Part shown: positions 1 through 64,000 of the stretch, piece after piece
Numbering within the stretch: the first letter of the stretch is position 1
How the letters are laid out: each line of letters begins with the position of its first letter
Notes under the pieces: model-generated
Seen by the model: the letters and a program-made list of their open reading frames with translations, nothing else
What the model was told of the DNA's origin: nothing
The model's database searches: none
Made by a program: the position numbers and the translations under genes
Assembly: GCA_002418835.1 (NCBI GenBank)
Contig: DIEX01000026.1
Span: 72,547 to 136,546, forward strand
Length of the DNA stretch: 64,000 nucleotides
From: Spirochaetia bacterium UBA5763
GTDB taxonomy: Bacteria > Spirochaetota > UBA4802 > UBA5550
Direction of reading: 5' to 3'

Positions 1-1700
1 TTATCCCCCCATAAACATGCCTCATCAAAGCTCTCCTGATCCAGCAGCCCGGAAAGAATCCTCCAGGGTTCCTTTATGGCACGCTCTCCACCTGGAAGAG
101 GGAACTGTGAAAGGTGACCTCTTCTCCCGAAAGAGTGAAGATCGCCGGTAATTATCTCCCCGCCCCAGATAGTCCCATCTGTGCCGTAACCTGTACCATC
201 AAAAATAATACCCGCAGCCTCACCCTTCACCCCGTTCTCATAATAACATGAAAGGAAGTGTGCATAGTGATGCTGCACCCGTAGCAGCTTTATATTTTTT
301 TTCTCAGAGTATCCAACTGCAAATGATGTTGATTCGTAATCGGGATGAAGGTCCGCAACAACTGCATCAGGCTGTACATCGTAATAGCCGAGCATCTCTT
401 CAATTGTTTCGCAGAAGTGTGTAAATGTCTCCGGTGTTTCAAGATCTCCGATATGGTTGCTTGTTACCAGCTTATCCTCAGATGCAACAGATATATTGCT
501 TTTAAGTTCAGCACCCAAAGATAGTATCTTCTTCGGGGTTGATTCAGGGAGCTTTATCGGGAAGGGCATTTTCCCGCGGCCCATCCTAACATTAATATCC
601 TCTCCTTTATATATCCAGGAGATACTGTCATCCGCACGCTTAAGAATTCTTCTGTTATGTGTGAGGAACACATCAACAATTGCATTGAGCTCCTGCTTTG
701 CCTTATCATCATCTATGATGAGAGGATCTCCGGAGATATTAGCGCTTGTCATAACAAGAGGTATATTCACGCGGTCAAGTATAAGCTGGTGCAGAGGAGT
801 ATATGCAATCATGATCCCCAGATAGCCGTTGTCCGGCGCGATATTCCCGGCAATGCCGCTCCCCGGTTTAATCCTCACAATAACAATCGGAGAGACTTTC
901 GACTTCAGAAGCTTCTCCTCTTCAGCAGATACATCTGCATACTCCCGTGCTGCTTCAACTGACCTGAACATAAGAGCAAAGGGTTTACCGGGTCTCCTCT
1001 TCCTTTCGCGGAGGAGAGCCACCGCATCGAAATCTATGGCTGAACATGCTATATGGTAACCCCCAAGTCCCTTGATCGCCGCAACCTTCCCTGCAAGGAG
1101 TGCATCAGCAGCTTCATCAAAACCTTTTACAGCAGGGCCGCACACAGGGCAGGAGAAGCCCTCGATGTGATACCTGCGGTCAGAGGGATCGTTATATTCA
1201 GCAGCACACTTTTCGCAGAAAGGGAAATCAGACATGGTGGTCTTCACCCTGTCGTAAGGCATGTCTTTCATATATGTGTATCTGGGTCCGCAGTTACCGC
1301 AGGTGACAAAGGGATACCTGTATCTTCTGTTGCCGGGATCATTAAACTCCTCCCGGCACTGGTCGCACATAGCTATATCAGGCGGAATGCTGAACCGCGT
1401 GGGGCCGTTCTCTTTACTTTCAATTATGACGAATGATTTTTCATCAGGGAGAGCGGGTATCGGCTCTTCATTAAAATATGCAATAAGCGCATTAGGGGGG
1501 AGGAATGTCCGGAATTCATCAATATACTTCTGAACAGATTTTTCAGGCCCCTGAACTTCAATTTCGACAGAATCACGGGTGTTGGCAACAGTACCTGAAA
1601 GTCCGCGCAGAGCCGCTTCCTTTGCAATCGCCGGGCGGAATCCCACACCCTGAACAATACCTTTTACCGTTATTCTCCGTCTTGTAATATTATCTGACAT
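1..1700 (-). CDS. hypF: [NiFe]-hydrogenase maturation carbamoyltransferase HypF. The C-terminal part is cut by the window edge, and the gene is absent from the supplied ORF track.
   Basis: My own translation of the minus strand from the ATG at 1700-1698 gives MSDNITRRRITVKGIVQGVGFRP (acylphosphatase-like). Two zinc-finger pairs follow (CDQCREEF..CGNCGPRY and CEKCAAEY..CPVCGP), then a YrdC-like block (KGLGGYHIAC, RKRRPGKPFALM) and HHYAH/FDGTGYG. The frame stays open to base 1. Confidence 0.9.
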   Translation of the reverse strand, partial: MSDNITRRRITVKGIVQGVGFRPAIAKEAALRGLSGTVANTRDSVEIEVQGPEKSVQKYIDEFRTFLPPNALIAYFNEEPIPALPDEKSFVIIESKENGPTRFSIPPDIAMCDQCREEFNDPGNRRYRYPFVTCGNCGPRYTYMKDMPYDRVKTTMSDFPFCEKCAAEYNDPSDRRYHIEGFSCPVCGPAVKGFDEAADALLAGKVAAIKGLGGYHIACSAIDFDAVALLRERKRRPGKPFALMFRSVEAAREYADVSAEEEKLLKSKVSPIVIVRIKPGSGIAGNIAPDNGYLGIMIAYTPLHQLILDRVNIPLVMTSANISGDPLIIDDDKAKQELNAIVDVFLTHNRRILKRADDSISWIYKGEDINVRMGRGKMPFPIKLPESTPKKILSLGAELKSNISVASEDKLVTSNHIGDLETPETFTHFCETIEEMLGYYDVQPDAVVADLHPDYESTSFAVGYSEKKNIKLLRVQHHYAHFLSCYYENGVKGEAAGIIFDGTGYGTDGTIWGGEIITGDLHSFGRRGHLSQFPLPGGERAIKEPWRILSGLLDQESFDEACLWGD

Positions 1701-1787
1701 AAACCCCTGCCCGGAAATATACGGTATTAGAGAAAAATAAAGATTATTTGTAAATACTTTGTTTTAAAAAAACTGCATTAAATAAAG

Positions 1788-1864
1788 CTCGCGAAGGCGC
1801 AAAGACGCAGTGAAATGCTATAACAGATTTAGAATAATCTTTTTGTACTTTGCGGCTTTGCGAG
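1788..1864. repeat. Imperfect inverted repeat ctcgcgaaggcgcaaag / ctttgcggctttgcgag in the hypF-regulator spacer
   Basis: The arms lie at 1788-1804 and 1848-1864 and are complementary at 14 of 17 positions. The core gcaaagacgc recurs at about 29883-29892. Confidence 0.35.
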
Positions 1865-1881
1865 ATAATATTCTTTTATTG

Positions 1882-3234
1882 TCAGAAGTTAACTTTAAAT
1901 CCCTTCTCTTTGAAAAGTCTGATGCATGAATCAACAACATCCGGTTCAAAATGAATACCCTTATTCTTCAGAAGTTCTTCAAATGCCACATCTATTCCGA
2001 GGGCCGCCCTGTAGGGCCTGTGAGAGGCCATGGCCTCAAGAACATCTGCTACTGCAATAATCCTGGCCTGAATAAGAATCTGATCCTCTTTAATTCCGTT
2101 GGGATATCCTGTGCCGTTAAATTTTTCATGGTGCTGAAGAACTATATCAGCGATTGGCCAGGGAAAATCTATATTCTTTAAAATATCATAGCCCATCTGG
2201 GAATGAGTTTTGATAAGCGCAAACTCAATTTCGTTAATCCTCCCCGGTTTATTAAGTATCTCCGCAGGGATGGCTATCTTCCCAAGGTCATGGATCTGGC
2301 CTGCAAGGTTTACACTCTCAATAATATCACGCTTAAGCCCCATATCCTTGGCAATCTCTTTGGCAATGTCAGCAACCTTCTTCTGATGACCTGCGGTGTA
2401 GGGGTCCCGTGTTTCAACAGTCTTTGTTATGGCTTCAATTGTTCCGTACATGGCACGGGAGAGAGTCTCCATACTCTCCTGAATCTTCCTGTCATACTCC
2501 ACCTGTTGGGTAATGTCCCTTATCACAAGCACAGCTCCTTTCAGTTTGCCCTTATCCATCCATAAAGGTGTTGATGTAAAATCAACAGGTATCTGCCTGG
2601 AAGGAGTTGTGAGGTAATTATTAAACTCAATGTAGTTCATTGACATGGGGAAAAAGATATTATCATCCTCCTTCGCATCGCTGCCGATCTTCACAACTTC
2701 AACTATAGGCTTACCGATTACAGATGGATTCTCCTTCGCCAGCATCCGGAGTCCCGAAGCGTTGACATAAGTAACAAGCCCGTCTCCGTCAACAACTACC
2801 ACTGTATCAACAATGGAATTAAGGATTGTTGACATCCTGCTTTCATCTTCACGTATCCGCTGCTCCATCTGGTGACGGAGTAAAGCCATCTCAATTGTTG
2901 CGCGAAGATCTCTTTTATCAAAGGGCTTTATTATGTAGCCGTAGGCGTTACTCTCTTTAGCTCTTTCTATTGTTGAATAATCAGCAGATGAAGTGATGTA
3001 CACAAAGGGGAGGCTGAATTTACTGTTTATATTTTTTGCTGATTCAATACCGTCAAGTTGCCCCTCAAGATTTATATCCATAAGAACAAGATCCGGCTCC
3101 TTTTCCTCTATAAGAAGGGTAGCCTCTTCTCCGGAGGACACAGCTCCGGCAAGGTTATATCCGATATCCAGAATATATTTCTGTATCAGCCTTGAAGTTA
3201 TCCTGTCATCCTCTACAAGTAGAATATTCCTCAT
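1882..3234 (-). CDS. Response regulator with receiver, PAS-like and HD-GYP (c-di-GMP phosphodiesterase-type) domains
   Basis: The N-terminus MRNILLVEDD..DLVLMDINL..KP is a receiver domain. The C-terminus carries HDLGK and HHEKFNGTGYPNG, the HD-GYP signature. Confidence 0.85.
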   Translation of the reverse strand: MRNILLVEDDRITSRLIQKYILDIGYNLAGAVSSGEEATLLIEEKEPDLVLMDINLEGQLDGIESAKNINSKFSLPFVYITSSADYSTIERAKESNAYGYIIKPFDKRDLRATIEMALLRHQMEQRIREDESRMSTILNSIVDTVVVVDGDGLVTYVNASGLRMLAKENPSVIGKPIVEVVKIGSDAKEDDNIFFPMSMNYIEFNNYLTTPSRQIPVDFTSTPLWMDKGKLKGAVLVIRDITQQVEYDRKIQESMETLSRAMYGTIEAITKTVETRDPYTAGHQKKVADIAKEIAKDMGLKRDIIESVNLAGQIHDLGKIAIPAEILNKPGRINEIEFALIKTHSQMGYDILKNIDFPWPIADIVLQHHEKFNGTGYPNGIKEDQILIQARIIAVADVLEAMASHRPYRAALGIDVAFEELLKNKGIHFEPDVVDSCIRLFKEKGFKVNF

Positions 3235-3581
3235 CTTCCATCCGCATTATCAGCAAATTTACTTTATTTTTAACATCAGCCGGTTTATATCAGATTCATG
3301 CAGGATAAATACTTCTAAAAAATGCAACCATCTCTTAATGTTTGATGTTATATATTTCAGTAGTCTTTATTACCTGCTTTTTATAAGATAATATAATTAT
3401 TTATCACAGTTTCATTTAATTTTTATTATATTTAAATATAAAAGTTTTTTTTAAACAAAAAACTCTTTATCTGTGAAGATACATTTTCTATCATGCTAAT
3501 ACCACATTAAATTCATGCAAAAAAAGATAGACATAAACATTAAACATCATAAATTTACCCGCATTATTTCAGGAGGCAGAA

Positions 3582-6500
3582 ATGCATAGCTTAGGCATTA
3601 ATATAGGTTCATCCAGCATAAAGGCAGTATTGATGGATGAGGAAAAAATGTTATGGCACAGGATTATTGAACATGAAGGTGATTTTCTAACCACGCTGAA
3701 AAATTTTATCACAGGCTCCGATATTCCTGCAGGGACAAAACTCCTTGTAACAGGAACAGAGGGACGCTACCTGATAAACGCCAATAATGTTATTGAATCG
3801 ATCTGTGTTGAAGAGACACTGAGAGAACTGGAAATTGAAACAGACGCAGTTGTCTCCCTTGGCGGGGAGAACTTCGTTGTTTATACAATAGATAATAACG
3901 GAAAAATAATAACAAGTTTTTCCGGAAACAAATGCGCCTCAGGCACAGGTGAATTCTTTAAACAGCAGCTGGGCCGTATGGACATGAAACTCAATGATAT
4001 ATTCAATGTACCTGATACAGCAAAGCCTCACCCTCTCTCTTCGCGATGCTCAGTATTTATGAAGAGCGACTGCACACATAAGCTCAACAAAGGTGAGGCC
4101 ACAAAGGATGACATTGTACTCTCTCTGAGTGATGTAATGGCAACGAAAGTGGCTGACTTCCTTAAACGGGCCAGGATTGAAAAAGGTACAGTTCTTTTAA
4201 CAGGTGGCGTCACCAGAAACAGCCACATGATTAAGTTCATAAAAGAGAAACTACCGGAACTAAAACTTATTATTCCTGAGCAGGCAACATATTTTGAGGC
4301 ATTCGGCGCTGCTCTCCTTGCAGCAAGGTCAGGGAATGAAGTCCCCAGGATCGATATGTTTTTCAAGAAACATGATATAGGTTTCGGAAGATACAAATCC
4401 CTCTCAAGCGCCCTTGGCAGAGTAAAATACATCGAGCCTCTCAGGGGAAAAATTAAACCGGGCGGAGAATATATCCTCGGAATTGACGGGGGTTCAACCA
4501 CTACAAAAGTTGCTCTCATTGACATAGAAACAGATGAGATCGTTGCCGACTATTACGGCAGGACCCACGGCGACCCTGTAAAGGCCCTGAAAAAATGTAT
4601 TGAAGAGGTGCTTATACAGGTTAAGGATCAGACAGGGGGTACAGCTATAAAAGTTTCTGTTGCGGCAACCACCGGTTCATCAAGGGAGATCCTCGGCGTT
4701 TTTATGGAAACACCAGCTGTTTACAATGAGATCATTGCCCATGCAACAGGAACAACATATTTCAAACAGGATATCGACACAATATTTGAAATCGGCGGCC
4801 AGGACGCGAAGTACGTGTATCTCAAAAACATGGTACCCATTGACTACGCGATGAATGAGGCATGTTCTGCAGGTACAGGTTCATTCCTTGAGGAATCAGC
4901 ATCAGGGGACCTGAATATTACGGACGTGCGGCAGATTGGAGACATAGCGCTTCAGGCCGATTCCCCTCTTAAATTCGGAGAGCACTGTTCAGCATTTATA
5001 AACTCCGACATAAGAAAAGCAATTCAGTACGGAGCAACCAGGGAGGATATAACAGCAGGTATCATTACCTCAATTGTTTCAAACTACCTCAACAGGGTTG
5101 TGGGGAACAGGGCTATCGGCCAGAACATAGTTTTACAGGGGGGCGTTGCGAAAAACAAGGCTGTGCCCCTGGCTTTCTCCATGCTTCTCGACAAGGACAT
5201 CACAGTACCTCCAAGCCCCGAACTCCTGGGAGCCTTCGGTGTGGGGATACTTGCAAAGCAGAAGATTGCTGACGGGTTACTTGAAAAGGGATCATTTGAC
5301 CTTGAGCAGATTCTCAATACTGAAATTATATATGAAAGGGAATTCAAGTGCCGCGCATGCGACAACTACTGTTCCATCCGTATTCTCAATGTTAACGGCC
5401 ACAGTTATATGTTCGGCGGCCGCTGTAACAAGTACGCCAACTCGCGCAAGAAGAAAGAGATCAATGAAGCATCAGTATTCAACTATATTGACGCACGCGA
5501 TGAACTGATGTTTAAAGAGATGGTGCCTCCTCGTGAATCATTTGAAAGAAAAAAAGATTATATCGTGGGAGTCCCCAGGGCATTCTCTGTATATACACTC
5601 TGGCCATTCTACTCATGGTTCTTCCATACACTGGGTATTGAAGCAAAACTTTCAGAGGAAATTCTGCAGGAGGGGGTCGCCCGTGTTGAAAGCGCCTACT
5701 GCTTCCCTGCGGAGATTGCACACGGCGCAGTACAGAGCGTAATAAAATCTGAAGCTGATTTTATCTTTGTCCCGCACTTCAGGGATATGCCCAGCTACGA
5801 GGAGGATGTTCACGCGAACTTCTGCCCCATAACGCAGAGCCTCCCGTACTACATCAAAAAAGCATTCACAGAGGTTGATGAAAACCGTCTCCTTTCACCT
5901 GTTGTCACATTCAAATACGGAACTGAAAAGGCGCTTGAAGGGTTCATGGAAATGGCACCGCAACTTGGTGTTTCAACCAGCGAGATTGAGCGCGCTTTCA
6001 AAATAGCTTACAAAAAACAGCATGAATTCTTTACCCGTTACAGAGAACTGGGCAAAGAAGCACTTGAAAGGGCGCGTAAGTCCGATCATCCTGTGATTGC
6101 GCTTCTCGGAAGGCCGTATAACTCCTTTACAAAAGATGCGAACATGGGTATACCGAAAAAATTCGCAAGCCGGGGATACTCCATTATACCTTTTGACATG
6201 CTCCCTTTTGAAGGCTCGGATATATTCAGCAACATGTACTGGTACTACGGCCAGCAGGACATGAAAGCAGCATCACTCCTGAAAGACGAAGATAATATAT
6301 TCATCACGTTTATCTCAAACTTCTCATGCGCTCCTGACTCATTCATGCTGCACTACATCAAGTGGATGATGGGGAGCAAGCCGTTCCTCATTCTCGAACT
6401 TGATTCGCATTCAGCCGATGCGGGGATAGATACACGTGTGGAAGCTTTTCTCGATATCATCGAAGGGTACAGGCTGAAATATAGCGGTAAAGATGAAGAG

Positions 6501-7892
6501 AGATACGACAACGGACTGAGATTTATTAATAATGGGAAAGATAAAATTCATCTCTTTGATACAGTCAATAACAGGAAAATAGATATCTTCGGCAATCCCA
6601 GGGTAAAACTTCTGCTTTCAAATATGGGACGTCTCTCATCTGAACTCCTTGCATCGTCTCTCAGGGGGATCGGGATAAATGCGGATGCAATGCCGCTTCC
6701 GGATATCTACACTCTTCAGGCAGCAAGGAGCTACATGTCAGGAAAGGAATGTCTCCCGTCGCAGCTTGTACTTGGAAGCGCCCTGAAGTACCTTGAATCT
6801 GATAAATACAGGAAAGATGAAATTTACCTGCTGTTTGTACCCACTACAACAGGCCCCTGCAGAACAGGGCAGTACTTTGTATTTTACGAAAACCTTTTCA
6901 GGGACATGGGACTTGAGAACGTAGCAGTTATTACACTGGATTCGGAAAACTCTTATAATGAAATGGGCCCGAATTTTTCACAAAACGCCTGGTGGGGCCT
7001 CGTAATAGCGGACTACATGAAGGATATCGAAACATCTCTCCGTACATGCGCTGTTGATCCTGCCGCAGCAATCGCCAAATATGACGAACTGTGGCATGAG
7101 CTTGGTACAATCGCAGAGAAGGATATCAAAAAATCGATACCGGCACTTGAAAGGATCGCCGCCGAAATTGCAAAGATCCCTCTGAAAAGAAAAGTGGAGG
7201 AGACACCGAAAGTTCTCATAGTTGGAGAGATATACGTGCGTCGGGATGACTTTGCTGTTGACGAACTTGTTCGCCTCATGAGCAAGAGGGGGATCATCGC
7301 AAAAGTTTCAGGTATTACTGAGTGGTTATACTACACCGATTTTGTCCGCTATCACGAAATAATGAAGAAATACAGGCTGCTGCCGTGGTATAAAAAACCG
7401 TTCTCAAAAGAACTGCGGGAGAGGATTCTATTCAGGATTGAATCTATATGGAAAAGTAAAGTAGATCACAAAGTGAAAGAGGCCCTCTCTGCAACGGGGC
7501 TTATACCTCATACTCCGCACAACATGGACGAGATCATGGGCAACGCGCATAAGCATTTTGTAACATGCGAGCTCGATTCAGAAATTTCAATTTCAAGCGG
7601 AGCTGCTTCAACTGCAATGATGCACGACTACTCAGGTGTAATCAACATTTCACCTTTTGCGTGTCTTATAGGCCGTGTAATCGAGGGTCTTATCACACCC
7701 TGGAGCAGGGAACGCAATTACCCGGTAATGTCCCTTGAGGTTGACGGCGCGGTACTCCCGCCGAATATCATCAGCAAGCTTGAGATATTTATGCTTAATG
7801 TTCTGAGGTTCAGGCAGGAGATGGAGGATACGGAACTTGTGGAACACCAGGGATTTGTCGATTCATCATTCAGCAGAAAGATTATAAGGTAA
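3582..7892 (+). CDS. Fused protein with two BcrA/BadF/HgdC-type activase ATPase modules and a 2-hydroxyacyl-CoA-dehydratase-like (DUF2229/HgdB-like) module, of the PlsA/PlsR-like family
   Basis: Two actin-fold ATPase starts are present (LGINIGSSSIKAV..CASGTGEFF and LGIDGGSTTTKVAL..EACSAGTGSFLE). A Cys cluster CRACDNYCSIRI..GGRCNKY follows, then a long dehydratase-like C-terminus. AGGAGG lies 6 nt upstream of the ATG. Confidence 0.8.
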   Translation: MHSLGINIGSSSIKAVLMDEEKMLWHRIIEHEGDFLTTLKNFITGSDIPAGTKLLVTGTEGRYLINANNVIESICVEETLRELEIETDAVVSLGGENFVVYTIDNNGKIITSFSGNKCASGTGEFFKQQLGRMDMKLNDIFNVPDTAKPHPLSSRCSVFMKSDCTHKLNKGEATKDDIVLSLSDVMATKVADFLKRARIEKGTVLLTGGVTRNSHMIKFIKEKLPELKLIIPEQATYFEAFGAALLAARSGNEVPRIDMFFKKHDIGFGRYKSLSSALGRVKYIEPLRGKIKPGGEYILGIDGGSTTTKVALIDIETDEIVADYYGRTHGDPVKALKKCIEEVLIQVKDQTGGTAIKVSVAATTGSSREILGVFMETPAVYNEIIAHATGTTYFKQDIDTIFEIGGQDAKYVYLKNMVPIDYAMNEACSAGTGSFLEESASGDLNITDVRQIGDIALQADSPLKFGEHCSAFINSDIRKAIQYGATREDITAGIITSIVSNYLNRVVGNRAIGQNIVLQGGVAKNKAVPLAFSMLLDKDITVPPSPELLGAFGVGILAKQKIADGLLEKGSFDLEQILNTEIIYEREFKCRACDNYCSIRILNVNGHSYMFGGRCNKYANSRKKKEINEASVFNYIDARDELMFKEMVPPRESFERKKDYIVGVPRAFSVYTLWPFYSWFFHTLGIEAKLSEEILQEGVARVESAYCFPAEIAHGAVQSVIKSEADFIFVPHFRDMPSYEEDVHANFCPITQSLPYYIKKAFTEVDENRLLSPVVTFKYGTEKALEGFMEMAPQLGVSTSEIERAFKIAYKKQHEFFTRYRELGKEALERARKSDHPVIALLGRPYNSFTKDANMGIPKKFASRGYSIIPFDMLPFEGSDIFSNMYWYYGQQDMKAASLLKDEDNIFITFISNFSCAPDSFMLHYIKWMMGSKPFLILELDSHSADAGIDTRVEAFLDIIEGYRLKYSGKDEERYDNGLRFINNGKDKIHLFDTVNNRKIDIFGNPRVKLLLSNMGRLSSELLASSLRGIGINADAMPLPDIYTLQAARSYMSGKECLPSQLVLGSALKYLESDKYRKDEIYLLFVPTTTGPCRTGQYFVFYENLFRDMGLENVAVITLDSENSYNEMGPNFSQNAWWGLVIADYMKDIETSLRTCAVDPAAAIAKYDELWHELGTIAEKDIKKSIPALERIAAEIAKIPLKRKVEETPKVLIVGEIYVRRDDFAVDELVRLMSKRGIIAKVSGITEWLYYTDFVRYHEIMKKYRLLPWYKKPFSKELRERILFRIESIWKSKVDHKVKEALSATGLIPHTPHNMDEIMGNAHKHFVTCELDSEISISSGAASTAMMHDYSGVINISPFACLIGRVIEGLITPWSRERNYPVMSLEVDGAVLPPNIISKLEIFMLNVLRFRQEMEDTELVEHQGFVDSSFSRKIIR

Positions 7893-7918
7893 AAGACCTC
7901 ACCCCGGCCTGACGGCCA

Positions 7919-7940
7919 CCCCTCTCCGCAAGGAGAGGGG
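7919..7940. terminator. GC hairpin between convergent genes (cccctctcc-gcaa-ggagagggg)
   Basis: A perfect 9-bp stem with a GCAA loop sits between the stop at 7892 (+) and the stop at 7950 (-). There is no clear U-tract on either strand. Confidence 0.45.
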
Positions 7941-7949
7941 AAAAACAAA

Positions 7950-8990
7950 TTATTCCATCCCCTCCTGCTGACTTTTCTTAAACTCATCAAGACTTTTACG
8001 AATGTTACTTTTATCGTCCTGAAACTTTTTCATAATCCTGTCATAAGCCTCTTTATATTCAGCCTTGACTTTATCTATAGCCTGTCTGTTTTTTATCTGC
8101 TGTTTAAGAACAGCATCTCCTTTTTTTACTGCGCTTTTAAAACGGCCCGCTGCATCACTCCCTTTGTATTCATCTGAAAGACTGTTCATATTATTGAGAG
8201 ATGCTTCATTCATCATCATACTGTCTTCAAGCTCCGAATCAGCAGCGGCAATCTTTTCGCCTGACTTTTCGAGATCCTCTTTAGTTTTAGATTTTTTTGT
8301 TTCATCTCTCAGGGATTTTATCTTTTCAGCATCTTCAGCGGCATCACCCTCAAAATTATCCATATAGCTCTCGTACTTGTCCGCTCTGTCATCGAGGTTC
8401 TCTTCAATGTTCTCATTCCGCATATTCTCCCATGCGTCACTCTTCACCTTTATTTTCCCTGATACAGGTTCGGATGCCACATCAGCTTCAAGAGATGATC
8501 CCTCTTTAAGATCAATACTTTTATACGGATTACGAACCGCGAGACTACCTTCGTTGAGAACAACATAAGTGTCCCCCCCTTTGCTCACGGCCACATCAAA
8601 TTCAGTACCCCGCACACCGCATACAGTGGTGGGACTCCCGATTTTATATTCACCCTTTTTCAGCTTCCCGAATTTCCCCTTAACTTCACCTGAAACCACG
8701 GAAATTCCATCTGAATCTTTAAGGTTTTTACTCCCTATCTGAACAGTTGATTGAGCCTGAACTGTAATTGTACTTTTCTCGTCAAGGGAAAGCTCAACTA
8801 TCGCACCTTTACCTGTTTTTAAAATGTCACCATTCCCCACTATATCGCCCACTTTAACAGGGAGAGCCTTCCCGCTTCTAACGAGAGAGACCTGCCCGAT
8901 AAAAAATTTAACACTCATTGCAGAGGCACCTGCAGGCATTACGAGAATAATTGCTAAAACCGCAAATACAAAACGGATTGAAGGCTTCAT
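7950..8990 (-). CDS. Secreted FecR-domain protein with a charged coiled-coil C-terminal half
   Basis: The signal peptide is MKPSIRFVFAVLAIILVMPAGASA. A FecR-like block reads GQVSLVRSGKALPVKVGDIVGNGDILKTGKGAIVELSLDEKSTITV. The C-terminus is rich in K, E and D. Confidence 0.6.
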   Translation of the reverse strand: MKPSIRFVFAVLAIILVMPAGASAMSVKFFIGQVSLVRSGKALPVKVGDIVGNGDILKTGKGAIVELSLDEKSTITVQAQSTVQIGSKNLKDSDGISVVSGEVKGKFGKLKKGEYKIGSPTTVCGVRGTEFDVAVSKGGDTYVVLNEGSLAVRNPYKSIDLKEGSSLEADVASEPVSGKIKVKSDAWENMRNENIEENLDDRADKYESYMDNFEGDAAEDAEKIKSLRDETKKSKTKEDLEKSGEKIAAADSELEDSMMMNEASLNNMNSLSDEYKGSDAAGRFKSAVKKGDAVLKQQIKNRQAIDKVKAEYKEAYDRIMKKFQDDKSNIRKSLDEFKKSQQEGME

Positions 8991-9014
8991 ATACTCCTCC
9001 GGAAGTAATTTTAT

Positions 9015-9132
9015 CTATAGCAGTTAACGATTGAAATAAAGCGAATCTGTCATTTCGAAGAAGCGACAGCGACTGAGAAATCTGTCTTTTTGGATCACTT
9101 TTGAGATTTCTCACATACGTTCGAAATGACAG
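9015..9132. repeat. Interspersed element, locus A. Two inverted copies of the CTGTCATTT..TGAGAAATC unit plus a 32-bp flank shared with locus B.
   Basis: Unit A1 at 9047-9083 is ctgtcatttcgaagaagcgacagcgactgagaaatct. Unit A2 at 9103-9132 is the reverse orientation (gagatttctcacatacgttcgaaatgacag). The reverse complement of 9015-9046 closely matches 18387-18418. Confidence 0.8.
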
Positions 9133-9350
9133 TACCTAAATAATTCGTCAGCTGTTTTAATATAAAATAACAGCCTGATAATTACAACAAATTAAATTCA
9201 GCATAAACGGGTTTAATTGAATCATCTCTTCTCAAAAATCTTTCCGGTAATTCTTTAAAAAATTTTTCAACAACCTGCGATTCAGATCGTATTAATTTTT
9301 AAGATTGCTTGACAGCAATACTGTAAATGTAATATTTTCAGGAGACAGGG

Positions 9351-9830
9351 ATGACAATAATGGCTGCAAAACTCACAAAAGAACACCTTGAGCAGATAGG
9401 GGAATACCTTGTAGAAAAATTTCCCGCCATACGCGGAGGGGTAAAATCAAAATCATATTCCCGCGATTTTGAAATTGAGATACGGGAAAGAATTGTCCGT
9501 GTAGAAGAGGAACTGAAAAATCAGAGAGATCTTATACTTCAGACTCTCAATTTCAACGGCAAACAGTTCGAGCAGGTCGACAAAAGGTTCGAACAGGTTG
9601 AAAAGCGTTTCGAGCAGATCGACAAACGCTTTGAACAGGTCGATAAACGTTTTGAACAAATAGATAGACGCTTTGACCAGGTTGACAAAAGATTTGAACA
9701 GATGGACAGACGCTTTGAGGAGATTCATAAGAGCGTGGATAAACGCTTCACGATGATGATGTGGTTTACAGGACTGGGGCTCACCCTGGTTACAGCCTTC
9801 ATAACCGGTGTTACTGTTTTACTTAAGTAA
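9351..9830 (+). CDS. Tail-anchored coiled-coil protein with about 8 tandem heptads (KRFEQ[VI]D)
   Basis: The repeat run is KQFEQVD KRFEQVE KRFEQID KRFEQVD KRFEQID RRFDQVD KRFEQMD RRFEEIH, followed by a C-terminal TM segment MMMWFTGLGLTLVTAFITGVTVLL. AGGAG lies 7 nt upstream of the ATG. Confidence 0.7.
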   Translation: MTIMAAKLTKEHLEQIGEYLVEKFPAIRGGVKSKSYSRDFEIEIRERIVRVEEELKNQRDLILQTLNFNGKQFEQVDKRFEQVEKRFEQIDKRFEQVDKRFEQIDRRFDQVDKRFEQMDRRFEEIHKSVDKRFTMMMWFTGLGLTLVTAFITGVTVLLK

Positions 9831-9860
9831 ACACTTCCACCTCATTTAAGCAATTCTAAA

Positions 9861-11078
9861 ATGAACAATAGATATGATGCTATAATCACAGGAGCCGGAC
9901 CTGCCGGACTTTTCTGTGCAATAACTGCTTCAGCAGCAGGAAAGAGAATTCTTATCCTTGAAAAAAACTCAGAACCCGGGAGAAAGCTCCTTCTTTCAGG
10001 CTCAGGCCAGTGCAACTTCACTCACACAGGGAGCGCCCCGGAATTTTTAAAACATTATGGCGATTCAGCAAACTTTGTAAAACCTGCACTCTCCGCTTTT
10101 ACGAACATCCAGCTTATTGATTTTTTTGAATCCCACGGAATAAAAACTGTTACACGTGATGACGGGAAAATATTCCCCGCAAGCATGAAGGCAACGGATA
10201 TACTTTCGCTTCTGCTGAAATTATGCAGGGAAAATTCTGTTGAGATAAAATATAACTCACAGGTGCAGAGTATATCACACAACGGGTCGGAGTTTATCCT
10301 TTCTGCCGGGAGTAAAATTTATGCAGCAGAAAAACTCGTAATCGCGGCAGGCGGGAGTTCATACCCTGCAACAGGTTCATCAGGCGACGGATTCAGACTG
10401 GCAGCATCTCTCGGCCATACTATTAAAGAGATCACTACGGCACTTACCCCTCTCTATATTAAAGACTACACACTGGGGGAACTATCCGGAATTTCCATCA
10501 AAGAGAGCCGGATAACACTGATCCGTGGTGACAGAAAAATTATATCCGGCAGAGGAGATATTCTGTTCACACCAAAGGGGCTCTCCGGTCCCGGCATACT
10601 TGATCTGAGCAGATACACGAGAAACGGAGACAGCATCACAATCTCCCTCACAGATAAAAGTTTGCAGGAAATTGAATCGGTCCTCCCTGAAGCGTTAAAA
10701 AATGAGGGAAAAAAATCGATCCGGAATATATTGAAGATATTCGAAATGCCAGAAAGAATCATTGATGCCCTGCTTGCTAATGCACAGGTTGACCCATTAA
10801 AAAAAGCCGGTGAAATCTCCAGAGCGGAGAGGAGCCGGATAATTAATCTTATCAATGCATCCCCCTTTGAAATTAAAGAGAAAGGCGACTTCCGTACCGC
10901 AATGGCAACAGCCGGAGGGGTGAGCCGGGATGAGATTAACCGCAAAACTATGGAATCAAAAATCGTCAGGGACCTGTACTTCGCAGGTGAAGTCATAGAT
11001 GTGGATGGTGACACAGGGGGCTACAATATTCAGTGGGCATTTTCATCAGGGAGAGCTGCGGGGATTAGTCTGCTTTAA
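9861..11078 (+). CDS. HI0933/BaiN-family FAD-dependent oxidoreductase
   Basis: The N-terminal dinucleotide fold is YDAIITGAGPAGLFCA. The length (405 aa) and the C-terminal GEVIDVDGDTGGYNIQWAFSSG are typical of the HI0933-like family. Confidence 0.8.
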   Translation: MNNRYDAIITGAGPAGLFCAITASAAGKRILILEKNSEPGRKLLLSGSGQCNFTHTGSAPEFLKHYGDSANFVKPALSAFTNIQLIDFFESHGIKTVTRDDGKIFPASMKATDILSLLLKLCRENSVEIKYNSQVQSISHNGSEFILSAGSKIYAAEKLVIAAGGSSYPATGSSGDGFRLAASLGHTIKEITTALTPLYIKDYTLGELSGISIKESRITLIRGDRKIISGRGDILFTPKGLSGPGILDLSRYTRNGDSITISLTDKSLQEIESVLPEALKNEGKKSIRNILKIFEMPERIIDALLANAQVDPLKKAGEISRAERSRIINLINASPFEIKEKGDFRTAMATAGGVSRDEINRKTMESKIVRDLYFAGEVIDVDGDTGGYNIQWAFSSGRAAGISLL

Positions 11079-11089
11079 CTTGAATATCT

Positions 11090-11234
11090 CCCCTTTCAAA
11101 GGGGGGTGCCCGATAGGGCGGGGGGATCTTTCAATTCAGGACACGTCAGATTCCTGAATTGCAGAAAATTTATTCTCTCCAATACTTAACGATCCCCCAT
11201 CTGCTGTCGCAGATTGCCCCCCTGGGAAGGGGGC
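11090..11234. repeat. Cluster of four to five GC-rich stem-loops downstream of the flavoprotein gene
   Basis: The stem-loops are cccc-tttcaaa-gggg (11090-11104), gccc..gggc (11108-11119), caattcagga/tcctgaattg (11132-11161), atctgc/gcagat (11199-11214) and gccccc/gggggc (11216-11234). Confidence 0.6.
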
Positions 11235-11343
11235 TTATATGGGAAAAGACTTGACTCTTCCCCTTAAATAATTACATTTAACAAAACAGCCTTTGACTGT
11301 TAAGAAAACTAAGAGAAAAGATATATTTATGGAGGACTCAAAT

Positions 11344-11709
11344 ATGAAAAAACTTTTTCTTGTTTCAATGATTGCTGTTGCTGCAATGGGGATGATTGCG
11401 TGTGGAGAGGATGATAATTTTGATGCTGCAGTTACCTGGCAAAATGAATCAGGTACAGATGTAAAGGATATAAGATGGGTTGATGAAAACTCTGTTGCGA
11501 ATGCAACATGGGTTGAAACAGTTCCAAATACTGATACAAGTGAACAAAAAATTGTAACACTTGAAACTGGAAGAGGAGAATGTCTTGATACAGCAGCATC
11601 ACCTCAAGAATATGAAATAGAAATAAATGGTGGTTCCCAATCTTATACATTGACTGAAGGAGCTGCCGAGACTCTTAGAATAACAAGCATTGCCACAAAG
11701 AAAAAATAA
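11344..11709 (+). CDS. Small lipoprotein, hypothetical
   Basis: I moved the start to the ATG at 11344 (GGAGGA lies 7 nt upstream). The lipobox is MKKLFLVSMIAVAAMGMIAC. The ORF track begins at an upstream TTG (11293). Confidence 0.6.
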   Translation: MKKLFLVSMIAVAAMGMIACGEDDNFDAAVTWQNESGTDVKDIRWVDENSVANATWVETVPNTDTSEQKIVTLETGRGECLDTAASPQEYEIEINGGSQSYTLTEGAAETLRITSIATKKK

Positions 11710-11720
11710 AATCAAATAAT

Positions 11721-11752
11721 AAAGATAGCATTTTAATAAAAATGCTATCTTT
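11721..11752 (+). terminator. AT-rich hairpin after the lipoprotein gene
   Basis: The stem aaagatagcatttt pairs with aaaatgctatcttt at 14 bp, 12 nt after the stop codon. Confidence 0.5.
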
Positions 11753-11763
11753 AAATAAAATCA

Positions 11764-12513
11764 ATGAATATTAAATCACAATTAATTATACTTATAATTA
11801 TACTTATAATTTCAAATCCTGCTTTCTCCAAAGACAAAAACTGGAAAAAGTTCGGAAGTTCATGGGTTGTTGCCAATTCTTTGGCAACAACCGCATCAGG
11901 GCGTGTTAATCCATGGAACTATTATGAATTCACTAATTTCAATTCGTTGCAGTCATTAAAACCATTTTCCACTTACACATCACTTGAAATCGATTCAATG
12001 CTTTTTGAGCGTGTTGATTCCCCTGTTGAATTTATTATACCATTTAGCATAACAGATGAAGGTAAAGGATGGCTTTATAAATTTTATGCATTCCGGTTTT
12101 CCGGGAACTACTGGGGCATAAATCAAGTTTCTTTAATTTATTCAGACAGAATTGATAAAACTAAACCATTGGCAACAAAGAACAATACATTTATTAAAGA
12201 AATTGAATCTTCAAAGTGTAAAATTAAATATGGTATAATGAATAACTATAATATTGTTTTTAAAGAGAACAAAGTTGTTCTTTATATTAATAATAAAGAA
12301 ACGATGTCCGTATCTTTAAATGAAAAACAGGATGGTGGGTATCTCGCATTTAGTATAAAAAATGCGCGAATTTCTATAGATAAAATAGTACTTAAGAATG
12401 ACAACAAAACAATTTTTCAGGATCTGTTTGATGAAGATTCAATACAAATTAAAAAACTTCAAGTCACACGAGAGCCTGCTCCTAAAGAGGATGACGCGAA
12501 AAAACCGGAATAA
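11764..12513 (+). CDS. Secreted hypothetical protein in an AT-rich islet
   Basis: The N-terminus has a signal-like segment IILIIILIISNPAFS. I recognise no family motif. Confidence 0.5.
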   Translation: MNIKSQLIILIIILIISNPAFSKDKNWKKFGSSWVVANSLATTASGRVNPWNYYEFTNFNSLQSLKPFSTYTSLEIDSMLFERVDSPVEFIIPFSITDEGKGWLYKFYAFRFSGNYWGINQVSLIYSDRIDKTKPLATKNNTFIKEIESSKCKIKYGIMNNYNIVFKENKVVLYINNKETMSVSLNEKQDGGYLAFSIKNARISIDKIVLKNDNKTIFQDLFDEDSIQIKKLQVTREPAPKEDDAKKPE

Positions 12514-12525
12514 CCGGCTTTTTTA
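12498..12525 (+). terminator. Weak hairpin overlapping the stop codon, followed by a T-run
   Basis: The sequence is aaaaaaccgg-aataa-ccggc-tttttt. Confidence 0.45.
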
Positions 12526-12604
12526 ATATATAATTGATTCATGTTCCCTTCGTATTGGCTTCGGGAAGGCTTCGTATTGTTGCCGTGAAATTAATTGACT
12601 GAAA

Positions 12605-13831
12605 TTACGGAGTCGTGAGTGTAACATTCTGTTCAATCAGACTTAAATCTGTTGGAACAGATACTCCAGAAATTATATTATCAGAATATCCGGATCCGGA
12701 TTTACTGAAAATAATTTTATAGTTCCCATGCAAAAGAATCCTGTGATAATAACCTTTTGAATCAGTTTTCACAACTATATCCCCAATATCACCGGCACCG
12801 TTATTATAAACCACTGTTACTTCAACATCTTTTACGCCATCCGGCTCAGTTGCAGATGTTACCTGCCCATGCACTCCGTAACCTGCTTTCTTAATATATG
12901 CCAGAAGTGATTTCCTGTTATATTCAAAAACCTCCTGAACACCAGCCTCTGTTGAAGGATTGCGGCGCGCCACCTCTATTGTCACATCAAGGCATCCTGT
13001 CTCTTTGTAGCTCCAGTCCTGAAGTGAGCCGGAAATCTCGTACCAGTTACCTCCATTAATAACACCATCCTCCATGTCAATCGACTGGTAGAGATCCGGA
13101 TTATTTAGGAACGTTCCTTCCATAGTATATGCTTTACCAAAAGATCTTACAAGTGTATTCTCAACAGGTTTAACACTGTCTTTCTCACTATCATAATCAA
13201 AGGGCATATTTAAAAGCACCGCACCAGAATGAAAAGTTGCTGAAAGATGAAAAACATTGGATTGCGAGAATGACTCCATTGCCTTTGATTCAGGTTCCGA
13301 AAGAGCCTCACTCCCGTGTGAACCACCCGTATCGTATTCCCATGCGAATGAAAAATTTCTGTTCAGGTCAACTCCCCTGCTGTTATACCTTCTTTTTGCT
13401 GCAAGCCCGTCAGGATTCAGCACAGGTATGATGACTATATACCTTTTATTTACAAGATCAGTGACTTCTGCATCTTTATCATAATTATAAGTAAGATATT
13501 CAATGAATCTGATCATCAGTTCAACTGATATCATCTCGCTTCCGTGAATTCCCCCTGTGAGGCGGATTGCAGGTTCACCTTTAGGAGTTCCGGGATTGTC
13601 AGATATCACAATTGCGCGGATAGGACGGCCGTCTACGCTTAAACCAGTTCCCACGCTTTCAAGGGCTGTTATTAAAGGATATTGCAGCCTTACTTCATCC
13701 AGAAAAGCGAGAACCTCCTCCGGTGTATGATAATCATAAGAAGAAGCAGGTGTTCCCCCTCCCCCATCTGAACAGGAGAAGAAAACTGGAAGCTGTATAA
13801 GCAGAAGCAATATTAAAACTAATCTTTTCAT
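12605..13831 (-). CDS. M14-family zinc carboxypeptidase lipoprotein with a C-terminal carboxypeptidase-regulatory-like beta domain
   Basis: The lipobox is LPVFFSC. The zinc motif is GGIHGSEMIS (HxxE). The C-terminus reads GVHGQVTS..VKTDSKGYY. Confidence 0.8.
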   Translation of the reverse strand: MKRLVLILLLLIQLPVFFSCSDGGGGTPASSYDYHTPEEVLAFLDEVRLQYPLITALESVGTGLSVDGRPIRAIVISDNPGTPKGEPAIRLTGGIHGSEMISVELMIRFIEYLTYNYDKDAEVTDLVNKRYIVIIPVLNPDGLAAKRRYNSRGVDLNRNFSFAWEYDTGGSHGSEALSEPESKAMESFSQSNVFHLSATFHSGAVLLNMPFDYDSEKDSVKPVENTLVRSFGKAYTMEGTFLNNPDLYQSIDMEDGVINGGNWYEISGSLQDWSYKETGCLDVTIEVARRNPSTEAGVQEVFEYNRKSLLAYIKKAGYGVHGQVTSATEPDGVKDVEVTVVYNNGAGDIGDIVVKTDSKGYYHRILLHGNYKIIFSKSGSGYSDNIISGVSVPTDLSLIEQNVTLTTP

Positions 13832-13933
13832 CAGAAATAAATCTAATAAAAATTCAGGGTATTATGACAAGGGAAATTTACCGGGGATATTTTTTTTGTA
13901 AACAATGCAGAGTCGCAACTCTCTATAAAAGCG

Positions 13934-14425
13934 TTATTCCTCTGTCACACTATCTATAATTTTATCTATCTCTTTCTCATTATAATTTCTGTTTTCGATT
14001 TTGTCTGTCTTATCTTTTATCTTCTCCCTGGTAAATCTGATCTTTACATAATCTGAATCCATTTTTTTAGCCATTTTATAATAATGATATGCTTTACTGT
14101 AGTCAGACATATAAAAATAGCAGACAGCAATATTTGATGCAGCTTTTACGTTACCGGGATCTATTGTTAATGCTCTATTTAACTCCCTTATTGCTTCACT
14201 GTATTTTTTCTGCTGTATAAGTGAAACAGCAAGATTATTATAGTAATAAGAAACCCCGCTGTTGTCTTTAATAGCTTCTCTGAAATACTTCTCAGCTTCA
14301 ACAGGCCGGTCACCAGCAAGCAGCTTCATTCCTGTACTGTTTTTATCAGCCGCATCCTTTTCATTTGAAAAAGCATTAAGATGAACGCAAATCAGGAAGG
14401 ATATGAGGATTACAATTTTGCTCAT
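13934..14425 (-). CDS. TPR-repeat secreted protein
   Basis: The start is probably the Met at 14425 (MSKIVILISFLICVHLNAFS signal). TPR-like AxxYFxxA, YNNLAV and AIxxLNRAL repeats follow. Confidence 0.65.
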   Translation of the reverse strand: MSKIVILISFLICVHLNAFSNEKDAADKNSTGMKLLAGDRPVEAEKYFREAIKDNSGVSYYYNNLAVSLIQQKKYSEAIRELNRALTIDPGNVKAASNIAVCYFYMSDYSKAYHYYKMAKKMDSDYVKIRFTREKIKDKTDKIENRNYNEKEIDKIIDSVTEE

Positions 14426-14752
14426 CAAAGAGCACTGTATATAATGTCTGCTCAGCATGTTTTATTGCCTATTGTTTTATCCGATTGCTAAAGAGATGAT
14501 CCAGATATCGATTTATACCCATTAATAGGGTATATCAATTTCTTCCTGAAAGACGTTTCAGAAATCAACGAAAAAATTCTCCTGCATTCAGCCAATGTCG
14601 TTTCAGGCAATAAAAACAGTATATTTCCTGTTGTTTCATGGTATTACCGGCTGAATATCAATGCTTCTGTTAAAAAATAATTGAAAAACATTGAAGTCTT
14701 TTATATTAAAACACGCAGTTTAAATTCATTCATTCAGCAGTGGAGCCCTTTT

Positions 14753-15673
14753 ATGAAAAAAACATTTTCAGCCTTCATTATTATAATTATCCTTTCCGAA
14801 ACTTCTATAGCTTCTAACGATCAGACAGGAACAGTTGAAAATGTTAATATATCAAAAAAAGAGGTAACAATTAAAATCCTCTCAGGAAAATCTGTTAAAA
14901 TGGGTGACCGCCTTGAGATCAGCACTCCGGATGGACCTATTACTCTTTCTGTCAAATTCCCCATGATGACACTGGCAACATGCTCCATCCAGGGAAAAGG
15001 GAAGCTTTCATCAATAAAACCTGAAATGCCGGTTTATCCGTACGGTAAAACTCTGCTAACTGATGAACCTTCAGATAACGGGTCGCGTTTTTCAGACACA
15101 GGCCAGGGGATGATTAAAGATAACTCCACAGGTATATACTGGTTGCAGGATGCCAACTATACAAGAAAAACCATGTCATGGGAGGATGCAGTTACATTTG
15201 TAGAGAAGCTCGATGCTGCAGGATATACTGACTGGAGGCTCCCAACAAAAGAAGAGTTTGATTATTTTCTTAAGACATCTCCTGAAGAACTTAATAAATC
15301 ATTTGATAATATGAAATATTTCTACTGGACCTCCACGGTTTATCCTCTTGAACAGGGATTGATCTGGACAGCGGACATTGATAACCGCAACACAAAGCAT
15401 ACTTTCAGAACAAATGAAAACTATATCTGGCCTGTGAGGGATGGGAAAGCCCGGGTAAGAAGTTCTTATGCACTGAAAAAAGACCATGAGAACGATCCGG
15501 TTAAAACCGCTGCTGAGCGCGCATGCGGTAAAAATGGCAGCAAATTTGTGTCATACAGTAAAAAACTCGATACTATGACTATATTAAAGTATGAAATCAT
15601 CTGTACAAAAGGCAAAAAAGATACAAAGATGATGCTTGAATACGACAAACTCCTCGGGAACTGGTCAGATTGA
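14753..15673 (+). CDS. DUF1566 (Lcl C-terminal-like) domain secreted protein
   Basis: I moved the start to the ATG at 14753 (MKKTFSAFIIIIILSETSIA). The DUF1566-like block is GIYWLQDANY..MSWEDAVTFVEKLDAAGYTDWRLPTKEEF. Confidence 0.65.
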   Translation: MKKTFSAFIIIIILSETSIASNDQTGTVENVNISKKEVTIKILSGKSVKMGDRLEISTPDGPITLSVKFPMMTLATCSIQGKGKLSSIKPEMPVYPYGKTLLTDEPSDNGSRFSDTGQGMIKDNSTGIYWLQDANYTRKTMSWEDAVTFVEKLDAAGYTDWRLPTKEEFDYFLKTSPEELNKSFDNMKYFYWTSTVYPLEQGLIWTADIDNRNTKHTFRTNENYIWPVRDGKARVRSSYALKKDHENDPVKTAAERACGKNGSKFVSYSKKLDTMTILKYEIICTKGKKDTKMMLEYDKLLGNWSD

Positions 15674-15827
15674 ATTCTTTAACTGCTCTAAAGAAAGATA
15701 CAAGGGAAAACCTTACATGCAAATTAAGATATTAAATTACAAAATATTTAGTAACATTCTGATAAAAAAAATTGACATTCTCAAAATTATCATTAATTAT
15801 ATAATAATAATTAAACAGGAGGGTCTC

Positions 15828-16268
15828 ATGAAAAAGTCAGTTGTAATTCTTGCTCTTTGTTTCACATTCGTAGCTTCTAATGTTTTCGCTAACAACGCAG
15901 GTATTGGTATCGGTACTGTTCTCCTCAAAGGAAAACAGGGAAAACTGATGGAACTTGTAGCTACATGTCTTAACGGAATCTGCGGTAACGGTACATTCGC
16001 AATCACAACCGGTACTCTGGGCTATAAAGAAGGCGCAGTAATCGGTGTTAACATTGTTGATGTATATGTAGCTGAAAACATGGATTCACTTGCTAATGAT
16101 ATTGCAAAAGGTGATGGTGAATATGTTGATACTCTTGCTCACCTTATGAAAGTTGAAAACAAAGATGCTTTCAAAGACAAACTTCATAAAAATTTCAACA
16201 ACATCTATACATCAAAAGATGTAACATCAAAAGATGTAGTTGCAAATATCAATAAAGTTAACAGCTGA
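15828..16268 (+). CDS. DUF3015-like small secreted protein
   Basis: I moved the start to the ATG at 15828 (AGGAGGG lies upstream). The signal is MKKSVVILALCFTFVASNVFA. The blocks AGIGIGTVL and NGTFAITTGTLGY resemble DUF3015 as I recall it. Confidence 0.5.
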   Translation: MKKSVVILALCFTFVASNVFANNAGIGIGTVLLKGKQGKLMELVATCLNGICGNGTFAITTGTLGYKEGAVIGVNIVDVYVAENMDSLANDIAKGDGEYVDTLAHLMKVENKDAFKDKLHKNFNNIYTSKDVTSKDVVANINKVNS

Positions 16269-16270
16269 TA

Positions 16271-18205
16271 GTGATATTTAAACATTTCATAACAAATGTA
16301 AAGTACGGCCTCAGGGCCGTACTTGTTTTATTAATAATTCTCCGCGGAATTTCATACGGAGCAGACACTACATTATCCGGCGATGATAATAACAGGTATA
16401 TCTCTGAACTTATAACTAAATCGAAAGAACTGAAACTTGCAGATGATCCATATTGGCATATAATTCTTCATTACAAAAAAAATATCACCGGCGGATTCAC
16501 AAGCCAGGTTGATGATCCTGCATTTTTCTTTGCAAAAAAAGGTAAACATAATCCTGAAGCTGAACTTGAAGAAACAATACGGAGTTTCTTCAGGTCCAAG
16601 GAAAATGTTATAATGCATCCAACTGAAAAATTCTCTGCAAGGTACGCATGGCTTAAGGAAAAACTCGAAATTGATACAGCAAAAATCCCATATGACGGCG
16701 ATACCTGGTTCAGCCAGTTCTATAAAGAAATAAATCCATCTACTGTGACACTTGTGTTCCCCGCAGGTTTTATGAATAATCCTGCTTCAATGTACGGACA
16801 CACCCTTCTTCTTGTTGAGTCGGAGGGGGGGAGCAGACTTCTCGCTAAATCTCTGAATTATGCCGCTGCCACAGACGATGCGCTGCTTCCGCTATTTGTA
16901 TACAAAGGGCTCCTGGGGCTTTACAAGGGATATTACTCATTTCTTCCATATTATCAGAAAATTCGGGAATACAGCGATACAGAGCAGCGAGATCTCTGGG
17001 AATACGAAATTGCCATGACTCCTGAAGAAAAAGAGAGAATGGTGCGCCATGTTGTTGAGATGGAAAATATTTACTCAGACTATTACTTTATTGATGAAAA
17101 CTGCTCTTATAGTTTATTATTCCTCATCGAGGCTGCAAAGCCGGAGACAGGGATCACCGATTACTTCTGGTGGGGTGTCGAACCCGTTGACACACTCCGT
17201 GCGGCCCAGGATAAAAAAATAGTCAGCAGGAGAGTTTTCAGGCCTTCACTATATTCAAAAATTCAATTCTTCAGGTCAAAGCTGAATAAAAAAGAACAGA
17301 ATTTTGTTCTCGGTTTCTGCAAAGGCGAGCATGAATTGTCAGACATAGAGTCACTCACCGGAGACGAAGAAAAAAATATAATAATGTGCGATCTCGCCAC
17401 AGATTACCTTAAATTCATGGCCGTTAAAAAAGACATCTCTCAAGAGGACTATAGATCCAGGTTTATGGCTGTATTGACAAAACGTAATTCCATGGGTAAA
17501 TATGACCCGATAAAAGATATCCCTGAACCTGTTGCGCCTGATGAATCTCACGAATCGCGAAGATTTGCTGTTGAAACAGGCCACTCTCTTGAAGGAGTTT
17601 ATTCGCAGTTCGCATACAGACAGTCATGCCATGAAATCATGGATCCTGATGACGGATACAACATGAACTCCCAGATTGTTTTCGGCAATATCCAGGGGCG
17701 CTATTATTACGATGATAAACGGTTTGTTCTTCAGAGATTTGATATTGTTGATCTTGTCTCACTTCCTCCGTCAGACTCCTTCTTTATGAATCCCTGTTAT
17801 GTACTGAACACAGGACTGATACAGAATATAAGTGAGAGTGAAAAAGAGACATTAGCTTTCCATCTGAAAGGGAATGCCGGCTTAAGTACGCTTCTCGCGG
17901 AGAAAGTTCAGATATATTTTTTTGCAGGAGTTAAATCATACTTTAATCCTGATTATGATAACAACAGTGATATTCTTGCAGGGGGCGAAACCGGAATTCT
18001 TACAATCTTAGGCCCGTGGAAAAACCATATCTATGCTTCTGCTTATCACGCTGAATTCGGAGAGAAACACACAAGATTATCCGCAGGCCTTTCAGAAAGA
18101 ATCAAAATTACAAATTCAGTTTCTGTATTAGCGGATTATTCATATAACAAAGATTACTCGTTTAACTGGCACGAATTCAGCGGGAAAATAAATTTTTATT
18201 TCTGA
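16271..18205 (+). CDS. DUF4105 (Lnb N-terminal periplasmic domain) family protein
   Basis: The motifs are DPYWHIILHY, SMYGHTLLLV, RDLWEYEIAMTPEEKERMV and YYFIDENCSY. A GTG start lies 3 nt after the upstream stop. Confidence 0.65.
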   Translation: MIFKHFITNVKYGLRAVLVLLIILRGISYGADTTLSGDDNNRYISELITKSKELKLADDPYWHIILHYKKNITGGFTSQVDDPAFFFAKKGKHNPEAELEETIRSFFRSKENVIMHPTEKFSARYAWLKEKLEIDTAKIPYDGDTWFSQFYKEINPSTVTLVFPAGFMNNPASMYGHTLLLVESEGGSRLLAKSLNYAAATDDALLPLFVYKGLLGLYKGYYSFLPYYQKIREYSDTEQRDLWEYEIAMTPEEKERMVRHVVEMENIYSDYYFIDENCSYSLLFLIEAAKPETGITDYFWWGVEPVDTLRAAQDKKIVSRRVFRPSLYSKIQFFRSKLNKKEQNFVLGFCKGEHELSDIESLTGDEEKNIIMCDLATDYLKFMAVKKDISQEDYRSRFMAVLTKRNSMGKYDPIKDIPEPVAPDESHESRRFAVETGHSLEGVYSQFAYRQSCHEIMDPDDGYNMNSQIVFGNIQGRYYYDDKRFVLQRFDIVDLVSLPPSDSFFMNPCYVLNTGLIQNISESEKETLAFHLKGNAGLSTLLAEKVQIYFFAGVKSYFNPDYDNNSDILAGGETGILTILGPWKNHIYASAYHAEFGEKHTRLSAGLSERIKITNSVSVLADYSYNKDYSFNWHEFSGKINFYF

Positions 18206-18340
18206 TTTTTACCATCACATCTTCAGCATTATAATCAACTTTTTACTTGATTTTAAATCCTCAATCCCTGATCATTAATACAACTGAATTCGAAGCCTCT
18301 GTTATTTTCAGTATATTACAGGGTAAATCATTATTTTATA

Positions 18341-18418
18341 ACAGTTAACGAACTTCTCAGTCGCTGTCGCTTCTTCGAAGTGACAGATTCGAACTATTTC
18401 AAACGTTAACCGCTATAG
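18341..18418. repeat. Interspersed element, locus B
   Basis: The core at 18354-18386 is ttctcagtcgctgtcgcttcttcgaagtgacag, the reverse orientation of A1. It is flanked by acagttaacg (18341-18350) and cgttaaccgctatag (18404-18418). Confidence 0.8.
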
Positions 18419-18682
18419 TTCAGTCAGGCAGTTTTTATTTAAACCGGTTATCTGCTCTCTCATGACGGTTTTTTTAAAAAACACCGGCATCTAATTGTAT
18501 GAGTTCATGAATCTCAGACATGAGACCCAGGTATCTGCCTTGCAAAACCGGGGTGATAATCAGAAGGATTATTTATGATAATATACAGATCAGTTATTAT
18601 TAAATTTCGCCTGACTCAAATATTACATAGAAATGCTGCAAATCTCATCGTATAAATACAGAACATAAACAGGTTTAATTAT

Positions 18683-21625
18683 ATGTCAAAAAAACAGACC
18701 ACTCCAAAGAAAAAAACCGGCAAAGAAAAGGAAACTGTAATATCTGAAGTAACCATTGAACCGGTTTCTGAAACAACAGAACAACCGTCAGATCATCCCG
18801 CTGATAAACGCGAACTCACCAGGAAAGAAAAAAAACTTGAAGCTAATCTTAAACGTAAATCCCGTCCATTGCCTCTCCGGATACTGAAACAGATCGCAAA
18901 AACTCTCTTTATCAGGATACCTCTCACGCTTGTGGTGATAATTGCTGCTGTGCTTCTTTTTGCAGGGATATACCTTACACCTGGAACAGTTGAGAATCTT
19001 GCGAAGAGCACATTCAACGGTATGTCCAATGGTACACTTGAACTTAAGGTTGAAGAATTTAATTTATACAGCGGATTTGCAATAAACAATATTGTTGTGC
19101 GCAGTGGTGATGACTTCAGCAAAGAGAAACTCTTTGAAATGGAGAGAATTGTTTTCAGATACGGTTTTTTTAAGATATTCACGGGGAGCATAAGGTTCCC
19201 TGAGATCGGCCTGTATAAACCGAGGGTTTACCTTACAGAAAAAAACGGAGTCTGGAATGCAGCTACACTGATGAAACCCTCTGAGAAAAAGGAGGAACCG
19301 GAGAAAGAGGAGGAGAAGGAACCATCCGAACCTTCAACAGGGGATATTGAACTCCCCATAGCTGTTGACTTTCTTTTTAACTTTATTCTGGATGACCTCC
19401 GCGTTTATGTGCGGGGGAGCGATATGAAGGCTGACATGACAGGTCTCACCTTTAAAGCTCTAATTGACGTTCCTCCTTTTAAAACTATCCCCAGGTCAGT
19501 TGAAGCTGTGCGGATACTTAAAACCATGAAGTTTGAGCTTAACCCGGAAAAAAGCATGAATGTGAAGTTCTACTCCACTGCTGCTGCAACAGAACCTGAA
19601 CTTATACTTAACTGGATGCTCAATTTCAGCAACGGTGATACTCCGCAGTTCAGCAGCACGCTGAATGCCGGAGCGAAGAGGATGCCTCTGAGGCTTCAGA
19701 ACAAATTTCTCTCCCCTTTCAGTTTTCTTATAGCTTACGATATTTTTTATAATCCGATAAATGATATACTCAAAATAAATTCATTCTCTGTAAGTTTCCA
19801 GAACAGCAACTGGATCAGGCTTTCAGGGAGAGTCAGCAGCGTCACAAAAAACCAGGTGCTCGATATAAAGATGGATGAGAGCCGCATACCCCTTGGGGAT
19901 CTCTACCCCTACTATGTTATCATGACAGGGGACAGATCAATGAGATGGAGCGGAGAGGCTTCTCTTGCACCGCTGTCTGTACACGGCACAGCAAAGGCCC
20001 CTGAAGTTGAGGGAGCGATTAATCTCAGAAACCTGTTTTTTAAAAATCCCGGAATCGAGGCAAGGGTTCCCCTCCTCTCTCTTGCATACTTTATGAGGAT
20101 GTATGGAAGTTCAATGGATCTTGGAGCTGACCTTGCGGTTCCTCACCTCGCCTACACTATTGAAGGGAGCAAATCCGGTGACAATGGAGTGAAGTTCTCT
20201 GCCAGGGCATCAGGGATAAATAATTTTTCTCAGGTGAAGATAAACGGGGTTTCTTTCGATTTTTATAATCCTGCCGGAGGGGAGAAGGCAGTGTCTATGA
20301 ACCTCGGCGGCTTTGTCAATCTCGGGAAAGCCATGAGCGGAAATATCAATATCGATAAACTCCGGATCAACACTCACCCGCTCCCTGCGATGGTTCCCGG
20401 CCGTTTCAGAAAACAGGTTGCTGATATCCCTCTCAAAAAACCTGTTGATATTACAATAGGTACCGGATTCTCTCTCACCGGAAGCAAAACCTCCGCAACC
20501 CTTAACTTACTTGCAAAGATACCGGACTACGGAGTGAACGACCTGGCACTTGACGCATCAATAGAACAGGATGCCGATGCAAAAAGAGTCCGCATCAATA
20601 AAGTGAATCTCGGCAGTAAAAGCATGAACCTCCTCCTTGCAGCAAACGGAACTGTTGATCTGAAAAAAGCACCGTTATCCGACTCCGATCTCCGGGTTTC
20701 GCTGGAACTGAATAACCCTGCGCTGCGGAACATTTTCGGCCCATGGAAAACATCCGGTGTGATGAAACTTTCAGCGAGGATGAAAGGAGACCTGGATACA
20801 GGGAAAGCTTCAGGCAACCTTGTATTCAACAGATTTAATGTCCGGAATGACGATGAAATGCTCGCTCTTACGGATCTTGACATGAACTTCCCCTTTGAGT
20901 ATGAATTTAAAGCCCGAAAAGCAGGGAAATCATATATTGCTGTTACGCAGAAGCAGGTTATTGACAGCGAATATTTCAGTGAAAAAGCAAACTTCACAAT
21001 TAAATCTATAAGCGCCAAACACCCCGCAAGAAAAATTCCTTATGAATATATGAAAGGTTTCTCAGCCTATATGATATTCAGCGACAATGTATTCAGAATT
21101 TCAGACCTCAAAGCTTCGATCATGGATGGATCGATCTACGGCAGGTCTATCCTTTTTAACCTTGCGGACTTTAAGACTGAGAATATGGAGTTCAGCCTTA
21201 TCCTTGATGCTTCAAACATAAACATCGCGCGTCTCGATGATCCTGATCCGAAGAAGGGTGGGAAAAACGCGGAGCTTTCACTTAACGCCAACTTCTCCGG
21301 GAAAGGACTTGATATAAAAAAAGAACTCACCGCTTCCGGTTATATCAATATCTACAAAATCGGGGCTGACTTCGCGAACAGGCTCATGCGTGGACTTTCT
21401 GAAGAGCAGGGTAAATCGAAACTCGGTGCCCCTGTTCAATTTGCTGTGGACAACTCCATGCTGATCAAAGGCTTCGACTTCAGGCTTGATAAAGGCCTTG
21501 TGTATACTACGGTTACTTTCACAAGAAAAATGCTGAGTCTTTTTGTTACAGTTGATAACTCGCAGGTATCATTTGAACGGATACCTATACAGGAATATTT
21601 AAGAAAAGTTTCGGAGGCAAAATAA
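18683..21625 (+). CDS. Large inner-membrane-anchored AsmA-like / YdbH-like protein
   Basis: A charged N-terminus precedes a single TM segment (LTLVVIIAAVLLFAGIYL) and about 900 aa of beta-rich sequence. A YdbL-like gene follows immediately, with the junction reading TAATATG. Confidence 0.5.
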   Translation: MSKKQTTPKKKTGKEKETVISEVTIEPVSETTEQPSDHPADKRELTRKEKKLEANLKRKSRPLPLRILKQIAKTLFIRIPLTLVVIIAAVLLFAGIYLTPGTVENLAKSTFNGMSNGTLELKVEEFNLYSGFAINNIVVRSGDDFSKEKLFEMERIVFRYGFFKIFTGSIRFPEIGLYKPRVYLTEKNGVWNAATLMKPSEKKEEPEKEEEKEPSEPSTGDIELPIAVDFLFNFILDDLRVYVRGSDMKADMTGLTFKALIDVPPFKTIPRSVEAVRILKTMKFELNPEKSMNVKFYSTAAATEPELILNWMLNFSNGDTPQFSSTLNAGAKRMPLRLQNKFLSPFSFLIAYDIFYNPINDILKINSFSVSFQNSNWIRLSGRVSSVTKNQVLDIKMDESRIPLGDLYPYYVIMTGDRSMRWSGEASLAPLSVHGTAKAPEVEGAINLRNLFFKNPGIEARVPLLSLAYFMRMYGSSMDLGADLAVPHLAYTIEGSKSGDNGVKFSARASGINNFSQVKINGVSFDFYNPAGGEKAVSMNLGGFVNLGKAMSGNINIDKLRINTHPLPAMVPGRFRKQVADIPLKKPVDITIGTGFSLTGSKTSATLNLLAKIPDYGVNDLALDASIEQDADAKRVRINKVNLGSKSMNLLLAANGTVDLKKAPLSDSDLRVSLELNNPALRNIFGPWKTSGVMKLSARMKGDLDTGKASGNLVFNRFNVRNDDEMLALTDLDMNFPFEYEFKARKAGKSYIAVTQKQVIDSEYFSEKANFTIKSISAKHPARKIPYEYMKGFSAYMIFSDNVFRISDLKASIMDGSIYGRSILFNLADFKTENMEFSLILDASNINIARLDDPDPKKGGKNAELSLNANFSGKGLDIKKELTASGYINIYKIGADFANRLMRGLSEEQGKSKLGAPVQFAVDNSMLIKGFDFRLDKGLVYTTVTFTRKMLSLFVTVDNSQVSFERIPIQEYLRKVSEAK

Positions 21626-21626
21626 T

Positions 21627-22220
21627 ATGAAAAAACATCTCTTAGCAGTAATTATACTTTCACTGGCCTGCTATACCCTTTCAGGGTGCAAATCCACACC
21701 GAGCTGCCTTACTGTTGTTCCGCCGGAAATCAACCTCACCGGCGAGAAGACTGTTATTGAAAGACAGATTGTCGGAGACTACATGGAACTGGAAAAGGAC
21801 GCATGGACAGTCTCTTCTATACGCACAACTGTGGGTAAAACTGAAGGGGGTTCCCAGGGGAGCGGGGATCCGGAGATAATCAAATCTATTAAAGTCCAGG
21901 AATTCCACGCGGGTAAAATCAGGGAGTACAAAACTGAAGGTGCAATAGGCGAAACCTCAGCGGGATATGTGTCATATATTGAGTCCCCGCAATACGAATC
22001 ATCACCTGAACTGAAAAAAATTCTCCATACCGTTATTGATGAAGAGAATAAAGCGCGAAGAGATATATTCCTGAAGACCCTTGCAAAAAGCGGAGGTAAG
22101 GAACCTTCAAAAAGCGAAATAGATTCATTCGGAAAAATATTTTCAGAAGAGCAGAGGGCCCTTGCTCAGAAGGGTGACTGGGTTCAGGACAATTCAGGCA
22201 AGTGGACCAGGAAAAAATAG
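21627..22220 (+). CDS. Lipoprotein with a DUF1318/YdbL-like C-terminus, possibly a YnbE-like plus YdbL-like fusion
   Basis: The lipobox is LSGC. The C-terminus ARRDIFLKTLAKSGG..AQKGDWVQDNSGKWTRK matches my memory of the YdbL signature (G-W-x-Q..G-x-W-x-K). Confidence 0.55.
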   Translation: MKKHLLAVIILSLACYTLSGCKSTPSCLTVVPPEINLTGEKTVIERQIVGDYMELEKDAWTVSSIRTTVGKTEGGSQGSGDPEIIKSIKVQEFHAGKIREYKTEGAIGETSAGYVSYIESPQYESSPELKKILHTVIDEENKARRDIFLKTLAKSGGKEPSKSEIDSFGKIFSEEQRALAQKGDWVQDNSGKWTRKK

Positions 22221-22222
22221 TT

Positions 22223-25200
22223 ATGAACATGAAGATTCTCTTAAAATATATATTACCTCTCTCAATACTTTTGCAGGCTGCGGTTATCATCTCATGTGAT
22301 GATAAAAAAACTGCTGATGTACAATTCAGTTATCGCGGCATTATTGACAAGGAGTACAGGTTCAATGTGGGCCGAGTTATTCCTGTCACAATAAGCCAGT
22401 CCATTGAAACTGACGGGGACATTTCCGCTGACGGTAACTACTTCTTTTACTCTTCAAATATGGACGGAGGAAATTTCGACATATACCTGAGGCTAATGGG
22501 TGACATCACAACAGTACGCCTCACTGCTCACCCTTCAAAGGATACAAGCCCTGTTATATCCCCGGACGGCAGGAGAGTGGCCTTTGTCTCTTTCAGAGAC
22601 GACCCGGAAGGTGATATTTTTATTATTAAATTAAAACCTGAGGAACTGCTGAAGAGGGCCTCTTCCGGTGAGGAGATCCCCCCTCTTGACAACACAGCTG
22701 TAAACATTACTGCTGAGAAAAATCCTGACACAGGTGTTATCATCAACATAAAAGATTCAAATCCGTGCTGGAGCCCGGATGGCAAACTTCTCGCTTTCTC
22801 ATCATCAAAAGATGGAAACGGCAGCATCTGGCTTATGGAGAGAGACGGAAGCTCGAAAAGAAAAATTTCGCCAAAAGACGGATTTTACCCTGCATTCTCC
22901 CCTGACGGAAAGAAGATTGTATATACTTCATACAGCGATAATATTTACGGCGACATCTACTCTGTGGAAATTGCAGCAGGTAAATCTGAACGGCTCACAA
23001 CAGGTGATTCAATCAAACTCTACCCGTCATACAGCGGAGGGAGCGATAAAATAATATACTCCTCCATCGAAAATGATACCAATGGCAATGGGGAACTGGA
23101 CCTTCAGGACAGATCTGTCATAAGGCTATACGATCTGAAAGAGAAACTAAGTTATCCCCTTACAAAAAAATCGGATACATCATTCAAAGCAAAATGGCTC
23201 CCTGTATTGAATACAAGGGATTATAATGGTGTAATTATCTATACTGACATAACCGGTGAGAATATAAACCTCAACATCATCCCTGAACTGGGGATAATTC
23301 CGAAAAAACTTAATGCAAAACTTCAGTATGAACTCTGTGAAACATATATCTCTGAATATGACGATGAAGAGAGATATGCCATGGCGCTTGACGCAGTTTA
23401 TTCTTTCTATGGAAAGGCTGGCGATACGTCCTCCAGGGCTTATGTAAACCGATCATTAAAAGAGGGAGCTCTATACTATTTTTTGAAAAAAAACAACGCC
23501 GCAAGTTCTGAAAGCACTGCTCTTCTTAAAAAGAAGGCCGCAGGTAATGACCTCTATGCCGCATTTCTCATTGACCTCATCGAGAACCGGAGATCTCAGG
23601 CTGATGCTCTTATCCTGAAAATGAGTGAAGATAAAAACAACAGGTATTTCGCTCCATTCGCCATTGAGGATCTTGGTGATCTGGCCCTGCTTTCAGGAAA
23701 AAAGAATGAAGCAGCAGCACTCTACAAAGACCTGCTGAAAAAATTTCCTGATTTTGAAAGAGGAACTGATGTTCTGACTAAAATTTCATTAATCAGTGAT
23801 GACCTCCGCAAAGGAACACTTTCTGATGCAGCTGTTACAATTATAAACAAAGGGAACACGAACCAGAAAATATCTGTTACCTCAAATCTTATTAATCCTC
23901 TGGAGAAAACCCGGTTTTCATCCGCAGATGCATCGGAAGCTCTTCGCAACATAGGAAATTTAAAAAAGAAATTTTCCGAAGATAAAAAAATCATGGCAAT
24001 ACTGACACTGGCTTCCGGAATCATCAGTGACAGCGCAGGGAAAACTGATACCGCAAAAAATGATCTGGAAGAATCGATAAAACTCTCGCACCCCAATGAC
24101 CTGACATACTACACAGCCAACATCAGGCTCGCGGAGATGGAGAGACGGTCCGGCAGAAATGCCGAAGCTGAAAAATATTACGGCGCGGGTGTAAACCGTT
24201 ATTCACGAAGATTTAAAACAGAAAATTTCCGTGATAAACTTTTATGGATTATAAATTATTACGAACAGGCGGGTGAACGAAGCTCATCAAAAGGGGACTT
24301 TGCCGCTGCATCACAGATTTATGACAAGTATATCAATCTCATTACACTGATGCACAACAAACGGATCTACCCTGAAATCTATACTGAATACGCTCCACGC
24401 GCCCATGTACTTTACATAGACGCTTACACAGGATGGAAAGGTGAAGAGGGGATTAATGAACTTGAGAAGAGTTACAACTCAAAACTCCCTGTACTGAGGA
24501 TGGACTTTAACCGTGCAGCTCTCTACGGCCTTGCCTACATCTACACAAAAAAAGCAATGCTCATCGACTCCGATGCACAGGCTCTGATCTCAACTTTTTC
24601 CAGAGATAAAGTATTTGAAAACCTCTACCTTGCTGATAAACAGATCGAATGGGCCCTCTTTCTTGACGATACATTTATTGAACCATACCTGCTGAAGAGC
24701 TGGATATATCTTTTCATAGACCTTCAGAGAAAGGAGTACGGTGATGATATTGAATCATCAATCGGGAGTTATTTTCCAAAAAGGCTATGGGAAAAAAATA
24801 TACCATTACTTGATAAAGCGATCAATGCCAACAACGAAAAGCTCTATCCGGAGAACGAGGGTAACATCCACATTAATCTGGGGAACACTTACTTCCTCCT
24901 GGTTAACTATCCAAGGGCTCTGAACCATTACAACACTGCGCGTAAATTCAAGAAGACCTTCAGCTCCGACATAGAGAAAGCTCTCTTCCATTTTCATACA
25001 GGATACACACTCTGGCAGAATGGTGAAGTGAAAGAAGCGCGTGAGGAGATAACCAGGGCTTACGGCATATACAGCACACTTGCGGCAGGTTCATCCTCTA
25101 AATACAAAAACCAGATACTTGCCCTTTACAGATACTTCGCCCTTTTCAGCAGGTACGAGGAGAAATTCGCTGAAGCAATCAACTGGTACAAAAAAATTAT

Positions 25201-28200
25201 TAAACATGCTGAAGAAAATAAAATCGAAATTGATAAAGCCCGCTACATGCAGGAGATCGCCTTCTGCTTCAAGGAACTTGGAGACTACGATACAGCTAAA
25301 TCATACATAGATACCGCAGACCGGCTCCTTCGTGATTACCCGGATGATACAAAGAAATACTACCTCCGCATTAAACTCGTCGGGATAGGCCCCTTCCCTG
25401 TATTCAACATGGGGCCTGACACCGCAGTTATCGGAGACAATAAGATATTCTACCCCCTGGACAGATGGAACAAGCAACTCCTGAGCATTTCCATGCTTGA
25501 AGAACTCGCGGTGAAAAACAGCAACTATGCGGGCGCAATAGAATACCTGAAGAAAAAGATATCGCTCCTTGAGAAAAACAAAACATCCGTGGCCTATGAA
25601 ACAAGAATCAGGTCACTGAACAACCTCGGTTACTACTACTTCAGGTCAGGGAGCATTGCTGAAGCTGAAAAGAGATTCAGCGAAGCGGGTGAACTTGCAT
25701 CCGAAAAGAACAACCTCCAGGGGATATTCTCCTCAATGATGAATCTTGCGAACCTTTATGCCCTTATGATTGATGAAGGAAAAAATGAAGGTCACAACTG
25801 GCTCTCTGACACTGAAAAGTTTCTGTCTAAAATTGAAAAATACAGAAACAGCTATTTTGACATGCGATTCACACAGGACAAGAAGGCACTTGAAGCTGCT
25901 GCAGATGCAAAAAAAGCAGAAGTAACACCTGAACAGATTGCGGCATTAAAAAAGACCATTGAAAAACAGACAGCGGAAATATATTACTCCCTCGACATTT
26001 CAATTGCAATGATGAAGTTCTACAGAGCTGAACTCCTTTATTCATCTTCTGACGTTAAAAAAGGGGATAATCCCCATTATAATCTTTATACGCACAACAG
26101 GGATATATATAATCTCTACGCTGAAGCTCTCAGAATGTTTGAGGGAGCAATATCCGTTGCAGATAAACAGGGGAACAGGGAACTTAAAGTCAAACTCCTT
26201 GTGAATGCGGCGCACTGCTACGAAAAGATCAGCGAGTATGAAAAGGGATACGTTGCGCTCATAGATGCCAGAAACATATCCACGCAGTACAGGTTCGGGT
26301 GGACAGGGATAAACGCAGATTTTGCACTTGGGTCATATCTCGCTGATTACGGGAGAGAGGTTGAGAGCGGTGATTACAGGGCCCTTGTTGAAAGATATAT
26401 GTCAGCAGCAATATCCCATATAGAAGAACACCCGCTTCTCTACACCCCGCGCGCAGGGAAGATCAGAAAGATGTATAACAGGTACGCCGAATTTCTTGTT
26501 AATACAGGAAAAGGGGACCGCGGGTTCCATTTACAGGAAAGACTTAACCGTGTTGAACGGATAACATCTGTAAACTCAATAAACCCTGTATTCGGCGATG
26601 AATACCACAGAAACGCCTACTTCACTTATCTCTCTGAAATTGCAAAATTAGGGGAGATTAGGGACAGGAGATCAGCACTCCTTGTTTCAGGCGCTGCTGC
26701 CGCATCTCCGGAAGTTGAAGAGTTCAATAAAAAAGAGAAAGCTCAGGAGGAGAGACTTGCTAAACTCTTCCGTGAAATAGAAAATAAAAACAGCAGAATT
26801 GTTCCATACCTGGAACTCAGCGATGTTAAGCTGAAAACAGACCATGACATATATTCATTCATGGAAACCGGAAAAGGGATCTATTCATGGAAGCTCTCTG
26901 ATGGAAAGATAAGTTCAGGATACATGAAAGCTGATTCTGCAGATGCTCTGTCTTCCATGATAAACGAAGGCTCATCCAGGAGAGGAATTTTTATACTGCT
27001 GAATGACACATCCCTGAAACTTGTCAACAGGCACAGGGGTGGAATCACCGGGAACTTCTCTTTCATAAATACTATAGACAGGGCTGAAATTTTTTCAAAG
27101 GGAGCACCCCCTGCGGGTGATATTATCTCTTCAGTAAAGGGGATCGAAAGCCCCTCTGCTGATGTGAAAGTTGAATCCCCCTCAGAGGATCTTCACCTGT
27201 CGAGCTATGCTGTTATTGTTGATTCACCGGATAACGGAAGCCTTATAAGCAGGGAAAAACTCCTGTCTGAGAAGGGGATTTCACCCAGCTGCATAATTCT
27301 TGCAGGTGCTGCTGACGATGCCTCACGCCTCTCTCTGATGCTTGAAGCTGCACTCTATTCAGGGACAGGGAGTATCATCTATTCACTGAGTAATGACAGC
27401 AGAGACATATCATCTGTCATCAAAGCCCTTTACACCGGCAGCGGGATTATAGGTTCTAATCATATAAAAACCGGTTACATCAATGCACTCTCTTATGTAA
27501 AACCAGCTGACAATAAAAAAACCGCTGCATCTGAATTCGCGGCCTTCACCGGGGCAGTAAATAAAGCTGACTTTGATAGTGGTGCTGTTCACCTCGCAAG
27601 ATGGAGAGCAATGTCTCCTGATGAAAAGTTCAGGTATATGACTTCAGCATGGCTCCTGCATCTTCTTAAAGGGGACTACCCCTCTTCACTTAAAGCACTG
27701 GAGTCGTACAACCCGTCAAATGCCGACGAAGGGGCTTCGCTGGTATTCAGAAAGCTCTACACGCTTCTGCATAAAGGGGATTTTGCTGAAGCAGTTGTAC
27801 TCCGGAAAAAAATCACAGGGATTGAGAAATACCCTGATCTTGAATTTATCGATGCAATTTTTGACGCAGTGAACGGCCGTGATTCAGCGGCAGAAAAAAT
27901 TCTTAAAATAGCAAAACCGTATAATACGCTTATAACTGCTGAAAGATATATGATACTTGCTGCTGAATACATTTATCTTTATAATCCTGAGATGAGCGCA
28001 CGCGTGATGAACCTGGCCCCCATGAAGCAGCTCTCACTGAATGAAAGGATGATGAATTTTGTAATCACAGGGGATAAGCCCGATACAGGGATATCCCCCA
28101 GGGTTGACCGTATCGCCGCCCTGGGTGATTCAGGGAGTAAAGCCGCGGATGAGAGCATGAAACTTATAAAGTCCGGCGATCACTTCGACGCCCTCTCCGC

Positions 28201-29869
28201 TTTCCCCCCGCTTGTTGTGCTGGCCGGTGGATCGGTTAAGGGGGATGCTGTTTCATACATATCTGGCCTTGACCTTGAAAAGATCGCACCTGCATCATAC
28301 ACACCTGCAATAATAGCGCTGCTTCAGAAGTGCTATGCATCAATTCCTGAAAACGGAACAAATGCTGAAAAAATAAAAATTCTCCAGCTGATGAAAAAGG
28401 TTTCATCCGATTCCTCTGTTTTCCATGTGATACGGGATTCGATGTACAGAATCGCTGTGGAGCTTATGATATCCGGGGATTACAGGGGTGCGTATAATGA
28501 AGCATCCGCTGCGGACGAAAGGTTCAGCCCTGATGACAGGGGCTATGCGGCAATTCAGCTTCTCCTTGCCAATCTTCTTATAAGGGGGGAGAATTTTAAA
28601 AAAGCTGAAGAGAAGTGTACCATCGTAAAAAACATCCGCCCCCTCAAAACTGAAGAGAAGTACCTCCTTGATCTCCAGTTATCCATGGTTGAACTTAACA
28701 GACTCCGCTCACTTAAAAAAGCAACGGCTCAGGATGCCGCTGAATTTGAGAAGCTCTTCACTTCATCACTTGCTGTTCTGAAACTTAACCCGGATATTCT
28801 GAACATACACGGCTACAGGGATATGACAGTAAGCGTTTTTGACGAATACATCAACTACAAGATGAAAACAGGACAGCATTCTGACGCGCACTTCTACAAC
28901 GAAATGAAAAAGCTCTTAATCACTTCATCTATAACAGGAGTAAACCTTGTAAAATCAGCAGGCACAATAGATATAACAGCAATTCAGCAGGCGCTCCCTG
29001 AAAAGTGCGGCTATATAAATATATCAAAAGTTAAAAATGATATATTCATCTGGATTGTTGACAGCAAAATGAAAAAAGCACTCTGGATTGAAAACGGGTA
29101 CAAAACACTTTCAGAGCTGCTACCGAAATACAGGCTTTCAGTGCTGAAAGAATCTGAAGTGAAGAAAGCATCTTCAGACCTGGCGGAATATTTTCAGCCC
29201 CTTGAAGCATACTTTAAAAGCAGAAAGCAGGTTGTTTTTTCAACAGATTCATTCACAGAGCAGATACCCTTTGAAATTATCGGTAAAGGAAAAATGCTCT
29301 CTGAAGAGGTGAAGATAAGCTACATGGCATCACCTCTGCTGTACTCATCATCTAAAGGGAATTTCGGATCACCTGTGCGCTTTATCGGGAAGCCGGGCCA
29401 GGCATTTCAGTCTCATGTTGAGAAGGTGGCTGTGCGCGAATCGGGGATTAAGAGCTTTGATGCTGATTCAGCGTCAGGAGGGATCGCCCATATAACAGGG
29501 GAGATTTCATACAGTTCACCTGAAAAGGGATATCTCCTTGATAACAGGGGATTGGTTTCTGCCATAGGTTCCCCGGATTTTATTTATGCTGCAATTGGTG
29601 ACCATCACGGAGCAGGGCCCGTTGACTTTATTCTCAATGCAAGGGGTGCGGGAGTTAAAGCTGCTGTTGTCAATTCATCGCCTGTAAGTGAACTTAACAG
29701 AGGAGTTTTTGCAGGGGAGTTTTACAGGTCTGTAAATAACGGCGGCACACTGATTGAATCATTTGCATCAGCAGTGGATAAAACACGGAATGACAGCAGG
29801 TACAGGAACCCCGGTGCATGGGGCGGGTTCAGGTTGTATATTTATAATTTAGCTTATCTGAAAGAGTAA
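22223..29869 (+). CDS. Giant lipoprotein (about 2548 aa) with an N-terminal TolB-like PD40 beta-propeller, long TPR/helical-repeat arrays and two CHAT-like modules
   Basis: I chose the ATG at 22223, 3 nt after the upstream stop. The lipobox is AAVIISC. PD40-like repeats include SPDGRRVAFVS, SPDGKLLAFSS and SPDGKKIVYTS. The C-terminus QIPFEIIG..ISYMASPLL..GGIAHITGE..NPGAWGGFRLYIY is CHAT-like. Confidence 0.8.
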   Translation: MNMKILLKYILPLSILLQAAVIISCDDKKTADVQFSYRGIIDKEYRFNVGRVIPVTISQSIETDGDISADGNYFFYSSNMDGGNFDIYLRLMGDITTVRLTAHPSKDTSPVISPDGRRVAFVSFRDDPEGDIFIIKLKPEELLKRASSGEEIPPLDNTAVNITAEKNPDTGVIINIKDSNPCWSPDGKLLAFSSSKDGNGSIWLMERDGSSKRKISPKDGFYPAFSPDGKKIVYTSYSDNIYGDIYSVEIAAGKSERLTTGDSIKLYPSYSGGSDKIIYSSIENDTNGNGELDLQDRSVIRLYDLKEKLSYPLTKKSDTSFKAKWLPVLNTRDYNGVIIYTDITGENINLNIIPELGIIPKKLNAKLQYELCETYISEYDDEERYAMALDAVYSFYGKAGDTSSRAYVNRSLKEGALYYFLKKNNAASSESTALLKKKAAGNDLYAAFLIDLIENRRSQADALILKMSEDKNNRYFAPFAIEDLGDLALLSGKKNEAAALYKDLLKKFPDFERGTDVLTKISLISDDLRKGTLSDAAVTIINKGNTNQKISVTSNLINPLEKTRFSSADASEALRNIGNLKKKFSEDKKIMAILTLASGIISDSAGKTDTAKNDLEESIKLSHPNDLTYYTANIRLAEMERRSGRNAEAEKYYGAGVNRYSRRFKTENFRDKLLWIINYYEQAGERSSSKGDFAAASQIYDKYINLITLMHNKRIYPEIYTEYAPRAHVLYIDAYTGWKGEEGINELEKSYNSKLPVLRMDFNRAALYGLAYIYTKKAMLIDSDAQALISTFSRDKVFENLYLADKQIEWALFLDDTFIEPYLLKSWIYLFIDLQRKEYGDDIESSIGSYFPKRLWEKNIPLLDKAINANNEKLYPENEGNIHINLGNTYFLLVNYPRALNHYNTARKFKKTFSSDIEKALFHFHTGYTLWQNGEVKEAREEITRAYGIYSTLAAGSSSKYKNQILALYRYFALFSRYEEKFAEAINWYKKIIKHAEENKIEIDKARYMQEIAFCFKELGDYDTAKSYIDTADRLLRDYPDDTKKYYLRIKLVGIGPFPVFNMGPDTAVIGDNKIFYPLDRWNKQLLSISMLEELAVKNSNYAGAIEYLKKKISLLEKNKTSVAYETRIRSLNNLGYYYFRSGSIAEAEKRFSEAGELASEKNNLQGIFSSMMNLANLYALMIDEGKNEGHNWLSDTEKFLSKIEKYRNSYFDMRFTQDKKALEAAADAKKAEVTPEQIAALKKTIEKQTAEIYYSLDISIAMMKFYRAELLYSSSDVKKGDNPHYNLYTHNRDIYNLYAEALRMFEGAISVADKQGNRELKVKLLVNAAHCYEKISEYEKGYVALIDARNISTQYRFGWTGINADFALGSYLADYGREVESGDYRALVERYMSAAISHIEEHPLLYTPRAGKIRKMYNRYAEFLVNTGKGDRGFHLQERLNRVERITSVNSINPVFGDEYHRNAYFTYLSEIAKLGEIRDRRSALLVSGAAAASPEVEEFNKKEKAQEERLAKLFREIENKNSRIVPYLELSDVKLKTDHDIYSFMETGKGIYSWKLSDGKISSGYMKADSADALSSMINEGSSRRGIFILLNDTSLKLVNRHRGGITGNFSFINTIDRAEIFSKGAPPAGDIISSVKGIESPSADVKVESPSEDLHLSSYAVIVDSPDNGSLISREKLLSEKGISPSCIILAGAADDASRLSLMLEAALYSGTGSIIYSLSNDSRDISSVIKALYTGSGIIGSNHIKTGYINALSYVKPADNKKTAASEFAAFTGAVNKADFDSGAVHLARWRAMSPDEKFRYMTSAWLLHLLKGDYPSSLKALESYNPSNADEGASLVFRKLYTLLHKGDFAEAVVLRKKITGIEKYPDLEFIDAIFDAVNGRDSAAEKILKIAKPYNTLITAERYMILAAEYIYLYNPEMSARVMNLAPMKQLSLNERMMNFVITGDKPDTGISPRVDRIAALGDSGSKAADESMKLIKSGDHFDALSAFPPLVVLAGGSVKGDAVSYISGLDLEKIAPASYTPAIIALLQKCYASIPENGTNAEKIKILQLMKKVSSDSSVFHVIRDSMYRIAVELMISGDYRGAYNEASAADERFSPDDRGYAAIQLLLANLLIRGENFKKAEEKCTIVKNIRPLKTEEKYLLDLQLSMVELNRLRSLKKATAQDAAEFEKLFTSSLAVLKLNPDILNIHGYRDMTVSVFDEYINYKMKTGQHSDAHFYNEMKKLLITSSITGVNLVKSAGTIDITAIQQALPEKCGYINISKVKNDIFIWIVDSKMKKALWIENGYKTLSELLPKYRLSVLKESEVKKASSDLAEYFQPLEAYFKSRKQVVFSTDSFTEQIPFEIIGKGKMLSEEVKISYMASPLLYSSSKGNFGSPVRFIGKPGQAFQSHVEKVAVRESGIKSFDADSASGGIAHITGEISYSSPEKGYLLDNRGLVSAIGSPDFIYAAIGDHHGAGPVDFILNARGAGVKAAVVNSSPVSELNRGVFAGEFYRSVNNGGTLIESFASAVDKTRNDSRYRNPGAWGGFRLYIYNLAYLKE

Positions 29870-30060
29870 GGGGCATCACGCAAAGACGCTAAGGCGCGGA
29901 GGGGGTTGAGAATGCAAGCAACTGGGTTAACGACCATCTGTTTACCAGTGATGATGAGGGAAATGGGGAGAACCCAACGGTTGGTTCAAATACTGAAGGT
30001 GACAATGGAGGATCAACTTCAGAACAGATAGCTTCCAACCAGCTTTCGACAGATCAGAAG

Positions 30061-30723
30061 ATGACCGAATACAGACATGCTACAGAAACGAATGACTCTA
30101 CCGAAGAGGAAGATTATACCCCAGGTAAATTTAAACAATCAGAAATCGATGAACATATTGGATTACTTGATGAAAATGGTAATTTAATAAAAAGAAGCTG
30201 TAATATTACAGCAGATATTAGCATATTTGTAAATCAGGCAATTAAAGATGGAACGATAAATCCCGATATAATCAATCCCGCAACAGGTGAAGTAGATTTA
30301 ACAAAAGTATATGATATTGCAAAGAGTTATGGAGATTCGATTATAAAAGGGAATTTCAGTGTCGCTGATGATGAAAAGCTTGCTAAGATTATTGCACCAA
30401 CTTCAAATTATTCTTTAGTCAATGGTGGGACAGTAACATCAGATAATATAATAAATCATCTGGATAGTGGGCAGCCTGTTAAAGTAACATTAAGTGATGG
30501 GCATAGAGAAACTATATATGACTATGATACTGATGCAAATGGTAATGTAACCAGATTCAAGATAGATGATGTCGGTTATCAGGGGGATAAATACGTAGAT
30601 CCAAAGACAATGCAGCCATACAAGGTTACCAATGAAGGAACTAAATATGAAAAGAAAAAATATTCTCAAAGTCACGGTGATGGCTCAGCAAGAACTGTTA
30701 ACAATATACAAGTTTTACAATGA
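30061..30723 (+). CDS. Papain-fold (Cys-His-Asp) putative toxin or amidase domain, probably a 5'-truncated orphan module
   Basis: The candidate triad is RSCNITADISIF, then SGQPVKVTLSDGHRETIYDYD, then FKIDDVG. The frame is open from 29893 (after a TAA at 29890-29892). Codons 29893-30060 contain no in-frame ATG, GTG or TTG, and the ATG at 30061 has no obvious RBS. Confidence 0.45.
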   Translation: MTEYRHATETNDSTEEEDYTPGKFKQSEIDEHIGLLDENGNLIKRSCNITADISIFVNQAIKDGTINPDIINPATGEVDLTKVYDIAKSYGDSIIKGNFSVADDEKLAKIIAPTSNYSLVNGGTVTSDNIINHLDSGQPVKVTLSDGHRETIYDYDTDANGNVTRFKIDDVGYQGDKYVDPKTMQPYKVTNEGTKYEKKKYSQSHGDGSARTVNNIQVLQ

Positions 30724-30754
30724 TTGAAAGACTAAAAGGGGGATTGAATAATTT

Positions 30755-31381
30755 ATGAAAAGATCTATGACTACTTGGTTGTTTGCTTTAATCCTTATAG
30801 TTAGTTACCAATTTGTTGAGTGTAAGACAGATAGTAAAAAAACTCTGCCGAAATTTGAAGAAATTAATAAACAAACCGGAGTCTATATAATCAGATATTC
30901 AAATGTAATTTTAGATATTAATAATAAAAAAATTAAGGTTCCTATTTATAACGGTATTCATGAGGATATCACTTATGAAGATTTAGAGAAACAACAAACG
31001 GACAAAGATTTATATTTATTAGGCAATATTTATATTCCAGCAAAAGACGGTGAAGTTAAGAAAACATTTTTTGATATATTGAATTTTTATAAGAAGAGTT
31101 TTTTTAAAGATATAGATGTAAACAGGCCATCCGTAATAGGCAATGAAGGTGGAGTTGACATGTATATCTGGTATGACTTTGATTACGAAGGAATCCCCTG
31201 CTCAATGATGATTACAGTGGCATGTGATGTTAAAGCTTCAATTGAAAAAAATAAAAAGGAGAATTCAAATCAAAAAAAGAATTATAAGATAGAAACAGTA
31301 GATATGCTTGAATTTAAAGAAGATTCAAAATGGATCGGAATCGATATTGAGTTAGGTCATTATAGCGAATTCAAGAAGTAG
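30755..31381 (+). CDS. Secreted or lipoprotein hypothetical, a candidate cognate immunity protein
   Basis: The signal peptide is MKRSMTTWLFALILIVSYQFVEC. The gene starts 31 nt after the toxin-like ORF, shares its AT-rich composition, and has AAGGGGGA upstream. Confidence 0.4.
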   Translation: MKRSMTTWLFALILIVSYQFVECKTDSKKTLPKFEEINKQTGVYIIRYSNVILDINNKKIKVPIYNGIHEDITYEDLEKQQTDKDLYLLGNIYIPAKDGEVKKTFFDILNFYKKSFFKDIDVNRPSVIGNEGGVDMYIWYDFDYEGIPCSMMITVACDVKASIEKNKKENSNQKKNYKIETVDMLEFKEDSKWIGIDIELGHYSEFKK

Positions 31382-31422
31382 CCAGGCGAACAGGTAATTT
31401 TTTATTACATTTTGCAATGAAT

Positions 31423-31555
31423 CCGCATATAGCATAATGGCTAAGCAGCCCGACGTCGCCGGGGATACATTAGGTTTCTGACATAAAAAGTTGGCGATGT
31501 GCGCTCGCCCTGAGCCTGTCGAAGGGTTAACGAACGGGCTGCGACAATTATGCGG
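31423..31555. other. GC-rich nested-helix element, either a candidate structured RNA or a REP-like element
   Basis: The nested complementary pairs are ccgcata (31423-29) with tatgcgg (31549-55), gcagcccg (31445-52) with cgggctgc (31535-42), and gtcgcc (31454-59) with ggcgat (31493-98). Confidence 0.35.
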
Positions 31556-31633
31556 TGTGCGGATGCGGGGAACGGATTTTTAATACATTAAGTTTATGCG
31601 GTGGGATAGTTTAGAAACATAGAAATATTTCTT

Positions 31634-31663
31634 TTGACATAAACCTGTATAAAATATAGGTTT
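31634..31663 (+). promoter_or_regulatory. Putative vapBC promoter with an operator palindrome
   Basis: TTGACA at 31634-39 is followed by the near-palindrome aaacctgtat-aaa-atataggttt (31641-31663), about 20 nt upstream of the vapB ATG. Confidence 0.35.
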
Positions 31664-31682
31664 TATCCACGCAGGAGGAAAT

Positions 31683-31913
31683 ATGATCAATCTGGAAATC
31701 AAAAAAAAGCTTATAGAGGACTTAAAAAATCTCCCCTTTGATTCTCAGAAAAAGGTGCAGGAGTTCGCGCACGCCCTTCTGATAACTCAAAGCCGGGGGA
31801 AATCAGGCAAAGAGATGGTCAGGTTTTCAGGAAAACTGAACCACGAAGATGCCGGAGAGCTGAAAAAGATAATTGAGAACGGATGTGAGAAGGTTGATAT
31901 CAATGAGTGGTAG
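31683..31913 (+). CDS. vapB: Type II antitoxin (VapB-like)
   Basis: This 76-aa ORF has GGAGGA upstream. Its 3' end overlaps the PIN gene start by 11 nt, and it ends in the ..CEKVDINEW-type tail common in PIN-partner antitoxins. Confidence 0.65.
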   Translation: MINLEIKKKLIEDLKNLPFDSQKKVQEFAHALLITQSRGKSGKEMVRFSGKLNHEDAGELKKIIENGCEKVDINEW

Positions 31914-32307
31914 ATATCTGGTTGATACCAATATTATTATTGATCTCTTTAATGGTGATGATGCTGTCACAAAGAAGATTATTACATGCTCTGAAGTCTT
32001 TGTTCCAAATATTGTAATCGGGGAATTGTATTACGGCTCATACGGCTCAAAGAAGAAAAAAAGCAATTTAAAGAGGCTTGAAGAATTTATTGTTTCATCA
32101 ACAGTAATTAATACAACTGTTGAGACGGCCAGAATTTACGGGCATATCAAGAATGAGCTGAAGAAGAAGGGAACCCCAATCCCTGAGAATGATATCTGGA
32201 TAGCCGCACTGGCAAAACAGTATTCATTGAAACTATTAACAAGAGACAGGCATTTTGAATCTATTGATGAGATAGATGCAGAGATACTGCGAAGCAAAAC
32301 GCCATGA
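31903..32307 (+). CDS. vapC: PIN-domain ribonuclease toxin VapC
   Basis: I placed the start at the ATG at 31903. The acidic PIN residues lie in YLVDTNIII, IGELYYG, ENDIWIAALA and LLTRDRHF. Confidence 0.85.
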   Translation: MSGRYLVDTNIIIDLFNGDDAVTKKIITCSEVFVPNIVIGELYYGSYGSKKKKSNLKRLEEFIVSSTVINTTVETARIYGHIKNELKKKGTPIPENDIWIAALAKQYSLKLLTRDRHFESIDEIDAEILRSKTP

Positions 32308-32351
32308 TACCTTTCCCCTTTTCCGATAATGCATGAGTTTAACTGAAACTT

Positions 32352-32603
32352 ATCGGCATTGATTAAAAATACATCGACACCGACTGAATTTATATCAGCT
32401 TCAATAGAAATTACATCAAGCTCGATATAATTTACATCAACGTTGATTGAATTTATATCGATTTCAATTGATTTTACATTGAATTCAATGCAAAAGGTAT
32501 CGAGGCTGACTGAATTTATATCAGTTTCAATATAATTTATATTGAATTCAATTGAAATTATATCGGCTTCAATACAAAATACATCAACGATGATATTAAT
32601 TAC
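32352..32603. repeat. Twelve tandem, perfectly phased 21-bp AT-rich direct repeats
   Basis: The unit starts (ATC or ATT) fall at 32352, 32373, 32394 and so on to 32583, exactly 21 bp apart with no indels. The consensus is approximately ATCRNNNTCRATNNAAWTTAY. Confidence 0.9.
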
Positions 32604-32760
32604 TTGAGTCAGGCGTTTTTTTCATTAATATAAGTTATTCTTTGTCATGCCGGTTTCCTGTAAGGAATACCGGCAACTCATAGTAGAAGTTCTGGAATTT
32701 ATCTTATGAGATTCAGGTATTTACAAATTCGGAAGACGTAAAACCGGTATTAAAAACTTT

Positions 32761-33588
32761 ATGACAGAAAAAGAAGATCTCCGCTACATAGAAAAAATCG
32801 AAAAGACCGCAGGACGGGCAATCAACCGCTACTCTCTGATCGCCGGTGGCGACCGTGTTGCAGTTGCACTCTCCGGAGGGAAAGACTCCCTTGTTCTACT
32901 TGAAACTCTTGCCCGCAGAAGAAGAAGGCTCCCTGTCACTTACGAACTCTTTGCAGTATATGTATTCATAAAAAATATAGGCTACGAATCTGATATAAAC
33001 TTTATGCGGGAATTCTGCGCGTCTCTCGATGTCCCTTTTCACCTCATAGAGATGGAAGCAGACCTCACCATTGACCGGAGCAAATCTAAATGCTTTGTAT
33101 GCTCATGGCACAGGAGAAAGGCTCTCTTTAATTTCGCGGAGGAGATGAGCTGCAATAAACTTGCCCTTGGCCATCACCTTGATGACGCAATAGAAACACT
33201 GATAATGAACATGATGTTCAATGGAATAACAAGCTCTCTCCCCCCTTCCCTCTCAATGTTCAGCGGCAGACTGCATGTGATACGGCCCCTGATACTTCTT
33301 GAAAAGAAGGAGATTGATAAATACGCTGAGATAAGGGTATTCCCTTCTGAAGTTAAACGCTGCCCTTATGGAGAAGATACAACGAGGATCAAAGCCCGTG
33401 AGATGATAGAGCAGATGACATCCGGGAGCAGCACAATAAAAAAAGTATATTCCGCAGTATGTCGAATATTCACAAAGAGTATCTGCCGCCTGAATAAGCA
33501 AGGGGCTGCAACCCCTTGTTTATTCAGGCAACCCCTTGCTCCTGTGGCAAAAAATCAATCCGGAAGATTATACCCGCACCCTTCATAA
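32761..33588 (+). CDS. ttcA: TtcA-family PP-loop tRNA thiolation ATPase
   Basis: The PP-loop is VALSGGKDS. Cys motifs are SKCFVCSWHRRK and KRCPYGED, and LALGHHLDD is also present. The last 30 or so codons run through a GC hairpin and overlap the convergent gene. Confidence 0.75.
   Translation: MTEKEDLRYIEKIEKTAGRAINRYSLIAGGDRVAVALSGGKDSLVLLETLARRRRRLPVTYELFAVYVFIKNIGYESDINFMREFCASLDVPFHLIEMEADLTIDRSKSKCFVCSWHRRKALFNFAEEMSCNKLALGHHLDDAIETLIMNMMFNGITSSLPPSLSMFSGRLHVIRPLILLEKKEIDKYAEIRVFPSEVKRCPYGEDTTRIKAREMIEQMTSGSSTIKKVYSAVCRIFTKSICRLNKQGAATPCLFRQPLAPVAKNQSGRLYPHPS
33499..33518 (+). terminator. Hairpin caagggg-ctgcaa-ccccttg followed by tttattc, lying inside the 3' end of the ttcA-like ORF
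   Basis: A perfect 7-bp GC-rich stem is followed by a T-rich tail. A second copy of caaccccttg lies at 33528-33537. Confidence 0.45.
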
Positions 33589-33917
33589 GGGCTGATATTC
33601 TCCTCCTCCTGAAGATGAGTAACATCCTCGTAGTACGGGAAGTCTTTGCACATGCGGGGCCTGATATGATGAATTGAGCATCCGGGGAGTCCGTCCGCTC
33701 CGATAGAGTAATGTTTGCATCTGTAGTGATACGGCAGGTCTGCATCAGGCTCCTCAAATAAAAATGTAAGCATCGGATATATGAGGTATATCTCTGAAAA
33801 GTTGGGGTCTATCTGTTTTGTTTTTTTCCAGTAGCCGTAGGCCTTCTCAAGGAGTTCCGGGGACTCCGCGAGCATCACATCCTGGCAGCATTTTCCGCAT
33901 CTGATACAATCTCCCAT
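33555..33917 (-). CDS. YkgJ-family (CxxCxxCC) zinc/iron-chelating cysteine-cluster protein
   Basis: The N-terminus is MGDCIRCGKCCQD, with additional conserved Cys and His residues (YHYRCKH, GCSIHHIRPRMCKDFP). Confidence 0.7.
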   Translation of the reverse strand: MGDCIRCGKCCQDVMLAESPELLEKAYGYWKKTKQIDPNFSEIYLIYPMLTFLFEEPDADLPYHYRCKHYSIGADGLPGCSIHHIRPRMCKDFPYYEDVTHLQEEENISPYEGCGYNLPD

Positions 33918-34020
33918 AAAAGCCCCTGTTTCCCCATATTATAAATAATGCAAGTTTGCCTGTTAATCTGAAATGTACCCCGCTACTTATCAATAAAAAT
34001 TTACTGAATCAATCTATTTC

Positions 34021-34050
34021 TTGACAAAACCCTGCTCTAAAAATTATGAC
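34021..34050 (+). promoter_or_regulatory. Sigma70-like promoter candidate ahead of the guaB leader
   Basis: TTGACA (34021-26) is followed by a 17-18 nt spacer and then ttatga/tatgac. Confidence 0.35.
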
Positions 34051-34324
34051 CTCCTTTAACAAACAGTTTGTTTTGAAACTGCGTTTCATGCGCTCGCAGG
34101 GAAGCCCCTGCGGGGGGCTTATTAAGGGGTTTCACCCGAGCTGACACGATGTCAGCCTGCCACATCAAAACAGGAGGTTTTAATAAAGTGGCCTTAACCC
34201 CGTTCAAAAGCAAATCATTTTATTATTAGAATATCAAAACATAATTCAAAAGTTTTAGTTGCTTTATAACTCTTACTTATCTATTAATTTAATAACATTT
34301 CTTACCTTAAAAAGGAGATTACTG

Positions 34325-35821
34325 ATGACCACCAGAGACGGATTTTCCGCAGAAGAGATATTTACCCAGCCCACCGGCTATGCCTATAACGACTTTATAA
34401 TACTCCCCGGATATATTGACTTTGCTCCTGATGACGTGAATCTTGAAACGAACCTCACGCGCAATATTAAAATCAAAAGCCCCTTTATCTCAAGCCCCAT
34501 GGACACTGTTACAGAAGCGGAGATGGCTATCGGCCTCGCTCTCTGGGGAGGCATAGGGATCATTCATTACAACAATACAATTGATCAGCAGGTTGAAGAG
34601 GTCCGCAAAGTAAAGAGATATGAAAACGGGTTTATCAACAACCCACTTGTTCTCTCGCCTGACCACAGGATAAGTGATATCGACATGATTAAAGCGCGAT
34701 ACAACTTCTCCGGAATACCGATTACTGAAAACGGCCGCCTGAATTCAAGGCTCATAGGAATTGTAACAAACAGGGACATAGATTTCGAAAAGGACAGAGC
34801 CAGAAAACTTTCAGAAATAATGACTAAAGATCTTCTTACAGCTGAAGAGGGGATAACTCTCTCAGACGCGAATAAAATACTCCGCGCTTCCAAAAAAGGG
34901 AAGCTCCCCATAGTTGACAAAGAGGGGAGACTGGTTTCACTGATGAGCAGAAGCGACCTTCTGAAAAACAGAGGTTACCCCTTATCATCAAAAGATGAAA
35001 AAAAACATCTCAGGGTCGGAGCGGCAATCTCAACAAAAGAGGAATCCAGGGAGAGACTTGCAGCCCTGCATGAAGCTGGAGTTGATGTTGTTATAATAGA
35101 CTCGGCTCAGGGGAACTCAGTTTACCAGGTGGAGATGATTAAATTCATCAAATCAAAATACCCTTCAATTGATGTAATAGGAGGAAACGTTGTTACTGAG
35201 GAGCAGTGTAAAACACTTATAAGTGCAGGAGCTGACGCACTGAGAATAGGTATGGGCCCCGGCTCAATATGTACTACCCAGACAACAATGGCAGTGGGGC
35301 GCCCGCAGGCAACAGCAGTTTTCCGCACAGCGCGCTACGCTAATAAACAGGGCGTACCTGTAATTGCTGATGGAGGTATTGCCAATATCGGCCACATATC
35401 CAAGGCCCTTGCTCTGGGGGCCTCTACGGCAATGATGGGCTCAATGTTTGCAGGTACAAAAGAGGCTCCGGGTGAATATTTCTACGAAAATGGTATCCGT
35501 CTGAAAAAATACAGAGGGATGGGTTCTCTTGAAGCAATGGAGGCTGGCGGTACAAACAGGTATTTTGCTGAAGAATCAAAAGTGATTGTTGCACAGGGTG
35601 TATCAGGTGCGGTTATAGATAAAGGCACACTCAATGATTATATCCCCTATCTGCTTCAGGGCCTTAAGCACTCATTCCAGGATATGGGAATCCGCAATTT
35701 AAAGGCTCTTCATGAGTCTCTCAATTCCGGCGAATTAAGGTTTGAAATACGCTCCCCCATGGCACAGAGAGAGGGGCACGTTCACGACATGTACTCTTAC
35801 AAGGAACCTCAATATATGTAA
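34325..35821 (+). CDS. guaB: IMP dehydrogenase
   Basis: I moved the start to the ATG at 34325 (AAGGAG upstream). The protein has a CBS pair and the catalytic loop [13 protein letters not shown], plus [18 protein letters not shown]. Confidence 0.95.
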
Positions 35822-35828
35822 TTTTTAA

Positions 35829-35853
35829 TGAACTTTTAAACGTTAAAAGTTCA
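35829..35853 (+). terminator. Hairpin after guaB (tgaacttttaa-acg-ttaaaagttca)
   Basis: A perfect 11-bp AT-rich stem lies 8 nt after the stop. There is no clear U-tract. Confidence 0.45.
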
Positions 35854-36120
35854 CTCAAATAACAGAAATGAGGCGGTAAGGCTATTAATTTAAAAAATCA
35901 CATAGTCTTCCCGCCTTTATTTCACCCCTGACCAATACTCTCACCCCCGGCGCATAAATTCATCTCCTGATTAAATCTATTGTCGCCACCACCATAGGGG
36001 AAGCCGGTATAATTTTATAGAGTATTTATGATTTTATCGGCTGCGGGCTGAATAAAATCATTATGCCCGGAATTTAATTCACAGCCGAACACTCCCCCCT
36101 TCAATTAATAAAAAAAAGTC

Positions 36121-36148
36121 TTGAATAAAGTTTGAGAACTTTTATAAT
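36121..36148 (+). promoter_or_regulatory. Sigma70-like promoter candidate
   Basis: TTGAAT (36121-26), a 16-nt spacer and TATAAT (36143-48) lie about 45 nt upstream of the 36195 ATG. Confidence 0.4.
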
Positions 36149-36194
36149 TAACAATGTTATTATACAAAAATATAAAGAAAGAAGTGACTGAACT

Positions 36195-37310
36195 ATGAAA
36201 TCAAAAGTCAGCTTTTCAGAAAACAGCATAAATGTTAAAACTCCGATAATGATGCTATTTACAGTTGCAACCATAGGGGCAATTGCATTGGCGACCGGTG
36301 TTTATATTCTTCACGATATCCCTGTTATTGATCACCTTCTCATCGGATTCGGTGTTATATTTCTTTTTAGCGGGCTGTTTTTTTTATTTAACTCCAAATA
36401 CTATAAGATAGTTATCAATGAGGAACCGGGATACCTGAGCCTTGTTGAATCAACAGGATGGGACATCTCCCCGTTAAAAATTCCTTTTAAATATTTTAAT
36501 GAGATTGTAATCCAGTACCTGATAAACAGGGATAAACCTGAATATGAAATAATGCTGAGAAACCGTTACGGGTCCCTGATGCTTGTGGCGCGTATTTATG
36601 ATGAGGCTGAAGCTCTTTCATTCAGCAGCAAGTTTGAAAAAACCATGGGACTCAGGGTAACGATGAACAGTGAAATACCATCAGACCTTGTTGACAGACG
36701 CCACCCTTTCAGTTCTTACGCTATTGTTATCCCGGACAACTCCAGCATCAGGACAACAGAGAAGCGTGATTCCTCTGAACTTACATGGAAGGTGAAATAC
36801 AATCCGATACAGGTTGCCTTTATGTTCTGCATCTATTACGGGTTTTTCCATATTATACATTTTGCCGCAGTCCCGTCAGGGGATATAAACCCTCTTACAG
36901 CAGGCATTGTTTATACATTCCTTGGAATACTTCTCTCTATCCTTATTACAATTATTCTTTCAATTCTTTTCGGCACATACCACTTAATAACAGGGAAAGA
37001 GTCTGTTACATATTTTCATAAAATATTCGGCCGCAAATATGGCGAGATGGATATGAAAAAAACAGAGATTGCCCTTGTGAGGAGTTCAATCGATCTCGCG
37101 ACAGAAGAGATTCTCCTGGTGAGTAAAAGCGGAATTAACTCCCTTAACAATCTGATTAAAAAATTCAGTACAGGGGGGGCAAATTTTAAGAACATGATAG
37201 ATATTTCAGATCTGAAGGCCTTCAAGGATGAAATGATAAGACTGAATCTCGGCAATATGAAACTCGCAGAGAAACTATATATTGAACAGTTTTTAATGAA
37301 GAACCTGTAA
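36195..37310 (+). CDS. Integral membrane protein, hypothetical, with two TM-hairpin plus soluble-domain modules
   Basis: Two hydrophobic pairs (MMLFTVATIGAIALATGVYIL / LLIGFGVIFLFSGLFFLF and VAFMFCIYYGFFHIIHF / GIVYTFLGILLSILITIILSILF) are each followed by a soluble segment. Confidence 0.5.
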   Translation: MKSKVSFSENSINVKTPIMMLFTVATIGAIALATGVYILHDIPVIDHLLIGFGVIFLFSGLFFLFNSKYYKIVINEEPGYLSLVESTGWDISPLKIPFKYFNEIVIQYLINRDKPEYEIMLRNRYGSLMLVARIYDEAEALSFSSKFEKTMGLRVTMNSEIPSDLVDRRHPFSSYAIVIPDNSSIRTTEKRDSSELTWKVKYNPIQVAFMFCIYYGFFHIIHFAAVPSGDINPLTAGIVYTFLGILLSILITIILSILFGTYHLITGKESVTYFHKIFGRKYGEMDMKKTEIALVRSSIDLATEEILLVSKSGINSLNNLIKKFSTGGANFKNMIDISDLKAFKDEMIRLNLGNMKLAEKLYIEQFLMKNL

Positions 37311-37390
37311 ACCCCTTCATAACCTGCATCATACTCACCCCGGTTAATATCTCCGGAAATTAAAATAATTAATACACGGTCAGAATTATT

Positions 37391-37972
37391 ATGATAGGAA
37401 AACTTAAAGGGGCTGTTGAAGACCTTAAGCCCACAGAAGTAATTATCGATGTCAATGGAATAGGATTTGAACTGACGATCCCTTTCTCCACTTATGAAAA
37501 AATTCAGGGGGAGAAAAATACGACTCTCCTGGTACACACCCTCCATAAAGAGGACCAGTTCAGGCTTTTCGGTTTTCACTCACGAATTGAGAGGGACATA
37601 TTCAAATCACTCCTTGCTGTGAGCGGCATAGGCCCCTCTATGGCCATTTCACTTCTCTCAGGGATGACGCCGGAAAGTCTGATCGAGAGCGTAAAAAGCG
37701 GAAACATCAGCGCGCTGACAAAGATCCCCGGTATCGGTAAAACCAAAGCTGAAAAGCTCATATTCGATCTTAAACGCAAGCTCCCTCAACTTGAAAGAAT
37801 ATCAGGCCCTGTTTCAGCAGCAGCATCAGACAGGCATGATGCTGTGGAGGCCCTTGCAGCACTTGGATTTGACGAAAACAAGGCAGCGGCCTGCGTAAAT
37901 GAAATTATCAAATCATCAAAAGATGCTACCCTGGAGGATATTATAAAACAGGCACTGAAACTTCTTGCGTAA
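37391..37972 (+). CDS. ruvA: Holliday junction branch migration complex subunit RuvA
   Basis: The protein starts MIGKLKGAVEDLKPTEVIIDVNGIGFEL and carries HhH motifs (LLAVSGIGPSMA and LTKIPGIGKTKAEKL). Confidence 0.9.
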   Translation: MIGKLKGAVEDLKPTEVIIDVNGIGFELTIPFSTYEKIQGEKNTTLLVHTLHKEDQFRLFGFHSRIERDIFKSLLAVSGIGPSMAISLLSGMTPESLIESVKSGNISALTKIPGIGKTKAEKLIFDLKRKLPQLERISGPVSAAASDRHDAVEALAALGFDENKAAACVNEIIKSSKDATLEDIIKQALKLLA

Positions 37973-37987
37973 TACTTTTCTTTTTTA

Positions 37988-38016
37988 TTGACAGAAACAA
38001 AGTACTGTCTTATTAG
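37988..38016 (+). promoter_or_regulatory. Promoter candidate for the SAM riboswitch-metXW transcript
   Basis: TTGACA (37988-93), a 17-nt spacer and TATTAG (38011-16). Confidence 0.4.
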
Positions 38017-38035
38017 CATCTTATTAACAACTGAC

Positions 38036-38152
38036 GTCTTATCAAGAGCGGCGGAGGGACTGGCCCGGAGAAACCGCGGCAACCACCGGCAGAGTCCGGC
38101 AGGTGCTAACTCCAGCGGATATAACAGTTATTGTTATTTCCGGAAGATGAGA
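38036..38152 (+). ncRNA. SAM-I (S-box) riboswitch aptamer
   Basis: The sequence cttatcaagagcggcggagggactggcccggagaaaccgcggcaacc....ggtgctaactccagc....ggaagatgaga matches the S-box consensus. It lies directly upstream of the methionine biosynthesis genes metX-metW. Confidence 0.9.
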
Positions 38153-38201
38153 CAGCGGGTTTGAAACACGAACCGCTGTCTGTTATGAAGGCGGTTTTTT
38201 T

Positions 38202-39368
38202 ATGACTAAAAAAGAGAAGGAACCTGAACATACCTCCGCAGGAATTGTAAAGACTGAATACTTTACATTCTGCGAACCTCCCCATCCTTTAAAGCTGAGT
38301 AGCGGCAGAAAACTCGGCCCCATAACTCTTGCTTATGAAACATGCGGCACACTGAATGAGAATAAAAGCAATGCTGTGCTTATACTGCACGCTCTGTCAG
38401 GGGATGCTCATGCCGCAGGTTACCACTCGGAAAAAGATAAATCCCCCGGATGGTGGGACACATATATCGGCCCCGGGAAAGCTTTTGACACGGATAAATA
38501 TTTTATCATCTGCTCTAATGTAATAGGGGGGTGTTCAGGTTCAACAGGGCCGGCCTCAATAAATCCTGCCACGGGGAAACCGTACGCATTGGATTTCCCT
38601 ATGGTCACAATAAGCGACATGGTGAATGCACAGAAAAGGCTTATTGACCACCTGGGTATTAAAAAGCTCCTATCAGTGGCCGGTGGGTCCATGGGGGGGA
38701 TGCAGGCTTTGCAGTGGACCATCTCCTACCCGGACATGGTTGAATCATGTATAGGTATTGCCACATCAGCTTCACTCTCTGCACAGGGGATTGCCCTTAA
38801 CGAGGTGGGGCGTCAGGCAATATTCAACGATCCGAAATGGAACAGCGGAAATTATTATGAATCATCTTTACCTAAAGCAGGCCTTTCACTTGCAAGAATG
38901 ATCGGACACATAACATACCTCTCCGAGAAACATATGCATGAAAAGTTCGGGAGGAAATTCCAGGATTCAGCAAATGCTGGAAAGGACATGAACCCGGAGT
39001 TCATGGTTGAATCATACCTCCGCCACCAGGGTGTAAAATTTGTTGAAAGGTTCGATGCCAATTCATATATATATATAACACGGGCAATTGACCATTTTGA
39101 TCTCAGGGCGGATTACGGGGGGAGCCTTACTGCGGCTTTTGAAAACGTAAGCGCCAATTACCTGATCATAAGCTTTACTACAGACTGGCTCTACCCCACC
39201 GGCAACTCAAAAGAAATTGTGAGGGCGCTGAGGGTTAACGGCAAGAATGTTAATTATACTGATATCGAAACCGATAACGGACACGATGCCTTTCTTCTCC
39301 CCAATGAACTTCTGGAGAAGAATATAAAAAATTTTCTTAAAAGTGAATTAAAGAAGAGTGAAATATAA
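38202..39368 (+). CDS. metX: Homoserine O-acetyltransferase (MetX)
   Basis: The alpha/beta-hydrolase nucleophile elbow is GGSMGGMQ. The family-typical blocks [12 protein letters not shown] and GHDAFLL are also present. Confidence 0.9.
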
Positions 39369-39980
39369 ATGGAAGAATTTAAAATAGGTTATGACCTTGT
39401 AATAGCTGAGATACCTGAGGGGTCCAGGGTGCTTGACCTTGGATGCGGCGACGGCACTCTCCTTAAGCTGCTGCATGAGCAGAAAAACGTCAGCGGTTTC
39501 GGTGTTGAAATCTCTGAAGAGGGGGTAAGCCAGTGTGTTGAAAAAGGGGTGTACTGCTATCAGGCTGACATTGACGAAGGCTTAAGTGATTACAGGGATA
39601 ACTCATTCGATTATGTAATTCTTAACCAGACAATACAGAACACAAAGCGTCCCGATTATGTAATTAGAGAAGTACTTCGCATCGGGAAAAAGGCTATAGT
39701 CAGTTTCCCTAATTTCGGCTACTACAGAACACGGGCATACCTTATGTTTAATGGAACAATGCCTGTTAATAAACTTTTACCATACCAGTGGTATGACTCA
39801 CCCAACATTCACCTGCTCACTATAAAAGATATGATCCGCATGGCGCCGGATTTCTCCTTCAGTATAATTTCTGAAAAACATTTTTCAGTATCAGGTATTG
39901 ACAGATCAAATATAATCAGTATTGCCCCCAATCTCCTTGCAGAATATGGATTCTTCGTTATAACTTCGATTGAAAGTTGA
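39369..39980 (+). CDS. metW: Methionine biosynthesis protein MetW (SAM-methyltransferase fold)
   Basis: The gene starts 1 nt after the metX stop. It carries VLDLGCGDGTLL, and its C-terminus ..WYDSPNIHLLTIKD is typical of MetW. Confidence 0.85.
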   Translation: MEEFKIGYDLVIAEIPEGSRVLDLGCGDGTLLKLLHEQKNVSGFGVEISEEGVSQCVEKGVYCYQADIDEGLSDYRDNSFDYVILNQTIQNTKRPDYVIREVLRIGKKAIVSFPNFGYYRTRAYLMFNGTMPVNKLLPYQWYDSPNIHLLTIKDMIRMAPDFSFSIISEKHFSVSGIDRSNIISIAPNLLAEYGFFVITSIES

Positions 39981-40207
39981 CATTATCAAAAAATTTTATT
40001 TCATTTAAATACACCCCCGAAGGGGACAAAGAGAATAGAGGCGATGATTAAGGGGATGTCATTCCGGCTGGAGTGATAGCAACAAGGGAAACTGATATAT
40101 TATTAATTATAACAATTTATGAAATGATTAGGGAAATGTCATTTTGAACATATATGAGACCAACGAAGTAGCTGGAAGCAAATCTAAAAATTTTTTGTTA
40201 AAAGATA

Positions 40208-40243
40208 GATTTCTCAGTCGCTGACGCTTCTTCGAAATGACAG
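40208..40243. repeat. Interspersed element, locus C
   Basis: The sequence is gatttctcagtcgctgacgcttcttcgaaatgacag, differing by one mismatch from the locus A1 reverse complement. It lies 35 nt upstream of the 40279 ATG. Confidence 0.8.
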
Positions 40244-40278
40244 TTTGATGTTCTATTTTACACAGAAGGAGATACAAA

Positions 40279-40839
40279 ATGGAAGAGAAAAAAAATCCAG
40301 ATGAAATAATCAAGATGCATGTAATTTTCGCAATGACTGCAGGGGCTATTCCACTTCCTATGGCTGACCTTGTGGCAGTATCAGCAATTCAGTATGATAT
40401 GATAAGGCAGCTTGCTGAGCTATATGGCGCTGACTACGATTCAAACAAAGGAAAGACTCTGGCGTCATCCATGATGGGTGCTGCCGTGGCACGCATTGGT
40501 TCAAGCCTTATTAAGGCAATTCCCGGAGTGGGGACTCTGCTGGGTATCGGCTCACAGGTGATAACATCAGGCGCAACAACTTATGCCATGGGAAAAATTC
40601 TTGACTCGCACTTTTCAGGGAAAGGGACAATTGACAATTTCAATCTTGATTCGGTTAAATCGGAGTATAATGATCTCCTGAATAAAGGGAAAGAGTACGC
40701 AAAAAATCTCAAACAGAGCATAAAGAAAGAGGATGTCTTTGTTACAATCGAAAAACTCAGCCAGCTTAAGGCAAGCGGAGCAATCACTGAAGAGGAGTTT
40801 CAGAAGACTAAAGAAAAACTGCTGGCAAAAATAAGCTGA
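40279..40839 (+). CDS. DUF697 (YcjF C-terminal-like) domain protein with a C-terminal SHOCT domain
   Basis: The DUF697-like pattern is AGAIPLPMADLVAVSAIQYDMIRQLAELYG..IPGVGTLLG. The SHOCT-like tail is IEKLSQLKASGAITEEEFQKTKEKLLAKI. Confidence 0.6.
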   Translation: MEEKKNPDEIIKMHVIFAMTAGAIPLPMADLVAVSAIQYDMIRQLAELYGADYDSNKGKTLASSMMGAAVARIGSSLIKAIPGVGTLLGIGSQVITSGATTYAMGKILDSHFSGKGTIDNFNLDSVKSEYNDLLNKGKEYAKNLKQSIKKEDVFVTIEKLSQLKASGAITEEEFQKTKEKLLAKIS

Positions 40840-40860
40840 AATAAACATTCCCTATACTGT

Positions 40861-40891
40861 AAAAAAACCGCCATCTCCCGGCGGTTTTTTT
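40861..40891. terminator. Bidirectional rho-independent terminator
   Basis: The sequence is aaaaaaaccgcc-atctccc-ggcggttttttt, with an A-tract and a T-tract flanking a GC stem, between convergent genes. Confidence 0.8.
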
Positions 40892-40907
40892 ACAGTATTA
40901 CCTGTTA

Positions 40908-42785
40908 TCAGTAATCCTTCAGGGTCTCCTGAATCCCCTTGTGTATCTCATACCAGAATTCAAGTGCTGCTTCATGCTTGTCCTTTTCGAATTCCGCAAT
41001 CCATTTTTCAAGTTCAGGATGCTTTTCTCCATCAACATCCCTTTTTCTTATAAGGAACCTGTATATAAAATCTATATTCCTTTCACTCTCCCAGAAAACT
41101 GAGGAGTTCCTGCTGTTCATCCTTGCGGCAGCGCGGGAGATCTTTTGCAAATATTCATTCTGAAGTCCGAAGAGAGAACCCATAACCTCCGGTATCATCT
41201 CCTCTGCCCACTTCCTGTGGAATCTGCATGTTCCCATATTATCAAGAATCAGCTCCTTTTTGAATCTTTCCGCATCCTGCCTTCCAAGCTCCCGTGGAGG
41301 ATAGAACTCATCCCCATAATGCATATAATATTTACCCATAATAGCCATAGGGGAGAGAGCACCCGGTGTCCAGTACTGATTAGGCACCATCCATCCGTTT
41401 CTTGCAAAACCGTTGGTCACAAACCTGTTTAGAATCTCCGGACTCTTTGCTCCGGCAAGCCTCCTTGCCAGTTTCCTGGCTCCCGCCTGGAGATCCATCA
41501 GACCCCTTTTATATATAATTGAATCCAGTATCTCACACCCTATCTCTGCGTTATTCATGGAGTCGGCAACCACATCAAAATTATCCGGATCAAAATTAGG
41601 CTTCCTCTGTGATATTCCGAGATCCTCACAGGAAACAAGACCGTCAGAAAGACAGTCAAGCATCCACGCCACAACACCACCTGCTGAGATCGCATCAAAC
41701 CCGTACATGTCGCAGTGGTGATTAAGCTTCTCTGCTGCACGCTGATCGAAGATTCCTGAAAGGGGTCCCATTGTCTGGTAAGGCTCATAATCCTTCTTGT
41801 ACTTATCATTCATTTTTTTACATACTGCCACGCAGGGTTCGCCACATGTGGTCTGTTTCTGCGGCTTAATTGTCTCCTCATTAAACTGCTTGAGGTAATG
41901 GTTTCTCACAAATTTTTCATGAACTTCAAGGCGTTTCTCCTCTGTCCAGTATATACTGCGGTAATTAAAAGAGAGCATCTTTCCGCCGAGAGTTGCATAG
42001 TTTACCCCGAAAGTTCCCCCTGTATCCATGTTCGGCTCAAACCTGTATTTAGCTGTTGCCTCAAGATCCTTGGCTGCCAGTTTTTTGTTGTACTTATCTA
42101 CAAACCACTGGTCAGCAACCTTCCTGTCTCTGAAGTCATCGTCAATAAATGTACCGCCGTAGATAACTGCAACAATTCCATGTTCCTGAAGCATCTTGGA
42201 ACCGAATCCTCCACGCCCTGCCCATGTATCAACATAGGTTACTTCACCCTTCTTTATCGGCATTGAGGCAATTGCTCCGATGCCTGTAACTGCGGCAGCA
42301 GGGCCTGTTACAAGAATCCGGGGATCATTATCATAGTATTTTCCGAATCTTTCAAAAGTATAATCAGTGAGAGAATAGATCCCTTTTCTGCCCGATTTCC
42401 AGATTTCACCTATATCAACCGGATGAACTGCTACTTGAACTTCTTCACCATGTACCCTGTTCAGGTAGAGTATTGAAGGCATAGGAGCTTTGCTTGTCAG
42501 AGCCAGCATATCAATACCGAGGTTATTGAAAACAAGTCCTGCTCCACCCATTGTTGAGATGTAAAAACCTGCCCATCCCGGAGAGAACCCTGTTACTATA
42601 AGCCTGTTTGAACCGGGAAAAATTGAACCCGCAAGGAGGCCCGTCCCTATATTGAGGCTGTCATATTGTCTTGAAAGATGAAGCCCCAGATCTACGGGCC
42701 CGAAAAAGTCACCTACCTTGTAACGGTTAACTCTGTAAAAACCGCTGCTCACATCAACTACAAGTGTTTTCAGATATGTATTCAT
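40908..42785 (-). CDS. Aldehyde:ferredoxin oxidoreductase (AOR) family tungstopterin enzyme
   Basis: The protein is 625 aa with an AOR N-terminal domain. The [4Fe-4S] ligands lie in TTCGEPCVAVC, and the AOR-like blocks DxxGxC-type region and GTCRFH are present. Confidence 0.8.
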   Translation of the reverse strand: MNTYLKTLVVDVSSGFYRVNRYKVGDFFGPVDLGLHLSRQYDSLNIGTGLLAGSIFPGSNRLIVTGFSPGWAGFYISTMGGAGLVFNNLGIDMLALTSKAPMPSILYLNRVHGEEVQVAVHPVDIGEIWKSGRKGIYSLTDYTFERFGKYYDNDPRILVTGPAAAVTGIGAIASMPIKKGEVTYVDTWAGRGGFGSKMLQEHGIVAVIYGGTFIDDDFRDRKVADQWFVDKYNKKLAAKDLEATAKYRFEPNMDTGGTFGVNYATLGGKMLSFNYRSIYWTEEKRLEVHEKFVRNHYLKQFNEETIKPQKQTTCGEPCVAVCKKMNDKYKKDYEPYQTMGPLSGIFDQRAAEKLNHHCDMYGFDAISAGGVVAWMLDCLSDGLVSCEDLGISQRKPNFDPDNFDVVADSMNNAEIGCEILDSIIYKRGLMDLQAGARKLARRLAGAKSPEILNRFVTNGFARNGWMVPNQYWTPGALSPMAIMGKYYMHYGDEFYPPRELGRQDAERFKKELILDNMGTCRFHRKWAEEMIPEVMGSLFGLQNEYLQKISRAAARMNSRNSSVFWESERNIDFIYRFLIRKRDVDGEKHPELEKWIAEFEKDKHEAALEFWYEIHKGIQETLKDY

Positions 42786-43002
42786 AAGAACTCCCGGGCT
42801 TCCTTAATTTTTCTTCAATATCCAAATTAAATTAATTAACGCTAAAGAAAAAATCAACCAGATTAAATGACTTTTACCGTGATACACAGAAAAGATCTTT
42901 TTGTTATGCCATCAAAGACATGTTACAAAAATTTTTTAAAAATAAAGAATCCCGCATTTATACACGGGATTCAGGCAAAAATTTTAAACTGGCTGTTCCA
43001 TG

Positions 43003-44952
43003 TCATGTATCATCTTCAGAAAGAGTGATAAGCCAGTCTTCTTCAGTAAGAGAAAACACCTTGCTCTTCGGGGGGTTCACATATATGCCGAAATTCTTTG
43101 TGATATCAGTCTCCTCGCTCTTAAGCCGCACTCCAAAACATGTTTCATTTCTTTTAATTGCCGCAGCACAAAGTTCTCCAAATGTAATGCTTTCCGGTAT
43201 ATACTTGAGAAATCTTGAAACAGGCTTAACGTAAACCTCGCTCCCCTCCTCGCTGAAAAGATCATCATATATCATGAGAACATCCGGCTCCTCAGATACC
43301 TGAGCATATATCTTGGAAACAAACTGGTTGGATATAAGAAAATCCTTTACACCAGCCTCCTGTATAACTTCAATATTCTCAGAATCAGCAACCTCCGTTA
43401 TCAGCTGAGTTGAAGTTTCTTTTTTCAATGAATTTTTAAAGTAGCCCCTGAACTGAAGGAGAGTCGCTATTGTTTCTGAATCACGGAGTTCTGAATCTCC
43501 GCCATCACCTGAGAGTATTATCACGTTATCATACTGTTCCGGTTTAAGTTTTTCAATTGTTGCGGGAGAATGGATATTACCCACAACGAGTTTCATCTTT
43601 ATTCCTGGATTCTTCTTCTGAATCGAAGCAAAATCCTTCTTCATAAATTCAAATATTTCAGGAACAACAACATCAATTCGTGAACCTTTTGCGAGATAGT
43701 TTCTGTATTCAGCAAGGATAGTAGGGGTTTTACCGCTCCACCCCACAATCAGTTGGTTCTCTATGGATTTCGGATGAGGCATGTAACCCTTTGATTCGAG
43801 CGGATTTACAGGAACCGGCTCTTTCAGAAATTTTATCACTGAATCGTCTTCGGCGAGAACAATGACTTCATCATCACCGCATACTTCGTCAGGCGATGGG
43901 TTGAGTTTTATAGTTCCGTCACTCATCCTGAGTCCCAGAACAGAACAGTCAGAAAAACGGAAGATTATCTCAGAATATTTCAATCCCTTAACACCCCCCT
44001 CCGGTTTATAAAAATAAAACTCGCACCCTTCGAATCCGACAAGATTGTCATAAACCTGCGCGAGGCCTGAAACACGGGATGTCTGAACCATTAATTTTGC
44101 AAGTATTGAATGCTCATCAATAATTGAAATTTTTTCCGGTAAGATGTTTTTTGCCAGGTTACGCATATTTTTATAATGAAACTCAGCAATTATAGGCGGG
44201 GCATTTTCCTCTCCAGTGCATGAAATTAATGCAAGAATTGTTTTAAGCACCCTTGCGTCAGCAAGGGTCTTCTGGTCATCTCCCGCATCTACTGCCGCAT
44301 CATTTAGTATAACAACCGATTTTGCCCCGGGAGCACTGACTTTGCGCAGCATAAATATACTCGACGTGGAACCTGACCGGGTAACAATCCTTGTATTCTT
44401 CGTATCTGGGAGACGTTCACGGAAAAAGTCATCCATTTCATCTTTCTCTTTCTCTGCCAGTACAACAATAGCAGGATTCTTTTCAGATTCATTTGCAATC
44501 ACCAACTCTCTTATTATTTCCAGAACACGGTCTCCAAAACCGAGGATAAGGGTGTGATTTTTTTCTGCAACATTACTCTTCCCTTTTCTTAACTCAGAAA
44601 GCTTGGCCTCAAACTGGCTGGTAATAAAAGCGACTAAACTTGAAAAAAGAATTAACCCGAGAAAAACCGTTATAATACCTGTAATTTTATTCAGCACATT
44701 CCCGTCTGAATCTTCTGCAATAGCACCGGCATCAGATATCTGCAGAAACTCCCGCCAGAATTGATCAAATATCCCGGTAAAATTCTCCTGCGGCGCTATG
44801 ATGTTAACAACAACCCGCACAACAGACATAAGTATAAATGCCCCGAAGAAGAGAAGTATAAGAGCTGCAAAAACAGAAAACCCTCCTTTGGACATGAAGT
44901 TATCAAACCTGTACTGAAGCCTGCCCTTCAGATTCAACTCGTGATCACCCAT
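43003..44952 (-). CDS. CASTOR/POLLUX-type (RCK/TrkA-like domain) putative ion channel
   Basis: I moved the start to the ATG at 44952 (AAGAGGTGG upstream). It has N-terminal TM helices and two NAD-fold-like modules (HTLILGFGDR and QLIVGWSGK). Confidence 0.6.
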   Translation of the reverse strand: MGDHELNLKGRLQYRFDNFMSKGGFSVFAALILLFFGAFILMSVVRVVVNIIAPQENFTGIFDQFWREFLQISDAGAIAEDSDGNVLNKITGIITVFLGLILFSSLVAFITSQFEAKLSELRKGKSNVAEKNHTLILGFGDRVLEIIRELVIANESEKNPAIVVLAEKEKDEMDDFFRERLPDTKNTRIVTRSGSTSSIFMLRKVSAPGAKSVVILNDAAVDAGDDQKTLADARVLKTILALISCTGEENAPPIIAEFHYKNMRNLAKNILPEKISIIDEHSILAKLMVQTSRVSGLAQVYDNLVGFEGCEFYFYKPEGGVKGLKYSEIIFRFSDCSVLGLRMSDGTIKLNPSPDEVCGDDEVIVLAEDDSVIKFLKEPVPVNPLESKGYMPHPKSIENQLIVGWSGKTPTILAEYRNYLAKGSRIDVVVPEIFEFMKKDFASIQKKNPGIKMKLVVGNIHSPATIEKLKPEQYDNVIILSGDGGDSELRDSETIATLLQFRGYFKNSLKKETSTQLITEVADSENIEVIQEAGVKDFLISNQFVSKIYAQVSEEPDVLMIYDDLFSEEGSEVYVKPVSRFLKYIPESITFGELCAAAIKRNETCFGVRLKSEETDITKNFGIYVNPPKSKVFSLTEEDWLITLSEDDT

Positions 44953-45079
44953 TGAACCACCTCTTAAAAAATATTGATATGACTGCTTGAAAAAATTCCC
45001 GGAAGTCTGAATTAAATTTACAGAGATTCTGTGGATAGTCAAATTTTAGCAGAAGATTTTATGAATGATCAAAAAGATT

Positions 45080-45511
45080 TTATACATCAAAAACTGTCTC
45101 GCCAATATAAAGATCATCCTCTTTATAAATTCTAAGTCTATGCATTGTCACAGCTTTTACATCAACTCTGAATATATGTTTATCACGAATAATTTTTTCA
45201 CCGGCAAGTCTGAAGCTGCATTTGTATTCTCCATTGTTTTCTATAACTGTTACACTTTCAGGAAGGAGGAGAATCCCATCTGCGTCCTTGAAAAAAAGGA
45301 TCTCATTAAGAAACTCAAAGTATAGAAGTTCAATATTATCCCCTGATATAACTCCTTCTTTTATTATAACCGGAGCAATCTCGCAGGAGTTCTCAACCAT
45401 CTCGCTCATCAGTGCTCTTCCGCTTTTTATAAAAAGATCATTGTAAGAGGAGCCCTTAACCCTTACAGCAACATCCGCGTGAGTTATATCTTCAATCAGT
45501 TCGTAATCCAT
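45080..45511 (-). CDS. Archease (RtcB activator)
   Basis: The protein begins MDYELIEDITHADVAVRVKGSSYNDLF and ends ..VKAVTMHRL. Its start lies 2 nt after the rtcB stop. Confidence 0.85.
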   Translation of the reverse strand: MDYELIEDITHADVAVRVKGSSYNDLFIKSGRALMSEMVENSCEIAPVIIKEGVISGDNIELLYFEFLNEILFFKDADGILLLPESVTVIENNGEYKCSFRLAGEKIIRDKHIFRVDVKAVTMHRLRIYKEDDLYIGETVFDV

Positions 45512-45512
45512 G

Positions 45513-46961
45513 CTACCCCTTTATGTTCCCAAGTGGTGTGAGCTTTGCAACAATTCTTCCCAGACCGCACTTCTCCGCTGAGGCAACAACTTCATCCACA
45601 TCCTTGTACGCACCCCCTGCCTCCTCCGCAAGTCCTGAATATGAAGCAGTGCGTATATATATATCTCTGGACTCCATGCTTTTCTGAAGTTCACGGCCAT
45701 TAAACCTGCTCTTTGCCTGGTGACGAGACATCACCCTGCCGCTGCCATGAACCGTGGTAAAGAACGTTTTCTCCGCAGCCTCTGTGCCGCACATAATGTA
45801 AGAGCCGGATTCCATGCTCCCCCCTATCAATACAGGCTGACCTACGGCGCGGTACTTCTCAGGTATTTCCCTGCTCCCCGGAGGGAATGCCCTTGTTGCG
45901 CCTTTTCTATGGATAAGCAGCTCCTTCATTTTACCGTTCACTTTATGTGTCTCAAGCTTAGCAGTGTTGTGACACACATCGTAAACAGTCTCAATCCGCA
46001 GCCCGCTCTTTTTACCGAAGATATCGAAGAGGATCTCCGCCACTCTGTGTTTGATAAGCTGCCTGTTGAGAAAAGCGATATTGATGGCGCAGTTCATCGC
46101 TTTAAAATAGCTCTGCCCCTCATCCGAATGGAACGGTGCGCAGGCAAGTTCCCTGTCCGGAGGGATATACCCGGAATTATTCTGCATGGAAGAAAAACTA
46201 CGGAGGTAATCTGTTGCAACCTGGTGCCCGAAACCCCGGCTGCCGGTGTGAATCATTATTGCAATGGAGTTATCCACCTCTATACCGAAAAGTTTTGCTG
46301 TTTCACTGTCATAAATATTCCCTTTATGCGCAACCTGAATCTCAAGGTAGTGATTCCCTGAGCCGAGAGATCCCACCTGGTGGGCACCCCGCTCCCTTGC
46401 CTTATTTGAAACACAGGCAGGATCTGCCTCCGCAATCTTTCCATTCTCCTCACAGCACTCTATGTCGTTTTTGTCGCCGTAACCATTCTTTACGCCCCAC
46501 TCAACACCGCCGATCATTGCATCGTCAAATTTCCCGCTTGAAAGTGAAATAATACCCTCAGAGCCCACGCCGGAGGGTATCCCCCTGAAAAAGGCATCAA
46601 CAATCTCTTTAATTTTCGGATGAACTTCATCATAAGTGAGATTCGTTGAAAGGAGCCTTACACCGCAGTTAATATCAAAGCCTATCCCGCCCGGGGAGAT
46701 AATTCCGGCAACAGGATCAATTGCCGCAACTCCGCCGATAGGGAATCCGTAACCGGAATGTCCGTCAGGCATGCATGCAGCTTCACCGATAATTCCCGGA
46801 AGTGTTGCAACGTTTGTTATCTGCGAGAATACGGCTTCATCCATGTCATTGATTAAAGCTTCTGATGCGTAAATCCTTGCTGGTACATTCATCCCCTTCT
46901 TTGCGTCTGAAGGGATTTCGTATATGTATTCATCTATTTTTTTTATAAAACCGCTTTTCAT
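45513..46961 (-). CDS. rtcB: RNA 3'-phosphate ligase RtcB
   Basis: Motifs include MPDGHSGYGFPIGGV, GFDINCGVR, GSGNHYLE, HTGSRGFGHQ and HGSGR. Confidence 0.95.
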   Translation of the reverse strand: MKSGFIKKIDEYIYEIPSDAKKGMNVPARIYASEALINDMDEAVFSQITNVATLPGIIGEAACMPDGHSGYGFPIGGVAAIDPVAGIISPGGIGFDINCGVRLLSTNLTYDEVHPKIKEIVDAFFRGIPSGVGSEGIISLSSGKFDDAMIGGVEWGVKNGYGDKNDIECCEENGKIAEADPACVSNKARERGAHQVGSLGSGNHYLEIQVAHKGNIYDSETAKLFGIEVDNSIAIMIHTGSRGFGHQVATDYLRSFSSMQNNSGYIPPDRELACAPFHSDEGQSYFKAMNCAINIAFLNRQLIKHRVAEILFDIFGKKSGLRIETVYDVCHNTAKLETHKVNGKMKELLIHRKGATRAFPPGSREIPEKYRAVGQPVLIGGSMESGSYIMCGTEAAEKTFFTTVHGSGRVMSRHQAKSRFNGRELQKSMESRDIYIRTASYSGLAEEAGGAYKDVDEVVASAEKCGLGRIVAKLTPLGNIKG

Positions 46962-47107
46962 GATTTTATCCGAATATGATAGATTTTATTACTATATCAA
47001 TATTTAATCAGATAATAAAGTAATTTCAACCTTAAAAAAAATGCGCCGGATTTCCCGGACGCATTTCGTTCTCTAATTTAAAAAATATATGTTTAACAAA
47101 ATTCTTC

Positions 47108-47944
47108 TTATTTTTTCTCTGAATAAATTATAGTCCCCACATGCTCTCCATTAAGTGCCCTCGTGATATTCCCCTCTTCAAGACCATTAATAATCTGGAT
47201 AGAGTTCACCACTTCACTATCCTGCAGAATTGTAAGGCATACCCTTTCAATAGCCAGATCCGGGAGATCTTTCTCTATGAGTTCCTCTGCGCTGATCTTC
47301 GGGATAAATACCGCGTCGGGATTCTTTTTAGGATCATCAGTAAAGAGCCCCTTCTCATCCTTAATAAATATGCAGTTCTTTGCGCCAATAAGATCAGCAA
47401 GAATTATTGTCCCTGAATCTGTGCGCAGATTCGGGATACGTCCGTTCTTCGATGGTATTGAAAATAGATCATACGGAGGCATAGCCGGGATTACCGGTAT
47501 TGCTTTCTGATCATAATAGAGAGACAATTCCAGAATCTGGTCAGAACCTATCTGTATACCTCCCCACTGAGAAAGAAGCGTTGCAACCATAAGCGCGTTC
47601 TGTTCAGAGATTGCGCTCCCGAACTTCCCCATCATACCTGTGGGCATCCCCAGCTCCATTCCCAGCGAGTATATATGCCTGCTCCTTGTTCCGCCGCCGG
47701 TAGTAACGAGCATCTTGTGCTTATCCCTGTTTGCTCCGATTTCAGCTACAACCTGAGGTAGAGCTTTCGCTCCTCTGTCAGAGATCGACTGACCCCCGAC
47801 TTTCATTATGTTAACATCAGGAAATAATTTCCTCTGAGGCGCGACATTCAGATTATTCAGAAGATCCTTCCCCATAAGACTTTCACCCATCAGTTTGCTT
47901 TTTATGTGCAAACGCTTCCCGTCTTTTTCACGTATCAGTGCCAT
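47108..47944 (-). CDS. Amino-acid-kinase-fold protein resembling molybdenum storage protein subunits (MosA/MosB-like)
   Basis: The blocks MKVGGQSISDRG, TTGGGTRSRH, EQNALM, MPPY, RTDSG, FIKDEKGLFTDDPKKNPDAVFIPKIS and NGLEEGNITRALNGEHVGTII match my recollection of the Azotobacter MoSto subunits better than PyrH. Confidence 0.5.
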   Translation of the reverse strand: MALIREKDGKRLHIKSKLMGESLMGKDLLNNLNVAPQRKLFPDVNIMKVGGQSISDRGAKALPQVVAEIGANRDKHKMLVTTGGGTRSRHIYSLGMELGMPTGMMGKFGSAISEQNALMVATLLSQWGGIQIGSDQILELSLYYDQKAIPVIPAMPPYDLFSIPSKNGRIPNLRTDSGTIILADLIGAKNCIFIKDEKGLFTDDPKKNPDAVFIPKISAEELIEKDLPDLAIERVCLTILQDSEVVNSIQIINGLEEGNITRALNGEHVGTIIYSEKK

Positions 47945-48067
47945 AATTCTCTCCGCAATTAATAATTATATATAGCAGTAATAACAATAGAATATAAACC
48001 CGCAGATTTTACTCAGCAGATTATCTTATTTTATCCAAATAACGGATAAACAATAACCGATAAAAAA

Positions 48068-48277
48068 TTAATCAACGTGCTTTTTTGTTTTCCTGTCATT
48101 TGTCAGAAGAACCAGTTCAGCTCCTGTAGCTGCTGCGATCTCTTCAAGTTCTGACTTTCTGAAATGTTCAGAAACGAACTGTAGTTCCATTTCATAAACA
48201 GCAGCAACAGCATATCTCGGTTTTTCCTCACCCTTCTCGACTTTTCTTCTTTCCCTGTAAAAAATTTTTCCAGCCAT
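48068..48277 (-). CDS. Small hypothetical protein (69 aa)
   Basis: This is an isolated ORF with non-repetitive, charged composition. I recognise no motif. Confidence 0.35.
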   Translation of the reverse strand: MAGKIFYRERRKVEKGEEKPRYAVAAVYEMELQFVSEHFRKSELEEIAAATGAELVLLTNDRKTKKHVD

Positions 48278-48401
48278 GATTTTCTCCTCTAAAACAGTAT
48301 TAATGTCCTCTATTTTATAAGAATAATATTTGCAACAACTTGTTACTTCACCGTTTTACGGCTGTTATTTGATATTTGTAATCTTAAGTGTTTTAAAAAT
48401 A

Positions 48402-48436
48402 AAAACGGGTTACAATATTTTATTATAACCCGTTTT
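48402..48436 (-). terminator. Rho-independent terminator of the 48513-49253 gene
   Basis: An 11-bp stem (aaaacgggtta / taacccgtttt) is present. Read on the minus strand it is followed by tttttattttt. Confidence 0.7.
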
Positions 48437-48512
48437 AACAATTAAAACTATTTAACAGAGAAAAAACAAACTTTTTGTCCTGAAAAATTACATTAAAAAA
48501 TTTTTTAAATTT

Positions 48513-49253
48513 TTAATATTTTCTAATCTCATCTTTGCTGAGATTTACCCAACCTGAACTTTCCGTCCTGTTTTTCTTCACAGGGAGTACGCATCGTCCG
48601 TCAAGAAGAACTGTCTTAATCCGCTCTTCAAGAGATATACTATCCCCTGGCCCGATTTTTTCTCCGCTTACATCCCTGATTTCATCAATATCATAATCAC
48701 GGAGAAGCTTTTCCACGGTAATTATCCTGTCGCTATCCTTCACATCAATCCACCCTTTGAACCTGCCGTTGTTTCCAGCGAGACGCAGGCCCACTCCCGC
48801 AAGGGCCCCTATTACACCGCCCCCTGTTCCGCCATGCTCTGAAAGATGAATTCCTGCATCAGCCGCAAGTTTAAAAGCACTCTCTTTATTCAGAACTTTG
48901 CAGGTGGCATCGCAGCCGAATCTTATGAGCCGTTCCTTTTCATTAATTCTGTCAGCTACAGCAACGCAAAGGCCGGGGTCAGATCCCTCTGCGCTGAGTT
49001 TTTCAAGAAGCTCCCCTGCATAAAGGATCATCTCGTCAATAAAACAGCTTTCTATTTCACCCTTGAAGCACATAGTGCTGTTATGCGAAGTATAGGGAAT
49101 TTCATCAGAGACAAAAAGCTGGTGACGGGTAATACGGGTAGTTTTTCCGCCGTAAATAGTTTCAATATCATGCCTGAGAATCTCGGCAAGGTGCCCTGTG
49201 CCTTTACTTTCAAGATTGTCTGTATCATCTATGCATACTAATATTTCAGTCAT
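48513..49253 (-). CDS. Conserved hypothetical protein with a TiaS-N-terminal-like 'IDDTD' start
   Basis: I moved the start to the ATG at 49253. The protein begins MTEILVCIDDTDNLESKGTGHLA and has a Gly-rich block HGGTGGGVIGALAGVG. The family is not confidently recognised. Confidence 0.45.
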   Translation of the reverse strand: MTEILVCIDDTDNLESKGTGHLAEILRHDIETIYGGKTTRITRHQLFVSDEIPYTSHNSTMCFKGEIESCFIDEMILYAGELLEKLSAEGSDPGLCVAVADRINEKERLIRFGCDATCKVLNKESAFKLAADAGIHLSEHGGTGGGVIGALAGVGLRLAGNNGRFKGWIDVKDSDRIITVEKLLRDYDIDEIRDVSGEKIGPGDSISLEERIKTVLLDGRCVLPVKKNRTESSGWVNLSKDEIRKY

Positions 49254-49429
49254 TATACTTACCTTAAAAATGCGTTCAATATTTAAAAAAATATGATCTC
49301 CAGGTATAGTCAAATACAATTATTACATGAAAAATGATTATTCATTGTATTTTTTTAAACCCCCTCTTTAAATGTGCATTAATATACAAATAATGAATAT
49401 ACCTGTCAGCAATTATCAAGGAGGACTCC

Positions 49430-50347
49430 ATGCCCGCAGAAAATATGAGCACAAAGGAAGTTGCCGAATACCTCGGCATAAACGAAAAACAGGTTTATGC
49501 TCTTATAAAGGCCAAAAGTATTCCATGCACCCGTGTAACAGGAAAGTGGGTTTTCCCGAAAAGGCTTATTGACAGGTGGATTACAACAAGCGCACTCAAA
49601 GAGGGCCCTGTCATTGATGAATCCGCGAGGAGTGCGTCAGAAGATCTTTACGCTGCCGGAAGCAATGACCCTGTGCTTGATATAGTCATTAATCACATGA
49701 AAAACGGTGACCCCGGAACACATATCTTTTCTTCAGTCACAGGGAGCACAGAGGGACTGCGCCTTCTCGGCACAGGCCTCACTGATATAGCATGGTGTCA
49801 CCTCGCGGATCCTGTTACAGGTGAATACGACCTTAAGATGCTCGAAAATCTTGCACCGCACAAAAAGATAGCCATAGTCCACCTCTTCCAGAGAGAACTG
49901 GGCTTTCTCCTCCACCCTGATTCAAAAGAAAAAAATATGAGCTTTTCAATTATTGCAGATAAAGAACTACGTTTCGTAAACAGGCAGGCCGGATCAGGAA
50001 CAAGAGTTGTAACGGATAAGATACTTGCGGAGGAGAAGATAAGCCGGGAATCTATTGACGGTTATATTACAGAAGTTAATACTCATCTTGAAGTCGGGCT
50101 TATGATAATAAGCGGAGAGAGCAATACCGGAATTGCAACAAGTGCAATTGCAAAAATACTGGGGCTTAAATTCATCCCGCTTATAAAAGAAAATTTTGAC
50201 ATGGTTGTTCTTCAGGAGACTTTTTTCAGAGACGAGGTGCAGCACTTTATTGAAACACTGAACTCTGATTCTTTCAGAAAGATGGTATCACATCTGGGGA
50301 ATTACGATTTCAGCAGGTCAGGTAAAATTATTTTTTCAACACCATGA
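49430..50347 (+). CDS. Transcriptional regulator with an excisionase/MerR-type HTH and a PBP-like ligand domain (TunR-like architecture)
   Basis: The HTH region is MSTKEVAEYLGINEKQVYALIKAKSIPCTRVTGKWVFPKRLIDRWI. A periplasmic-binding-protein-like domain of about 230 aa follows (RFVNRQAGSGTR). Confidence 0.55.
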   Translation: MPAENMSTKEVAEYLGINEKQVYALIKAKSIPCTRVTGKWVFPKRLIDRWITTSALKEGPVIDESARSASEDLYAAGSNDPVLDIVINHMKNGDPGTHIFSSVTGSTEGLRLLGTGLTDIAWCHLADPVTGEYDLKMLENLAPHKKIAIVHLFQRELGFLLHPDSKEKNMSFSIIADKELRFVNRQAGSGTRVVTDKILAEEKISRESIDGYITEVNTHLEVGLMIISGESNTGIATSAIAKILGLKFIPLIKENFDMVVLQETFFRDEVQHFIETLNSDSFRKMVSHLGNYDFSRSGKIIFSTP

Positions 50348-50480
50348 CCTGAAAAAAAATCAGGCAATTCAATTGTGGCACGGCATCTGTAATGAGATAT
50401 GACAATAAATTGCTTTAAAAAACTTCTTGAATACAGCCCTGTTTTTCAATATCATTAGAATAGTAACGGCGGAATAATAT

Positions 50481-50945
50481 ATGAAATTTATAAAAATCAG
50501 ATGCAGAAAATGCGGATATGAGCTTACAATACCTGAAACAACAACTTCAGTTATATGCGGCTCCTGTGGAGAGATAAACCGTTTCAGCAGATTAACCTCT
50601 CTGCTGAGAAAACAGAGCGATCTCCCCATTGAAACAAAATGGGAAGAAAGAACTCCCGCAATGCCTTCATCTTCAGGAAAAAGCATGGAGAGCAGAAACC
50701 AGGCAGCATCAGGAATTCCTGATTTTCAATCTTCTGATCATGACAGAGGAGAAAATATTCACCTGCCCGGAGAGGAAGAGGAAATCCCTGAACAGGGGAA
50801 CGCCACAAAATTAATGACACTGATATTTATTATTGCACCTTTTATTGCTATAGCTGTTGAACATTTTAAACTCCCTTCTTACGTCGCGATAATCGCCATT
50901 GCAGCAGTAATCATTCTTATATTTCTTCTAAAAAAAAGGTCTTGA
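50481..50945 (+). CDS. Zinc-ribbon protein with a C-terminal transmembrane anchor
   Basis: The zinc ribbon is CRKCGYEL..CGSCGE, and the C-terminal TM region is LMTLIFIIAPFIAIAV..IIAIAAVIILIFLL. Confidence 0.5.
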   Translation: MKFIKIRCRKCGYELTIPETTTSVICGSCGEINRFSRLTSLLRKQSDLPIETKWEERTPAMPSSSGKSMESRNQAASGIPDFQSSDHDRGENIHLPGEEEEIPEQGNATKLMTLIFIIAPFIAIAVEHFKLPSYVAIIAIAAVIILIFLLKKRS

Positions 50946-51005
50946 TAATAAAGATACAGCCCACTAAACAGGTAATTAGCATTTTATAATTATCTGAAAA
51001 AACTG

Positions 51006-52970
51006 ATGAAAGATATATTCGGCCCTGAAGGGTACCTTGACCTCGAACTCCCGGAATATGAATTCAGGGAGAGCCAGCTTGACATGGCGCGTTTCATCCA
51101 GGAACGTCTTGCTGATTCCGAAAATGGAATAGTTGAAGCAGGCACCGGCACAGGTAAAACCATGGCGTACCTTATTCCTGCCATAAGCCACGCTCTTGAA
51201 AGCGGCAAAAGAGTTGCGGTATCAACTGAAACACGAGCTCTCCAGAGGCAGCTCACTGACAAGGATATTCCTGTTGCTCAGAACATCTTCCGCAAGTACC
51301 TGGGATCAGACTTCAAGTTTTCTATATGCCTGGGGAGCGGAAACTACCCCTGCCGCAGACGATTTGAACGGTTTCTGAAAAGAGGTGATTTCGAAAAAGG
51401 GGACCTTGAATATCTGAACCGCGTAAGCGCTCTTTTCAGGGAGAGAAAGATATTTACATCGCACGAGGCGGATGTTCCTTCATACTTATGGGGAGAGATA
51501 TGCCGTGACTCCGAACTCTGCGATCAGCAGAGGTGCCCTGTATCATCAATCTGCCCTTTCCAGGCTGCACGGCGCGAGTGGTCATCTTCTGATCTGCTTG
51601 TGATGAATCACTATCTGTTCTTTTCGAACATCGCCTCAGGAAAAACATATCTCCCTGTTACAGAAACAGTGATCTTTGACGAGGCTCACTCTGTTGAAAA
51701 TATTGCTTCAAGGCAGCTCGGTTTTTCAATCGACTACGATCTGCTTCTATCTCTCCTGCAGCGGTTTCATCACCGCGGCAAGTGGGGAATTATAAATTCA
51801 TTTTCCAGCAGTGAAACTCGTGAAGAGGCAATCAACTCCATTGAGCTTATTGCCAAAGAGGCCAATATCTTCTTTGAAAAAGTCCGCTCCATCTTCAACG
51901 AGGGCGAAACAGTCCGGAGGATTAAAAAAGAACTTAACCTTGGTGAAAAGCTGGTACTCCAGATGGAAAAGTTCCTCTCAATTCTTGAAAAATGCGAGAA
52001 GGACTGTGAGGATGAGGACTTCCGCATGGAGTTTGAGCCAGCCCGGTCGCGCATAAAGGGATACTTCGAATCACTTAAATCATTCCTCATTCTGAGCCTT
52101 CCTGGCTATGTTTACTGGATCGAACGGACCGAGCGGGATCTCCTGGGGAATGTTTCACTTACCGCACGCCCAATCAGCATAGACAGCATAATGCGGTTCG
52201 AGGTCTTTGCATTTTACGAGTCTTCACTCTTTGTGTCCGCGACTCTCTCTGTAAAAAATGATTTTTCATTCTTTATTAACACAGTGGGTTTTGAGCGCGG
52301 TACCGGTATTGTACTTAAATCACCTTTTAATTATAAAGAGCAGATGGTAATCTATTTAGGAGCGGATCTCCCTTCACCGGAGGAACCCCGTTTCACAAAA
52401 GAGGCAGCAAAAGCTTCGGCAGAAATAATTAAAATCCTTGGAGGAAACTGTCTCCTCCTCTTCACTTCATACAATATGCTTAAAAGCATGAAGGCATTAC
52501 TTGAAGATCTTATCGATAATAAAATCTATTCCCAGGACGAGATGAGCGCGTCAAAGGCTCTTCACTCATATATGCGTCACCCGGGCGCAGTGCTCATGGG
52601 TACTCACTCCTTCTGGCAGGGGATCGACCTCCCGGGGGATCTTCTTAAAGGTGTAATCATTGCGCGCCTCCCCTTTGCAGTACCTGATACTCCAATCATG
52701 GAAGCCAAGGTGGAGAAAATTAAAAGTGAAGGAAAAAATCCTTTTGTATATCTGCAGATCCCTGATGCGGTGCTCAAAATGAAACAGGGCGCCGGAAGGC
52801 TTATCCGTCGCGGAACTGATAAAGGTGTTGTTGCTGTACTTGATTCAAGGATAAAGACAAAGGGCTATGGCGTTACCTTCGATTCATCTCTGCCTGAATG
52901 CTCTCGGGCCTTGACATTGAAAGAACTTACTGAAAATTATAAAAAGATTTTAAAAGCCAGGGAAAACTGA
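51006..52970 (+). CDS. dinG: DinG/XPD-family Fe-S ATP-dependent DNA helicase
   Basis: Walker A is EAGTGTGKT and the DEAH box is FDEAHS. The four-Cys Fe-S insert spans CLGSGNYPC..CRDSELCDQQRCP..CPF, and motif VI is QGAGRLIRR. Confidence 0.8.
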   Translation: MKDIFGPEGYLDLELPEYEFRESQLDMARFIQERLADSENGIVEAGTGTGKTMAYLIPAISHALESGKRVAVSTETRALQRQLTDKDIPVAQNIFRKYLGSDFKFSICLGSGNYPCRRRFERFLKRGDFEKGDLEYLNRVSALFRERKIFTSHEADVPSYLWGEICRDSELCDQQRCPVSSICPFQAARREWSSSDLLVMNHYLFFSNIASGKTYLPVTETVIFDEAHSVENIASRQLGFSIDYDLLLSLLQRFHHRGKWGIINSFSSSETREEAINSIELIAKEANIFFEKVRSIFNEGETVRRIKKELNLGEKLVLQMEKFLSILEKCEKDCEDEDFRMEFEPARSRIKGYFESLKSFLILSLPGYVYWIERTERDLLGNVSLTARPISIDSIMRFEVFAFYESSLFVSATLSVKNDFSFFINTVGFERGTGIVLKSPFNYKEQMVIYLGADLPSPEEPRFTKEAAKASAEIIKILGGNCLLLFTSYNMLKSMKALLEDLIDNKIYSQDEMSASKALHSYMRHPGAVLMGTHSFWQGIDLPGDLLKGVIIARLPFAVPDTPIMEAKVEKIKSEGKNPFVYLQIPDAVLKMKQGAGRLIRRGTDKGVVAVLDSRIKTKGYGVTFDSSLPECSRALTLKELTENYKKILKAREN

Positions 52971-53107
52971 AATGAATGCTGAATTTTTTAGCCCGCTCGG
53001 GTTGATTGATTTGCATGTATTATTAAAGGCCGGAATGGTCTGAGACATAATATCAGTTATTGAGACATATTTTTCTAACTGATTGGCGCCATGTCAGTCA
53101 GAACGGT

Positions 53108-53287
53108 TTACTTGCTCCCCATCTGCATTTTTTTCATTTTGCTTTTAAGAAGATTGATTTCAAGCATCAGATTGCCATATGTTGTATGCATCCCTTTGCT
53201 CTTGGCCTGCATTGCTTCCTCTTCTTTTTTCTTCAAAGAAACCTGCAGTCTATCCAATGTTTCTTTTGCACTAACTTTTGCGTTCAT
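53108..53287 (-). CDS. Unlisted small ORF (59 aa, predicted coiled coil) downstream of the R-M genes
   Basis: My own translation gives MNAKVSAKETLDRLQVSLKKKEEEAMQAKSKGMHTTYGNLMLEINLLKSKMKKMQMGSK. GGAGGT lies 5 nt upstream of the ATG. At 59 aa it is just below the apparent ~60-aa lower size limit of the supplied ORF track. The overlapping plus-strand ORFs look like antisense artefacts. Confidence 0.35.
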   Translation of the reverse strand: MNAKVSAKETLDRLQVSLKKKEEEAMQAKSKGMHTTYGNLMLEINLLKSKMKKMQMGSK

Positions 53288-53494
53288 GAAAAACCTCCGT
53301 ATATTCAGAGCGTTTTAATAATCCTCAATAATCCGTTTAAAGATCACCTTAAAATCATTAAAAGTCTCAATGCTCTTTTACAGTATAAGATATTGGCTGA
53401 TTAATGTCAAAAATAAAAATGAAAAAAAGCCCATTTTTTTACAGTTATTCTTTCATATTCAGCCCATAGGGGCTAATTCAGTTATGTCGTGTTA

Positions 53495-53998
53495 TCAGCG
53501 GAATGTGCGGTTGGCCCACTGAATAAAACCGCTCAGTGTGAAAACATCAAGATGCTTATCCATATTCTGTTCATTTCTGTAGAGATTATTTTCTGCTGCA
53601 TTCCTGAGCCATTGCACCGCGCCCTCTCTTGCACCGCCGCCATCTACAATTATGACGATGTGATTTTCGGGCATTGCTTCAATGCAGTTGAGATACAGGT
53701 ATGGAAATTTTTCATCAACGCTCCCCCCTGACTGCTGCCATTTGCATTCAATGCGGATTTCAAGATTATATTTTTCAGACTTAAGCAGAAATTCAGTATA
53801 CCCGTCGTGGCCGTATATATTTTTAAAAGGAACATTTTTAAGGAGGAGCTCCGAACCGAAATTATCTCTGTGCCTGTTCCACTCGCTCCACATGACAGCT
53901 TCAAAACCTTTACGCGTAAAAGTGGAAATCACAGCTTCTTCGAGAACCTTACCCTGGCCGCTGGCGAGAGAACCCTTCTTTCTATTCTGCTCCGGCAT
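53495..53998 (-). CDS. Small PD-(D/E)XK-like nuclease, a putative type II restriction endonuclease
   Basis: The candidate catalytic motif is GHDGY..(E)IRIECKWQ (D..ExK). The gene overlaps the 3' end of the upstream methyltransferase gene by 17 nt. Confidence 0.5.
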   Translation of the reverse strand: MPEQNRKKGSLASGQGKVLEEAVISTFTRKGFEAVMWSEWNRHRDNFGSELLLKNVPFKNIYGHDGYTEFLLKSEKYNLEIRIECKWQQSGGSVDEKFPYLYLNCIEAMPENHIVIIVDGGGAREGAVQWLRNAAENNLYRNEQNMDKHLDVFTLSGFIQWANRTFR

Positions 53999-54923
53999 TT
54001 TTTTCCTTCAGCTTTTCCACACGTTTAACAGTGAGATCACAATAACCCTGGTTTATTTCAATTCCGATATAGTTCCGTCCGCCAAGGAGTTGAGAAGCAA
54101 TTCCCGTTGTACCTGCACCGTTGAATGGATCAATAATCAGATCACCGGGATTTGTTGATGCAGCTACGATTCTTTTAAGGAGAGCAAGGGGCTTCTGCGT
54201 GGGATGCTTGCCCGATCCCTTTTCATTCTGCGGAGGGGTGGGGATACTCCAGACTGAGCGCATCTGCGTGTTCTCCTTCTTCATCTTATCTTCCGGGAAC
54301 TCACCGTTTTTCATCAGTTCATAATTGAAGGTATGTTTTGCTTTTTTATCTTTGCGCGCCCAGAGGACTGTTTCATGTGATGCTGTAAAAAAACGGCAGC
54401 TCAGATTAGGTGAAGCATTCGGCTTGAACCATGTAATATCATTAAGCAGATGAAAGTTAAGCTTCTGAAGGAGAAAACCGCACTGGTAAATACTGTGGTA
54501 CGTACCGCTAATCCAGATTGTGCCTTCAGGCTTCAGAACCCTCCTGCATGCTGAAATCCATATCTCGTGAAACTTCATATCTTCGTCAAAGCCGCTGCTC
54601 TTGTCCCACTTCCCTTTGTTTACGCTTACCATCTTTCCATTCTGGCATGTGAACCCGTCATTGGAAAGCATGTAGGGCGGATCAGCAAATATCATGTCCA
54701 CCGAGTTTTCCGGGATCCTCTCCAGTATCTCAAGGGAATCATCGTTATATAGAATAAAACCATCCGATTTGTAATAAGGCATTATCGAGCCATGCGACGG
54801 ATGAGATATGTTCTCCATAAGCTTAGTCAAATCCCTGTTAGAGGATTTTCCTTTTTTGGATACAGCAGTTTTTTTCTTTCCAGGATTTGAATTCATATAT
54901 TTTCCGTTATGAATATATTTCAT
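53982..54923 (-). CDS. Beta-class N6-adenine/N4-cytosine DNA methyltransferase
   Basis: Motif IV IFADPPYML precedes motif I IIDPFNGAGTTG. This is the circularly permuted beta order of the N4/N6 MTase family. Confidence 0.9.
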   Translation of the reverse strand: MKYIHNGKYMNSNPGKKKTAVSKKGKSSNRDLTKLMENISHPSHGSIMPYYKSDGFILYNDDSLEILERIPENSVDMIFADPPYMLSNDGFTCQNGKMVSVNKGKWDKSSGFDEDMKFHEIWISACRRVLKPEGTIWISGTYHSIYQCGFLLQKLNFHLLNDITWFKPNASPNLSCRFFTASHETVLWARKDKKAKHTFNYELMKNGEFPEDKMKKENTQMRSVWSIPTPPQNEKGSGKHPTQKPLALLKRIVAASTNPGDLIIDPFNGAGTTGIASQLLGGRNYIGIEINQGYCDLTVKRVEKLKEKNAGAE

Positions 54924-54967
54924 TTATCAATGTCTCCCCTGGAATCCTCTCTTGCATGCTATTCCTT

Positions 54968-54991
54968 GCCCCCTCCGGGGGTGCGGGGGGA
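54968..54991. repeat. GC-tract hairpin element related to the one at 11101-11126
   Basis: The sequence gccccctccgggggtgcgggggga shares GGGGGTGC..GGGGGGA with 11101-11126. Confidence 0.45.
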
Positions 54992-55041
54992 AGTAATTTC
55001 CTCTGACATTCAGGGGGAAAGATACTGGAGATAAAGCGGAT

Positions 55042-56283
55042 TCATAATGCCCTATATCCTATATCCTTCCTGTGAAAAGCTCCGTCGAATTCTATTCGAT
55101 CAATTTCAGCGTAAATTTTATCTTTTGCTTCCCGTAATGTATCTCCGAATGCTGTTACATTAAGTACCCGTCCGCCGGAAGTTATAACATCACCATTCTT
55201 TCTGTCTGTACCCGCATGGAATACCATTATATTATCAGAAACTGTATCCAGGCCGGATATAACTTTCCCTTTCTCATATTCTCCCGGATAGCCCCCTGCT
55301 GCAACAACCACTGTCATTGCATGGGCCTTTTTGAATTTCAGATCTATATCCTTCAGTTTCCCCTCAACTGACGCTTTTAGCAGATCTCCGAGTTTCATAT
55401 CAAGTAGCGGGAGTATCACCTGAGTTTCAGGATCTCCAAACCGGGCATTAAACTCAAGCACCTTAATTCCCTCTTTTGTAATCATCACTCCCGCATAGAG
55501 AATCCCTTTAAACGGTGTCCCCTCTTTTCTCATGCCGTCAATTACAGGCTGAAGAACATGCGTGCGTATAAACTCGATTCTGTCAGGTGTTGCAACAGGA
55601 GCCGGGGCATAGGCCCCCATACCGCCGGTATTGGGCCCTTTATCTCCGTCAAACACCCGCTTGTGATCCTGTGCAGCAACAAGCGGTAGAACTGTGTAAC
55701 CGTCAGATATTCCAAGGACAGATGCTTCCTCTCCATCAAGAAACTCCTCAACGTAAACCCGGCTGTCATCTTTTACGTTCTCGTTGATGAACGCAATAGC
55801 CTCCTCCCTGCTTTCGGGGATGCCGACACCCTTTCCTGCTGCAAGGCCGTCGAGTTTTATAACTATGGGAAACTTATCCTGTTTATTAACAAAATCAATT
55901 ATTCCGCTTTTTCCTGTAAAATCCCAGTGACCTGCTGTGGGAACGCTGTAAGTCTCCATGATCCTCTTTGCGAAGAGTTTGCTCCCTTCAATCATTGCAG
56001 CTTTTCCGGAAGGTCCGAAACAGGGGATTCCTTTCTCATCAAAAAAATCGACTATTCCCTCAACCAGCGGAACCTCGGGCCCCACTACAACCATGTCGAT
56101 CAATTTCTCTTTGCAGAATTTATGGAGGCCGTCAAAATCATCTACCTTAATATTAACCCTGAATTTATCTTCTATACCGCCATTACCCGGTGCAACATAA
56201 ACCTCAGTTGCGCTTCCATCATTTATTAATCTCCAGGCAATGGCATGTTCCCTCCCGCCTGAACCGACTACAAGATATTTCAT
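55042..56283 (-). CDS. purD: Phosphoribosylamine-glycine ligase
   Basis: The protein begins MKYLVVGSGGREHAIAWRL and has an ATP-grasp domain ending ..VLEFNARFGDPE. I prefer the start at 56283 because GGAG lies 6 nt upstream (the ORF track starts at 56295). Confidence 0.95.
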   Translation of the reverse strand: MKYLVVGSGGREHAIAWRLINDGSATEVYVAPGNGGIEDKFRVNIKVDDFDGLHKFCKEKLIDMVVVGPEVPLVEGIVDFFDEKGIPCFGPSGKAAMIEGSKLFAKRIMETYSVPTAGHWDFTGKSGIIDFVNKQDKFPIVIKLDGLAAGKGVGIPESREEAIAFINENVKDDSRVYVEEFLDGEEASVLGISDGYTVLPLVAAQDHKRVFDGDKGPNTGGMGAYAPAPVATPDRIEFIRTHVLQPVIDGMRKEGTPFKGILYAGVMITKEGIKVLEFNARFGDPETQVILPLLDMKLGDLLKASVEGKLKDIDLKFKKAHAMTVVVAAGGYPGEYEKGKVISGLDTVSDNIMVFHAGTDRKNGDVITSGGRVLNVTAFGDTLREAKDKIYAEIDRIEFDGAFHRKDIGYRAL

Positions 56284-56368
56284 TCTGTTCTCCATATATA
56301 GTTATTCATTAATTTCAGTATTTCATACGTCCTGTTCTGAAACAACCACTTGTGATCGCAGATAAGCT

Positions 56369-56409
56369 CTGTCATTTATCACCCGTTCAATTCTTCGGGT
56401 GAGAAATCT
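56369..56409. repeat. Interspersed element, locus D (divergent core, same termini)
   Basis: The sequence is ctgtcattt-atcacccgttcaattcttcgggt-gagaaatct. The core forms a 7-bp hairpin (tcacccg/cgggtga) just downstream of the phosphomutase stop on the minus strand. Confidence 0.55.
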
Positions 56410-56414
56410 ATAAC

Positions 56415-57950
56415 TCACTCACCACAGTATTTCACCACAGCATCATAATTAATGTTGCTCAACTGCTTAAAAAACTCCGCGAGTTTTCCTGTAATTTTTT
56501 TTACTCCCCCTTCAAGCTCTGACTCAACATTAAGCGGAAGCACAGGGTCATGGAGAGAGAGTCTCAACAGAAACCAGCCCTTTTCATCTTTAGAAGTACA
56601 TGACACTCTCAGTCCTTCATAATTCACCGGTGCAGCAGTCCACCCTTCAACTTTCTCTATGTATGACTTCAACCCTTCTATAATCTTTTCACCCTGGGCA
56701 GCAAAATTTTCATCAAGCAGCTTAACACGGAACTCCTTCTCCTCCGCAGGCTGCTTAAGACCTTCAAGCATTGAAAGGAGCCCGGAATTTTTCTCCAGCC
56801 TGAGCCTTGCTGCAAGAATCAGAATCTTTGCTACGAGATATGCTCCGTCATCAAGGAAATAATTCTCCTTCATTGCACCGTGTCCGGAGGTTTCTATTGC
56901 AAGGTGACACTCTTCTCCAATGCCGTTAAGCCTCACCGCCTCGTTAATTACATTCTTATATCCGCGTTTGAAACGGAGATGTTTCCCTTTAAGCTTCTGC
57001 TCAATAAATTCTGTTAATCCGTCAGATGTTACAGAATCGGTTACTATAGTTGTGCCCGGGTGCTCCTCGAGAACTATCGCGGACAAAAGAGCAATAAGCG
57101 TATTCCTGTTAACAATCTCACCTGACCCGTCAACAACAGCAGCTCTGTCAACATCCGTATCAAAAATTAATCCAAGATCAGCTTTAGAATTAATTACAGC
57201 TTTCTGTATAGATTTCATTGCCTCATCATTTTCAGGATTCGGCTCATGGTTGGGGAACATCCCGTCAGGCTCAAGAAACTGGCTCCCCGTTGTGTCTGCA
57301 CCCAGGGGGGTGAGGACTTTATCAGCGAAGAATCCACCGGCACCGTTACCGGCATCAACGATTATTTTCATCCCTGAAAGGGGTTTTTCGTAATCTTTAC
57401 CGCTTTTGATTCCGCTCCTTATCTTATCGACAAAAAGAGATGCATATCTCTCCATCAGTGGAAGCTTATCACCTTCAGCAGATGAAATTTCTGCAGGAGG
57501 AGTAAGTTCAGATGCTGTTTTAAGTATAGCTGAGATGTCCCCTTTCTCGAGCCCCCCTTCTGATATAAAAAACTTGAAGCCGTTGCGGTTGAATGGAAGG
57601 TGGCTTGCTGTTATCATCACAGCTCCGCTGCATTGAAATTCATCAAATATTGTACTCATAAACATCGCGGGAGTTGACGAAAGCCCGCAATCAGCAAATG
57701 ATGCCCCGGAAGATGTAATTCCGTATGCAAGCCCCTCTTTCAAAGCAGGACCGGTTATCCTTGAATCCATCCCGATGGATATTTTTAAATTTGAAATCGC
57801 TACCCCTTTTTTTTCAGAGAGCCACTTCACAAACGCAGCGCCGATACATGATGCAGTTTCTGGAGTTAGATTAACCTTCTCATCCCCCTTTTCAATTGCA
57901 ACTCCCCTTATATCTGATCCATTCTGCAGTTTTTTCCAGTCAATACTCAC
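56415..57950 (-). CDS. Phosphoglucomutase/phosphomannomutase-family phosphohexomutase
   Basis: The active-site Ser loop is ITASHLPFNRNG, the metal loop is FDTDVDR, and the sugar loop is ETSGHG. Confidence 0.85.
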   Translation of the reverse strand: MSIDWKKLQNGSDIRGVAIEKGDEKVNLTPETASCIGAAFVKWLSEKKGVAISNLKISIGMDSRITGPALKEGLAYGITSSGASFADCGLSSTPAMFMSTIFDEFQCSGAVMITASHLPFNRNGFKFFISEGGLEKGDISAILKTASELTPPAEISSAEGDKLPLMERYASLFVDKIRSGIKSGKDYEKPLSGMKIIVDAGNGAGGFFADKVLTPLGADTTGSQFLEPDGMFPNHEPNPENDEAMKSIQKAVINSKADLGLIFDTDVDRAAVVDGSGEIVNRNTLIALLSAIVLEEHPGTTIVTDSVTSDGLTEFIEQKLKGKHLRFKRGYKNVINEAVRLNGIGEECHLAIETSGHGAMKENYFLDDGAYLVAKILILAARLRLEKNSGLLSMLEGLKQPAEEKEFRVKLLDENFAAQGEKIIEGLKSYIEKVEGWTAAPVNYEGLRVSCTSKDEKGWFLLRLSLHDPVLPLNVESELEGGVKKITGKLAEFFKQLSNINYDAVVKYCGE

Positions 57951-58133
57951 ATTAAGGCTCCTGAATTTTTTCAGAATCTAACAGTTTATCCGGTATACTG
58001 TCAATGAATTTAATGAGACGGAATCCGGTAAAAAATAGTGAGCGGCGCTAAGTCCATCACCTTATCATTATTGACAAAATAGTTTTATAAATCACTCTGT
58101 TATTGCTATAATTAAAAGATAAAAGGGAATACT

Positions 58134-58793
58134 ATGAAACTTAAAATTTTCGCTGTTACGCTTCTTATTTTTATCTCACCGCTTTTTCTTTCAGCAGAGG
58201 AGGGTGAGTCTGTTACTCTTGAAGAACAGCTCTACGCCGGTTTTTCAAACAGTGTAATAAATTCAGCAGTTGTTAATTTACGGGAAAAACCGGATGCAGG
58301 CTCAAAAGTTATTACAAAGCTGAAGAAAGGAAATAAAATAACTGTTATTGAACAGACAGGGAGCGCCATCTTTGTTGATAAATACTTAGGAGTATGGCTT
58401 AAAGTCAGCACTGCAACAGGTAAAAATGGATATGTACTCAGCAGTTTTGTAAACTCGCCTGCAAACAAAGTGGAACATTTCCATGTTTTTTTTGAAAGAT
58501 TTAAAACCGCGTGGATAAAGAAAAATATAAAAGAAGTTTCCAGCCATACATTGTTTCCTCTTCAGTACCTGGAGGCTTTTGAAGGGACAGTTGAATCACT
58601 CGAAATACAAAAAAACGAATTCTTTAAAAAGGCATCTATAAAAGAACCACACATGTACAAAATGACATTTGAAAAAGAATCTGACAGTTCAATCCTTGTC
58701 CACTACGGTTATGAAGCTCAGCAGTACACGCTCTTTTTCATGATTGCTGATGGCAAATGGAAACTTTTTAAAATAAAGATCTCCTCATGCTGA
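58134..58793 (+). CDS. Secreted SH3b-domain protein
   Basis: The signal is MKLKIFAVTLLIFISPLFLSA. The SH3_3-like segment is VVNLREKPDAGSKVITKLKKGNKITVIE..GVWLKV..GKNGYV. Confidence 0.55.
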   Translation: MKLKIFAVTLLIFISPLFLSAEEGESVTLEEQLYAGFSNSVINSAVVNLREKPDAGSKVITKLKKGNKITVIEQTGSAIFVDKYLGVWLKVSTATGKNGYVLSSFVNSPANKVEHFHVFFERFKTAWIKKNIKEVSSHTLFPLQYLEAFEGTVESLEIQKNEFFKKASIKEPHMYKMTFEKESDSSILVHYGYEAQQYTLFFMIADGKWKLFKIKISSC

Positions 58794-58870
58794 ACTCATA
58801 AATAAATTATTCTTTACATGGAGACCTGTGAAAACAATCTATTCAGAAAATTATACTTCCGGAGAAACTA

Positions 58871-59905
58871 ATGGCAATTACCTATAAAGACGCAGGCGTT
58901 GATGTTGAAGGTGGAAACAGGTTTGTAAAAAAGATTGCGCCCTTTGTACGCTCAACTTTTACTAAAAGCGTACTGACAGACATCGGCGGATTCGGTGCGC
59001 TTTACGACGCGGGTTTTAAAGACATGGATGAGCCTGTGCTTGTATCCGGAACTGACGGTGTGGGTACAAAACTGAAGATTGCCCAGATGATGGATAAGCA
59101 TGACACAATCGGAATAGATGCAGTTGCCATGTGTGTAAATGATATAATTGTCAGCGGCGCGAAACCTCTATTCTTCCTCGATTATATCTCCTGCGGCAGA
59201 CTTAATGTTGACAGGATGGCGGATGTTGTAAAGGGTATAGCTGAAGGATGCCTGCGCGGCAAATGCTCACTTGTTGGCGGAGAGACCGCAGAACACCCTG
59301 GCGTAATGAAGGATGACGAATACGATATCGCGGGATTCTCTGTTGGCGTTGTGGATAAAAAAAAGATTATCAATGGTGAAAAAATTACAGCCGGTGATGT
59401 AATCATAGGCCTTCCATCAAGCGGCATACATTCAAACGGCTATTCCCTTGTACGAAAGCTCCTGCTGGAGCAGAAGAAATATCAGCTCTCCATGACCTTC
59501 GCTGAACTGGGAATGACCCTTGGCGAGGCTCTTCTCACTCCGACTATTATATATGTTGAACAACTGATGGAGTGCCTGAATACAGGAGCGGATATTAAAG
59601 GAATTGTGCATATAACAGGGGGCGGATTCTACGAAAACATCCCGCGAATCCTTCCGGAAAATACTGCTGTTAAGATTGAAAAAGACTCATACCCCGTTCT
59701 ACCTGTTTTTAAACTGCTGCAGAATGAAGGGAAAATTGAGGAGAGGGAGATGTACACAACCTTTAATATGGGTATCGGGATGATGCTTTTTGCGGACAGA
59801 AATTCAGCTAACAGCATAGTAAACACCCTGAAAAAAGCCGGGCACACCCCTTATTTTATAGGCGAAGCGGTTAAGAAATCTGAAGCTCCGGTAATCCTTG
59901 TGTAA
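58871..59905 (+). CDS. purM: Phosphoribosylformylglycinamidine cyclo-ligase (AIR synthetase)
   Basis: Motifs are YKDAGVDVEGGN, GTDGVGTKL, DYISCGRL, GGETAEHPG and HITGGG. Confidence 0.95.
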   Translation: MAITYKDAGVDVEGGNRFVKKIAPFVRSTFTKSVLTDIGGFGALYDAGFKDMDEPVLVSGTDGVGTKLKIAQMMDKHDTIGIDAVAMCVNDIIVSGAKPLFFLDYISCGRLNVDRMADVVKGIAEGCLRGKCSLVGGETAEHPGVMKDDEYDIAGFSVGVVDKKKIINGEKITAGDVIIGLPSSGIHSNGYSLVRKLLLEQKKYQLSMTFAELGMTLGEALLTPTIIYVEQLMECLNTGADIKGIVHITGGGFYENIPRILPENTAVKIEKDSYPVLPVFKLLQNEGKIEEREMYTTFNMGIGMMLFADRNSANSIVNTLKKAGHTPYFIGEAVKKSEAPVILV

Positions 59906-60008
59906 TAGTTGTTTTAAATATTCCAGTACATCGTATAAAATTACGAAATTTAACAGATGATTCTGCCGATAATTTATTGTAACTGATATACTATCCAGAG
60001 GGATAAAC

Positions 60009-60734
60009 ATGCGCAGAACAATAGGAATCCTCCTTGTACTATTACTTGCTATTTCGGCATTCGGGCAGAACCAGCCGGGAAACACTACCAACGGAAAAAC
60101 TCCGGCAGCCGAAGATAATAAAACTAATGTAAAGCCCGCAGGCACTGATGAAAAAAAAGCTGACAAAGCGGCAGACACTACAGGCGACAAAATTTCAACT
60201 CTGCCCGAAGGATACGCAAACCTAACCTGGGGCACTTACCTTTCAGATGCAAAAGATAAAATAAGCGGCAGGCTTACATATACAGATGATAAAACAGTAA
60301 TTATCTCAAAAGAAAATGAACTTCAGTACTATTACGGTTTTTTCTATAAGGATCCCGAAACTGCTGAAAAATCGGCTGAAAAAACGGAGACATCTGATAC
60401 AGCAAAAGCAGATGAAACAAATCCGCCCAGAGATGAAGGTCGCCTTTTCTACGTTTCACTGAACTTCCCGTATCTGGACAAGGATGCTGTTTATGAAAAG
60501 ATAAAGAAGAAGTACGGTGTTCATTCAGGAGAAACATTAAAAGACAACCAGGGGGCTATTGCCTGGGACTCAGAGAAAACTGTTGTTTTAATGTGGGTTG
60601 ACCGCTATGAAAAAAAACCTTACTGCCGGAGAATTATATATATAAGCAAGGATATTGCAAAAGAGCTTAATGACTACACAAATACAATATTCAACAAGAC
60701 AGAGATTGAGCTTATGAAAAAACTCAATCCGTAA
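60009..60734 (+). CDS. Secreted hypothetical protein
   Basis: The signal is MRRTIGILLVLLLAISAFG. A low-complexity T/K/A/D-rich linker precedes a globular C-terminus. Confidence 0.5.
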   Translation: MRRTIGILLVLLLAISAFGQNQPGNTTNGKTPAAEDNKTNVKPAGTDEKKADKAADTTGDKISTLPEGYANLTWGTYLSDAKDKISGRLTYTDDKTVIISKENELQYYYGFFYKDPETAEKSAEKTETSDTAKADETNPPRDEGRLFYVSLNFPYLDKDAVYEKIKKKYGVHSGETLKDNQGAIAWDSEKTVVLMWVDRYEKKPYCRRIIYISKDIAKELNDYTNTIFNKTEIELMKKLNP

Positions 60735-60751
60735 AAACGTATTTTATACTT

Positions 60752-60786
60752 AAAAAAAAGGGGGCATTGAAAGCCCCTTTTTTTTA
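60752..60786. terminator. Bidirectional rho-independent terminator
   Basis: The sequence is aaaaaaaagggggc-attgaaa-gccccttttttttt, between convergent genes. Confidence 0.8.
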
Positions 60787-60804
60787 TTCATCAACATAGC
60801 AGTG

Positions 60805-63800
60805 CTACATATGAACAATAAACACAGGTACAAGACCTATTCCGTCACTGAGAGAATCAAGAGCCTTCCCTATTACAGTGCCGACTTTTTCAAACGAATC
60901 AATTTTCCCTTTCATACCGCATCCGGGAGTATCTGACGCAACAATCAGATCGCCGGGTTTAACAGGATTATTCCTCGCATCAATTCTGCAGAGAGCTTTA
61001 CCTGAAAGAGAAACGGGATAGAGTCTCTCCTCTTTTCCTGAATTATTTATAGCAAGATAGGGGTTTCCTGAAACAATTCCTATAACGGATCTGTTATATC
61101 TCTTTTTTGATCTGGATAAAACTGAATTTCCATTTTCACTCACAACAAGAAGGTCTCCAGGTGTTACAAACTCCGCCTCATCAACTTCAAATAGTTCAAC
61201 TATCCCTCCGGGGAATTCCTGATTTTTCCCGTCACCGTTAAGATTAACCCTGCCGTGAAAATCAGAACTGCCCATTGCCAATATAGCCTTCCCCTCACCC
61301 TGAAGATTCATGGTGCTGTCGAACCTGTTCATAGTCGGGCCATAACCGTCAGCGATGAGCGAAAAATCATGCTCACTGCTGAACACCCCCCCTGCGCCGA
61401 ATCTGGATGCTCCGGCAACACCGGCTCCTGTTCCGGAATCCCCGGTTGCCTGTCCACGTACACCAACATGCCTGCTGTGGCCCATAACTCCATAAGCATT
61501 AATCTTCTCTTTCGCGTTAGCACCGGCAATACCTGTTATACCAATGGCAAATGTCTTCTCTGATGTATTGTTCGCATAAACAACAGCGGAACCGTCAGAT
61601 GGCGGAGTCACATCGCTGAAAGGTTCATTCTTCTCCGCTCTGATTGCAACTGTTCCTGTATGACTGTTATGGTCATGCTTAACCGGAGCGTAATCATGAG
61701 TATGAGGGAGAGGATCCCTGTTGTCACTGAGCCTTACATCGTCCGCCTGTACAACAGCACCGGTTGTGCTCTCTCCGTTTCCGGCAAGCTTTACAATGCC
61801 CGAAGCTGACTCAGTTGCAGCTTTAAGCCTTCTGTCATTACCCTGCACAACAACTTCAGGAGCGTCCTCGCCATTTTCAGCAAGTTCGACTATTCCTCTG
61901 CTCACTGTGGTTGCAGGTTTAAGCCTTTTGTCATTACCCTGCACAGCCACACCATCTTTATCCTCTCCATTATCCGCAAGTTCAACTATACCTTTAGCTG
62001 AAGTTGTTGCATCACGAAGTCTTCTGTCATTACCCTGCACAGCTGTAAGAGCGTCTTTACCTCCGTCAGAGGCGAATTTCATTATTCCATAAGCAGTTTC
62101 TGAGGCCTCTTTCAGCCTTCTATCACTGCCCTGCACAGCAACTCCGTCTCTCTCTTCCCCATCCTCAGCAAGTTCTACTATACCCTTAGCAGATGTTGTT
62201 GCATCGCGAAGCCTTTTATCATTCCCCTGTACTGAAGTGCAGGCCTCTGTGCCTCCATCCGGAGCGAACTTAACTATACCTGTACTGATAGTTGTGGCCG
62301 GTTTCAGTCTCTTATCATTACCCTGTACTGCAACACCATCTTTATCTTCACCGTCTTCAGCAAGCTCAACTATACCTTTTGCAGATGTTGTAGCATCTTT
62401 TAATCTCCGGTCACTTCCCTGGACAACAACCCCCGGAGCAGTTTCACCATCCTCTGCAAGTTCAACTATACCCTTTGCTGATGTAGTGGAATCCTTTAGA
62501 CGGCTGTCGCTCCCCTGAACTGCAACTCCATCCCTCTCCTCACCATCTTCCGCAAGTTCAACTATACCTTTAACTGATGTGGTGGCATCCTTCAACCTTC
62601 TGTCATTTCCCTGAACCGCAACACCTGAGCTGTCCTCACCATCCTCTGCAAGTTCAACTATCCCCTTACTCACAGTTGTTGCGTCCTTCAACCTCCTGTC
62701 AGTGGAGATTACAACTGATCCCTCAACAACCGCTCCATCACCCGCGAGCTGTACTATGCCCTTAGAATATGTTGTAGCATCTTTAATTCTCCTGTCATTA
62801 CCCTGCACAACTGTTCCCTGGTTTGCTCCGCCGTCTTCAGCCAGAATTGTTATACCTGGAGAGGTTGTTGTAGCTTTCTGCAGCCTTGAATCATTACCGG
62901 AAACAACTGAATGTTCCCTGTATTCACCGTCTGAGCAGAGCCTCACTATACCGAAATTGTCCTCTGTCGCATGCTGGAGTCTGGAATCGCTGGCCTGCAC
63001 TGCTGCATTAGGAGTTGTTTCCCTGTCGTAAGCCAATTTCACAATACCTGGCTTCATTTCTGACGCAGGCTGAATCCTGCTGTCGTTAGCCTGAACCGCA
63101 ATGCCCGGCCTTGACTCACTGTCATTTGCAAGCTGCACAATACCCTTGAAAACAGTGCTTGCATCCCTTAATCTTGCGTCAGTGGACTGAACAACTCTTC
63201 CCGGCTCACTCTCACCGTCGCGGGCAAGTCGTACCATCCCCGCATGGAAAACAGATGCATGGGGAGCAATATCCCCTACATTATGTGTATGCAGATGGTT
63301 TACCGGAGCTGCTGATACCCCTAACTCCGCAACTCTGACTCCGTATTTTCCGGTAAGAAACTTCTTAGCCGGAGCTTCAAACCTGACAAAACGCGCGGGC
63401 CTTACATCTGTTAGCCAGCCATATCTTTTATTCGGCTCCGCCTCAAAACCGTTCTCATGTATTAATGTAATCCATATTTCATTATCAACTGATGTCTCTA
63501 TGTGAAAAGTATCAGGAAATCCGTCTATCGAAGATGTCAGCATAATCCTGTTAAGACAGCAGACTTTCCCCAGGTCAATGCAGACATTCTCCATTTTTCC
63601 TGCTGCTGCCTGCTCTGTTTCCCAGTAACTGCCGCCCTCTATTAGAAGATTCTCCGGACCGTTACCAGATGTGTAGCTGCTTGATTTTATCTCCTCTACA
63701 CCGAAAATGCCGGCTTCAACCCTCCCTATCTCGGAATAGTAGTTTGAGCCAAGTACTGCCGGATCTGTAATCAGAATCTTGAGGTACCTTACAACAGTAA

Positions 63801-64000
63801 GAGGGAGATGAACTTCGTGCACATTTGAATCGAGGGATGTATTTGTTTCAGAGTAGAGAATACTCCATATTTCGGTATCATTGCTCCCCTCTAGTCTGAA
63901 TCCGCTGGGGAACGCAGAAGCACCGTTCCCTGATGCTGTAATTTTTATATAATCAATTGCTGATTCCTTTTCAAAATCAATTACAACGAATTCCTTTATT
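60805..64000 (-). CDS. Large fibre/adhesin-like protein with discoidin (F5/8 type C)-like N-terminal modules, sixteen 32-aa tail-fibre-like repeats and a C-terminal beta domain. The 5' end lies beyond the window.
   Basis: The ORF track starts at a GTG (63822). My own translation shows that the same frame stays open upstream to base 64000 (..IKEFVVIDFEKESAIDYIKITASGNGASAFPSGFRLEGSNDTEIWSILYSETN..). Confidence 0.85.
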   Translation of the reverse strand, partial: IKEFVVIDFEKESAIDYIKITASGNGASAFPSGFRLEGSNDTEIWSILYSETNTSLDSNVHEVHLPLTVVRYLKILITDPAVLGSNYYSEIGRVEAGIFGVEEIKSSSYTSGNGPENLLIEGGSYWETEQAAAGKMENVCIDLGKVCCLNRIMLTSSIDGFPDTFHIETSVDNEIWITLIHENGFEAEPNKRYGWLTDVRPARFVRFEAPAKKFLTGKYGVRVAELGVSAAPVNHLHTHNVGDIAPHASVFHAGMVRLARDGESEPGRVVQSTDARLRDASTVFKGIVQLANDSESRPGIAVQANDSRIQPASEMKPGIVKLAYDRETTPNAAVQASDSRLQHATEDNFGIVRLCSDGEYREHSVVSGNDSRLQKATTTSPGITILAEDGGANQGTVVQGNDRRIKDATTYSKGIVQLAGDGAVVEGSVVISTDRRLKDATTVSKGIVELAEDGEDSSGVAVQGNDRRLKDATTSVKGIVELAEDGEERDGVAVQGSDSRLKDSTTSAKGIVELAEDGETAPGVVVQGSDRRLKDATTSAKGIVELAEDGEDKDGVAVQGNDKRLKPATTISTGIVKFAPDGGTEACTSVQGNDKRLRDATTSAKGIVELAEDGEERDGVAVQGSDRRLKEASETAYGIMKFASDGGKDALTAVQGNDRRLRDATTSAKGIVELADNGEDKDGVAVQGNDKRLKPATTVSRGIVELAENGEDAPEVVVQGNDRRLKAATESASGIVKLAGNGESTTGAVVQADDVRLSDNRDPLPHTHDYAPVKHDHNSHTGTVAIRAEKNEPFSDVTPPSDGSAVVYANNTSEKTFAIGITGIAGANAKEKINAYGVMGHSRHVGVRGQATGDSGTGAGVAGASRFGAGGVFSSEHDFSLIADGYGPTMNRFDSTMNLQGEGKAILAMGSSDFHGRVNLNGDGKNQEFPGGIVELFEVDEAEFVTPGDLLVVSENGNSVLSRSKKRYNRSVIGIVSGNPYLAINNSGKEERLYPVSLSGKALCRIDARNNPVKPGDLIVASDTPGCGMKGKIDSFEKVGTVIGKALDSLSDGIGLVPVFIVHM
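61723..63258 (-). repeat. Sixteen tandem 96-bp (32-aa) coding repeats
   Basis: The consensus is ATTSAKGIVELAEDGEDKDGVAVQGNDRRLKD. The first unit is ASVFHAGMVRLARDGESEPGRVVQSTDARLRD and the last is ATESASGIVKLAGNGESTTGAVVQADDVRLSD. 16 x 96 = 1536 bp, with no indels. Confidence 0.9.

Follow-up and report, generated by a model that had tools for sequence, protein, structure and literature searches.

The analysed window is a 64,000-nt stretch of contig DIEX01000026.1 (positions 72,547-136,546, forward strand; assembly GCA_002418835.1) from Spirochaetia bacterium UBA5763, an uncultured spirochaete (GTDB lineage Bacteria; Spirochaetota; UBA4802; UBA5550). Three co-directional genes on its forward strand, here termed g1, g2 and g3, are separated by gaps of 1 nt (g1-g2) and 2 nt (g2-g3). 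They encode a 980-residue predicted AsmA-like protein (g1, 18683..21625), a 197-residue lipoprotein (g2, 21627..22220) and a lipoprotein of 2,548 residues (g3, 22223..29869), the last counted from the ATG at 22223-22225 within a third reading frame that is open over 22202-29869. At the g1/g2 junction (21613..21629), a GGAGG Shine-Dalgarno sequence lies within the end of g1 (21613-21617), 9 nt upstream of the g2 ATG, and is followed by TAA-T-ATG (21623-21629). The g2/g3 junction (22209..22225) contains an AGGA at 22209-22212, 10 nt upstream of the g3 ATG, and then TAG-tt-ATG (22218-22225). Both junctions read exactly as described in an earlier sequence-only reading of this DNA, which had placed the three genes end to end. 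The packing goes beyond chance, as short or overlapping spacers recur in related loci: across 54 loci the median g1-g2 spacer, counted from stop codon to start codon, is -0.5 nt (mostly -4 to +5), and g2 and g3 overlap or lie <=6 nt apart in most of 57 loci. We infer that the genes form a single transcription unit; a scan for promoters and terminators was uninformative, giving counts no higher than in shuffled sequence.

The g1 product scores 344.7 bits against the NCBIfam model NF047499 (LIC_11026_fam; cut-off 325). The models of the AsmA-like clan considered were AsmA (PF05170), DUF748 (PF05359) and TamB; the matches of g1 itself stay below the Pfam gathering score, both for a C-terminal AsmA (25.4 vs 29.8) and an N-terminal DUF748 (28.5 vs 50). 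Among 18 members of the g1 family, at E <= 0.01, AsmA is found in 14 (best 7.5e-14) and DUF748 in 13 (best 3.5e-13). On these profile matches, g1 is classed as a member of the AsmA-like superfamily of repeating beta-groove proteins, in line with the earlier assignment, and is presumed to be a periplasm-spanning groove protein. A single N-terminal transmembrane helix (18905..18976, approximately residues 75-98) is read from the translation, with a Lys-rich cytoplasmic tail before it. The same layout of Lys-rich tail and one hydrophobic helix is seen in relatives, and the open reading frame and translation bear out the size and single helix first attributed to the gene. The more specific proposal of a place in the YdbH family did not survive, and g1 was rejected as a YdbH orthologue: PF11739 (DctA-YdbH) has no match in g1 at E <= 0.1 and none in the 18 family members at E <= 0.01, and the comparison with E. 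coli YdbH is insignificant by BLASTP (E 0.083) and by hhalign (probability 1.2%). No relative of g1 came up among solved structures in a profile search. The TamB-family model PF04357 has no match anywhere in this genome.

The g2 product carries a signal peptide and the lipobox LSG-C21, with the lipobox Cys present in nearly all homologues examined. Its C-terminal part (21864..22217, residues ~80-197) matches Pfam PF07027 over residues 96-196 (48.2 bits, cut-off 27) and E. coli YdbL by BLASTP (1e-8). Residues 80-197 are modelled by AlphaFold with pLDDT values of 87-97, and the top Foldseek match of the model is 28oj, the crystal structure of E. coli YdbL (E 4.2e-5, TM 0.71). Six residues that align to the YnbE-contact positions of YdbL, taken from the interface described in bioRxiv 10.64898/2026.03.16.712125, are invariant or nearly so among 50 homologues (K102, E140, N141, F148, F172 and Q176). 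Profile matches and predicted fold together identify a true YdbL/DUF1318 domain, and the original description of gene 2 as a lipoprotein with such a C-terminus is upheld. Unlike YdbL, which is soluble in the periplasm and is accompanied by a separate YnbE, g2 is itself a lipoprotein, and no separate YnbE gene was found in 41 related genomes.

The lipid-proximal part of g2 is a conserved module of 48 residues (21687..21830, residues 21-68) that belongs to no named family and has the consensus C..PSC..VPPxInLTGEKTVIERQIVGDYxELEKDAWxxSSx(R/K)T. Starting 0-10 residues past the lipidated Cys, the module is better conserved than any other part of the protein (mean column identity of 64% in alignment A4), yet its pLDDT reaches only 40-50 when g2 is modelled alone, a pattern that fits a segment folding on binding. 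A search of 1.84 billion proteins returned 135 matches, 108 of them 160-260 aa long; in a Pfam scan of these 108 together with g2, DUF1318 was found in 104 of the 109 sequences. As judged from these matches, the module occurs almost exclusively fused to DUF1318. A stand-alone form was considered and rejected, the short matches being truncated or frame-shifted fragments.

A resemblance of the segment after the lipobox to the short lipoprotein YnbE had been suggested from the sequence, and it found no statistical support. YnbE (PF13617) is not among the 25 most populated families in the scan of the 109 module carriers at E <= 1. Over the 41 related genomes, the YnbE model gave nothing above the family cut-off, and none of its 14 weak matches (E <= 1) falls at the g2 position. 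Direct hhalign comparison of the g2 N-terminus with a shallow YnbE profile, built from enterobacterial sequences only, gave P values of 0.25 and 0.089, no better than the reversed YnbE control (0.11). Homology of the g2 N-terminus to YnbE was rejected as unsupported.

The giant g3 product begins with a signal peptide and the lipobox IIS-C, whose Cys is encoded at 22295-22297 (Cys32 if numbering starts at the GTG at 22202); nearly all g3 homologues listed likewise show a signal peptide, together with a lipobox-type Cys. A PD40 (TolB-type) beta-propeller (22379..23311; Pfam PD40, 97.8 bits over 4 stretches of the isolated piece) is followed by a TPR/helical solenoid (23399..26791) with matches to TPR_12, TPR_2 and TPR_14. 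Pfam thus confirms the PD40 propeller and TPR-like helices predicted for the giant lipoprotein. Propeller and solenoid form the best conserved half of g3 and are retained in all shortened variants (1,363-1,880 aa). The likeness to TolB that had been noted holds for the propeller and goes no further: g3 scores 95 bits against TIGR02800 (cut-off 343.15), with the best stretch at positions 238-344 of the 418-position model. TolB is matched only at propeller positions, so g3 is not a TolB orthologue and was rejected as such.

The remainder of g3 consists of two CHAT-like alpha/beta modules separated by a second helical-repeat block. Module 1 (26846..27475, residues 1549-1758) is defined by the AlphaFold model and the family alignment, and the helical block (27512..28996) finds TPR proteins in a profile search of PDB sequences. 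The C-terminal module 2 (29006..29842, residues 2269-2547) is defined by Pfam CHAT, Foldseek and alignments. The C-terminal 1,025 residues are modelled with a mean pLDDT of 85.6, and Foldseek matches the model to separase (3e-9), DdvA (1e-7) and Csx29 (6e-7). CHAT PF12770 scores 29.3 bits on the C-terminal piece (cut-off 24), at profile positions 219-286 only. In module 2, the expected catalytic His-Gly site reads IAHI-TGE and the expected catalytic Cys site reads FIYAA-IGD, as mapped by the canonical motif pattern and secondary structure rather than by structural superposition. Profile searches of PDB sequences aligned just the post-Cys tail of g3 to a CHAT protein, so the catalytic residues cannot be mapped independently in that way. 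No conserved His-Gly or Cys was found in either module in the spirochaete family alignments. Alignments and model indicate two CHAT folds in a separase-like layout that have both lost the His-Cys dyad. The fold inferred from sequence by the earlier reading is borne out by Pfam and Foldseek and the catalytic dyad is absent, which makes g3 look like a scaffold rather than an active CHAT protease, a role that was rejected. Some lineages that keep g1 and g2 have a g3 that lacks the C-terminal CHAT part, so this part cannot be essential.

The order g1-g2-g3 is found in approximately 33 of 41 relatives and in almost every one of 65 related loci whose flanks are long enough, as well as in three Leptospiraceae genomes, in family f8 and on one distant metagenome contig, and is held down to 22-33% protein identity. 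In a sample of 301 genomes of the phylum, g2 is present in 120, a g3 match in 122 and both in 119, counts drawn from a small number of large clades and lacking phylogenetic independence. All three genes are still present in 8 genomes where they are not all adjacent: in family f19, g3 lies ~0.5 Mb away from the g1-g2 pair, whereas in family f32 g2 and g3 are paired and g1 is on another contig. All three are absent from the genera labelled g4, g6, g8, g14 and g24. The genes thus persist together when unlinked and are lost together. Co-conservation of the giant gene with g1 and g2 had been set beforehand as a test of the system idea, and both the synteny and the 119 of 120 co-occurrence are in its favour. 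A literature search covering LIC11024-LIC11028, AsmA-like proteins in Leptospira, and DUF1318 with or without AsmA found no paper on the partnership, in keeping with the first reading of the locus.

The closest characterised system is the E. coli ydbH-ynbE-ydbL operon, which encodes the YdbH-YnbE-YdbL intermembrane bridge (PMC11126948; bioRxiv 10.64898/2026.03.16.712125). Both share an inner-membrane-anchored AsmA-like gene directly upstream of a YdbL/DUF1318 gene, a lipoprotein partner and tight gene coupling, and g2 has the YdbL fold with conserved helix-binding positions. By contrast, g1 falls outside the YdbH family, the locus has no YnbE gene, and the YdbL domain of g2 is itself lipid-anchored behind the new 48-residue module. 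The third component, a 2,548-aa PD40-TPR-pseudoCHAT lipoprotein, has no E. coli counterpart. A second parallel is given by TamB-TamA and TamB-TamL (PMC12045153), in which an AsmA-like bridge protein has a dedicated outer-membrane partner that in Bacteroidota is a lipoprotein; unlike in these systems, the partners of g1 are no Omp85 barrels and PF04357 is unmatched in the genome. The C-terminal 1,000 residues of g3 share the helical repeat and caspase-like architecture of TPR-CHAT proteins (Csx29 of Craspase, the anti-sigma factor DdvA and eukaryotic separase), and the presence of two caspase-like folds is in common with separase. In contrast to this set, both folds of g3 are without the dyad, and g3 is an exported lipoprotein that adds an N-terminal PD40 propeller and ~1,100 TPR residues. 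The periplasmic PD40-type beta-propeller is also a feature of TolB in the Tol-Pal system, from which g3 is set apart by a score far under the TolB cut-off.

The co-occurrence of the three genes across spirochaetes including Leptospira is indicative of a variant, so far unstudied, of the machinery proposed to supply lipid to the outer membrane. We judge it slightly better than an even chance that the trio is one conserved envelope module, a spirochaetal variant of the E. coli YdbH-YnbE-YdbL bridge in which g3 is a non-catalytic scaffold. In such a module, g1 would be anchored in the inner membrane by its one helix and, being AsmA-like, is expected to form a hydrophobic groove across the periplasm that passes phospholipids to the outer membrane. 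g2 would be the lipid-anchored partner, and the module that begins right after its lipidated Cys most likely folds onto a binding partner; the most plausible candidate for this partner is the C-terminal end of g1, by analogy with YnbE on YdbH. The YdbL-type domain would sit covalently tethered behind this module, and g2 and g3 would both be held by their lipid anchors, presumably in the outer membrane. g3 would serve as a very large lipoprotein scaffold for which no catalytic activity is predicted and whose conserved core is the propeller and TPR half; its peptide-binding grooves probably engage g2, g1 or both, and it probably ties the bridge to another envelope component.

A more specific version is put forward tentatively, as a possibility that we consider on balance doubtful. 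The spirochaetal bridge would have an outer-membrane end unlike that of E. coli, with g2 combining a YnbE-analogue anchor and a YdbL chaperone and with g3 as an obligatory subunit for positioning or gating. The g2 anchor would then be a functional analogue of YnbE, either evolved independently or diverged beyond recognition. If this version were true, the trio would belong to the core envelope machinery of the phylum and would offer a natural experiment in the control of bridge assembly. For the route of phospholipids to the outer membrane, the AsmA-like bridges YhdP, TamB and YdbH are the leading candidates, and only E. coli YdbH-YnbE-YdbL and TamAB have provided knowledge of how such bridges are docked at the outer membrane and regulated there. 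The module would represent a second design, with a covalent link between chaperone domain and anchor and with a huge non-catalytic scaffold co-occurring (a g3 match in 119 of the 120 sampled genomes with g2). Leptospira has the module, as the LIC_11026 family and two neighbours, genes on which no paper was found. The tether in g2 would also fix the ratio of anchor to chaperone at 1:1, where E. coli must balance two separate proteins. It is relevant to the 2026 stoichiometry model for YdbL, in which free YdbL in excess is toxic because YnbE is titrated; a 1:1 fusion would remove this problem.

The alternative that fares best grants that the module is real and assigns it a function other than phospholipid transport, with g1 as a generic AsmA-like spacer. 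The trio might then tether the envelope, use the TolB-like propeller for a link to the cell wall, or assemble outer-membrane proteins or lipoproteins. The first link made for AsmA-like proteins (TamB, AsmA) was indeed to outer-membrane protein assembly, PD40 propellers and TPR solenoids are modules that bind proteins or peptides, and the sequence says nothing about lipid cargo. We nevertheless regard a non-lipid function as unlikely, since the only characterised pairing of an AsmA-like protein with YdbL is YdbH-YnbE-YdbL, a bridge with an implicated role in lipid homeostasis (PMC11126948, PMC8593681), and the YdbL domain has conserved interface positions.

A distinct proposal concerns the N-terminal module of g2, which instead of docking on g1 could be a binding site for g3 or a signal for sorting or membrane insertion. 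Extended peptides or helices are known ligands of TPR and pseudo-CHAT grooves, the module has no homology to YnbE, and the g2-g3 pairs of family f32 that have no adjacent g1 suggest that g2 may be a hub for g3. Against this, conservation of the module is just as high in family f19, in which adjacency is limited to g1 and g2, and the position of the module beside the lipid anchor mirrors that of YnbE; docking elsewhere than on g1 is considered improbable.

Still less credit is given to g3 as a working or regulatory protease that cuts g2 at the conserved SS-x-(R/K) loop, releasing a YnbE-sized lipopeptide and a soluble YdbL domain and so switching the bridge. Position 66 of g2 is Arg/Lys in 76/109 family members and Ser64 is present in 101/109, the N-terminal fragment (C21-R66, 46 aa) would match mature E. 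coli YnbE (45 aa) in size, and the g3 fold matches the real proteases separase, Csx29 and DdvA. The idea is very improbable given that both CHAT-like modules have no His-Gly or Cys at the catalytic positions, here and in the aligned spirochaete homologues, that the Pfam match covers just the non-catalytic tail of the CHAT profile, and that some lineages without the C-terminal CHAT part still keep g1 and g2.

Finally, it is hardly credible that g3 is a mere neighbour by descent, functionally unlinked to g1 and g2: the loci belong for the most part to related spirochaete lineages, so that the synteny counts are inflated by shared ancestry, but the order withstands protein divergence down to 22-33% identity, the genes overlap or lie a few nt apart, genomes retain g3 even where it is unlinked, several genera have lost all three genes together, and the trio is also found on the distant contig.

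The interval 18683–29869 on the forward strand is filled by three co-directional open reading frames, as read from the sequence. The first, g1 (18683–21625, 980 aa), is followed by g2 (21627–22220, 197 aa) and by g3, whose open frame begins at 22202, with a first ATG at 22223 and a stop codon at 29867–29869 (2,548 aa from the ATG). The junctions described in the sequence-only reading are exact: TAA-T-ATG at 21623–21629 between g1 and g2, and TAG-tt-ATG at 22218–22225 between g2 and g3. GGAGG lies 9 nt upstream of the g2 start and AGGA 10 nt upstream of the g3 start, and a 477-nt gap precedes g1. A scan for consensus promoters and terminators gave nothing above background; the three genes are presumably co-transcribed. 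An AT-rich block (29870–32760) separates g3 from a ttcA-like gene at 32761. In a same-genus relative (G005, locus L057:11619–12350) the ttcA-like gene lies directly 3' of g3, which is only 1,455 aa long there, so that, compared with that genome, the block has the appearance of an insertion.

The proposal that the giant gene g3 belongs with g1 and g2 is borne out by comparison across genomes. About 33 of 41 genomes of the same taxonomic order carry the three genes side by side in an unchanged arrangement, and wherever g1 is missing among the 41, g2 and g3 are missing too. A pattern scan based on the g2 alignment retrieved 65 loci, every one from uncultured Spirochaetota, and nearly all of those with sufficient flank have a 914–1,090-aa ORF upstream and a 1,363–2,706-aa ORF downstream. 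Three Leptospiraceae genomes encode a g1-type protein of 1,001–1,013 aa, a lipoprotein of 191–207 aa and a giant of 2,531–2,649 aa; in the one that was scanned (L032), the g1-type protein matches the LIC_11026 family with 1,446 bits, the lipoprotein carries DUF1318 and the giant carries PD40 and TPR. The trio likewise occurs in one genome of family f8, and a distant metagenome contig encodes DUF748 (1,103 aa), DUF1318 (184 aa) and PD40/Tricorn/TPR/CHAT (at least 2,120 aa) proteins. Among 301 genomes sampled across the phylum, g2 was found in 120, a g3 match in 122 and both in 119, counts that come from a handful of clades and lack independence. The pattern is broken by a 71%-complete genome, by a fragmented one and by two weak matches, of which one falls in a 355-aa PD40 frame. 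A literature search found no mention of LIC11024–LIC11028, of AsmA-like proteins in Leptospira, or of DUF1318 in such a context; the interest of the trio lies in its conservation in Leptospira, where it can be put to a direct test.

The linkage is not absolute. In family f19 adjacency is limited to g1 and g2, in f32 to g2 and g3, and in f11 it is lost altogether; because the g1–g2 and the g2–g3 pair each occur alone, g2 looks like the hub of the trio. All three genes are present somewhere in each of the eight unlinked genomes tested, and all three are absent from five genera (g4, g6, g8, g14 and g24). That the genes co-occur even where synteny is gone, and are lost jointly, speaks for a functional link among g1, g2 and g3. 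In two small AT-rich spirochaete genomes of f19 (G213 and G236; loci L111 and L112), a DUF748-like gene of 1,083–1,101 aa is coupled to g2. The g3-like gene (2,341–2,342 aa) lies about 0.5 Mb off in G213 (pair at ~770 kb, g3 at ~275 kb) and is distant in G236 too. In the genus of the Leptospiraceae genome G177, a gene for a ComEC-type competence protein (L033:5390–7513) follows g1–g2, and the G177 homologue of g3 (2,684 aa) is found ~125 kb from the pair on the same contig.

At the N-terminus of g1, a Lys-rich tail precedes a single hydrophobic helix at about residues 75–98. The protein matches the NCBIfam LIC_11026 family, a model named after a Leptospira interrogans locus, with 344.7 bits against a cut-off of 325. 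Pfam gives DUF748 at the N-terminus and AsmA at the C-terminus of the window's g1, both sub-threshold; among 18 members of the g1 family, AsmA is matched in 14 (best 7.5e-14) and DUF748 in 13 (best 3.5e-13). On these matches g1 is, at the level of sequence, an AsmA-like protein, and it has the single N-terminal anchor typical of such proteins. Its assignment to the YdbH family did not hold, as PF11739 gave no match and both BLASTP and hhalign against E. coli YdbH were insignificant. No solved structures related to g1 were found. In the window's own genome (G000, 91% complete) nothing matches PF04357, the TamB family model, and there are at least two further AsmA-like ORFs outside the window, at G000:C5:71814–72485 and G000:C1:506324–508051 (505-aa and 705-aa frames).

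Both g2 and g3 carry a signal peptide ending in a lipobox Cys. The resemblance of the g2 C-terminus to DUF1318/YdbL noted in the sequence-only reading is confirmed: residues 96–196 match DUF1318 in Pfam (48.2 bits, cut-off 27) and align to E. coli YdbL with an E-value of 1e-8. The AlphaFold model, built from an alignment of 50 homologues, has a pLDDT of 87–97 over residues 80–197, and its sole significant Foldseek match is the YdbL crystal structure 28oj (E 4e-5, TM 0.71 on the target). E. coli YdbL contacts the YnbE helix through R28, E60, R61, L68, K70, A83 and L87 (bioRxiv 10.64898/2026.03.16.712125). The aligned positions in g2 (K102, E140, N141, F148, R/K150, F172 and Q176) vary little or not at all across the g2 family, which indicates that the YdbL domain has kept a constrained, predicted binding surface.

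The most conserved stretch of g2 is the lipid-proximal module that runs from the lipidated Cys (residues 21–68), with the motif PSC..VPPxInLTGEKTVIERQIVGDYxELEKDAWxxSSx(R/K)T; the Leptospira form is PPITFTQTQTxxEKQMVGEDRELEKxGW. Its pLDDT is only 40–50 in AlphaFold despite the high conservation, behaviour that would be expected of a segment folding only on a partner. The module resembles YnbE in position and size only: it adjoins the lipid anchor, shows a strand-like and then an acidic helix-like segment, and spans 46 residues (C21–R66) against 45 in mature YnbE. The suggested identity with YnbE found no backing in profile comparisons. The Pfam YnbE model gave nothing above cut-off over 41 related genomes and no weak match (E ≤ 1) at the position of g2, and hhalign of the module against enterobacterial YnbE returned P = 0.25, or P = 0.089 with a broader module profile, for which the reversed YnbE control gave 0.11. 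In a set of 1.84 billion representative proteins, a profile search turned up 135 carriers, 108 of them 160–260 aa long; the short carriers that were read are truncated or frame-shifted fragments. DUF1318 is present in 104 of 109 module-carrying sequences (108 database matches plus g2), and PF13617 is absent from the 25 families most matched at E ≤ 1 in a scan of the 109. With four negative tests, the module is not demonstrably YnbE; it is an unnamed element, present almost exclusively as a fusion ahead of the YdbL domain. P0358, 405 aa long and with four copies of the repeat ...GFTEVEKDSWIIAPIAH..., also matches the EKDxW stretch of the motif (E 2e-5), probably an unrelated low-level similarity. 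Within residues 21–27 (21687–21707), most homologues have a second conserved Cys, that of the PSC motif, 2–14 residues past the lipobox Cys, and in some it is the only one present and takes the lipobox role itself. Its function could lie in disulfide pairing or in offering an alternative site of lipidation.

In Pfam, the giant lipoprotein g3 contains four PD40 repeats (about residues 60–370) and many TPRs, up to about residue 1530. TolB models cover the propeller only and score far under cut-off. The extreme C-terminus, scanned alone, matches CHAT with 29.3 bits against 24, over profile positions 219–286 only. An AlphaFold model of residues 1531–2555 from a 27-sequence alignment (mean pLDDT 85.6, pTM 0.74) consists of two alpha/beta modules (1549–1758 and 2269–2547) with a block of helical repeats between them. 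In Foldseek the model comes closest to separase (human and yeast), the CHAT anti-sigma factor DdvA and Csx29 (E 3e-9 to 1e-4). Past the core strands, g3 has IAHI-TGE and FIYAA-IGD where CHAT proteases have His-Gly and Cys, a mapping that follows the canonical motif pattern; PDB sequence searches aligned the post-Cys tail only. The aligned spirochaete homologues show no conserved His-Gly or Cys in either module, which makes both look like pseudo-protease folds. Conservation is higher in the N-terminal than in the C-terminal half, and in several lineages g3 is just 1,363–1,880 aa long, without the C-terminal CHAT part. In a subclade with such a g3 of ~1,800 aa, a 400–458-aa gene lies downstream (L072:15896–17146, L081:16023–17219 and L094:15794–17167); our guess, from its N- and C-terminal sequence (for example C-terminal ...RYVDDITILG), is a response-regulator/PP2C phosphatase.

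In E. coli the periplasm is bridged by YdbH, whose groove is prolonged at the outer membrane through strand addition by the lipoprotein YnbE. YdbL binds the YnbE helix, stops runaway YnbE multimerisation and aids docking; the ratio of these proteins is critical (PMC11126948). By comparison, the spirochaete module keeps an AsmA-like protein and a YdbL domain and lacks a gene for YnbE. On the most economical reading, the role of anchor and docking site would fall to the lipid-proximal module of g2, the tethered YdbL domain would act in cis at a ratio fixed at 1:1, and g3 would be a non-catalytic scaffold whose propeller, TPR and pseudo-CHAT surfaces may bind g2, g1 or another envelope component. 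What the analysis itself shows are the domain identities, the absence of the His-Cys dyad from g3 and the linkage of the genes; the protein contacts, the lipid cargo and the membrane location of g2 and g3 are what we infer within this reading. Lipidated or fused forms of YdbL are unmentioned in the E. coli papers. One E. coli-type contig in ENA, 903 bp long, carries an in-frame YnbE–YdbL fusion of 104 aa (P0161, ...DKDVEELLETR-KASYQQLAK...), which could be a true deletion or an assembly artefact.

Follow-up and report, generated by a model that had tools for sequence, protein, structure and literature searches.

The locus analysed here raises the question of what a row of short phased repeats does next to the vapBC toxin-antitoxin genes of a spirochaete. 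The repeats occupy positions 32352–32603 of the window (the whole 64-kb stretch of DNA that was analysed), and two readings of them were offered in the initial annotation: a protein-binding array of the iteron or centromere type and a decayed heptad-repeat gene.

Structure of the array

The array consists of 12 head-to-tail 21-bp units with zero indels, as found both by reading the sequence and in an in-register print; these are the same gap-free units, 252 bp in length, that had been listed before. Each unit is formed by a degenerate 12-bp palindrome (ATYRRNNYYRAT), built from two TYRA tetramers, and by a 9-bp AT-rich spacer (WNAWWWTRY) following it. Tandem Repeats Finder detects the periods 21 and 63 within 32366–32574, and a repeat search returned nine overlapping 73-nt copies with every spacing equal to 21 nt. 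A degenerate purine/pyrimidine pattern covering 4.5 units has 8 matches in the 64 kb, all of them in the array, and matched 0 of 100 shuffles. The GAATTC-centred palindromes noticed earlier are indeed present, in units 7 and 10, but a third perfect 12-bp palindrome had been overlooked in unit 5 (Table 1); it forms the centre of a 42-nt inverted-repeat pair (I1). The array is adjoined on its left by a decayed terminal unit, and the arrays of the related contigs L006, L035 and L059 possess a similar degenerate first unit. The ENA, JGI and Logan assembly records are identical over 32250–32800, so the array is not an assembly error.

Table 1. Coordinates of the array and of adjacent features in the window.
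Feature	Position	Strand	Remarks
Low-GC accessory islet containing the array	29870–32760	.	Absent from the more distant relative L007
Decayed terminal unit gcatgagtttaACTGAAACTT	32331–32351	.	Right half of the unit consensus retained (in-register print)
Array, 12 x 21-bp units	32352–32603	.	In-register print, repeat finding, family-wide position table
Perfect 12-bp palindrome ATCAACGTTGAT, unit 5	32436–32447	.	6/6 complementary pairs
Perfect 12-bp palindrome ATTGAATTCAAT, unit 7	32478–32489	.	Identical in the L006 orthologue
Perfect 12-bp palindrome ATTGAATTCAAT, unit 10	32541–32552	.	In-register print, position table
Spacer from the array to the ttcA-like start codon, 157 nt	32604–32760	+	Only the last ~50 nt common to relatives
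ATG and seven-A run, opening a 9-codon ORF (MKKTPDSSN-stop)	32616–32625	-	Identical in three assemblies
PP-loop ATPase gene (TtcA-like)	32761–33588	+	PF01171, E = 1e-18; array in its 5' region

The earlier statement that 21 bp makes about two helical turns agrees with the mean of 10.48 bp per turn calculated for the array, which gives 2.00 turns per unit, with twist and curvature parameters that we take to be those of the wedge model. Owing to this two-turn spacing all sites lie on the same side of the helix. Intrinsically curved promoter-upstream DNA was considered and rejected: with the same assumed parameters the local curvature is 9.1 degrees/turn against a background of 7.3 ± 1.3, and 12-fold repeats of random 21-mers equal the array in 43% of cases. 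What stands out is only that the curvature adds up in phase across the 252 bp, as it would with any 21-bp period.

Genomic context

The vapC gene (PIN domain, E = 8e-20) ends at 32307, which leaves 44 nt before the array and places it relative to the vapC stop where it had been put. The islet that harbors both also contains a 220-aa RHS-like ORF, a 208-aa ORF, a GC-rich REP-like element and vapB. The suggested link to the vapBC addiction module proved to be incidental. The orthologous array in L006 lies without vapBC, next to another cassette (DUF4160/DUF2442), and further arrays stand without toxin-antitoxin genes nearby; the association is therefore accidental, and vapBC is an unrelated neighbour within a variable islet. 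The array cannot be taken for the VapB operator, since it sits downstream of vapC and not upstream of vapB. VapB was likewise rejected as the array-binding protein: the vapB promoter region carries a different inverted repeat, a palindrome with no match to the array motif.

On the other side of the array stands the ttcA-like gene (Table 1), which is the putative regulated target of the array, judging from the positional rule described below for other loci. A promoter-like sequence TTGAGT-16-TAATAT (8/12) is present at the array edge; it is weak, was read by eye and lies below the scan threshold.

The iteron or centromere reading takes the array for replication iterons of a plasmid or ICE, or for a parC/sopC-like partition centromere, located beside an addiction module. 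Twelve dyad-symmetric direct repeats, each about two helical turns long and located beside a toxin-antitoxin pair, formally resemble R1 parC (PMC2241845), TP228 parH (PMC3130281) and F sopC (PMC2910045), and tandem direct repeats of ~17–22 bp, as in iterons, are what 12 x 21 bp amount to. However, when the 46 ORFs of the window were all compared with Pfam, chromosomal housekeeping genes emerged, with IMPDH, RuvA, MetW, RtcB, PurD and HypF among the core genes surrounding the array. Neither in these 46 ORFs nor in the 8 kb beyond the left end of the window were the Rep- or ParR-type genes looked for near the array found: there is no adjacent initiator (Rep) gene of an autonomous replicon, no operon of a partition NTPase (ParA/ParM/TubZ) and a centromere-binding protein, no relaxase and no integrase. 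In BLAST searches of 72,556 plasmids and 50,697 phage records the array had no match. Related arrays are located upstream of msrBA, coaE, ABM and other chromosomal genes, and the L006 orthologue, as described above, adjoins a different cassette. Hence we assign a very low probability to this specific form of the protein-binding reading.

A family of arrays in related genomes

Arrays of the same kind, with 5–16 units each, were found in at least nine copies at six or more independent loci in spirochaete-like contigs. The copies are intergenic and the loci unrelated, as in a dispersed intergenic repeat, and the array belongs to a small, undescribed dispersed family of non-coding arrays in uncultured Spirochaetota-like bacteria. 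A relaxed-pattern scan of metagenomes returned at least 120 stretches, most of them unrelated 21-bp satellites or coding repeats; among the matches listed only L035, L059, L071 and L105 are relevant. A pattern scan of viral sequences yielded unrelated repeats only, no further array was found in the 8 kb beyond the left end of the window, and a literature search for 21-bp intergenic tandem repeats in spirochaetes gave nothing relevant.

At five of the six loci found, the array precedes a start codon by 6–157 nt and has either orientation. The gap is 157 nt for ttcA, 60 nt for msrBA and 27 and 6 nt for a gene of 829 aa (the array of L156 ends 6 nt before the start codon), all with the array in the same orientation as the gene; for the divergent genes ABM and coaE, where it is inverted, the gap is 54 and 51 nt, respectively. 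The L006 array is flanked by a terminator-like hairpin on one side and by the 3' end of a gene on the other, with the nearest start codon at 192 nt, and no start codon is close to the L105 array.

The arrays of the window and L006, as well as those of L071 and L157, are orthologous unit for unit (~85% identity), and the sole indels in these pairs, of 42 bp and 63 bp, are whole units. In L059 and L156 the array is kept before the same 829-aa gene though the left flank differs. L157 comes from the same metagenome as L160, which encodes a 450-aa protein identical to that of the window and has the same gene order; several copies of the array may be present within one genome.

The minus-strand heptad frame

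As reported previously, one minus-strand frame is stop-free through the array and reads as heptads; it is open from 32621 down to 32136, i.e. over 162 codons. The statement that this frame has no ATG, GTG or TTG start also holds as far as the array extends, the first candidate being a TTG at 32297, past the array, while the TAA-TGA opening the frame is to be corrected from 32616–32621 to 32622–32627. An ATG is present at 32623–32625 (minus strand) in another frame, separated from the heptad frame by seven A at 32616–32622, and in the JGI record it begins a minus-strand “gene” (32339–32625) with a 9-aa product.

These observations could be accounted for by a remnant of a heptad-repeat (coiled-coil) gene, now a pseudogene, whose period and open frame were inherited from coding. 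Loss of one A from the run would fuse the ATG to the heptad frame and so create an ATG-initiated ORF, and the run might even be a frameshift or slippage site that still permits some expression. An exhaustive phmmer search with the translation gave 185 proteins at E <= 1e-3, with heptads of SIETDVS, TIQTDIG or VSADVNS type, and hydrophobic Ile and Val occupy coiled-coil positions a and d. Nevertheless, these matches are generic repeat analogues in unrelated proteins and not orthologues. The sole true relatives among them are artefacts of gene callers, namely ABM and CoaE genes whose calls run upstream through an array, and an L006 fragment; ABM itself possesses a TTG start and a GGAGG ribosome-binding site of its own. 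No intact homologue emerged when the heptad-frame translation was run in two word-indexed searches against 5.8 billion protein clusters: the window translation had no match, and the single match of the L035 translation was again the ABM gene extended through an array. The repaired heptad ORF had no match in a Pfam scan, and Phe and Ile often occupy positions f and b, which are exposed in a coiled coil.

Comparison of the loci points in the same direction. The frame is interrupted by stops in the L006, L071 and L105 arrays and has no start codon in the window, L035 and L059; the “coding” sequence flanking it is not conserved between loci, and the element occurs at six unrelated loci with no common coding flank. 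The examination of orthologous loci thus gave no relative with an intact minus-strand ORF, a start codon and conserved flanks, and the decayed gene proposed earlier is largely refuted as the present state of the array.

Substitutions tell the same. With the two orthologous pairs pooled, only 16/68 (24%) of them fall on third codon positions of the heptad frame, against a third-position share of 67% obtained from the neighbouring ttcA (p = 3e-13), where the values by codon position are 0.10/0.07/0.35; the neighbouring ABM gene has 3/3/20 substitutions (77% third). The synonymous sites of the heptad frame are among the most conserved, and its third positions are on average the most conserved of all. 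Codon choice tracks the position in the unit. Unit position 1 is A in 73/73 units, so that the corresponding heptad codon is GAT or AAT, never GAC or AAC; Ile and Val are encoded by RTA at one heptad position and by RTY at another; codon 6 ends in a pyrimidine without exception, even in the ~36 cases where it is four-fold degenerate. The array is non-coding, and the heptad “protein” read from its minus strand arises as a side effect of the DNA motif. We consider a pseudogene quite improbable; to judge by the resemblance of the translation to common coiled-coil heptads, the array may nevertheless have originated from coding heptads.

Constraint on the DNA

The constraint acts on the DNA of the array and not on a protein. 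Nine of the 21 unit positions accept transitions and almost never transversions: at positions 1, 3, 4, 10, 11 and 21 there are zero transversions, and at positions 8, 9 and 20 one or two, in 73 units, which are related by duplication and hence are not independent observations. At several of the transversion-averse positions the two transition states are near 50:50. The same is seen between orthologues, where the nine constrained positions show 22 transitions and 3 transversions, versus 15 and 28 at the other positions (Fisher p = 3e-5). The steps Y3R4 and Y9R10 are CG, CA or TG, while TA is found in only 2/73 and 0/73 units, respectively (p = 2e-6 and 2e-8). The overall level of conservation cannot serve as a proof of function: between the window and L006 the divergence is 41% at four-fold-degenerate sites and ~15% in the array, but the other intergenic regions of this pair are conserved equally well (82–95% identity).

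This last observation would suit a selfish or neutral dispersed minisatellite of REP/BOX-like nature, which expands and contracts by whole units, has no role in the cell and is tolerated near gene starts. In favor of such a nature are the variable unit number (5–16), multi-unit duplications (e.g. a block repeated 105 bp, or 5 units, apart in L157), the restriction of every indel to whole units and the unit turnover at the same locus (L059 versus L156), as well as the location of the arrays in variable islets together with REP-like GC-rich hairpins, toxin-antitoxin cassettes, RHS fragments and a group II intron. However, transversions are common at the other positions (28/43), so neutral decay would not give the observed pattern, in which nine positions reject transversions and allow transitions both within arrays and between orthologues; neither does a minisatellite explain the exclusion of TA at two symmetric steps. 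For this reason we regard it as unlikely.

A possible protein-binding or RNA element

Transition-only variation is also what G-U wobble pairing tolerates, and the array may be considered as an RNA-level element (5' leader, 3' UTR, divergent or antisense RNA) that would act via imperfect duplexes between quasi-palindromic units. As RNA, either strand folds better than its shuffled versions (plus, z = -3.6; minus, z = -6.2), though good folding is expected of any palindromic repeat. The minus-strand consensus fold of the window and L006 keeps 78 pairs, with 22 one-sided and 2 compensatory changes, but the consensus-fold method discards broken pairs by construction. The array of L156, being 6 nt from the start codon, must be either within the transcript or hold the promoter. 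On the other hand, the arrays occur in both orientations relative to the adjacent gene, so that the leader RNAs would be complementary and not alike, and a dyad-symmetric DNA site fits better than RNA. The 12-nt palindromes cannot self-fold because the loop would be 2 nt, and no specific fold is defined since any unit pairs with any other. No Rfam match was found in the array (scan of 31000–34000, E <= 1), and pairing explains neither the exclusion of TA nor the invariant A at position 1. Such an element therefore seems decidedly unlikely to us.

Several other classes were rejected as well. A type III toxin-antitoxin RNA antitoxin (ToxI-like) does not agree with the diversity of the downstream genes (PP-loop ATPase, MsrBA, 829-aa protein, ABM, CoaE) nor with the occurrence of the array in both orientations. 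The units are contiguous, without the spacers of a CRISPR array. Restriction-modification sites were dismissed since GAATTC, TCGA and ATCGAT are as numerous in the window as expected. A promoter role of the units was rejected too: -35/-10-like hexamers recur in them, but with ~19-bp spacing, and promoter-like hexamers in and around the array show no excess over shuffle expectation.

Since the array is non-coding and constrained at the DNA level, with dyad units two turns apart, it is still best read as protein-binding, with all sites facing the same way on the helix. This general idea of the initial annotation is thus retained, and its iteron/centromere form is not supported. We tentatively regard the array as a non-coding, helically phased dyad-repeat element that would bind protein beside promoters, and give this a little less than an even chance. 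A dimeric DNA-binding protein would occupy the dyads and oligomerise along the array, reading mostly the purine/pyrimidine pattern and DNA shape; every tetramer would have to contain one or more G:C pairs in its centre. The filament of protein and DNA thus formed would cover or flank the promoter of the neighbouring gene, here the ttcA-like gene 157 nt downstream, and modulate it. Against this reading count the lack of enrichment of loose matches to the motif outside the array (7 versus 7.9 expected over the whole 64-kb window), the placing of the L006 and L105 arrays away from start codons and the absence of an excess of promoter-like hexamers.

More doubtful, though conceivable, is that the arrays represent an undescribed class of bacterial cis-elements, i.e. 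phased operator-like arrays of 5–16 sites immediately upstream of diverse chromosomal genes. These would be bound by a putative spirochaetal DNA-binding or nucleoid protein with purine/pyrimidine (shape) readout, which polymerises along one helix face and controls the promoter in either orientation. If a protein does coat the arrays, they would define a new system, regulatory or architectural, in a little-studied lineage of uncultured spirochaetes, with an unusual recognition code in which nine of 21 positions are read as purine or pyrimidine only and G:C is demanded at two symmetric steps. The locus is also a caution for annotation. The long open heptad frame, the many phmmer matches and the toxin-antitoxin neighbour pointed to a pseudogene or a plasmid centromere, and codon-position analysis together with locus comparison indicates that both labels are wrong; ABM and CoaE are real genes onto which gene callers have already joined such arrays.

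Comparison with known systems

The translated array shares the I/V-x-x-I/V-E-x-D periodicity of SIETDVS/TIQTDIG coiled-coil proteins. Unlike theirs, its frame has no start, contains stops in relatives, shows no third-position excess and combines constrained synonymous sites with hydrophobic exposed positions; the likeness is an analogy between periodic sequences.

Contiguous short repeats with sites on one helix face are shared with the partition centromeres R1 parC/ParR, TP228 parH/ParG and F sopC/SopB, which often double as operators of an adjacent promoter. R1 parC comprises two sets of five iterons (PMC2241845); TP228 parH, like the array, has degenerate tetramer boxes with AT-rich spacers (PMC3130281); and centromeres are coated cooperatively by a small dimeric protein (PMC2241845, PMC2910045). 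The array differs from them by the lack of par genes, by its chromosomal position at multiple loci before unrelated housekeeping genes, by its unit length (21 bp) and motif, and by having no similarity to any plasmid record. Replication iterons (R6K, P1, pSC101, lambda ori) are also direct repeats of 17–22 bp about two helical turns apart, and in phage lambda each iteron has dyad symmetry and the set is located within an open reading frame. In contrast to iterons, the array has no adjacent initiator gene, is found at many loci and varies from 5 to 16 units among relatives.

REP/BIME, pneumococcal BOX (with variable boxB copies) and ERIC elements resemble the array in occupying multiple intergenic loci per lineage, in having a modular unit of variable copy number and in their association with other small repeats and hairpins. 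They form long RNA/DNA hairpins and have high identity between copies, whereas the units of the array are diverged (~65–70% identity), strictly phased at 21 bp and constrained in purine/pyrimidine class.

ArgR ARG boxes, MetJ metboxes, Fur hexamer arrays and LytTR repeats, the tandem operators of oligomerising regulators, are, like the array, dyad or direct repeats phased by whole helical turns on or next to promoters, with degenerate sites compensated by cooperativity; ARG boxes have a centre-to-centre spacing of 21 bp, and the LytTR sites are 9+12-bp repeats. Known operators of this kind contain 2–5 sites. The array has 5–16, its motif matches none of their consensus sequences, and isolated sites are not seen elsewhere in the window.

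Organization and distribution of the array

The twelve contiguous 21-bp units between vapBC and a ttcA-like gene were recovered exactly as given in the initial annotation. Tandem Repeats Finder reported periods of 21 and 63, and a repeat search found nine overlapping copies with every spacing equal to 21 nt. Matches to a degenerate pattern spanning 4.5 units are confined to the array within the 64 kb (0 of 100 shuffles matched). The region is identical in three assembly records (ENA, JGI and Logan) and the window is a portion of a 163-kb metagenomic contig; judged by TtcA, the nearest genomes are MAGs that carry the labels Spirochaetia, Spirochaetota or Leptospirales.

The array belongs to a dispersed family whose members lie beside gene starts. 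Among the matches listed, a pattern scan of metagenome contigs gave mostly unrelated 21-bp satellites, along with at least four arrays of diverged units sharing the consensus (L035, L059, L071, L105). Protein searches with array translations led to three more loci (L156–L158), all present only as gene-caller artefacts. The public calls P0002 and P0054 are annotation artefacts, in which the array is fused onto ABM and CoaE because the heptad frame (the minus-strand stop-free frame of seven codons per unit) is open. At L071/L157 the ABM gene is equipped with a GGAGG ribosome-binding site of its own and starts at a TTG, so the array there is upstream non-coding DNA. Two array pairs are orthologous, L059/L156 and L071/L157, the latter separated by 15% substitutions and one indel of 63 bp, the length of three units.

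In L006, a Spirochaetota MAG contig with TtcA 85–89% identical to that of the window, ten units and the final two each correspond to a single window unit as orthologues (84.5% identity), and the sole indel spans 42 bp, precisely the length of two units. This array is flanked by a DUF4160/DUF2442 pair and a ParE toxin gene on the left and by a gene for a 391-aa secreted beta-helix protein on the right. The array is thus not tied to vapBC, contrary to the association drawn initially. The inverted repeat ataaacctgtataaaatataggttttat lies across the likely vapB promoter; it has no relation to the array motif and is probably the VapB operator.

Positions of the arrays, their neighbours and other features
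Record	Feature	Position, strand	Gap to start codon (nt)	Orientation	Remarks
Window	vapB	31683-31913			upstream of array
Window	vapC	end 32307			PIN domain; 44 nt upstream of array
Window	array	32352-32603			12 x 21 bp
Window	TtcA-like PP-loop ATPase gene	32761-33588	157	same	downstream of array
L035	msrBA		60	same	
L059	829-aa gene		27	same	no assigned function
L156	829-aa gene		6	same	no assigned function; P0001 called from array
L071	ABM		54	divergent	
L157	ABM		54	divergent	
L157	P0002	746-1276			ABM prolonged upstream through array; 176 aa vs about 102
L158	coaE		51	divergent	
L158	P0054	103-837			CoaE prolonged upstream through array; 244 aa vs about 147
L006	array	1367-1660			14 units
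L006	DUF4160		192	divergent	
L006	terminator-like hairpin	1311-1340			between array and DUF4160
L105	array				no gene start close
Window	islet	29870-32760			GC 25-37%
Window	220-aa ORF	30061-30723			weak RHS-repeat match
Window	REP-like element	~31490-31570			
L006	REP-like element	375-470			
Window	inverted repeat	~31640-31675			
L105	RHS/Tc-toxin-like fragments	19-963, 2414-3070			both sides of array
L071	intron maturase gene	5410-6780			adjoins array
L157	intron side of ABM locus	1-100			
Window	CAGATCGACAAACGCTTTGAA repeat	9573-9718			7 copies
Window	159-aa ORF	9351-9830, plus			no Pfam match
Window	nuclease/methylase pair	53495-54923, minus			
Window	1005-aa ORF	60805-63822, minus			F5/8 type C domain
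Window	96-bp and 192-bp repeats	61814-62701			about 6 copies

Constraint on the DNA sequence

The unit consensus, ATYRANNTYRAYTGAAWTTRY, derives from a position table of 73 units in seven arrays, which leaves out the later-found L157 and L158. A degenerate palindrome, ATYRR-NN-YYRAT, takes up its first 12 bp (it is perfect in three window units), and an AT-rich spacer the last 9. All 73 units have A at position 1. Transversions are missing at positions 3, 4, 10, 11 and 21 and occur once or twice at 8, 9 and 20, with transitions near 50:50 at several of these positions, while any base is accepted at 6, 7 and 14. The symmetric YR steps (positions 3–4 and 9–10) are CG, CA or TG; TA is found there in 2/73 and 0/73 units (Fisher p = 2e-6 and 2e-8), so that each TYRA tetramer keeps at least one central G:C pair.

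The same pattern is seen between orthologues: 22 transitions and 3 transversions at the nine purine/pyrimidine-constrained positions, against 15 and 28 at the other twelve (Fisher p = 3e-5). DNA-level constraint on the array is still acting, which contradicts its being a minisatellite devoid of function. Between the window and L006, divergence is 41% at four-fold-degenerate sites and 15% in the array; overall array identity was dropped as a sign of function, other intergenic regions of the pair being 82–95% identical too. Isolated motif copies are not enriched in the window outside the array.

Coding capacity

The initial annotation had also considered a decayed heptad-repeat gene. The heptad frame is indeed stop-free from 32621 to 32136 and has no start in the array, the first start codon being a TTG at 32297, beyond it. 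A minus-strand ATG at 32623–32625 opens a 9-codon ORF (MKKTPDSSN, then a stop) in another frame, separated from the heptad frame by a seven-A run (32616–32625, with the ATG); losing one A would join the two, which speaks for coding, as does the open frame itself. The JGI record (L003 5437–5723) has a minus-strand "gene" over 32339–32625 with a 9-residue product, possibly a frameshift-tolerant call. An exhaustive phmmer search with the heptad translation, a third point on that side, returned 185 matches. When inspected, these were the gene-caller artefacts together with unrelated proteins whose coiled-coil heptads are generic (SIETDVS, TIQTDIG, VSADVNS).

Against a gene, the heptad frame is interrupted by stops in L006 (internal TAA), L071 and L105 and lacks a start codon in the window, L035 and L059, and its in-frame flanks are not conserved between loci. 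A plus-strand frame is just as open in L035 and L156 (closed in the window and L006), so open frames come as a side effect of how the unit is composed. Of the 68 substitutions in the two unit-orthologous pairs, only 16 fall at third positions (p = 3e-13 against a 67% reference share), compared with 67–77% in the adjacent genes (ttcA 0.10/0.07/0.35 by codon position; ABM 3/3/20), and on average no codon position in the arrays is better conserved than the third. Codon choice varies with the place in the unit: Ile/Val is encoded by RTA at one heptad position and by RTY at another, GAC and AAC are never used for Asp/Asn, and codon 6 ends in a pyrimidine without exception, four-fold-degenerate codons included. 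The TA exclusion crosses a codon boundary. What is constrained is the nucleotide sequence rather than a protein; a decayed heptad gene is largely refuted as the present state of the array and is possible as its origin.

A useful internal contrast is given by a second 21-bp repeat, CAGATCGACAAACGCTTTGAA, which lies within an intact ORF and looks like a genuine coding heptad repeat. The 96-bp and 192-bp tandem repeats inside the 1005-aa ORF are probably coding domain repeats.

Position relative to genes, RNA folding and curvature

The gaps of 6–60 nt require that a promoter or 5' leader overlap the array; promoter-like hexamers are not enriched in or around it. Either strand gives a better fold than its shuffled versions (z = -3.6 and -6.2) and two-sequence consensus folds keep many pairs, as expected of quasi-palindromic repeats. 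No unique fold is defined, and Rfam gave no match. The case for an RNA element is weakened by the independence of the arrays from orientation, since the leader RNAs of one configuration would be complementary to those of the other; with a dyad-symmetric unit, a function in double-stranded DNA is more economical. A wedge model gives strong global curvature, which follows solely from the 21-bp period being 2.00 turns: locally the bend is unremarkable, and 43% of arrays built from 12 copies of a random 21-mer do as well.

Genomic context

Plasmid or ICE iterons and a parC-like centromere, also proposed initially, find no support: a Pfam scan of all 46 window ORFs (including HypF, IMPDH, RuvA, MetW, RtcB, PurD, an AIR-synthase-related AIRS-domain protein and a restriction-modification pair) revealed no replication, partition, conjugation or integration genes, and no plasmid or phage record matched the array. 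The pair, a PD-(D/E)XK nuclease (PDDEXK_11) overlapping an N6/N4 DNA methylase, is likely type II. GATC is rarer than expected in the window (214 vs 288), and GAATTC, TCGA and ATCGAT are not under-represented.

In the more distant relative L007, a 2555-aa TPR-repeat gene is followed directly, 158 nt on, by ttcA; the intervening window DNA is thus a low-GC accessory islet. Its cargo (RHS-like fragment, 208-aa ORF, GC-rich REP-like element, vapBC and array) differs in L006, and the site looks like a hot spot at which toxin-antitoxin and RHS-like cassettes are gained and lost. The REP-like element (gcgctcgccctgagcctgtcgaagggttaacgaacggg...) is common to the window and L006, upstream of different toxin-antitoxin cassettes. 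As L035, L059 and L006 have GC-rich hairpins immediately to the left of their arrays, the array may be part of a composite hairpin-plus-array element. RHS/Tc-toxin-like fragments near arrays at two unrelated loci may be there by chance or because both loci are variable islets of one type. At the ABM locus a group II intron reverse transcriptase/maturase gene adjoins the array, and sequence from the intron side to the array is conserved between L071 and L157.

Interpretation and known analogues

The window array is a non-coding, DNA-constrained, helically phased run of dyad repeats. We infer that a putative dimeric, oligomerising DNA-binding protein would coat it and modulate the adjacent promoter. 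The defining partner genes of plasmid centromeres and iterons are absent, so the array is not a member of those families; in form, its closest known analogues include the plasmid centromere arrays parC, parH and sopC (PMC2241845, PMC3130281, PMC2910045) as well as iterons and tandem operators.
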